IMG/VR virus record: IMGVR_UViG_3300035686_000079
Source: an uncultured virus (IMG/VR IMGVR_UViG_3300035686_000079)
Taxonomy: Duplodnaviria; Heunggongvirae; Uroviricota; Caudoviricetes
Reading direction: 5' to 3' (one strand)
DNA: 33,177 nt
The notes beneath the pieces are model-generated. The model searched no databases. It saw nothing but the letters and a program-made list of their open reading frames with translations, and was not told where the DNA came from. Each line of letters starts with the position of its first letter. Positions within the stretch are counted from its first letter, which is position 1. Positions 1 through 33,177 of this stretch are shown here, piece after piece. Position numbers and translations under genes: made by a program.

Positions 1-2
1 GT

Positions 3-3000
3 AAATCAATTGGTGAATTGTTATTTGGTTTCACGGGTATCCCTCAAGTCATCGAAACATTTAAAGAGAACCGGAGAATCTACAAACGATCGGAGCAAGT
101 AGCCCGTCGAGCCAAGCGTTTGGGCGACCAAGATAAAGAGGAGCTAGAGGCATTACTCTCTGCCAGACGCCGAGGTTTGGCGGCTTTGATGAGCAATGAA
201 GGGTTTACCTACTCTGACGACTTCAAGTCAAACGCTCCACGAGGAATGAAGGAGTTCTTCAAGGAGAAGGGCATCGACACGAAGCAGCAGCAGATGCTGG
301 AGAACTTTATAACGAAGACCAGGAAGTTGGAACGATCGTTTGCTCCAGCAGATGTTACCGAGACATTTAAAGCCCTGTCTGGGCTGGCAGGGAAATACAG
401 GAGCGAGGTTGTCCGAGCGGAGGATGGATTAAGTGAAGGGATGTTCCGATTCCGTGAAGCTATCTCCAGTGCAGGTTTTGGTGGTGATGCCGAAAGAAGT
501 TTACTTTATAAGTTACTGGAGAAAGGGCGTAGTGGCTTAACACCGCAACAAGACAAACAACTTGAAGAGGCATTCACTCGAATCGGCACAAAAATCGGAA
601 GTGTTGAGCGAATGCAAGAATCCTTGGACAAATCAGGCTTAATCAACACCGCACTCCATATTATTAAAACAGGTAAATTGGGAGGCAGTATCGACGCCGA
701 GCGCCTCGATCTAGCTAAAGCCCTAGGTGTCACTGTAGGGGCACTGAAGCGGATTGACAAAACTCCCCTGAATAACCCAATAGACCAGCTCAAAGCTAAC
801 TTTGAAGTCTTTGTAGAGAACCTGACACGCCAAGCCAAGAAGTTCGACCGATCGATTGTCCACCAATTGGAAAACTTAGACAAAGCTCTCAACACGCAGC
901 TGCTTATCCCCACACCTGTTGGCAAGCTCATCTCGCAACCTATTTTGTGGTTGTACACGAGTACCCGCGATCAGTTCCTTAAAGGGATTCGGGCAGGGGC
1001 ACCAATCCTTAGCTCGGTTGCCAGAGAGGCAAAAGATATATTTGGGTTCCCAGAGTTAACTAAGCAATTCCAGTCGATCCGCGCTCAATTTAGAGATGCA
1101 ACCAAGAGCAGCCTGCCGGATATTTTGGCAAGAAGTACGATTCCCGGCAAACGTCGGTATGGGAAGGCAACGCCGGAGCTGAGAGCTCAGTTTCAGTCTC
1201 GAATGATGGAGTCGCTACAAAAAACTCCTGACTATACTCCAGCTAAGGCGTCTCAGGTGATGGAAATCTTCCTGAAAGATGCCAAGGGAACTTCAATTGA
1301 GCAGCAACTTAAGAGCGCAGGCTTAGATCCCAAGGCGGTAGCTAAGTCCCTAGAAAAAGCACTAGGAGCGACTGAGGAACAAGTCAAGAAAATCATTGAA
1401 GACAATAATTACAGTGCCAAATTAGCGTACCCCTACCAAGTGTATTTCCTCAAAGGGTTGCCAGGGCTGATGGCAGGAGCCGCTAAGGACATCTGGAAGG
1501 TTACCAATAAGGTACTTGGTTTAGCTGGTCGAGTACTGGGCAAGCCACTGAGAAGCGTAGCCATGGACGTTATTGGCACGTTTGGGGTTGGTTTGGTAAC
1601 GCGGCTCTCTGAGTTTTCTAATAAACTAGGCGATCGCATCCAAGTTGGGCTTGAGAATTTAAGTCAGCAAAGTCGCAAACTGTTCGGACAAAACAATGTA
1701 TTTGAAAAAGTACTCAAGCGTTTTTCTGGTTTTCTAGGAAGCATGGGACGCCGCACGGGAGATTACCTATCGGAGCAAGCCAAGCAGTTACAGAGCAACC
1801 CAAAAACTAAAACTCAAATGATTATTGATGCCGGGATGCGACTGTTTCGAGGTATAGCCAATACCTTCGATGTAGCTCGCAAGGCATTGGCTAAACCCAG
1901 AGCATTATTTGGCAACTTATTTAACTCTGTTAAGCAGTTTTTTTCTAGCCTATTCAGTGGAAAGGAACTTAAGGAAGTTCGAGCGGCAAGGGAAAAAAGT
2001 AGAGCAGATATAGCTCGACATCGAACCCAGTTAAAAAATGCCCAGAACGTACCTGACTTCGATCCTCGATCTCGGCAACTGAAAGCCCAAGGAATTGCAG
2101 AGGCGCAAACAGGAATCACTTCAGCGGTCGAGCAACTTAAAAATCTAAATAAACGATACAACGAGTTAACCCGTTTTTCTCCCGGTCGTATTTATACAAA
2201 AACGACTAAATGGTTGGGTTTGTCATTCTTAAAGATGAGGAAAGGACTGGAGAAGACAGCTCGGACGATCGAACAACAACAAGTTGACGTTACTACGAAA
2301 GTGCCACTCCGGCGACGTGGATTGAAAGACGGTAGTGCAATTGGAGTTCGAGGGCAAGGGCCAGAGCCTAATGCTTTATTTCCAAATGCCAACACTTTAC
2401 AAAACCTAGACACGCAAGTTGACTTCCTAATTAAGAGCATCGAACAAGTTCAGCCGCTAACGAATAAGGCAATGGCTGGTATGGTTCGCATCGGTCAAAA
2501 AGCCGCAGTGGGAGTTGGCAATTATTTCTTCAACTCTGCACAGCGAGCCAAAGATGCATGGATAGCTGCTCAAAATGCCCTGACTGGAAGCAAGTGGCCC
2601 AAGTGGATGCAATTCGCCTACAAGACAGGGCGTAGCTTGGTTGCAGCGCTTAACCATGGTGCCGCAGATCGCACTGCTGAGGCTTGGCAAAGAACGCAGC
2701 AATCTACTGCACAAAACATGCAGCAGATGACACAAACCGCGCAAGCAGCGGGGCAACAAATTAGCTCTCACATGCAAAAATCAGTGGGGCGTGTGGGCAC
2801 GTTTTTCTCTCAGTTAACGGGTAGCGTTGGAAATGTAGGTAAGGCGGGAATTGCTATTGGAGGTGCTGTCACCGCCGTAGGGTTTGCTGCACAAACCGCA
2901 ACATACTCGCTATCCACAATGGGTTTGGTTAGCGAGGAGACATCCCAAAATCTCAATAAGTTCTTCGAGATATTTAGCCTGCTTGGTGCTATTGGTGGCG

Positions 3001-6000
3001 TGGCAACACCCGTTATAGCAGCACTGGCTTCTTCAATGGGGGCATTAGGCTCTGTTGCCGTTTTTGCCGCCACAACCGTCACGGGCATAGGAAGCGCCAT
3101 AGCTGGGGTTGTCGGTCTAGGTAGCGTGGCATTTGCGCCGTTGGTGCTGGGGGTCGGTACGATCGTCGCGGCAGTACTAGGCTTGTACCTGGCATTCAAA
3201 AACAATTTCCTAGGTATCGGCAACATTGCCAAACAGGTTGGGGCAACCTTAGCCAGTGTGTTCTCCGGTCCTATCTCCTTAATTGAACGAGCATGGAGTG
3301 GTTTTGTAGGTAATTTCGGCGGTAAGCTGATGCCGATCGTTCAACCAGCAATCGACGTAGGCAAAGGCATTGTAGGGGCGCTTAATCATGGCAGTGCCGA
3401 TCTTACTGCTGAAGCTTGGGATCGAACTCACGAACGAGTGAGTGGAGTATTTGGTGGGTTACTGGCAGGCGCTCAAAGCGTTGCTGGCTCGATCGGTTCT
3501 GCCTTGCATTTAGGAGGTGCAGCGGTCGGAAGTGGTGGAAAACACGCCGTTGAAGTAACCCATCAGGCTCCAGAACAACTTCCCGCAGGAGACAAGGGTA
3601 TCCTGTCTGGAATCTCACGGGTATACCACAAAGTCGAAAACCTCGTTCATCTCTTCCAAGAATCAGTTCACTTCTTAGAAGACATCACTAAGTTAATTCG
3701 CCTGATGCACGCGCATCACTTGATTACAACGGCGACAGAGGTGGGACATGAAATTGCCATCAGCATCAAGAGGGCACTAGGACAGCCAGTTGCAGCTGCA
3801 TCAGGTCACGGACATGGTGGACATGACTTAGGAGCAACTCAGGCAGGGGCACAAGCGGCAACAACGTCAGGTGGAAAGTTTAATACGGTAAAGCGAGTCG
3901 GAATTGCTGTTGGCAGCGCCGTAGGGGCAGTAGGGGTTGGCACTCAAATTATCGGGCACTCACTTGAAAGTTTGCACGTTTTAGGTGAGGAGCAAGTAAA
4001 ACTTATCGATCATTTCGGTGAGGTGTTCACGATCATCTCTGCGATCGGCAATATTGGTATTCCTATTTTTGGAGCTATCGGTGATGGCATCAAACTAATA
4101 GGAACCTCAGTTCCCGGTGTTGGTAACGGGTTGACACGACTACGTGGTTCTATAGCTCAAATTGGCACAACTCTAACAACATTAATGGGAATTGAATCAA
4201 TCGCATTCGCCCCATTACTACTATCCATCGGCGCTATAGCAGCTGGCGTTGCAGCGCTATACCTAGCCTTTAAAACGAATTTCTTAGGAATCAGGACGAT
4301 CGCTACAGCAAGCGTTGGTGCAATTCAAGGAGCATGGTCAGGCTTTGCCACTTGGTTTGGCTCGTTACCTTTGGTTGGGCAAGCTACTTCCATGGGAGAA
4401 GGAATAGTAGGGGCGCTCAACCATGGCAGTGCAGATGCCACAGCTGAAGCCTGGGATCGAACCCACGAGCGAGTTGGTGGGGTAATGAAAAACCTAGCTC
4501 AAACTGCATCGCAGACAGCCACTGGTATTGCATCAAATCTCAACATCCAAGGCGCACAAGCCTCACTAGGCAGCGCCAAGGGAACGGTTGTCCAAGCGGC
4601 AGCACAAGCTAAAGACTCTACAACAGGGTTTATCCATCAGGTACTAGATGGAATTAAAGCTGAAATGGCTCAGTTAAATAATAACCTTACCCATTTAGTA
4701 GAGCAGCAAAATATAGGGCTAGAGAAACTAACCTCAGCTACAGAAAAAAATAATTCTCTTTTCAAGTACGTATTTTCTAGTTCGGGAATTAGCGCCTTTG
4801 TTAAAGCTTTCACGGTAGGATTCGGTGGATTCCAGATAGTCAGACTCATTCTCAGCATCAAAGAAGCTCTCGTTCACCTACGAGAACCTCTAGAGCGGAT
4901 GGGAATCAGAACTGGTTTTACTCCAGCCGCTGTAGAACCTCACAACAAATTCGGTAGAGCAAAGGCCACAATTAGCGACCTAGGACAAATAGGGAAAAAA
5001 GTTAGATCCGTTGCTAGCTTCTTGCCCCTCATTGGTGTACTATCGCCGCAACTAGCCATGGTAGGTGGAATACTAACCACAATCAGCTACATCACCGATG
5101 AATGGGCAGGCACTATCGAGAAGGTTGCTGGAAAAGCTATAAAATTCCTGCCCCTAATTGGCGGTATTGGTATTGGACTCACAGCGCTGATTGCCCTTTT
5201 GGAAGTTGCAACCCCTGGCTTTAATGTCTTAGGCGCGGTCATTGGCACTGTAGCTTTTACGGTCAAGGCATTTCTAGGCGTCTTCCAAGGAATATGGAAG
5301 GCTTTAACAGAAGGGGGTGAAACCAAGAAAACCAATCCGATCGTCGCTTACCTCAAGGATGTCATCGCAACGATCGGCATCATGGCACAGGCAGGAGAAG
5401 AGTTTGGCACAACCATCGGTTATGCACTCACTAAGGCACTGTTAAGCCCTCTCTCGCTAATCAAATCCGCATGGATGGGCTTTGTCAGCTGGTTTGCAAC
5501 TCTACCCTTAGTTGGGTCAGCTGTTTCCATAGGAGAGGGAATAGTAGGAGCACTTAACCATGGTAGTGCTGACGCTACAGCCAGCGCCTGGGAAAGGACG
5601 CACGACAAAATACTGGGGTGGTTTGGAGGAATCGGTCAATCCGCCAGTAATTTAGGAAGCGAAATTTCAGGTAAAGTAACATCTGCCTTCTCTGGTGTGG
5701 GCAATGCACTAAAAACGGGCAAAGAGGCAGTCGGAAATGCTACTACAGCAACTAAAGAGAATCTGAGCGAAGCCAAGACCAGAATTGATAACTTGTCTAG
5801 CGTCTTACCGGAGCAAGTAGCGCAAATCGCCGCAAATGTCGAACAGATTCCTTCTATCTTGATAGACGGATTTAATCAGCAGTCTGCCTTGTTGGGGCAA
5901 AACAATCTTGCAGCAGAACCAGTAAAAGATTTGCTGGGTGAGCTTACTGTATTGATGTCACTATCGATCGAAAGCATTGATCGGGTATTCAGCTCCAGCC

Positions 6001-9000
6001 AATCAATGCTCGCCTCCCTGCAAACGATCGCCGCACTGTCTAAGGGCATTGCCAGCTCAATGTCTGCCGCTACCCAATCACTACTTGTAAGAGACCAAGG
6101 GAGTACGATAAAACCTCCATTAGCTACGGGCAGAAGCTCTATTGCTGGTAAAGCAATTACGAGAATAGGTCGCGATGTCACTAAAGAGGGTTTAGCTCAA
6201 TACGAAGATCAACCCCCTCAAATCAAAGGGTTTCACCCTATAAAAAATAGGAAATTAGCTCGTGACTACGATCAAAAGATGGCTCGCCTCAGTCAGCTTG
6301 GCGAAACGCTCGGACAACAAGAAACTGGAACTCCAGAGCCAAAGGGATTCCGCCCATTTGGCGTGATAACCAAGTTAAGAAAACAGTTTTCAGGAGAAAC
6401 AGAGTTTCAAAAAACCATCCAAGAGGAAGTTCAGCGTCGAGAAGTTGAACTAGCTGACAAGATTATTCAAGGCTCTCAATCGAACTCTCTCCTCCTGCAA
6501 CGGCAATACGCAGGCATGGTTACAAAAAATGCAGAAGGAATAACAACGATTAGCCAAGAGGGGCAGGCTTATATTGAAAAAGAGCTAGCTGGTTCCTTCA
6601 AAAATCGGACAGGAGCTTTTTCTGACGAGACTCTACAAAAAATAGCCCAAAAGACAGGCTTTAAACCCAAAGACCAAGACAGGTTGCGAAGTGTAGCCAC
6701 AGCTGGTCAAAGAACGCTTGCCGATGCCTCAAGTACGTTAGGTGAAGTTAAAGTGAGCGCAGATGAGAAGTGGTTGCCTGAAGCTGCGAACTCGCTCTCG
6801 CTTCTCGTAAAAGCTTCCAATGATTTCACCACAACTTTCAATACAGCATTTAATATGATCGTCCAAAAACTTGACTTGATCGCTACATTACTTCAACCCG
6901 CCTTGGCACAACAGTACCAAGAGCAAATGGATGCAATTCGCGAAATGCTCAAGGTATATGGAGCCAAGCTTACCCCGGAAGGGCAGGACTACTTCAGCAA
7001 AAAAGTAGTTGATGCGATTACTAATCCCAAAGTACCGCCCAAGGTAAAAGCACCAATTACCGAAACACAAGCACCAAAACCTCCTAACTCAATCCCCGAC
7101 TCACTCTCAGGCGGCACACCTGTCAACCTAGAGCCAGCCACTAACACCGTTCGGTCGAACGGTGTTAGCCAGATGCTAAAAGAACAAGTAAATAAAGCAT
7201 GGGACTTCCTCCTTACTCCTCGTAAGAATGCACCTAAAACGCCCATTAAAAGCGGTGTTTCAGGCGTTGAGGAGCTACGTGCCGTTAGTTCAACAATCGG
7301 AGGAACTGTTGAAAAGACGGGTAAGCCTGTAAATTACACACCTATTCAAAAACGTCTGTCCGATAGCTTCTCAGATAAATTTGAACAACCAAAAGGGGTA
7401 CAGGCTCGACTTTCGGAACGAGTAGGCACACCTCAACCCATACAACAAGGTATTGACGCTGAATTAATTAATCCAATGGGGGCTTTAATTGAAGCACCTG
7501 AAACTATTAACAATGCGTGGAGTAAAGCATTTGCTTTCATCACCCAAGGATTAAGCGGATTAGTTGGTTTTGCCGCTAATATTGGCACGGCTTTAATCAA
7601 TTTATTGAACCACTCTCCTACAGAAAAGATTCCCAATGCCTGGGACAAAATGGTAGAGAGAATCAAAGGATTCTTGCAAAACGATCTACTGAAATTTGCA
7701 TTAGGTATTGCCGCCGCAGTAACCGCCGCCTTCGCACTAAACAAACTGACAAGCGGTGCTGGACTTGAAGGAGTCAAAGGGGGAAAGGGACTACTAAAAC
7801 TATCCTTATACGCTAACGCCGTAAATGACATAGCTGGACTAACAGGTGTAGAACTGCCTGATTTTGTACAGCCATTGTTAATGGCAACAACTATGGCTGG
7901 AGTTCTTGCAGACCTCAGCACCGAAATCATTCCTGGACTTCTCAAGTCAACTTCATTAATTGGCCCAACATTACTAAAATCATTACCATTTGTCGGCATA
8001 GTTGCTACTGCCTTTGGATTGCTATTGTTTGCGTGGAACAAAAATATTTTCAATATTCAGCAAAAAGGTGAAGCTGCCGCTAACTTTATCAAATCAGCTT
8101 GGAATGGGGCTATTGGTGCAATTTTTGGATTATTTTCTGGATGGCTAAATTTAGCCGCCCAGGCAGGCAAAAAATTAATCGATTTGCTGAACCATAGTCC
8201 GACCGTTCAAATTCCCAAAGCCTGGGAGCGAGCGGTTAATTTTATCAAGGGATTATTAGGTTCTCTCTTAACAACAGCTGCAAGGATCGGCAAGGGACTG
8301 ATTAATGTATTGATACTTCCTCTCAAGGTTGGGTTGGGTTTAATAAGCATAATTGCTGGCGTCATTTTAATGCCATTAATGCCCGTGCTAAGCGTTATTG
8401 GGTTAATCGGCAAAGGGGTTCTTGGAGTAGGTCAGGCACTACTCGGCATTGGTGCATTAGTTGTTGCAGCATTTGTCCTTCCATTTGTGGTTGCCTTTAA
8501 AGCCGTGCAAATTCTCGGTACGGGAATACTCGCAGCGATTCTAGCCCCCATCAAGACACTTCAGATAGTACTCACTGGAGTAGGGAAAGTTTTTCAGTTT
8601 ATCTGGGGATTAATAGTAAATACAGGTAGTGCGATCGCAAGCATCCTCCTAGTTCCCTTCATTGCCGTCAAGAATATCGCTAACAGTATTTTTGACTTAA
8701 TTAGAGGCATTGTCGATTCGATCGCTGGAATGGGTGATGATTTACTCAAGGGAGGGCAAGAATTAGTTGGTGCTCTTAACCCCTTCCACAAACAGCAACC
8801 AGAACCTGTAGCGGCACCAGTTGCCCCTCCACCTCCTGAGAAAAAAAGTTGGCTGAATTCGGTCAATCCTTTCCACAAGAAACAACCAGAACCCGTAGCG
8901 GCACCAGTTGCCCCTCCACCTCCTGAGAAAAAAAGTTGGCTGAGTTCGGTCAATCCTTTCCGGAAACAAGAGACAGAAGCTACTAGCACTGTTCCTACTC

Positions 9001-12000
9001 CAAGTACTGGAACGGTAACACCCGAAATAGTTGTTCCCGTCGTTCCTGCAACGACAGCCGAGACAGAAATAAAAGCAGCAAGTGTTGCTGACAACATTGC
9101 TTATAGCATCCAAGACCGCCTCGACTCTCTACAGCGAGAAGGCATCGGATTGATCGGCACTATGTTTTTAGGCGATGCGCGAGATATTGGGCAGTCTCTC
9201 GGTGTATTGGGAAGTGATGTCGTTGACTTCTTCAAGCGAGCCGCTGTGTCTATTGTGCGATTAGACCTTCCCGGATTAACCAGTGCATTTGGTGACTTTA
9301 CAAGCAATCTTGGTTATGCCGCCAGTACTATACTTGGCGCATTTGGCAGCATGACTCAAAGCGCGATCGCCTTTGCTCTAGCTGGAGGAGCAGGACTATC
9401 TCCTATAATCCTGGTACTAGGCGGGATTGCGTTTGTTGCAGCGGTTGTTATGACCAACTTCTTGGGCATACGCACTATCCTCAAGGGGATTATTCAAATC
9501 GGGCTTGGGGTCGCCCAGGTATTACATGGGGCATTTGTAGGAATTATTCAAGTCAGTCAAGCCTTATTTACGATCCTTCGAGGCATTTACCCCGCCCTAC
9601 AGGGTGACTTCAGGTTACTCGATACTGGCATTGACCTACTTAAAGCCAGTTTTGAGCTGATGACCCGACGTATTGGCGCAGGGTTGGGCAACATCAAGAA
9701 AGGGTTTGGGACAATCCTGGAAGGAATTGGTCAAGGACTGCGGCAAATTATTCCAGGCTTTGATGGGTTGATATTCAAATTCCAAGGCTTCCTGAGTTTG
9801 TTTAAGGATGGGGAACAAGCAGGAGACATGGTTGCCACCTCCTTAATCAGATTTATCAATGGGATTGGGGCAACCTTCAGAAAAACTAGCGAAAACATTC
9901 AAAAATTTATTGCGCGAATTCCACAGCTATTAACAGGAGTCATAGAGAGATTTAAAGATTTCGTTCAACCCAAAGGAACGCTATCTTGGAAGCCACTCAT
10001 CTCCAGACTGAGAAAAGAACTTATTCCTTTAGAGATTGAACTAGAGCTGATGTTTCCTCGACTCATGAAGAGCTTGCGCTCCATTGGGTCGGGTCTTCTA
10101 GCCCCATTCAAATACATTGGAAGCTTACTAAGAGGGTTCTTCAACAGGCTGGCGATCGACTTACCACTACCCCTGCGAAAAGAGTTTATCCGTGCCAGAG
10201 ATGCGCTCTTGCGCACTTGGCAGCAATTTACAAGCTTTATCAGCCGCGATCGCAACATCTTTGAGCCAATGCTCGGACGACTGCGCAGGCTTAACCGTCA
10301 GTTCACATTAATCATTGGCAGGTGGCGCAGGCAGTGGAAGAACTTCAAGCGAGAGCTAGCACAGAAAGATTTCTTGGCTGGTACGTTCCGGCGTCTCTTG
10401 TTCTTCGGTAAGGTGTGGAACCGCTACATCAACCGAATGGAGCGAGCATGGCAAAAATTTGCAGGCAGCAATCCCAACATACCGATGTTTACCTCGGTGT
10501 TTAAGGGATTAAGAAGCATGTCAAGAGCATTCCAGGTAACTGTTGAGTTCTTGCAGAAGCGCTGGGAGGGACTCAGGAATTTCCTGATTAGTACAGATTT
10601 TGTTTCTAATCTCCTGAGGGGCGTTCAGCGACTGAGTATCGGCTTCGGTCGGTTCTTGGATAATCTTCAGTTAGGGATTGTCCCTGCCGTTCGAGAAGCA
10701 TTCAGCAGTATCTCCAAGTGGTTTGAGAACTTAGTCAACACCATTAAGCAGGGAGGAAAGCCCTTTAAAGCCATTTTTGGTAACAACCTGGCTGAAGTCT
10801 CTAGCAACTTTGAGCAGTTCGTTACCAAGAGCGAAAAAATCTGGAATCAATTTATCCAGCTTTTAGGTGCCACGGCAAATATCACAGTCATCACCGACTT
10901 CTTAAGTAAGGCAAGCGACAAATTCGCTGATTTCATACCAGTAGTGTCGCGTCAATGGGAAAGATTTGCCCAGTACATTGGTAGAGTTGACATCCTAGCC
11001 TCGTTCTTCTCTACCATCAAGCAACTCAATGCCTCGTTCGGCGATACGATCGTCAACATGGCTCATTGGTGGGAAAAACTGGCCGAGAAGTTCAAGCTAC
11101 CCACGTTCCAAGACCAATTTACGTTCATCTTTGAGCTAAACGATCGCTTTGCGTCAGTCATCAACTTTATTGAAGCTCGCTGGCAGAACCTAAGGCAGTT
11201 CCTATCCGAGACAAATCTCATCCCCGGACTATTTGTGGGAGTTGAATGGTTTTCTCGGTTCTTCTCCAAGACGATCGGTTGGTTGGGAAATAAATGGAAA
11301 GCTCTTGTTGAGTTCCTTAATAAACCAAATCTCTTCGATAACTTATTCAGTCAATTGCGAGACTTTGGAAAGCAAATTCCTGCAATTGGCAAATGGGTCA
11401 AAACAACGTTTGTGCCAATTCACAAGTTCATTCAAGGCTTGATGAATGACACGGAAGGCACGGTCAACAAATCTATTGAGCAAATTCAAAAAACGTTTAC
11501 TACCCTCAAGTCTTTCATTCACGGTATTTTTGTTGATATACCTGGAACAATAGAGAAAGCTACTGACTGGATTATTAACAAATGGAAAGAATTTGTTCCA
11601 GGTATTGGCAATCCACTTGAAAAGGTGCTAGGAATAGCTCGAAAAATTGCTATAGCACTAATCAATACTCTTAACCACTCTCCCACCGAAAAGATTCCTA
11701 GTGCGTGGGAAAAAGCGGCACAAGAAATTATTGGACTGTTTAGAGATATTCTAAATGCAGCAAGACAGGTCAGAGACAAAATTGTCGCCGCTTTCACTTG
11801 GTCGGTTAACAAAATCAAAGGCAGTTTTCAGTTACTTGGTAATTTTATCGAAGGGGTTTACCTAGGAATTGCTCAAAACATGAGCCAATCTTTCTTAGAT
11901 ATGGTTCCAGGGGTCAATAGGCTATTAGCTAACATTGTCCGCTTCGGGGGAGTATTTAAGAGGATTCTTGAGCCAGTTATTCAATTAATCGCAAACCTAA

Positions 12001-15000
12001 GCACAAAATTCAGAGACGTTAAATCCGACACAGATGTAATGTCTCAAGGCTTGAATCGCGCTGGCACGACAGGGCAACGAGTAGGGCAAATTTTAGTAGT
12101 AGCATTCAAGCTAATCGCGCAAGTCATAAACTTTACGACGAATATTTTAGCCATTGGTATTGAAACCTTAATTAAGATAGGCGAAACTTTTATCTCAATT
12201 GCTCGTTGGATAAAAAATGCTACTGTCTCAATTAAAGAGTTTGCCATAGGCTTCTGGACGGGATTTAGTAAAGCAATAGCTCCAGCACTGGAAGGAATAA
12301 TACCGTTGGTACAGAAAGCCCTTCTAGTCCTTGGGCGGATTGGTGTTGTCGTTCCAGTTGTAACTGGAGTACTAGGTAGTATATATGGAGTAGTTATAGG
12401 TACCGCTTCGGCTATACTTGCCTTTACTCATGGAGTTACTGCTGCCACGGCGTCTGTAGGGTACTTCTTGACTAATTTAACCCCTCTACAAGTAGCAATT
12501 ACTACTATTTTTAGTCTATTCGGTGGCTCAGTTGTTCTAAAAAACTTTAAGAAAATAATTGATTCAATTGTTAGTTCTATTCAACGTTTATTTGGTAAGA
12601 CAAAAAAGACGACCGAAACCGTTCAAGGCGTAGGAGATGCAATTGAAAAAGTTGGTTCTAGCGCCCAAGCCATCGCCAAAACTGCTAATACAGTTGGACG
12701 AATCGGTGGATCTGCATGGAAAGCAGCCGAGGCAGTAACTGAGACAACTAAGGCATTTCTTACAGCTAGGGATAAAGGAGAGCTTTTCGGTAAGGCTGTT
12801 GGTGGAGCCATAGCGTCCTTAATTACACTTGTCAAAGATACGATCGCATTAATTGTCGATATCGGCGACTTCATTACTAAACCACTCTCGTTCTTAGATA
12901 AATACTTCATCAATTTTGGCAACAGTGTCGTTTACGCTATTACTCATCCATTTGAAACTTTAGAAAAGATAACAAAAGGCTCATTTGATGCCGTACAAGG
13001 AAGCGTTAGTACATTAAATCAAGGAATCTCCAGTACTTTTACTTCAATTGACTTCTTTGCTCCAATACGAACCAAAATTGAAGAAGCAAAAAAGGCGTGG
13101 TCTAACTTCCTTCAATCTTTCAACGAGCCGTTCGATCCAGAACCACTACTGAAAGGATTGAGAAGTGCCGGTGAGGCAATAGTTTTTATTCTTAAATCCC
13201 CCTTTGCGATCGCATCTACTGCGGCTTCAGTTGCATTTGACTTTATTGTTGCTAGGTTCTGGGAAATTGGAGATGCTTTTAGAAAACTCGGTGAATCCAG
13301 AATAGGAAAAATTTTCAAGTACTTGTTTCAGGCAATCACAGTTGATGCTGGCAGTACATTAAAATCACTCTACGATTTCTTCTTTGCTCCTGTCACGCAG
13401 TTTTTTGAAAACTTGGCTAATGGGGCAAGAGATAAGGTAAATGGCGCAATTCAAGCGATTGGCGACTTTTTACAAACAGTAGGAACCAATATAAAAAGTG
13501 GACTAAGCTCCTTCTTCTCTCCCATCACGCAGTTTTTTGAAGACCTACCCAACAAGGCAAAAGATAAGATAACCAGTACGATTCAAGACATCAGTGCCCT
13601 CCTGCAAAACGTAGGAAGCAGTATTCAAGATGCATTAACTGCACCACTACGAGCGATCAATGCAGCGTGGGAGAATACTGGGAATAAGATTACAGGCATC
13701 TTCAAACGATTAGGGCGCAAGAGCGAACAAACAGGTGATGACGTTCAGGGCAATATATCCGAACATTCTCCCGGTCCTACTTACCAAATCCGCAAACACT
13801 GGCAACATACGGCTGATTTCGTGCAAGAGAAGATTGGGGCGATCGGTAAAACGGCCCAAACTCAAGGAGCGCAGATTGAAGATGCTCTAGAACCGAATAT
13901 TAAAAACGTCGCTGGCACCCGCGTTGCTCCGGCAATGGCTCCAAACTACAACAAAGGCTTCCAGTTAGCCCTGACCAACGCCTCCGAGCAACAGAAGCGG
14001 CACCTAATGGGCATGACCAAAGCCCTACAGCGGCATTCTCTAGTCGAGCAAAAGATAAGAGATAAGCACCAAGCGGGGCTATTGTCAGACGTAGCAGCCG
14101 AGAAGTTGCTGATGAACGTTCAACAGAAAAGAGCGGCTACGCAGGAAAAAATTGACAAAAAAATTGCCAGCATTCAAGCTGGCGTTCGCAAGCGTAACGG
14201 GGAACTGGTAAATGAGACCAGAGGGGTCTTGACTTCTGTTGGCAGCGCTTTATCTAACTTCGCGCCACAGTTAGCTGCACCAATCTTTGCCGTTGGCGAC
14301 GTGATAGATGCCGTAGGAGATATTGCTTCACTTCCTGAGAAATTGGGCAAAATCAAAGACCTGATTCCCAAGAACCTACTTGGAGGACTTGGTACTGCAT
14401 CTGCTGTGGCTGAAGCCGAGATCGTAGCTGGGGCAAATGGTGTAATAGCCAATAGCGAATTAACAGTAGCTGGGGCGGCACAGACAGCGGCAGCAACCCA
14501 AGCTCGATCGGCTGGAGTTAGCAGCGTTGCGGCAGTACAAGAATCTGCCGTTGTAACGGGAGCTAATACAACTACTGCTAAGTCATTCAACCTGCTATCT
14601 TTTTCAGCTGGCGTTGCAGGAAAAGTAATAGGGTTTGTGTTCTCTCCAGTCATGGGTATTATCCTAGGCGTTGCAGCCGCTGCCTTCTTGTTGTACCAAG
14701 CATGGCAAAACAACTTCCTAGGTATTCAGGATGTAGTTAGTGTAATTGGCGACTTCTTCAGGCTCCTAGGAAGGGGATCATGGGATATTATTGCCGAACT
14801 ATTTAATACGATCGGACAATCTGTTAACGCAATTGGAGTAGCACTTGGCGAACTGGGGATGGCGTTCATTAGTCCCTTCTTCCCGCTAATGGACTTATTC
14901 GGCATCAATACAGGAGGAGGCTGGGGTGGATTACTGATGGCGGCTATGCAAGGCACAGTCAAGGCGATTCTATTACCCCTCAAGGTTGTTGCTAGCGTAA

Positions 15001-15656
15001 TTGGTGGCATTGTCAAGATAATCAGTTCGGTCATTATCTTGATTATTAAGATTGGCACGGTTATCGTCTCTGGCTTCATGATGCCCCTCAAACCAGTAAT
15101 TGCCGCATTTGTGTTTATCGGCAATGTTATCAAGGGAATTTTTGAAGCGATCGGTAGTATAGGAAATGCAATTGGCGGGACGTTAGGCACGATCGGTGGC
15201 TGGCTGGGATTTGGGACTGGAGGAGATAGTGGAATTCCTCAATATCAAACAGGTGGCTATGTCCCTGGCTCTGGTCCCAAACCTGCCATTCTACACGGGG
15301 GAGAGTATGTAGTTAGCGCTCAAGGTGTTTCAGCAAATCTGCCGACACTAGAAGCCATGAATCAAGGAGCTAAGGTTTCACCTCCGGTTTCAGTTCAACC
15401 ACCACGACCGCCGCAATTACCGTCAGCGCGAGACATAGCTGTTGTGGCACCTGCTACTACAGCGACAGAGGTTAGCGGAACAGCCATGCTTGAGGCTCTC
15501 TCACAAATGAAAATCGAGCTTAACTTTGGAGACATCATTCTACAAGCCGCCACGGGTTCGGAGGCAGCAAACGAGTTTATCGACCAGATTTCTCCACAAT
15601 TGCGACGCACGTTGAGAGCGATGCTGAAAGAATTATTGGAAACCTCTAGGAACTAA
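3..15656 (+). CDS. Giant phage tail tape measure protein (5' truncated by window edge)
   Basis: The frame is open from base 3 (AAA TCA ATT GGT GAA TTG), so the TTG at 18 is probably not the true start. Ala/Gly-rich helical protein with periodic W/F, several hydrophobic blocks and HSP-type motifs. The C-terminal YQTGGYV...AILHGGEYVV motif is typical of tape measure C-termini. Confidence 0.85.
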   Translation, partial: KSIGELLFGFTGIPQVIETFKENRRIYKRSEQVARRAKRLGDQDKEELEALLSARRRGLAALMSNEGFTYSDDFKSNAPRGMKEFFKEKGIDTKQQQMLENFITKTRKLERSFAPADVTETFKALSGLAGKYRSEVVRAEDGLSEGMFRFREAISSAGFGGDAERSLLYKLLEKGRSGLTPQQDKQLEEAFTRIGTKIGSVERMQESLDKSGLINTALHIIKTGKLGGSIDAERLDLAKALGVTVGALKRIDKTPLNNPIDQLKANFEVFVENLTRQAKKFDRSIVHQLENLDKALNTQLLIPTPVGKLISQPILWLYTSTRDQFLKGIRAGAPILSSVAREAKDIFGFPELTKQFQSIRAQFRDATKSSLPDILARSTIPGKRRYGKATPELRAQFQSRMMESLQKTPDYTPAKASQVMEIFLKDAKGTSIEQQLKSAGLDPKAVAKSLEKALGATEEQVKKIIEDNNYSAKLAYPYQVYFLKGLPGLMAGAAKDIWKVTNKVLGLAGRVLGKPLRSVAMDVIGTFGVGLVTRLSEFSNKLGDRIQVGLENLSQQSRKLFGQNNVFEKVLKRFSGFLGSMGRRTGDYLSEQAKQLQSNPKTKTQMIIDAGMRLFRGIANTFDVARKALAKPRALFGNLFNSVKQFFSSLFSGKELKEVRAAREKSRADIARHRTQLKNAQNVPDFDPRSRQLKAQGIAEAQTGITSAVEQLKNLNKRYNELTRFSPGRIYTKTTKWLGLSFLKMRKGLEKTARTIEQQQVDVTTKVPLRRRGLKDGSAIGVRGQGPEPNALFPNANTLQNLDTQVDFLIKSIEQVQPLTNKAMAGMVRIGQKAAVGVGNYFFNSAQRAKDAWIAAQNALTGSKWPKWMQFAYKTGRSLVAALNHGAADRTAEAWQRTQQSTAQNMQQMTQTAQAAGQQISSHMQKSVGRVGTFFSQLTGSVGNVGKAGIAIGGAVTAVGFAAQTATYSLSTMGLVSEETSQNLNKFFEIFSLLGAIGGVATPVIAALASSMGALGSVAVFAATTVTGIGSAIAGVVGLGSVAFAPLVLGVGTIVAAVLGLYLAFKNNFLGIGNIAKQVGATLASVFSGPISLIERAWSGFVGNFGGKLMPIVQPAIDVGKGIVGALNHGSADLTAEAWDRTHERVSGVFGGLLAGAQSVAGSIGSALHLGGAAVGSGGKHAVEVTHQAPEQLPAGDKGILSGISRVYHKVENLVHLFQESVHFLEDITKLIRLMHAHHLITTATEVGHEIAISIKRALGQPVAAASGHGHGGHDLGATQAGAQAATTSGGKFNTVKRVGIAVGSAVGAVGVGTQIIGHSLESLHVLGEEQVKLIDHFGEVFTIISAIGNIGIPIFGAIGDGIKLIGTSVPGVGNGLTRLRGSIAQIGTTLTTLMGIESIAFAPLLLSIGAIAAGVAALYLAFKTNFLGIRTIATASVGAIQGAWSGFATWFGSLPLVGQATSMGEGIVGALNHGSADATAEAWDRTHERVGGVMKNLAQTASQTATGIASNLNIQGAQASLGSAKGTVVQAAAQAKDSTTGFIHQVLDGIKAEMAQLNNNLTHLVEQQNIGLEKLTSATEKNNSLFKYVFSSSGISAFVKAFTVGFGGFQIVRLILSIKEALVHLREPLERMGIRTGFTPAAVEPHNKFGRAKATISDLGQIGKKVRSVASFLPLIGVLSPQLAMVGGILTTISYITDEWAGTIEKVAGKAIKFLPLIGGIGIGLTALIALLEVATPGFNVLGAVIGTVAFTVKAFLGVFQGIWKALTEGGETKKTNPIVAYLKDVIATIGIMAQAGEEFGTTIGYALTKALLSPLSLIKSAWMGFVSWFATLPLVGSAVSIGEGIVGALNHGSADATASAWERTHDKILGWFGGIGQSASNLGSEISGKVTSAFSGVGNALKTGKEAVGNATTATKENLSEAKTRIDNLSSVLPEQVAQIAANVEQIPSILIDGFNQQSALLGQNNLAAEPVKDLLGELTVLMSLSIESIDRVFSSSQSMLASLQTIAALSKGIASSMSAATQSLLVRDQGSTIKPPLATGRSSIAGKAITRIGRDVTKEGLAQYEDQPPQIKGFHPIKNRKLARDYDQKMARLSQLGETLGQQETGTPEPKGFRPFGVITKLRKQFSGETEFQKTIQEEVQRREVELADKIIQGSQSNSLLLQRQYAGMVTKNAEGITTISQEGQAYIEKELAGSFKNRTGAFSDETLQKIAQKTGFKPKDQDRLRSVATAGQRTLADASSTLGEVKVSADEKWLPEAANSLSLLVKASNDFTTTFNTAFNMIVQKLDLIATLLQPALAQQYQEQMDAIREMLKVYGAKLTPEGQDYFSKKVVDAITNPKVPPKVKAPITETQAPKPPNSIPDSLSGGTPVNLEPATNTVRSNGVSQMLKEQVNKAWDFLLTPRKNAPKTPIKSGVSGVEELRAVSSTIGGTVEKTGKPVNYTPIQKRLSDSFSDKFEQPKGVQARLSERVGTPQPIQQGIDAELINPMGALIEAPETINNAWSKAFAFITQGLSGLVGFAANIGTALINLLNHSPTEKIPNAWDKMVERIKGFLQNDLLKFALGIAAAVTAAFALNKLTSGAGLEGVKGGKGLLKLSLYANAVNDIAGLTGVELPDFVQPLLMATTMAGVLADLSTEIIPGLLKSTSLIGPTLLKSLPFVGIVATAFGLLLFAWNKNIFNIQQKGEAAANFIKSAWNGAIGAIFGLFSGWLNLAAQAGKKLIDLLNHSPTVQIPKAWERAVNFIKGLLGSLLTTAARIGKGLINVLILPLKVGLGLISIIAGVILMPLMPVLSVIGLIGKGVLGVGQALLGIGALVVAAFVLPFVVAFKAVQILGTGILAAILAPIKTLQIVLTGVGKVFQFIWGLIVNTGSAIASILLVPFIAVKNIANSIFDLIRGIVDSIAGMGDDLLKGGQELVGALNPFHKQQPEPVAAPVAPPPPEKKSWLNSVNPFHKKQPEPVAAPVAPPPPEKKSWLSSVNPFRKQETEATSTVPTPSTGTVTPEIVVPVVPATTAETEIKAASVADNIAYSIQDRLDSLQREGIGLIGTMFLGDARDIGQSLGVLGSDVVDFFKRAAVSIVRLDLPGLTSAFGDFTSNLGYAASTILGAFGSMTQSAIAFALAGGAGLSPIILVLGGIAFVAAVVMTNFLGIRTILKGIIQIGLGVAQVLHGAFVGIIQVSQALFTILRGIYPALQGDFRLLDTGIDLLKASFELMTRRIGAGLGNIKKGFGTILEGIGQGLRQIIPGFDGLIFKFQGFLSLFKDGEQAGDMVATSLIRFINGIGATFRKTSENIQKFIARIPQLLTGVIERFKDFVQPKGTLSWKPLISRLRKELIPLEIELELMFPRLMKSLRSIGSGLLAPFKYIGSLLRGFFNRLAIDLPLPLRKEFIRARDALLRTWQQFTSFISRDRNIFEPMLGRLRRLNRQFTLIIGRWRRQWKNFKRELAQKDFLAGTFRRLLFFGKVWNRYINRMERAWQKFAGSNPNIPMFTSVFKGLRSMSRAFQVTVEFLQKRWEGLRNFLISTDFVSNLLRGVQRLSIGFGRFLDNLQLGIVPAVREAFSSISKWFENLVNTIKQGGKPFKAIFGNNLAEVSSNFEQFVTKSEKIWNQFIQLLGATANITVITDFLSKASDKFADFIPVVSRQWERFAQYIGRVDILASFFSTIKQLNASFGDTIVNMAHWWEKLAEKFKLPTFQDQFTFIFELNDRFASVINFIEARWQNLRQFLSETNLIPGLFVGVEWFSRFFSKTIGWLGNKWKALVEFLNKPNLFDNLFSQLRDFGKQIPAIGKWVKTTFVPIHKFIQGLMNDTEGTVNKSIEQIQKTFTTLKSFIHGIFVDIPGTIEKATDWIINKWKEFVPGIGNPLEKVLGIARKIAIALINTLNHSPTEKIPSAWEKAAQEIIGLFRDILNAARQVRDKIVAAFTWSVNKIKGSFQLLGNFIEGVYLGIAQNMSQSFLDMVPGVNRLLANIVRFGGVFKRILEPVIQLIANLSTKFRDVKSDTDVMSQGLNRAGTTGQRVGQILVVAFKLIAQVINFTTNILAIGIETLIKIGETFISIARWIKNATVSIKEFAIGFWTGFSKAIAPALEGIIPLVQKALLVLGRIGVVVPVVTGVLGSIYGVVIGTASAILAFTHGVTAATASVGYFLTNLTPLQVAITTIFSLFGGSVVLKNFKKIIDSIVSSIQRLFGKTKKTTETVQGVGDAIEKVGSSAQAIAKTANTVGRIGGSAWKAAEAVTETTKAFLTARDKGELFGKAVGGAIASLITLVKDTIALIVDIGDFITKPLSFLDKYFINFGNSVVYAITHPFETLEKITKGSFDAVQGSVSTLNQGISSTFTSIDFFAPIRTKIEEAKKAWSNFLQSFNEPFDPEPLLKGLRSAGEAIVFILKSPFAIASTAASVAFDFIVARFWEIGDAFRKLGESRIGKIFKYLFQAITVDAGSTLKSLYDFFFAPVTQFFENLANGARDKVNGAIQAIGDFLQTVGTNIKSGLSSFFSPITQFFEDLPNKAKDKITSTIQDISALLQNVGSSIQDALTAPLRAINAAWENTGNKITGIFKRLGRKSEQTGDDVQGNISEHSPGPTYQIRKHWQHTADFVQEKIGAIGKTAQTQGAQIEDALEPNIKNVAGTRVAPAMAPNYNKGFQLALTNASEQQKRHLMGMTKALQRHSLVEQKIRDKHQAGLLSDVAAEKLLMNVQQKRAATQEKIDKKIASIQAGVRKRNGELVNETRGVLTSVGSALSNFAPQLAAPIFAVGDVIDAVGDIASLPEKLGKIKDLIPKNLLGGLGTASAVAEAEIVAGANGVIANSELTVAGAAQTAAATQARSAGVSSVAAVQESAVVTGANTTTAKSFNLLSFSAGVAGKVIGFVFSPVMGIILGVAAAAFLLYQAWQNNFLGIQDVVSVIGDFFRLLGRGSWDIIAELFNTIGQSVNAIGVALGELGMAFISPFFPLMDLFGINTGGGWGGLLMAAMQGTVKAILLPLKVVASVIGGIVKIISSVIILIIKIGTVIVSGFMMPLKPVIAAFVFIGNVIKGIFEAIGSIGNAIGGTLGTIGGWLGFGTGGDSGIPQYQTGGYVPGSGPKPAILHGGEYVVSAQGVSANLPTLEAMNQGAKVSPPVSVQPPRPPQLPSARDIAVVAPATTATEVSGTAMLEALSQMKIELNFGDIILQAATGSEAANEFIDQISPQLRRTLRAMLKELLETSRN
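7141..7168. promoter_or_regulatory. Conserved palindrome, copy 1 (inside tape measure gene)
   Basis: CTAACACCGTTCG-GT-CGAACGGTGTTAG with perfect 13-bp arms; same core as the other three copies. Confidence 0.7.
8778..8969 (+). repeat. 87-bp (29-aa) tandem repeat, about 2.2 copies, Pro-rich
   Basis: NPFHKxQPEPVAAPVAPPPPEKKSWLxSV occurs twice plus a partial copy. CAACCAGAACC is at 8796 and 8883; the DNA copies are nearly identical. Confidence 0.95.
10218..11395 (+). repeat. Degenerate ~38-aa Trp-anchored amphipathic repeats (about 9 copies) in the tape measure protein
   Basis: WQQF, WKNF, WQKF, WEGL and then WNQF, WERF, WEKL, WQNL, WKAL recur at 37-39 aa spacing in two runs. Confidence 0.75.
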
Positions 15657-15664
15657 GACTTCCA

Positions 15665-17290
15665 TTAAAGACTTTTGCCAAAAGCCCTAAATACACCATG
15701 TTCTTTTAGTTCTTGAGGCAACAACAAGCCTTTAGACACCAAAAACAACACTCCATCTTTATCTGGTAACTTTGAGTTTTCTAGCTCTTCTGCAAGGTCT
15801 TTGAAAGCTGTATCTAAATCTTTGCCATTATCTAGTCCTTTTTTTATCTCTTGTTGAGCTACTTTCTCCAAATCAATCTTCTTATAAATCTCTTCCAGAA
15901 ACTGCTGAGTGTCAAACCTAAAATCCAAAGATTCCTCAGCGATTTTTAGGTTTTTTTCTAACATTTCATCTAATTCACCTTTCAAGAAAATTGAACCTAT
16001 TTTTCTTAGGACATTCTCTGATTCATCTGAGTTTTTTAAAGTCAAAACAATTGAGTTTCTTATTTTTCTGCCTCTGAAATCTATCCTTCCAGAATGCAAA
16101 GCAGTAATTTTAAGTTTTATTTGATTAGCTGCTTTTTGAATCACTAAAGAAGGAGATCCAGTTGAATATATAAAGTTCCCTGCTTTGTCCTTGGGTTCTG
16201 TAATTGTTTCAAATGGAGACACATCACTCAATGAGATTCTTGGATGCTGTTCTTTGTTAATGACTTGACGCCATTGATAATCATAATCTCGTACTTTACC
16301 AGCTGTCATGACAGATATATTAGGTGGATCTATTTTTAATTTCTTACATACCTCCACAACACCTGAATCTGCGGCATCTTTTATGGTTTCATAAAATTGA
16401 TTGACTGCCATTTCAGTTGCTTTATTTACCGTTTTCTTACCTGTCTTTCCTGTTGCTTTAGCGGCAGCACTAACACCACTACCAACACCTATACCAATAG
16501 CCAAGTCAATTCCAAGTCTCACTAAAGGGTTTTTAACATCCATCTTGTCCATTGCCTTATTCGCGGCAAAACTCACCGCCTGAGTGGCAGCAGCAGAAAC
16601 AAGAATGGTGCCTAATGTGTCTCCCACCAGCATCCCGATAGCAATTTCCGGCGTGAGGGTAGCGGCAAGGTATCCGGCGATCGGAATAGAAGCTGCGGCA
16701 ATTTTCCCTAAAACTTTAATCCCTTCCGATTCACTCTCAACGTTGTTGAGGTCGTCAATTAGCTTGTTGTACTTGAATCCAGCTAATTCAAATGCTCTCT
16801 TAATATCCTTAGCAAGTTCTTTGGGGTCGCGCCCTTCCTGTAAGCCACTGATGCTGTTGACGATTTCCTTGAATGGGTCTGGTTTAATGGCGTTAGGAAG
16901 TCCGGGATTAATCTTGGCGTACTTATCTGCCAACCTGTCTCGTGCCGTCTGAGCGTCAATGCCGAACATTTTGTTGAGCAGTTTGTCGGCAAACTCAGGA
17001 TTCTTCTCAACGAGCTTGTCTAGTCCCTTGGCTGTGAGTTTAAGCAGTTCGTTATTAACTTTACGCTTGGCTTCCTTGGGGTCTTTAATAGCCTCCTGGA
17101 TGGTCGCAGCCGCATCTTTGACTGACTCTGTGACGGAAGTTGCTTTCTTGGCAAACTGCCCTGTTGCACTATCTCGCATAACGGTCTTCTCCTCAGAGCC
17201 TTTACGCCAATCTGCCGCATACTCTTTGAGGGCTGCTTCTACGAAGATTCCACTGACTTGGGCTTGAGCTAGAGCATAATGATCTGTCAT
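15665..17290 (-). CDS. Leader-family effector A: conserved 275-aa N-terminus plus unknown AT-rich C-terminal domain
   Basis: Residues 1-275 are nearly identical to 19363..21552; the sequences diverge right after GIGVGSGVSA. Confidence 0.85.
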   Translation of the reverse strand: MTDHYALAQAQVSGIFVEAALKEYAADWRKGSEEKTVMRDSATGQFAKKATSVTESVKDAAATIQEAIKDPKEAKRKVNNELLKLTAKGLDKLVEKNPEFADKLLNKMFGIDAQTARDRLADKYAKINPGLPNAIKPDPFKEIVNSISGLQEGRDPKELAKDIKRAFELAGFKYNKLIDDLNNVESESEGIKVLGKIAAASIPIAGYLAATLTPEIAIGMLVGDTLGTILVSAAATQAVSFAANKAMDKMDVKNPLVRLGIDLAIGIGVGSGVSAAAKATGKTGKKTVNKATEMAVNQFYETIKDAADSGVVEVCKKLKIDPPNISVMTAGKVRDYDYQWRQVINKEQHPRISLSDVSPFETITEPKDKAGNFIYSTGSPSLVIQKAANQIKLKITALHSGRIDFRGRKIRNSIVLTLKNSDESENVLRKIGSIFLKGELDEMLEKNLKIAEESLDFRFDTQQFLEEIYKKIDLEKVAQQEIKKGLDNGKDLDTAFKDLAEELENSKLPDKDGVLFLVSKGLLLPQELKEHGVFRAFGKSL

Positions 17291-17302
17291 AAAAGCTCCA
17301 CG

Positions 17303-17325
17303 AACACCGTTCGACCGAACGTGTT
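17303..17325. promoter_or_regulatory. Conserved palindrome, copy 2 (imperfect)
   Basis: AACACCGTTCG-AC-CGAACG-TGTT with one G missing. It overlaps the stop of 17324..17710 and lies 12 bp upstream of the effector A start. Confidence 0.65.
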
Positions 17326-17710
17326 ATTTAATGATGAATGGCAAGATATCCAATTCTATACCCCCTAATTCCATCTTCACTGGTACTGGGTTTCCCTGTT
17401 TTGGGGCATTTTGCACTGTGTAACGTAAACCATACATAGGTGCCACTTGCTCTAATATATAAAGCAAATTATCCCAGTAGGTAGCTCCTCCCTGTACGGG
17501 CCAGTGTTCCAGGCTTTGACTGGTTACCATGGCATTCTTGAAATGGGCAAGCAAGGCATCAGACCCCTTGCGGATATCCTTGAAAACCACTAGCCCAGTG
17601 GTTCGGGAATCTTCTATTGAACTTCCTTCTGGGGGAAGCAATTCAATTTTCCAGAAAGGGAGCGTAACACGATCGGTCTTAAACTGAACTTCAACTACTG
17701 GATTTGGCAT
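17324..17710 (-). CDS. Small protein coupled to the peptidase effector; candidate immunity/inhibitor
   Basis: 1-bp TAATG overlap with 17710..19293. Shares FK..TS, PV and WDxLxxI with 25914..26270. Confidence 0.7.
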   Translation of the reverse strand: MPNPVVEVQFKTDRVTLPFWKIELLPPEGSSIEDSRTTGLVVFKDIRKGSDALLAHFKNAMVTSQSLEHWPVQGGATYWDNLLYILEQVAPMYGLRYTVQNAPKQGNPVPVKMELGGIELDILPFIIK

Positions 17711-19293
17711 TACCGTTTATTTGGTTTCATATCGGCTACAGAAAGAGCATATAGCATTGTCTCCCGATCCTTAGCAGCCATCCTGCCCGCAAGGCGAGAA
17801 CTACCTAATGACTCAAATCCACTAGACAGAACCTCAGTGCCAAGGTCTTGGCTGCCATCAGGCGATTTCATTCTTAGCCCTTGATAAGGGGAAAAGAAAC
17901 GATCTTCGGCTGCATCTCTACTTCCACCAACTTGACTCATTCCATAAGGAAGTTTTACTGCCTTGCCTTTTGGTGTTTCCGCCGCCCTATCTTCTCGGAG
18001 AGCAGCTGACATATCCACAAGATCGTATTTCATTTCTATCAGGTGTCCAGCCTCGTGAAAAGCGATTTCACGTAAGTGATCTTCTGTGTTACTAAGTTGC
18101 TCATACCCAGTAGTATTCAAGCCTGCCGCTTTTGAATTAACATCTCCAACGTTGATTATTCCATCCGAATTAAAAAAATCAAATAGTCTGTTTATTTGAT
18201 TATTATTGTACCTGTTCAATGTTTGACCACTTTTTGTTTTACTGCCTCCGATCGCAAATGCACGGTTGTTAGATACCGTTAATTTTATGTTTAGACTAGA
18301 GTTAATTAATTTTGATAAGCTTTTCAGTTCTTTAGCAGCTGCATCAATAATATTAAACCTCTCTTGGTAAGTCTTAAGACTCAATCCGCCCAAGCTTGAA
18401 AACATGGCAGCTAGCGCAGCAAAGTCTTTCGTAGAGCTTTGCGTTGTTTTTATTGTCCCTGGAGATTCCTTGGTTGCTGTTCTAAGGAGATTTTCATAAG
18501 CTACCTTTTGCTCGTCAGAACCTAGTTCTGCATTCGCAACGGCATCAATATTCGCATCGTATTTAATAGATGCCTTAACAACGCCTGCTCTCCATTGTGC
18601 CCTTGGAGAATCAGCGCCTTCTTTTTCAACAATCTCTGCAAGTTCATTCACTCGCTTACCCAAAGAAAAGCCTTCCCCTTTGTATTGAGCTATTAAAGAT
18701 TCACAATGCTCCTTCTCCTGTACCGCAGCAGCAGAAGCAATCATGTTATTTGACAATTCTTGTTCAAGGCTGACTAATTGTTCTCCGCCTTGAGAAACCT
18801 TAGCTGCTAGCTTGATAGCATTGATACTAGCCTTACTAGCAATCATGATTTGCTCTTTTCGTTTTGCTTCCAACTGCTTGATCGCTGCTTTTCGTGCTGG
18901 TGCATCTAATTGCCCCTCACCTATACGATCGCACTCCTTAATAAGTCCTTCAGTATCAATTCCGAACGCATCGAGCGCCCGTTGAACTTGAGCAGCTTTT
19001 TCTTGGGTGTTTTCTCCTGTTAAATTTAAACTCTTGGTGAGTCGATCTGTGTTGCTCTCTTTACTCGCTTCGCTGTCGGTAGCAGATTTACCTGGAGATT
19101 CACTCCCCGGTGCTGCTGTCGCAGCTGCTCCAGGACTGGCAAACTTGCCTCCTACTCGATAAACCTTCGTACTACTGCCCTCTCTCCAGTCGGCTTCATA
19201 CCACTTGCCTTCGGCTTCAATTTGGAGGCGATCGATCTCGAAACTGGCAATGGCTGCTTGAGCTTGAGCTATTAACAATAACTGGTTGTCCAT
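17710..19293 (-). CDS. Leader-family effector B: divergent leader plus HExxH zincin-like metallopeptidase domain
   Basis: Leader IAQAQ...YEADWREGS...RVGGKFAS. HEAGH at 18043-18057, followed by FSPYQG, TEVLS and DRETMLYALSV, which align with the two HELTH paralogues. Confidence 0.8.
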   Translation of the reverse strand: MDNQLLLIAQAQAAIASFEIDRLQIEAEGKWYEADWREGSSTKVYRVGGKFASPGAAATAAPGSESPGKSATDSEASKESNTDRLTKSLNLTGENTQEKAAQVQRALDAFGIDTEGLIKECDRIGEGQLDAPARKAAIKQLEAKRKEQIMIASKASINAIKLAAKVSQGGEQLVSLEQELSNNMIASAAAVQEKEHCESLIAQYKGEGFSLGKRVNELAEIVEKEGADSPRAQWRAGVVKASIKYDANIDAVANAELGSDEQKVAYENLLRTATKESPGTIKTTQSSTKDFAALAAMFSSLGGLSLKTYQERFNIIDAAAKELKSLSKLINSSLNIKLTVSNNRAFAIGGSKTKSGQTLNRYNNNQINRLFDFFNSDGIINVGDVNSKAAGLNTTGYEQLSNTEDHLREIAFHEAGHLIEMKYDLVDMSAALREDRAAETPKGKAVKLPYGMSQVGGSRDAAEDRFFSPYQGLRMKSPDGSQDLGTEVLSSGFESLGSSRLAGRMAAKDRETMLYALSVADMKPNKR

Positions 19294-19362
19294 ACATAAT
19301 TAAATATGTGATATCCACTAATTCTACTAGTCAGTTGAACAACGCTATTTTGGGAAATTTTT
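19294..19362. promoter_or_regulatory. Short AT-rich divergent intergenic region (probable promoters of both effector operons)
   Basis: 69 bp between divergently transcribed genes; no specific -10/-35 pair assigned. Confidence 0.4.
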
Positions 19363-21552
19363 GTGATTGACGAATATGCATTGGCTCAAGCCCAAATCAG
19401 TGGAATCTTTATAGAAGCTGCCCTCAAGGAATATGCGGCAGACTGGCGCGAAGGTTCTGAGAACAAAACCGTCGTGCGAGATAGTGCGACGGGTCAGTTT
19501 GCCAAGAAGGCTACTTCCGTGACGGAGTCAGTCAAAGATGCCGCCACGACTATCCAAGAGGCTATTAAAGACCCTAAGGAAGCTAAGCGTAAAGTCAATA
19601 GCGAACTACTTAAGCTCACAGCCAAGGGGTTGGATAAGTTAGTTGAGAAGAACCCGGAGTTTGCCGACGAACTGCTCAACAAAATGTTCGGCGTTGACGC
19701 CCAGACGGCACGAGACAGGTTGGCAGACAAATACGCCAAGGTTAATCCCGGACTTCCCAACGCCATCAAGCCAGACCCACTTAAGGAAATTGTCAATAGC
19801 ATCAGTGGCTTGCAGGAAGGGCGTGACCCCAAAGAACTTGCCAAGGACATTAAGAGGGCATTTGAATTAGCTGGATTCAAGTACAACAAGCTAATTGACG
19901 ACCTCAACAACGTTGAGAGTGAATCGGAAGGGATTAAAGTTTTAGGTAAAATTGCCGCAGCTTCTATCCCTATTGCTGGCTACCTTGCCGCTACCCTTAC
20001 GCCGGAAATTGCTATTGGGATGCTGGTGGGAGACACATTGGGCACTATCCTCGTCTCTGCTGCTGCCACTCAAGCGGTGAGTTTTGCCGCCAATAAGGCA
20101 ATGGACAAGATGGATGTCAAAAACCCTTGGGTAAGACTAGGTATTGATCTGGCTATTGGCATAGGTGTGGGTAGTGGCGTTAGTGCTGGAGCTAAGCAGC
20201 TTGAGAAAAAAGCTTTACTAAAGGCAGCTAAAGCTAAACAAGCAAAAGAACTTGCAGAAGCCGAAGCTAAGGCTGCCCAAAAACTACAAAGAAGGCAACA
20301 GCGCCTTAACAATATCAAAGATGAAAATGCTAAGCAAACCTTACAAATTGCTGAAGCACATATTACTACCAAAGAAGCAGATCTATATGACAAATTTGTG
20401 TCTATGGGCGTTGACTCTAAGTTACTAGATTCGGTTATAACTAAAACCCAGTCAATCATTGAAGAATCTAAGATTGCCATACGAGTTCCCGACTTAAATG
20501 TTTTTGATTTAATAAAAAACTCTAGGTTTAAAAGTACTTTTGAGACAGCTACTAGAGACAATGTAGATTACATGAGCTGGCGGAATGAAGTAGAAAAATT
20601 AGCCCTTGGAATAACAGAGGAGACTACAGAGGATGCCTCTCGACCGATTTATGGGTATGTAGTAGATGGCAAAGACCATGTAAGTGGAACCTATAAAGGC
20701 GAAGGCAAGGCAACTGATGGATACGGATTAATATCTGTAATCCTAAAAGATGATGTAAAAACATCAGCTTCTTTCAGCGCTACTGATTCATTCCAACGTC
20801 CAAATTCATCGTTAATGGAGAAGTCTGGCTTGGGTGCATTTTTCCAATATGAATCAGAAAATCTAGAGGTGATCAACGAAACACTAGAAAAAATCAGTAA
20901 AGCCGAAACAGTAGAAGATTTGGTTCAACTAGGCTCTATTGGCGTCAAAGACAAAAAACCTAGATATCTAGAGACACAAATATTCGGCAAGGTTAATGGT
21001 TCTGATATTGCCGAAGTCGTCATAAACGATAGGGTCTTTTCAAGAGGAGCCGATCCAGAGCTTGCAAAAAAACTATTTGGCTCGAACTCAGTAGCTGGTT
21101 TTGCAGAAGAATTAGAAAAAGAAGGAATAAAGGTTCACGTTCCTGAAGAAAGTTTAGAACTTAGATACGCCAAATCAAAAGGGGAAACGCCCACTCTAAA
21201 ATCAATGTCTAATATTGAAGATTATGACTATAACAATGGACGCATTGCAATGCAACAAAAACAAGTCCATGAAAACATGAAAATAACAGCAGAAGAAAAA
21301 CGACAGTACAAAACAAATTCTTTCATTTATTCAAGACATGCGATACTAGAAAGCGTAGCTCAAAACCTCAATGTTTTTCGGTATCTTGAACGTATAGATC
21401 AAACAAATATAGTTACAGGAGAGACAACTAGACTTTTCAGTCTAAAACCAGAATTTGACAAGGAAGTCCTTGATGCTATCGTGAAGCACGACCCTAACTT
21501 TTTCTCTGACTTTGAGAAAAGCTGGGGATTACCCATCGACTTAGGCTTATGA
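19363..21552 (+). CDS. Leader-family effector C: conserved N-terminus plus DUF3626-like domain
   Basis: GTG start. C-terminal motifs FKSTFET, RPIYG, YGxxxxxLK, SFSxxDS and YLETQIFG..D match, in order, the DUF3626 pattern as I recall it. Confidence 0.75.
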   Translation: MIDEYALAQAQISGIFIEAALKEYAADWREGSENKTVVRDSATGQFAKKATSVTESVKDAATTIQEAIKDPKEAKRKVNSELLKLTAKGLDKLVEKNPEFADELLNKMFGVDAQTARDRLADKYAKVNPGLPNAIKPDPLKEIVNSISGLQEGRDPKELAKDIKRAFELAGFKYNKLIDDLNNVESESEGIKVLGKIAAASIPIAGYLAATLTPEIAIGMLVGDTLGTILVSAAATQAVSFAANKAMDKMDVKNPWVRLGIDLAIGIGVGSGVSAGAKQLEKKALLKAAKAKQAKELAEAEAKAAQKLQRRQQRLNNIKDENAKQTLQIAEAHITTKEADLYDKFVSMGVDSKLLDSVITKTQSIIEESKIAIRVPDLNVFDLIKNSRFKSTFETATRDNVDYMSWRNEVEKLALGITEETTEDASRPIYGYVVDGKDHVSGTYKGEGKATDGYGLISVILKDDVKTSASFSATDSFQRPNSSLMEKSGLGAFFQYESENLEVINETLEKISKAETVEDLVQLGSIGVKDKKPRYLETQIFGKVNGSDIAEVVINDRVFSRGADPELAKKLFGSNSVAGFAEELEKEGIKVHVPEESLELRYAKSKGETPTLKSMSNIEDYDYNNGRIAMQQKQVHENMKITAEEKRQYKTNSFIYSRHAILESVAQNLNVFRYLERIDQTNIVTGETTRLFSLKPEFDKEVLDAIVKHDPNFFSDFEKSWGLPIDLGL

Positions 21553-21788
21553 AAAACATTAAACAAGAAGAGATAGGCAAAATTAACGGTATCAGAATTT
21601 TTGCTATTGGAGTATCTGAAGAGGCTAATGCAATTGGAAAAAAAGATATTTATGTTAACTGGTCATACGACTTAAACCAAGGAAAACCAAACCCAGACAA
21701 AGCTATTGAACTGAACTCTATTTTGAAAATGACTCAAATACAGTCCATTAAGCTGGATCAGGATATCATAAAACGATTGAGCAACTAG
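21549..21788 (+). CDS. Small protein coupled to effector C; candidate immunity protein
   Basis: 4-bp ATGA overlap, fills the gap to the next gene, AT-rich like the upstream C-terminal domain, and unrelated to the two peptidase-linked small genes. Confidence 0.7.
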   Translation: MKNIKQEEIGKINGIRIFAIGVSEEANAIGKKDIYVNWSYDLNQGKPNPDKAIELNSILKMTQIQSIKLDQDIIKRLSN

Positions 21789-21793
21789 TTCTC

Positions 21794-23725
21794 ATGGTTG
21801 ACGAATACGCCCTAGCTCAAGCCCAAATCAGTGGCATCTTCGTTGAAGCCGCACTCAAGGAGTATGTAGCGGATTGGCGCAAAGGCTCTGAGGACAAAAC
21901 CGTTATGCGAGATTCGGCAACGGGGCAATTTGCTAAAAAGGCAAGCCGATCGCCAACACAAAGCGAAGACACCTCGGAAAATCCTCTTTCAAACGCCCTA
22001 TCTGTCCTCCGTCAGCCAGCCAAAGCAAAAGAACACGCCCTTGCCCTCCTGGATGACGTAAAGAAGGGAGTCGATCGCATCAAAACGGCAAAACCAGAAG
22101 ACTTAGCCAAAGTTGCCAAACAAATCATGAAAGATGGCGTACCAGCTGCCATCTACTTGGCACAAACGTTCGGACCCGATGTAATCATCGGCTTATCGCT
22201 AGGGGAATCCCTCCCCATCATCCTGGGGGGAGCCGCCGTCTACTTAGCCGTCTCCAAGGTAGCCGAGAAGATGCTGGAAGAGTCTGAGTTTGACAACCCG
22301 TGGATAAAAGCAGGAGTCAACCTCGCCGTCTCCTTGGTCACAGCCGATTTAGCCAAAGGGATTTTAACGGCGACCAAGGCAGCCAAGTTTAACGCCCAAG
22401 GAGTTTACAAAATCGTACAGGCTGGCAAGACGGCGGATGACCTAAAGGCAACAGTCAAAACCGTCACTCAGCAAGTCGATAAGATGGCGACTCCAGCCAA
22501 AAATTTGCTCGAACAGCAACGGCGCGATCGATTCCTGCATTCTTTAACTTTAACCGCTGAAACTAGTAAAGATAACACGACAAAAAACTTATTTAAAAAT
22601 TTAGCAGACTATTGTTCGGGTAAACTTAGTAGTCCCAGTGAAAACTTAACCCGCTACGTAGAGAAAGAAATCAGCGGATTGAGGCAGTCTTTAAAGGGGA
22701 CAAGTGTCGATGTCGATGGTTTAGCCGATCGTTTAGCTCAAATGTCAGATTTAACTAACACACCATTGTTGCTTCGCAATCGCCGCATTGATGATGTAAA
22801 AAATATAGTTCAACGAGCAAAAGAGATTCCTCAAGCAGCTAAAGATATCGACGGAATCGCTCACAAAGCAGTTATAAAACAGGTAGATGACCTCCGTAAA
22901 AAATTTGCACAACAGATTAAAAATGGAGTCCCGTATGAGACTATACTGCGAGATCCGGAATTGATTAACTCCTCCCTATTGGTTGATAAAGCCAATGCAA
23001 TTGAATTTGGTAATGAATGGCGATCAATGTTGGTTAACACGGAGATTAAGTACGGCAAACAACTTGATGAATTCCTGGACTCAGTAACGAAGAATCCTAA
23101 AGATATAGGCGATCGTTACGAGGTATTTTTGGGCAACCTTGTTAAAGACAAGCCTCAAAACGTGAAGATAGGTAGAGCAGCGGATTATGACTTCTTAAGG
23201 AACAAGCCATACGGAGTGAAGGATCGGGACAAGTACCTTTATCAGCCGTGGGCTGATAAAGGTACACGGGACATGATTGCAGATGAATGCCAAAAAGCTG
23301 CCGAGCTATTCGGTCGATTATCTCCTGTTCAACTGGATGTGAGAATCGGTTCTCATGGGCCAAGAGCTTACCAGATCGGCAATATCATTAATGTTTCTAC
23401 TGGGGACTTTACTCACACTTGGCATGAGCTTACTCATGTTCTTGAGCGAACAATGGATAAGGGATTTGAGCTTTCTTCTGCATTTCGAGGTGCTAGAACT
23501 ACAGGCAGAGAGCTGAAAGACATGGCACACTTAGGTATGCCTGGAGAAAAAGCCGTTGTTGACAGGTTCCTCAATACTTATACAGGTAAAGTTTACACTG
23601 GAAATTCAACTGAAATTCTTACTACTGCTGCCGAGAAAATGGCAACAGCAGAAGGATTACACCATCTTGCCACGCTAGATCGGGAACAGCTAATGTTTTT
23701 TTTATCAGTCCTCGATCGGGGTTAA
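21794..23725 (+). CDS. Leader-family effector D: leader, divergent hydrophobic block, HExxH zincin-like peptidase
   Basis: First ~50 aa match the family leader. HELTH at 23423-23437, then YTGKVY, TEILT and DREQLMFFLSV. Confidence 0.85.
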   Translation: MVDEYALAQAQISGIFVEAALKEYVADWRKGSEDKTVMRDSATGQFAKKASRSPTQSEDTSENPLSNALSVLRQPAKAKEHALALLDDVKKGVDRIKTAKPEDLAKVAKQIMKDGVPAAIYLAQTFGPDVIIGLSLGESLPIILGGAAVYLAVSKVAEKMLEESEFDNPWIKAGVNLAVSLVTADLAKGILTATKAAKFNAQGVYKIVQAGKTADDLKATVKTVTQQVDKMATPAKNLLEQQRRDRFLHSLTLTAETSKDNTTKNLFKNLADYCSGKLSSPSENLTRYVEKEISGLRQSLKGTSVDVDGLADRLAQMSDLTNTPLLLRNRRIDDVKNIVQRAKEIPQAAKDIDGIAHKAVIKQVDDLRKKFAQQIKNGVPYETILRDPELINSSLLVDKANAIEFGNEWRSMLVNTEIKYGKQLDEFLDSVTKNPKDIGDRYEVFLGNLVKDKPQNVKIGRAADYDFLRNKPYGVKDRDKYLYQPWADKGTRDMIADECQKAAELFGRLSPVQLDVRIGSHGPRAYQIGNIINVSTGDFTHTWHELTHVLERTMDKGFELSSAFRGARTTGRELKDMAHLGMPGEKAVVDRFLNTYTGKVYTGNSTEILTTAAEKMATAEGLHHLATLDREQLMFFLSVLDRG

Positions 23726-23728
23726 GCC

Positions 23729-25921
23729 ATGGACGAATATGCTCTAGCTCAGGCTCAACTAAGTGGACTATTCATTGAAGCTGCACTTAAAGAATATGCA
23801 GCAGATTGGCGTGAGGGTTCCGAAAACAAAACCGTCACGCGAGATTCAGCAACGGGTCAGTTTGCTAAGAAAGCTACTTCCATCACAGAATCAGTCAAAG
23901 ATGCTGCTGCGACCATCCAAGAAGCACTGAAAGACCCCAAAGAAGCCAAGCGTAAAGTCAATAGCGAGTTACTCAAACTCACGGCGAAGGGACTGGATAA
24001 ATTAGTTGAGAAGAACCCGGAGTTTGCCGACGAACTGCTCGATAGGATGTTCGGTGTCGATGCTCAGACGGCACGGGACAAATTAGCGGACAAGTATGGA
24101 GAAATAAATCCGGGATTGCCGAATGCCATCAGACCAGAGCCGCTGGAGGATGCCGTTACTGGCATGGGCGCACTATTAAGAATGAAAGCGAAACTTCGCC
24201 ACCCCAAACAGATAGCCAGCGGACTCAAGAAGGCATTTGAGGTTGCTGGCTACCAGTACAACAAACTAATCGACGCTCTCAACAACATTGAGAGCGAGTC
24301 TGAAGGAATTAAACTACTAGGAAAAATCGCCGCAACGTCCATCCCGATCGCCACCTATCTAGCTGCAACTCTTACGCCAGAGATTGCCATTGGGATGTTA
24401 GTAGGGGATACGTTGGCAACGATTCTTGCTTCTGCTGCGGTTACTCAAGCAGCGAGCTTTGCCGCCAACAAGGCAATGGACAAAATGGATGTCAAAAACC
24501 CAGTATTGCGCTTGGGGATAGACCTGGCTATTGCCATTGGTGTTGGCAGTGGGTTCTCTGTTGCCCCAAAAAAAATTAGAAGCTTGAAATTGTCGAATAC
24601 CAACGTTGCCAAGATTGCACAGGCAGGCAAAACAGCCGATGATTTGAAATCAACAGCTAAGGCTGTCACGCAAGAAGTTGAGAAGATGAAAAATCCAGCC
24701 AAAAGTCTTCTCGAACAACAGCGGCGCGATCGCTTCCTTCACTCTCTGTCTTTGACGGCTGAAAAAACCACAGACAAGGTATCCAAAGGCTTTTTTGCAA
24801 ACCTATCCGATTATTGCGCCCTCAAGCTGAAACCAACTGAGGATTTAACGAGCTACGTCGAGAAGGAGTTGCGCGGCATGAGGACATTACTAAAGGATAC
24901 TGATATTGATGTCGAAGCACTTACCTCTAGGCTTGCTCAAATGTCAGACTTAAGTAATGTTCCCTTATTGCAGCACCAGCACCGCATCAAAGATGTTAAG
25001 AAATTAGTTCAACGAGTCAAGGAAATCCCTCAAGCGGCTAAGAACGCTAGTAGCAACAAAGGCAGCGTACTTAAACAGCAGGCGTCCGACTTATTTAAAG
25101 AAACAGCAAAACGACAGAATGAGGGACTGCCTTTTGAAGAGGCAATGTCTATTAAGAGAAACAATTATACCTTGCTAGACAAAGCACACGCACTGGAACA
25201 AGGCGATCGAGTGCGAACGATGTTATTGAATGCAGAAATCAAGTATGGCAAACAACTAGATGATTTTTTGGGTTCTGTGACTAGCAACACAAAAACAATA
25301 AATAAACGTTACGAGGCTTTCTTGGGAAGTTTAGTCAGGGATAAGCCCAAAAACGTGGCGATATCTAAGGCTACAGATGAAGACTTTATCGATTACTTCA
25401 ACGCAGTAAAGCTAACTGGAGAATGGCGTCGTCCATGGGCGAGTAAAGCAAACAGAGACAAGGTTGTTAGTGAATCTCAAAAAGTAATAGAACTCTTCAG
25501 TCGTTTCTCGCCTGTTGATTTGAATATTAAAATCGGCTCTTACGGAAGCCGAGCGTATGTAGCTGGAACAGGTAGTCAACTGGTTAATCTTGCAGATGGT
25601 AACACACGCACTGTTTGGCATGAACTAACTCATATGGTGGAGGAGTCTATCAAAGGAGGGTTTGAACTATCTTCCGCTTTTCGGGGTATTAGGACTATTC
25701 AGTCGGGACTCGATGATCTGGCTCGATTGGGTATGCCAGGAGAAAAAGTTATTTTTGATTCGTTTATCAATCCTTATGCAGGAAAAGTTTATCCGTCTAA
25801 TTCAAGTGAGATTTTGACAATGGCTGGTGAAAATCTTGCGTCAGCAGAAAGCTTGCATCGGTTTGCTACGCTAGATCGAGAGCATTTAATGTTTTACTTA
25901 TCCGTTATAGATCGTGGCTAG
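23729..25921 (+). CDS. Leader-family effector E: A/C-type N-terminus fused to a D-type peptidase C-terminus
   Basis: Residues 1-277 resemble effectors A and C; from KIAQAGKTADDLK onward it resembles D. HELTH at 25619-25633. Confidence 0.85.
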   Translation: MDEYALAQAQLSGLFIEAALKEYAADWREGSENKTVTRDSATGQFAKKATSITESVKDAAATIQEALKDPKEAKRKVNSELLKLTAKGLDKLVEKNPEFADELLDRMFGVDAQTARDKLADKYGEINPGLPNAIRPEPLEDAVTGMGALLRMKAKLRHPKQIASGLKKAFEVAGYQYNKLIDALNNIESESEGIKLLGKIAATSIPIATYLAATLTPEIAIGMLVGDTLATILASAAVTQAASFAANKAMDKMDVKNPVLRLGIDLAIAIGVGSGFSVAPKKIRSLKLSNTNVAKIAQAGKTADDLKSTAKAVTQEVEKMKNPAKSLLEQQRRDRFLHSLSLTAEKTTDKVSKGFFANLSDYCALKLKPTEDLTSYVEKELRGMRTLLKDTDIDVEALTSRLAQMSDLSNVPLLQHQHRIKDVKKLVQRVKEIPQAAKNASSNKGSVLKQQASDLFKETAKRQNEGLPFEEAMSIKRNNYTLLDKAHALEQGDRVRTMLLNAEIKYGKQLDDFLGSVTSNTKTINKRYEAFLGSLVRDKPKNVAISKATDEDFIDYFNAVKLTGEWRRPWASKANRDKVVSESQKVIELFSRFSPVDLNIKIGSYGSRAYVAGTGSQLVNLADGNTRTVWHELTHMVEESIKGGFELSSAFRGIRTIQSGLDDLARLGMPGEKVIFDSFINPYAGKVYPSNSSEILTMAGENLASAESLHRFATLDREHLMFYLSVIDRG

Positions 25922-26270
25922 TTTCAAGATATTTTTAGGTGAAAGTTTCTGCTGTCAAGTGTCCCTAACTGGGGATATTCGCAAGTCTTCTGATGTTGGC
26001 GCGATCGTCATCCAGGTAGAAAATACGATCGCCTTCGAGCTATTCAAATCCTTGTTTCTCACTTCCCGCTTCCGAGTTGTTGGAGCACCAGTAGAGCGAG
26101 AAAAAGACTGGGGGATGTGTGACTGGGATGATTTGAAAAGCATATTTGATGAATTTCCTTCTCCTTGGTCGTATCAGATCGATGGGAAGGTGAAATCGGA
26201 TGTGTTCGTCTGGGCTGACAACATGAGTACTACACCAAGCATTCTGGATCACCGTTCGATCGAACGGTGA
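25914..26270 (+). CDS. Small protein coupled to the peptidase effector; candidate immunity/inhibitor
   Basis: GTG start overlapping effector E by 8 bp; weak motif similarity to 17324..17710. Confidence 0.7.
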   Translation: MASFKIFLGESFCCQVSLTGDIRKSSDVGAIVIQVENTIAFELFKSLFLTSRFRVVGAPVEREKDWGMCDWDDLKSIFDEFPSPWSYQIDGKVKSDVFVWADNMSTTPSILDHRSIER

Positions 26271-26272
26271 TC
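26247..26272. promoter_or_regulatory. Conserved palindrome, copy 3 (perfect, 26 bp)
   Basis: GATCACCGTTCGATCGAACGGTGATC, overlapping the stop codon of 25914..26270. Confidence 0.75.
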
Positions 26273-26274
26273 AC

Positions 26275-26321
26275 AAAAAAAGCCAGCCACTAATGTCCTG
26301 GCCGGAACATTAGTGGCTGGC
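26275..26321 (-). terminator. Intrinsic terminator for the leftward three-gene operon
   Basis: 15-bp stem GCCAGCCACTAATGT (26282-26296) / ACATTAGTGGCTGGC (26307-26321). A7 on the left gives a U-tract on the minus strand, just past the stop at 26327. Confidence 0.85.
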
Positions 26322-26326
26322 GGGTA

Positions 26327-27049
26327 TTAGGCAGTCTTGACTGCTAGATTTAAGTAGCAATCTTTGATTTTGCGTGTTAGCGTTATGCGCTTAACACCAG
26401 GCTGTCTGTGATTTTCGATTTTGGCGTTGAACTTTTTGTTCAACATATCGATGTGGTTCTGTAGGTCTTCTATGGACCACAGTTTGGGGTTATTGAGTTC
26501 GCTGAGGTCTTGCATAAGACCCTTGTACTCGTTCTTCTCTTCGATGGGCTTGATTTCGACAAGTTCGAGAATTGGTTTTTGTTGTTCTTTGGGTTTCTGA
26601 GTGCTTGTCCATACTTGGAGTACTACCCGGATTGGGTAGGTCAGTACGAACAGTACGTATGTGGCGATTAAGCACCAGCCTAAGAAGGCTGATATCATTA
26701 ACGCACCGAAGTGGCTCGTTACGAGTAGCGCCAGTCTTGCGACTAACAGTACTGGTGTCGTTACTAACCTGAAGGCAGTAACGACGGCTTGGAAGCCTGT
26801 TATCGCGATCGCACCAGCTATTGCTAGTACGGTTGATGCGACTTCTACCACACCTCTCCAGCAGGCTTGAACTGCATTATCGGTGTAGCTTTTCATTTTC
26901 TGGTTTACTTCTGTTACCGACTTAACGGTATCTTCAGCAAGGTCGCTTGCTGAATCTTGGAATTTTCCAGGGTTGCAGCAGGTTGCGATGATGTTTCTGA
27001 TGAACTTAAACATGTGTTTGTGTGTTGTAATGTTGGTTAGTAATTTCAT
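26327..27049 (-). CDS. Membrane protein with C-terminal Rho-N/HeH-like domain
   Basis: Long hydrophobic central region; C-terminus LNNPKLWSIEDLQ...KIKDCY aligns with the neighbouring gene. The start may be the ATG at 27013. Confidence 0.6.
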   Translation of the reverse strand: MKLLTNITTHKHMFKFIRNIIATCCNPGKFQDSASDLAEDTVKSVTEVNQKMKSYTDNAVQACWRGVVEVASTVLAIAGAIAITGFQAVVTAFRLVTTPVLLVARLALLVTSHFGALMISAFLGWCLIATYVLFVLTYPIRVVLQVWTSTQKPKEQQKPILELVEIKPIEEKNEYKGLMQDLSELNNPKLWSIEDLQNHIDMLNKKFNAKIENHRQPGVKRITLTRKIKDCYLNLAVKTA

Positions 27050-27052
27050 CGG

Positions 27053-27075
27053 AGGGGCAGCTTTGAGTTGCCCCT
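27053..27075. terminator. Intergenic stem-loop (attenuator or mRNA-stability hairpin)
   Basis: AGGGGCAGCT-TTG-AGTTGCCCCT; no U-tract in the sense (minus) direction. Confidence 0.4.
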
Positions 27076-27085
27076 GTTTCTTGTC

Positions 27086-27667
27086 TTAGACGACCGCGTA
27101 AAATTCTTTGATGAGCTTCACTATCAGTCGTCTGTTGGTGTTCTTTCGACAGTGACCCTCTATCAGCCTTTGGCTGGAGGGATTGAAACTTAGTTCGATT
27201 GAATTAAGCTCTCGGCAGAACTGTTGTAGCTTTCTCACTGACCAAGCCTTCTTATCATTCAGATTGTCTGGGCAGGGTGGGAATGGCGTTTTGGTAATCA
27301 CCTCTGTATCGAGGGAACGCTGCACTTCCACCGTGATTGGAGTCTCTGATGCAGGAAGCTGGGGTAAGGGTAAGCTTAGTAAGATTTCCTGTTGCCATGT
27401 TCTTCGGGGAGAACAACTGGCTTCATAGTCTTTTTGGATTTGCCGCCAGAGAGCGTCAAATATCTCGTTCTGGCTGTTATCCTGCACTTGAACTGTCTCA
27501 GGTGAGACAATCTCAAGCTTGGGTGCGGGAGCGGCGACAACTTCTGGCTTTTCAGCTAACAGAGCAGCGGCGGCTCTACCGCAGGCTATAGGTATAGTGA
27601 TTAGCACTTTACCTACATTTATTAGCCTCTTAGCGAGGCATTTCAGGCATTTAAGCAATTGCTTCAT
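27086..27667 (-). CDS. Hypothetical protein with C-terminal Rho-N/HeH-like domain
   Basis: C-terminus LNDKKAWSVRKLQQFCRELN...IEGH..RRLIVKLIKEFY; overlaps the upstream gene by 17 bp. Confidence 0.6.
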   Translation of the reverse strand: MKQLLKCLKCLAKRLINVGKVLITIPIACGRAAAALLAEKPEVVAAPAPKLEIVSPETVQVQDNSQNEIFDALWRQIQKDYEASCSPRRTWQQEILLSLPLPQLPASETPITVEVQRSLDTEVITKTPFPPCPDNLNDKKAWSVRKLQQFCRELNSIELSFNPSSQRLIEGHCRKNTNRRLIVKLIKEFYAVV

Positions 27668-28028
27668 TGTTCTCTCCGAATACTAGATTTAGTAGAGTGT
27701 TGAACGCGATCGCAAGGGCTAAGCCCTTGACTAAACAGGTCGCTAGCAGTATCATTAACGCGATTGCACTACTGATACTGATCGTTAGCAAGGTGAGTAG
27801 CTGCGGGTTGAACAGTAGAACGAACCCTAAAAAGAGCAGGTAGTCATCTTGCGACCAGCTGGAAAACCAGCTAAGAACTTCTTTAGCAGCCGCCTCGATG
27901 GGAATCGAGACTTCTTGAATCACTGTCGAAGCGACTTGAGTGACTGACTCTCTCACCGGAGTTATATGGGCGAGGGCAGTACGCAAAGTTGCAGCGACGT
28001 TGTTGAACAAACGCTTAAAGAATTGCAT
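27651..28028 (-). CDS. Small membrane protein, unknown function
   Basis: AAGGA ribosome-binding site upstream, amphipathic N-terminus, strongly hydrophobic C-terminal half. Confidence 0.7.
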   Translation of the reverse strand: MQFFKRLFNNVAATLRTALAHITPVRESVTQVASTVIQEVSIPIEAAAKEVLSWFSSWSQDDYLLFLGFVLLFNPQLLTLLTISISSAIALMILLATCLVKGLALAIAFNTLLNLVFGENNEAIA

Positions 28029-28237
28029 TGTTTATCCTTAAATAGTTGAATTTGTGTTGGAAGAATGTATTTGTAGAGTTATTTATTCTTCCATTACATA
28101 CTAATATAACACATATTGTATTAAATTGCTAATAAAATCACGTATTTCGCTCAAAAAACCTGATTTTTGACGTTTTTTTTTGCCAAAAATCACGAATAAA
28201 TTCGATAAAGTACAATAAATATTAATATTTTTGCTAT

Positions 28238-28257
28238 CACCGTTCGATCGAACGGTG
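28238..28257. promoter_or_regulatory. Conserved palindrome, copy 4 (perfect, 20 bp)
   Basis: CACCGTTCGATCGAACGGTG, 7 bp upstream of the ATG at 28265. Confidence 0.75.
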
Positions 28258-28264
28258 TTTTTAG

Positions 28265-29083
28265 ATGTTAGACCCGTATTTATTGGCTCAAGCACAGGTT
28301 ACAGGCTGCACGATACAAACATTATTAGCCGAAGCAGAAGTTAAGGAATATAAAGAGGATTGGCGGAAGACACCTATTTATCGTCAAGGAGGGAAATTTG
28401 CCTCCAACGATAAATCTTCTGAAGGTTCTACAGCGGAAAAGTCAGATTCAGGTAGCGCCGCTTCAAAAATGAAAGATATTGCCGATCGCACCCTCACCCC
28501 ATTAGCGAACAAAATTCAGCAGGGAGTTAAAAAAATCCCTTCAGAAACTCAGCAAAAACTAGCAGAAGCGGCGAATAATCCTGATGTTAAGAAGGCAAAA
28601 GAGGCGATCGGAGAGGCATTCCACGAATTTGACGTTGAGGCGGGGGAAGCCTTTGACAAGGTAGCTAATGCCATACAGAAAGGGCAGGAAGAAGAGCCGG
28701 AAAAACCCATAGAGTCTGGAGTGGACAAGGGAGTCAAAAAAGCCAAGCAGATCCTAGACATTGCGGCCAAAAATCCCGGACATGCCGCATTGGGCGCACT
28801 AGGAGGACTTCTCATGTGGAGCGGTGGACTTAATCAATTACAGGGAACTTTAGGATTAGCTTCATCTGCTCTTTCAGCTAATCCTCTTGCTGCTACGACT
28901 GGGCTAGCTGCCCTCGGTGTTGGAACGGGTGAAGTAGTGATAGGAAAAATGCTTTGGGATATAGGTTCTAAACCATTTACCAAAGAGATGCAGAAAGAGC
29001 AAAAGGAGGAGGTGAAAACACTGTCTGGGAAAATTGAAAAAGTTGTTTCTGGTCTACAAGCAAAAGTCCCCAAAGACAAATAA
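28265..29083 (+). CDS. Leader-family protein F: leader, charged helices, Gly/Ala-rich hydrophobic hairpin
   Basis: MLDPYLLAQAQVTG...KEYKEDWRK...RQGGKFAS leader; later AALGALGGLLMWSGG...LAALGVGTG with small-xxx-small spacing. Confidence 0.8.
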   Translation: MLDPYLLAQAQVTGCTIQTLLAEAEVKEYKEDWRKTPIYRQGGKFASNDKSSEGSTAEKSDSGSAASKMKDIADRTLTPLANKIQQGVKKIPSETQQKLAEAANNPDVKKAKEAIGEAFHEFDVEAGEAFDKVANAIQKGQEEEPEKPIESGVDKGVKKAKQILDIAAKNPGHAALGALGGLLMWSGGLNQLQGTLGLASSALSANPLAATTGLAALGVGTGEVVIGKMLWDIGSKPFTKEMQKEQKEEVKTLSGKIEKVVSGLQAKVPKDK

Positions 29084-29113
29084 TCCCTCACCAAAATTGA
29101 TTGGCAAGGGATT
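29082..29113. terminator. Imperfect hairpin between convergent genes
   Basis: AATCCCTCACCAA / TTGGCAAGGGATT between the stops at 29083 and 29118. Confidence 0.5.
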
Positions 29114-29117
29114 GTTG

Positions 29118-30734
29118 TTAACTAACGTAAAACATATAGCGGTACAGCGCTGGTTGCGCTGTCAAAGCTTGGCTAATTCTGTGACCAAGCCATTTAGACC
29201 TCTCTGTTAAGTTTTCAAGAGTTCTGATGTCGGTTTTATAGACATCGGGATCGGACTTATCCGCTTTGTCTACAATTTTTTCAAGTTCGTTCCTGAGCGA
29301 TTGCAACATCGCCAACGCGGCAAACTTGTCATCACACAAGTCGTCGTTGTCGGACTCAAATGCACAGATGCGCATGAGTTGAGATTCCAATTCAGAAAGT
29401 GCTGCATGAAGGTTGACGCAATCGTCAACCAATGTAATTTGCAGGATTTCTTCCTCACTGGAGATATCCCAGTTTTCCTTGATCGCATTTAGGTAAGCTT
29501 GGCGATCGTCTATAGGAATTCTCTCCTGTAACACTGAAACTTCCTCACGAGTTACTTCCAGTGTTGAATAATCCTCATTTTGCTCATGAAGGCAAACATC
29601 AGATTCAGGGATGAAGTATTGGTTCGCGATCATCCCCCAAAGTTCAGCACTTTGAGAAACGGATTCTTGCTCTAAGCCGAGAATCCTCAGGAAACTAGCA
29701 TTGGACTCAATGATTAATTGAGGAATGCGATAGTTGGTCACGGCGACCAGGCTAATAATCTGGTCTTTTGGATAATCTTTGATAGCGTTTAGCAACTGAA
29801 TGCCGCAGACCATCACGGAGGTACGAGCGTCTTCTACAGAGGCTTTGCTGAAACAATGTTGCCCTGCAATGCCCTCTACAATCAAACCAGCTAGTTTTTT
29901 GCGCTTGTCGATATCGCAAGCGACAAAATTAACCAGGTTTGCTGTTGGTTCTTCCAAGGCAGACTCCCCGGTGATACTTGAGATTTTCGCCACCTTCTTA
30001 ACGGCGGCTCGCAGCTCCTTCACCTTCATAGAGGTTCTGGGGAGGTAATAATCCCCAAACGCGCTACTACTTGGGTAACGGGAATCATCCCAAGAGATAC
30101 ATACGGTCAGGTCTTTAGCCTGAACGTGAACGGCTTTGTCGGAGCAGCTCAAGAAGATTTGAATGTATTTGAAATCCTCTTCATTCAGCAAATCTATTAG
30201 CTGAACCGGAAGTGAGAATTCACAATCGTATCTAATCTCGCTTACTGCACTAAAACCGCAGCAAGTCTCCATAGTTGAAGAACGAGCTGAAACTGTAGCA
30301 ATTTTACTGTTGGCACCACCTGATATAAACACCTTTGCATTTTCAGTGTGCCGAACGGTATTTGCAATTGAATCGATCGTCTGCAAAAAGATTCCACCAT
30401 CGATAGTGAAATAGAAATCCCAGTTGGGTGAAGTCCTAGCCATTTTAAGCTGTTGCCACTCCGCAGGGTATTGTATTTCATCATCGCTATCGAACCAATG
30501 ATCTGGAAACTTGGATAAATTATCGATGTCGTCCCATAGATTAAAGTCAGAAGCATTAATTAATGCTCCACAATAATCATTGGAGTCATCGACCTCAATC
30601 TTCCTTGTAATAGCCATCCCGTACTGGAGGTACGAGACAAACACAAAATTTGCACATCGCTCCAGTTTGATTGGAGTGATGCCATTGTTTTTCTGTGCGC
30701 TAGCAAGAATTTGAGACAAGTAATTTAATGACAT
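29118..30734 (-). CDS. Hypothetical protein; possible divergent beta sliding-clamp-like central region, acidic helical C-terminus
   Basis: Long ORF. The FSLP..L, YP...YYLP, ELRAAVKKV and LLNAIK segments follow the order of DnaN domain 2-3 motifs, but similarity is weak. Confidence 0.4.
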   Translation of the reverse strand: MSLNYLSQILASAQKNNGITPIKLERCANFVFVSYLQYGMAITRKIEVDDSNDYCGALINASDFNLWDDIDNLSKFPDHWFDSDDEIQYPAEWQQLKMARTSPNWDFYFTIDGGIFLQTIDSIANTVRHTENAKVFISGGANSKIATVSARSSTMETCCGFSAVSEIRYDCEFSLPVQLIDLLNEEDFKYIQIFLSCSDKAVHVQAKDLTVCISWDDSRYPSSSAFGDYYLPRTSMKVKELRAAVKKVAKISSITGESALEEPTANLVNFVACDIDKRKKLAGLIVEGIAGQHCFSKASVEDARTSVMVCGIQLLNAIKDYPKDQIISLVAVTNYRIPQLIIESNASFLRILGLEQESVSQSAELWGMIANQYFIPESDVCLHEQNEDYSTLEVTREEVSVLQERIPIDDRQAYLNAIKENWDISSEEEILQITLVDDCVNLHAALSELESQLMRICAFESDNDDLCDDKFAALAMLQSLRNELEKIVDKADKSDPDVYKTDIRTLENLTERSKWLGHRISQALTAQPALYRYMFYVS

Positions 30735-30747
30735 ATAGAAATAAATA

Positions 30748-30763
30748 GAATATGTACATATTC
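30748..30763. promoter_or_regulatory. 16-bp perfect palindrome, candidate operator
   Basis: GAATATGTACATATTC, 13 bp upstream of the start at 30734, in an AT-rich gap. Confidence 0.45.
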
Positions 30764-30800
30764 ATTGTAACAAAATATATAGGTATTTTTTCTGATTAAT

Positions 30801-32306
30801 TTATTTTTTATTTTTAACAGGAACCTTTCCAGCAGGGGCTTTCACGGGCTTTTTACCATTTTTATCAGGCAGTTGAGCAGGAGGTTTTTTACCATTGCCG
30901 TTACCATTTTCAGGCGCTATTTCTTGCTGCCCTATTTCTTCTCCCTGTTCAGGTACGGGTTGCTCTTGCTGCGTACCGGGAACTGCTTCAGGTTCGTCAT
31001 CAGTTGAAGATGAGCCGCTTTTAAACTTATCCCCACCTGGAACTGGATCGAGTCCATTCATTTCACGAGCCTCATTCTTGGTAGCAATGTCACCACCGAA
31101 TAGAACATTAGAACGATCGGCTTCATCTTTCTCTTTTTGTGGGTTTCTATCACTTAAAGCGAAGCCATAGCCTGGGTAATAAAAATCGACCGCCTTCAGT
31201 TCGAGATGCTCTGTTGTACAATCAGCAATAGGTCTAATTCCTTCTTGAAAAGACTGCTGAGAAGCGATATCGGCCGTAGAGTAGTTGGCATGATCGACAT
31301 AACCAAAATCACTTTTTAATAATCCAAACTCCAGAGCTATTAGCCCAACCATAAATTCGGCATAACCAGGATAAAGTTCTTCGTCATTTCTGGCACCAAA
31401 TTTAACGACATCAACCCCTTCAGCTCCAACAATAGGTATTATTCCATTCTGAACAACCTCGTTTTCCCAATACTCTCGGAAAGCATCGACCTCTTCTTGT
31501 TGTGCCCCTTTTAAATTGATCATGTAGTCGCGAACCGCATTTCCAACGGTTTCGTTTTGATACTCATGCAACTTCAACCAGGCGCAAACATCTTTATACG
31601 CCAACTCAACAGGACTGGGCGGTACGACTTCAAAAGAACTAGCCCTGGCTGTGATTAGGAAGGCGTTCTCATCGAACAGCGGCTTCCAGTCGTGTTCTTG
31701 CGTATTGGGTGGGCAATACCAGTAACGGGGGAACTCTTGATAGTGAGGCTCCCAGCGCGGGTCTAGCTTCACATTCTGTACGTTGACAGGCCACAGCCAA
31801 AAAGCTTGTGACTCATCATCAAGTGGCTCTTGCCGTTCTACAAGCGAGCAGCCAAAAATCAGCAAATCCCGAATGACGGCTTTAATAAATTTCGTGTACG
31901 TGTCGTGCCAACCTGCACTGGGTTGGCGAACAGCCTTTTGAATGCGCTTAACGGTGTTTTTAATGTCCTTTTCATGTAAATCTTCGTCCTCAGGGGCGGT
32001 GACGATCGTCGGCATCGCCGCAACGCCAGTACTAATCCGTTCGATCGCCCTACTGAAAATAGGAGTTCTGGAGATCGCCACCAGTTGCTGTGGAGTTAGC
32101 CTTTTCCGACCACCAGAAAGCGATCGGTTGAAATGCCCGTTTGTGTCGAAGTAACTGAGCTGGGCTGGTGCGAATCCGGGACTGATGTTGACGGGAATGG
32201 ATGTCCTAATTCCTGCGACAGGAACATTGCTCTGGCGGGTAAGCGGTACGATCGGTTTTGCTGGAGTACGAGAAGCTTTCTTTGCCATGAGCGGTGAGGC
32301 GATCAA
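30801..32306 (-). CDS. Phage portal protein (HK97-like)
   Basis: AIERISTGVAAMP, DLLIFG, SPVELA, ANYSTA and TKNEAREMNGLDPVPGGD are characteristic portal segments. The ATG at 32288 is a more likely start than the TTG at 32306. Confidence 0.9.
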   Translation of the reverse strand: MIASPLMAKKASRTPAKPIVPLTRQSNVPVAGIRTSIPVNISPGFAPAQLSYFDTNGHFNRSLSGGRKRLTPQQLVAISRTPIFSRAIERISTGVAAMPTIVTAPEDEDLHEKDIKNTVKRIQKAVRQPSAGWHDTYTKFIKAVIRDLLIFGCSLVERQEPLDDESQAFWLWPVNVQNVKLDPRWEPHYQEFPRYWYCPPNTQEHDWKPLFDENAFLITARASSFEVVPPSPVELAYKDVCAWLKLHEYQNETVGNAVRDYMINLKGAQQEEVDAFREYWENEVVQNGIIPIVGAEGVDVVKFGARNDEELYPGYAEFMVGLIALEFGLLKSDFGYVDHANYSTADIASQQSFQEGIRPIADCTTEHLELKAVDFYYPGYGFALSDRNPQKEKDEADRSNVLFGGDIATKNEAREMNGLDPVPGGDKFKSGSSSTDDEPEAVPGTQQEQPVPEQGEEIGQQEIAPENGNGNGKKPPAQLPDKNGKKPVKAPAGKVPVKNKK

Positions 32307-32350
32307 TTAGTTGCTAGCCTTGATTTTATCGCTTAGTAAGGGCTTGGTGA

Positions 32351-32815
32351 ATGAGTAGAATAATTGGCACGATCGCACAACTTCAAGGGGAACTGACTGC
32401 GATCGCGATCGAACTGGTTGCCGCATCAGTTTATGAAAAAATTGACTTCACTCCACCTGAAGGAGCAAAGAAAGCGGCTGAGCGGGGGATGGAATTGCGA
32501 TCGAAGTTTGGGAGAGGTGGGATGTCCGAGTCAGAAGCTGGCGACCAAGGAATTTGGTCGGGAGTCAAGACAGCTCGGGCATTGAGGAGTGGTAAAGCTA
32601 TTTCTCCCGAACTTGTACGACGAATGAATCGCTACTTTACCCGCCATCAGAAGGACAAGGACGCCAAGGGAAGCGATTCTGCGGGTTATTGGGGAAACCC
32701 AAGCAACCCTTCTGCTGGCTATATTGCATGGCTATTGTGGGGAGGCGATGCCGCGAACTCTTGGTCTGGGAAAGTTATAAGGCAGATGGAATCGGCGGAG
32801 GAAAAGGCAGGGTAA
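32351..32815 (+). CDS. Phage head-associated AWxLWGG-domain protein, possibly with a degenerate family leader
   Basis: PP..A..RG..R..GRGG...RM..YF.RH...GYIAWLLWGG is a pattern I recognise from unannotated phage head-region proteins. The gene is divergent from the portal. Confidence 0.7.
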   Translation: MSRIIGTIAQLQGELTAIAIELVAASVYEKIDFTPPEGAKKAAERGMELRSKFGRGGMSESEAGDQGIWSGVKTARALRSGKAISPELVRRMNRYFTRHQKDKDAKGSDSAGYWGNPSNPSAGYIAWLLWGGDAANSWSGKVIRQMESAEEKAG

Positions 32816-32834
32816 TTTACGGATTCCGTAAACG

Positions 32835-32860
32835 AAAAGCCCAGAAATCTCTGGGCTTTT
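32835..32860. terminator. Bidirectional intrinsic terminator
   Basis: AAAAGCCCAGA-AATC-TCTGGGCTTTT between convergent stops at 32815 and 32887. Confidence 0.8.
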
Positions 32861-32886
32861 GTTTGAAAAAGGGAAACTCAACCTTT

Positions 32887-33177
32887 CTAGACGACCTTTT
32901 GGTCAACCTTGGAGCAGAATCGCAAAATAGCTTCAGTCTTATTGTCTTGTTGCTGACTTTGGGCTAACAACTCAATCAGAGTATCTTCATCAAGGTATCT
33001 TAGTTGCTCAAGAATCCACGATCGAGGCTTGCCCAGCTTGTTCTTAAGGCTTTCGTAAAAAGCTATGGCTTCCGGGGATAGGGTGACATGTACTTGAACC
33101 GCATCCTTCTTTCTGGCTTCTGTCGCTTTGCGCAAAGCCTCTCTACTATTGGGGTTTTCTCCTCGTTTGGTTTGCAT
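32887..33177 (-). CDS. Putative ribbon-helix-helix (CopG-like) DNA-binding protein
   Basis: VQVHVTLSPEAIAFYESLKNKLGKPRSWILE fits strand-helix-G-x-x-RS-helix. The ATG is at the window edge, so the gene may be longer. Confidence 0.55.
   Translation of the reverse strand: MQTKRGENPNSREALRKATEARKKDAVQVHVTLSPEAIAFYESLKNKLGKPRSWILEQLRYLDEDTLIELLAQSQQQDNKTEAILRFCSKVDQKVV

Follow-up and report, generated by a model that had tools for sequence, protein, structure and literature searches.

The leader gene array and its N-terminal module

We analysed a 33,177-nt stretch of DNA from an uncultured Caudoviricetes phage (IMG/VR record IMGVR_UViG_3300035686_000079), hereafter called the window, whose source is a soil-crust (biocrust) metagenome. 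An earlier note on this DNA had described six genes with a common N-terminal leader, and this was borne out by ORF calling, which placed g1 to g6 at 15665..29083, as well as by alignment of the leaders. The features of the locus are:

3-15656, plus strand: giant ORF, open at its 5' end, at least 5217 aa; last third tape-measure-like
15665-17290, minus strand: g1, 541 aa; leader (nt 17111-17290), linker, hydrophobic module (nt 16460-16714), C-terminus of ~260 aa
17324-17710, minus strand: s1, 128 aa; overlaps the end of g2 by 1 nt; belongs to the apparent small partner family
17710-19293, minus strand: g2, 527 aa; leader (nt 19114-19293), C-terminal HExxHxxE motif (nt 18034-18057)
19363-21552, plus strand: g3, 729 aa; leader (19363-19542), hydrophobic module (19939-20193), coiled-coil, 400-aa C-terminal domain
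21549-21788, plus strand: s3, 79 aa; overlaps the end of g3 by 4 nt
21794-23725, plus strand: g4, 643 aa; leader (21794-21973), short linker, hydrophobic module (22169-22267), helical region, HExxHxxE motif (23423-23446)
23729-25921, plus strand: g5, 730 aa; leader (23729-23908), long linker like that of g1 and g3, hydrophobic module (24347-24568), HExxHxxE motif (25619-25642)
25914-26270, plus strand: s5, 118 aa; overlaps the end of g5 by 8 nt; putative, conserved partner of the HExxH domain
26327-28028, minus strand: three genes for hydrophobic proteins (240, 193 and 125 aa), inside the array
28265-29083, plus strand: g6, 272 aa; leader (28265-28444), helical region, single weak hydrophobic segment (28886-28942)
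29118-30734, minus strand: 538-aa gene directly downstream of the portal gene; no family, no leader
30801-32306, minus strand: portal gene

The position of the array between tape measure and portal, as first described, is supported on both flanks: the last third of ORF 3-15656 matches tape-measure PHROGs (E 7.5e-21), and the portal matches PF04860 (E 1.1e-16) and phrog_2662 (E 8e-23). Since a tape measure is present, the window phage is long-tailed. The 538-aa ORF occupies the position where a MuF gene is usually found. The three hydrophobic-protein genes matched no family in Pfam and PHROG searches, and it is uncertain whether they are part of the array system. g6 represents a minimal form that carries no enzyme domain, and similar short forms were found elsewhere (P0017, P0025, P0031 and L005:7064-7975).

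The leader comprises ~60 residues, a predicted helix being followed by the motif KEY.ADW....V.RD..G.FA.K. When the first 60-67 residues of the six proteins were aligned, 15 columns were invariant (D3, L7, A8, Q9, A10, E18, A19, K22, Y24, D27, W28, R29, G44, F46 and A47), and the leaders of the other five genes, in gene order, are 88, 41, 75, 92 and 41% identical to that of g3. Searching a six-leader profile against 1.84 billion representative proteins, as the earlier note had proposed, recovered the window's own clusters with E values of 8e-30 to 4e-18, so that the similarity is far beyond chance. The search gave 24 matches, 22 of which begin no later than residue 25 of the protein and have various C-termini; the remaining two are repeat proteins. 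The same motif runs through an alignment of 30 leaders. In the model of the 643-residue protein the leader region reached a pLDDT of 30-44 only. No MuF, Pfam, PHROG, PADLOC or PDB family in the libraries searched covers the leader, which bears on the question, raised in the earlier note, of whether the N-terminus matches MuF or another described family. Its statement that no MuF domain is recognisable likewise held, as neither PF04233 nor PF06152 was found at E<=0.1 in 16 window proteins, nor PF04233 in three fragmentary records of related viruses.

The common leader is thus real, but the ~50 residues originally assigned to it underestimate the shared part, which extends over ~280 residues in g1, g3 and g5 and includes, besides the leader, hydrophobic segments and a helical linker. 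Between g1 and g3, 263 of 279 residues are identical and, beyond these, 6 of 51. Their shared N-terminal module corresponds to an 837-nt inverted repeat (16458-17294 versus 19359-20195, 89%) that ends sharply at the module boundary. A conserved N-terminus with swapped C-termini, as claimed before, is therefore seen in the window as well as in the 22 N-terminal profile matches, and the sequences suggest that a conserved module has had its C-terminal domains exchanged by recombination, as is characteristic of polymorphic toxins. Most family members contain the helical linker together with hydrophobic segments, two or three in number, that are rich in glycine and alanine. Such segments are present in five of the six leader genes and absent from g2, so that membrane insertion would not be universal in the family. 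The hydrophobic module weakly matches phrog_342, 'internal virion protein' (E 1.4e-4). On these sequence grounds we regard the leader genes as an undescribed phage protein family with a leader, a linker and hydrophobic segments in most members, and an exchangeable C-terminal domain.

C-terminal domains and small ORFs

The earlier distinction of four C-terminal types proved roughly right, although the DUF3626 label of one of them is a lead only. The motif HExxHxxE occurs three times (g2, aa 413-420; g4, aa 544-551; g5, aa 631-638), and alignment showed the three HExxH domains to be mutually homologous, with H544, E545, H548, E551, E607 and E614 invariant in 10 sequences of the domain. Its structure was modelled with a pLDDT of 80-90 and contains a helix, three strands, the HExxH helix and a later Glu-bearing helix (DSSP order H489-509, E514-519, E526-528, E531-533, H539-553), the invariant zincin residues being located on helices 539-553 and 607-616. 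The predicted domain thus combines an HExxH helix with a downstream Glu on a later helix, as a zincin-like domain should, and the order of its secondary structure elements fits the zincin core as described in PMC5512222. A fold search with the whole 643-residue model did not recover a solved zincin. Among the profile matches P0011 is a homolog of g2, and the C-terminal 435 aa of g2 align to L003:9974-12322 (E 2e-29).

Searches of Pfam, PDB and Atlas gave no match for the ~260-aa C-terminus of g1. ESM-Atlas features pointed to DUF3626 for that of g3 (score 0.92, 177 shared features, 26 of 30 matches). Neither g3 nor its ortholog P0032, which likewise bears the leader, had a Pfam match (PF12294 included) even at E<=10, and the g3 C-terminus had no PDB match by profile and a predicted fold with a pLDDT of 37. 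Judging from these language-model features, the 400-aa domain is possibly DUF3626/SopF-like.

The overlapping ORFs of 79-128 aa that had been described behind three leader genes are present, with overlaps of 1, 4 and 8 nt. s5 is 67% identical to a 117-aa ORF that overlaps an HExxH gene in L001 and is more conserved than the preceding enzyme domain (47-55%), and s1 resembles a 105-aa ORF downstream of a g2-like gene in L003, so that two of the three gene/small-ORF pairs are conserved in relatives. Comparison of s1 with the s5 family by hhalign gave a probability of 22% (E 1e-3) and the common motif FK..f.tS..P..G..WD.L, and the small ORFs of both types form a collinear four-way alignment. These alignments suggest that a single conserved family of partners follows the HExxH genes of both subtypes. 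No family was found for s3 in Pfam and PHROG searches, and three of the six leader genes have no small ORF of their own.

Relatives of the array and comparison with known systems

In three IMG/VR records we found 7, 2 and 3 leader matches, respectively. Related IMG/VR phages have 2 to 7 leader genes, always within head or tail modules, as observed at five loci of four related records. In L005 a portal gene, a 564-aa ORF, a weakly matching major head protein gene and a 154-aa ORF precede five leader genes; L003 and L004 have leader genes flanking a gp19-like tube gene, a head-tail adaptor gene and a tape-measure gene; and in L001 an HExxH gene is followed by a 117-aa ORF and the portal gene. 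The portal of the window is 49% and 34% identical to those of L001 and L005, and the C-terminus of the tape measure is homologous between the window phage and its relatives, indicating that the phages of the leader-bearing contigs are related to it. One leader-bearing record is classed as a provirus, and a role that benefits the lysogen is therefore conceivable.

Pfam domains above the cut-off were detected on the C-termini of 4 of 20 scanned relatives, namely DnaJ (P0012), TPR (P0022 and P0029) and GNAT (P0007), which are effector-like and not toxic. The C-terminus of P0014 is hydrolase-like (thioesterase/lipase), just under the Pfam cut-off, and P0024 weakly matches the Vis ADP-ribosyltransferase (E 0.003). 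TPR and J-domain C-termini would equally suit proteins acting inside the infected cell.

The HExxH domain is homologous to ORF081R and ORF080R of the Planktothrix phage PaV-LD (tblastn E 2e-5, 35% identity), ORF081R being annotated as 'virion structural protein' and located between head and tape-measure genes. ORF078R-085R of this phage resemble the window in that paralogs with common N-termini and alternative C-termini are arrayed within the structural module, and two tandem HExxH genes are followed by one small ORF. The N-terminal modules, however, differ (MKLxIAQTLS...GRFKD and a Cys-rich QCVKPT.YNCG..CI block) and are not homologous to the leader (hhalign, probability 0.3%), leaving the C-terminal domain as the only common part, and neither s1 nor s5 resembles the small ORF082R.

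Podovirus ejection proteins (T7 gp14-16, P22 gp7/16/20) are packaged in the head and have membrane-inserting segments and, in some cases, enzymatic domains; each is an essential part of the channel, encoded once, and no leader is common to them. The window proteins resemble them in the weak phrog_342 match of the hydrophobic module but differ in that they share a leader and form an array on a phage with a tape measure. The capsid targeting sequence (CTS) of T4 is ~10 residues long and is cleaved by the prohead protease, whereas the conserved part in the window comprises 60 residues plus ~220 more with hydrophobic segments in most members; a prohead protease was not identified in the window, and PF04586 was not found in the relatives. 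According to PMC3012670, the T4 internal proteins (IPI-III, Alt) are diverse, have only the N-terminal CTS in common, and are head-loaded and co-injected with the DNA, which would make them the closest analogue of the mechanism proposed below.

MuF toxins are phage-encoded and combine a conserved virion-associated N-terminus with variable metallopeptidase or ADP-ribosyltransferase C-termini, their genes lying in the packaging/head module, often with a small ORF behind them (Jamet et al. 2017, PMC5576092). The window family, in contrast, has no MuF1/MuF2 domain (PF04233, PF06152), includes hydrophobic segments and non-toxin C-termini (DnaJ, TPR), occurs in up to seven paralogs per genome instead of one, and is not encoded directly downstream of the portal, the HExxH gene of L001 even lying upstream of it. 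Polyvalent proteins (Iyer et al. 2017, PMC5512222) contain HExxH zincin-like MPTase, ADP-ribosyltransferase and other effector domains and are predicted to be packaged and injected; one phage-type clade out of 12 MPTase clades has an acidic residue three positions after HExxH, a position shared by the HExxHxxE of the window. They join many domains in a giant polypeptide, whereas each leader protein of the paralog array has one effector domain. In eCIS/PVC payloads an N-terminal leader of ~50 residues on unrelated effectors directs loading into a phage-tail-like particle or tube (PMC11495950). These tail-only particles need the AAA+ ATPase Pvc15. We rejected membership in the eCIS, as the window has a portal, a relative has a weakly matching capsid gene, and no AAA+ domain was found among the 16 window proteins.

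Proposed delivery of the leader proteins and alternative explanations

The reading we prefer, with about even confidence, is that the leader proteins act as effectors delivered by the virion and carry a new module for loading and membrane insertion, their packaging being inferred from context. By binding a conserved assembly component, the leader would signal incorporation and bring the proteins into the particle, most likely into the head interior since the array follows the capsid gene in a relative. They would exit the particle with the DNA, the hydrophobic module inserting into the host membrane, and the C-terminal domain would act on host targets, in the window as a zincin-like metallopeptidase (three copies) and possibly as a SopF/DUF3626-like domain. 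Cargo elsewhere would include ADP-ribosyltransferase-like, J-domain, TPR, lipase-like hydrolase and GNAT domains. The small ORFs after the HExxH genes may encode a cognate partner of the peptidase, serving as its inhibitor or chaperone within the cell that makes it. A place among structural genes can do no more than suggest a location in the virion, because phage morons are also found there.

A more far-reaching version of virion delivery, which we consider doubtful yet worth stating, is that leader and hydrophobic module form a self-contained delivery cassette, so far unrecognised, of a clade of long-tailed phages. Here the 60-residue tag would load any domain attached to it and the glycine-zipper segments would carry the cargo into or across the host membrane, giving each phage up to seven exchangeable injected enzymes or adaptors (zincin peptidase, ADP-ribosyltransferases, J-domain, TPR, lipase); the tape-measure-like protein of at least 5217 aa may share this route.

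Alternatively, the proteins may not enter the virion but be anchored in the membrane of the infected or lysogenic cell, acting in takeover, superinfection exclusion or lysis control, with the leader as an oligomerisation or regulatory domain. We regard this as unlikely. The hydrophobic segments in five of six genes, the three further membrane-protein genes within the array, the TPR, DnaJ and GNAT domains, which suit intracellular modulators, and the provirus among the relatives would all agree with it, but it does not account for the embedding of leader genes in head/tail modules at five loci of four related records or for the homology of the HExxH domain to a protein annotated as virion structural (PaV-LD ORF081R). 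Moreover, a strongly conserved leader on unrelated bodies resembles targeting signals such as the T4 CTS (PMC3012670).

Loading into the tail instead of the head is quite unlikely in our view. The leader would then dock to the tail-assembly machinery or the tape measure, and the proteins would travel in or with the lumen of the tail tube, just as N-terminal signal peptides load PVC payloads into a tube (PMC11495950); no Pvc15-like AAA+ loader, however, was seen among the 16 window proteins. The array adjoins the end of the giant tape-measure-like gene and leader genes flank the gp19-like tube and head-tail adaptor genes in L003 and L004, whereas the largest array (L005) directly follows portal and capsid genes. 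Tape measures also carry hydrophobic segments, and the leader protein P0033 and a homolog in L006 match a tape-measure PHROG (E 9e-5 and 1e-10), but this match falls in helical repeats and may reflect composition, and the bona fide tape measure on the same contig had no leader match, its N-terminus lying outside L003 and being covered by the whole-record profile search only.

Finally, the toxin and immunity framing of the earlier note, taken as a MuF-like system in which the C-termini would be antibacterial toxins of a temperate phage against competitors and the small ORFs immunity genes of the lysogen, is very unlikely: it agrees with the conserved N-terminus and variable C-terminus, the overlapping small ORFs after three of six genes and the provirus relative, but is weakened by small ORFs that look like one conserved family after both HExxH subtypes instead of being hypervariable, by the three genes without their own small ORF, by DnaJ, TPR and GNAT among the C-termini, by the absence of a MuF domain in searches with PF04233 and PF06152, and by a gene position that is not immediately downstream of the portal.

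Proteins injected with phage DNA include the internal proteins and Alt of T4, the Dar proteins of P1, the virion RNA polymerase of N4 and the MuF toxins, and to our knowledge defined phage loading signals are few and come mostly from enterobacterial models. If its members are virion-delivered effectors, the family would contribute a loading tag that is new and strongly conserved, from uncultured biocrust/IMG/VR phages, joined to an unusually broad set of cargo domains in multi-gene arrays. It also places the PaV-LD HExxH 'virion structural protein' within a broader family of putative effector domains that come with a conserved small partner. If packaging is confirmed, the leader would provide a simple sequence rule for spotting injected effectors in metagenomic phages and a candidate tag by which foreign proteins could be loaded into phage particles.

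Array layout and the shared N-terminal module

The six leader-bearing ORFs (g1-g6) lie between a tape-measure-like gene and the portal gene, as the earlier note had placed them, in a window that is part of a 179.9-kb contig; gene counts cover the window only.

3-15656, +, giant ORF open at its 5' end, at least 5217 codons, matching phrog_4200 (E 7.5e-21), with tape-measure PHROG matches confined to its last third
15665-17290, -, g1
17710-19293, -, g2
19363-21552, +, g3
21794-23725, +, g4
23729-25921, +, g5
28265-29083, +, g6
30801-32306, -, portal gene (PF04860, E 1.1e-16)

The first 60-67 residues of g1-g6 align with 15 invariant columns and follow the approximate pattern of a helix ..LAQAQ........EA..KEY.ADW, a short variable stretch and V.RD..G.FA.K. 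A shared leader of ~50 aa had been claimed before; it is indeed present in all six proteins, but the shared module is larger, as ~280 residues comprising leader, helical linker and two to three Gly/Ala-rich hydrophobic segments are common to g1, g3 and g5. Between g1 and g3, 263 of 279 positions agree, and only 6 of the 51 beyond them. At the DNA level their module forms an 837-nt inverted repeat (89%) stopping at the module boundary, and such an abrupt end is typical of domains exchanged by recombination. In g4 the linker is shorter than in g1, g3 and g5, g2 carries the leader without a hydrophobic segment, and g6, a minimal form, has no enzyme domain and a single weak hydrophobic segment.

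No family in Pfam, PHROG, PADLOC or the PDB sequences matched the leader, and PDB sequence searches with A3, A6, g1, g2 and g3 returned nothing at E<0.05. MuF was absent from the window proteins and the related viral records, in agreement with the earlier note, and a limited collection of papers yielded no account of the leader family. PADLOC identified no defence family among the window proteins.

Several further genes and DNA elements accompany the array. In the giant ORF the motif (A/L)LNHG(S/A)AD.TA.AW or LNHSPTEKIP.AW occurs at least six times, and hydrophobic stretches are numerous; for a true tape measure it would be exceptionally long. Within the array, 26327-28028 (-) encodes three hydrophobic proteins (240, 193 and 125 aa) for which no family was found; the two larger ones have, as judged by eye, a C-terminal K.WS...LQ....LN stretch in common. 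A protease or scaffold is the gene expected directly downstream of the portal. The 538-aa protein encoded at this position in the window (29118-30734, -) and its 564-aa counterpart in an IMG/VR relative (L005:3631-5325) both lack a family and have no detectable similarity to each other. A 154-aa ORF (32351-32815, +) matched the middle of phrog_2859 (function unknown; E 5.7e-14), and the adjoining partial ORF gave a weak ribbon-helix-helix match.

Upstream of g6, 7 nt from its start, the sequence CACCGTTCGATCGAACGGTG (28238-28257) is a perfect palindrome of 20 nt with a T-run after it. An element of related sequence, TCGAACGGTGTT, lies just upstream of g1 (17303-17314), and a third copy at 7155 inside the giant ORF. 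This element may be regulatory or a terminator. Strong GC-rich hairpins at 26271-26326, between the convergent s5 and 240-aa genes, and at 27050-27085, after the 240-aa gene, are likely terminators. Two biocrust-metagenome DNA runs, and no listed RNA run, contain the window sequence. Their contigs on the window are fragmentary, the second run leaving parts such as 15701-16834 uncovered. In run X1 two short-sided contig joints, 17321/28237 and 26278/28238, are located at the recurring palindrome; none of this serves as evidence of cassette exchange.

Leader relatives beyond the window

Searching 1.84 billion representative proteins with a profile built from the six leaders, of the kind that the earlier note had proposed, gave 24 matches at E<=1e-3, of which 22 start within the first 25 residues, and uncovered further C-terminal variants. 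The other two, the internal-repeat proteins P0016 and P0030, were dropped as spurious, and a MAFFT alignment of 30 leaders displayed the same motif throughout. When 20 leader relatives were scanned with Pfam (E<=0.01), four carried C-terminal or inserted domains above the cut-off, namely DnaJ (P0012), TPR (P0022 and P0029) and GNAT, inserted before an HExxH domain (P0007). A thioesterase/lipase-like match in P0014 fell just below it; ten relatives had no family at all and the remainder sub-threshold matches only. P0024 matched the Vis NAD-arginine ADP-ribosyltransferase (E 0.003), and its R...STT...ExE spacing, read by eye, presumably corresponds to the motif of these enzymes. Against 50,697 phage records tblastn with the first 290 aa had no match, and megablast with the array as query matched no phage. 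Neither the leader nor P0014 had a match in viral_contigs, and the HExxH family had none in either viral_contigs or genome_contigs.

A 62.5-kb IMG/VR record holding loci L003 and L005 contains seven leader matches. Five of these genes form one array after the portal, the 564-aa gene, a gene with a weak major-head-protein match and a 154-aa gene; the other two lie on either side of a tail module that includes a gp19-like tube gene, close to a tape-measure gene. Two further IMG/VR records, one classed as a provirus, carry two and three leader genes, and a 2.2-kb metagenome contig (L001) carries an HExxH gene, an overlapping 117-aa ORF and a portal gene. Portal identity to the window (34% for L005, 49% for L001) and homologous tape-measure C-termini indicate that these phages are related to that of the window, and the location of the leader genes among head and tail genes in all these loci places the family inside the morphogenetic gene block. 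The leader-bearing P0033 was rejected as a real tape measure, its match lying in helical repeats and the same contig having a stronger tape-measure gene. The relatives' arrays have at their centre a 775-aa protein (L005:9577-11904, L006:1033-3360) that is weakly similar to the linker/hydrophobic region (E 2e-5) and has no leader match.

The variable C-terminal domains

HExxHxxE is present in each of g2, g4 and g5, whose C-terminal domains are homologous, and the three HExxH C-termini reported earlier are borne out. H544, E545, H548, E551, E607 and E614 (g4 numbering) are invariant in all ten aligned sequences. The g4/g5-type search returned nine matches, four from the window itself and five from outside relatives. 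In the AlphaFold model of g4 (mean pLDDT 66.9; 80-90 over most of residues 290-643) a helix (489-509) precedes three strands (514-519, 526-528, 531-533); HExxH lies on a helix at 539-553 and the glutamates on one further along (607-616). This predicted order matches the zincin-like core of Iyer et al. (PMC5512222), who also describe a clade of phage type in which the third position past HExxH is acidic. With the whole g4 model as query, rather than the HExxH domain alone, no solved zincin was recovered: Foldseek against the PDB gave no matches at E<=1e-3, VIA wide only helical-hairpin matches (residues 73-200, best Z 8.3), and the best BFVD match was an unnamed 364-aa viral protein (E 2.1e-3).

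Among the 50,697 phage records, tblastn with the HExxH domain hit only the Planktothrix phage PaV-LD (two records of the same phage). The match lies in ORF081R, annotated "virion structural protein" (35% identity, E 2e-5), and ORF080R is also homologous. PaV-LD structural proteins were reportedly identified by gel and mass spectrometry. The ORF081R label is repeated in PMC10343443. PaV-LD has an analogous paralog array of its own (ORF078R, 079R, 080R, 081R, 083R and 085R; L002 6611-14675), lying between the genes for head and tape measure, with shared N-terminal modules and alternative C-termini. These modules differ from those of the window, and the PaV-LD leader is not homologous to the window leader (hhalign prob 0.3%). 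Two such modules are shared, one being Cys-rich (QCVKPT.YNCG..CI), and the C-termini carry either HExxH (two genes) or a YRG...SW...E.EV domain, which by its motif resembles, in our view, an ADP-ribosyltransferase or MuF domain.

For the g3 C-terminus ESM-Atlas features agreed with the DUF3626-like label assigned before (score 0.92, 177 shared features, 26 of 30 matches pointing to DUF3626 clusters), but neither Pfam (E<=10) nor a profile search of the PDB confirmed it, nor did a fold from a two-sequence alignment (mean pLDDT 37, unusable), and the possible DUF3626 domain is a lead. SopF has ADP-ribosyltransferase activity. The domain of this Salmonella effector is DUF3626 (PMC6682159). g3 has one ortholog, P0032, likewise leader-bearing, and the g3 C-terminus has no relative among shorter proteins. 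The g1 C-terminus matched nothing in any search, the Atlas giving no usable match.

Proposed delivery and the putative small partner ORFs

We infer packaging, ejection, catalysis and partner binding, and hold with roughly even confidence that the g1-g6 family comprises effectors packaged in the head and delivered. The leader would be a virion-loading signal, comparable to the T4 capsid targeting sequence (PMC3012670). This best explains a strongly conserved, strictly N-terminal tag on unrelated bodies, its multiplication in arrays always found among head and tail genes, and a body domain shared with an annotated virion protein. After ejection the hydrophobic module would insert into a membrane, as suggested by its weak match to phrog_342, "internal virion protein" (E 1.4e-4). 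That these proteins are instead membrane proteins outside the virion appears unlikely to us, and a route through the tail lumen, for which PVC payload signal peptides offer a comparison (PMC11495950), somewhat more so.

Overlapping small genes do follow three array genes, as previously claimed:

s1, 128 aa, overlapping the g2 3' end by 1 nt
s3, 79 aa, overlapping the g3 3' end by 4 nt
s5, 118 aa, overlapping the g5 3' end by 8 nt

s5 is retained beside the HExxH gene of L001 (117-aa ORF, 67% identical), and in L003 an s1-like ORF of 105 aa comes after a gene resembling g2 (E 2e-29). BLASTP did not align s1 with s5; they are linked by comparison of the s1-pair and s5-pair profiles (prob 22%, E 1e-3), with the motif FK..f.tS...P...G..WD.L in common, and by a collinear four-way alignment with 10 invariant columns, which together suggest, with moderate confidence, one partner family of the HExxH domain. 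No similarity to PaV-LD ORF082R was found for the window small ORFs. Complex prediction for g5 480-730 (8-row alignment) with s5 (2-row) gave "no answer" (score 0.00 in both runs), which says nothing on binding. The small ORF is more conserved (67%) than the enzyme domain (47-55%), a pattern more in keeping with a dedicated inhibitor or chaperone than with an immunity protein that evolves rapidly; a classical toxin/immunity system seems to us improbable.

Phage-delivered polymorphic effectors are an established concept, known from MuF toxins, polyvalent proteins and T4 internal proteins. The family proposed here varies that concept in new ways, through its delivery module, its hydrophobic segment and its arrays of several genes.
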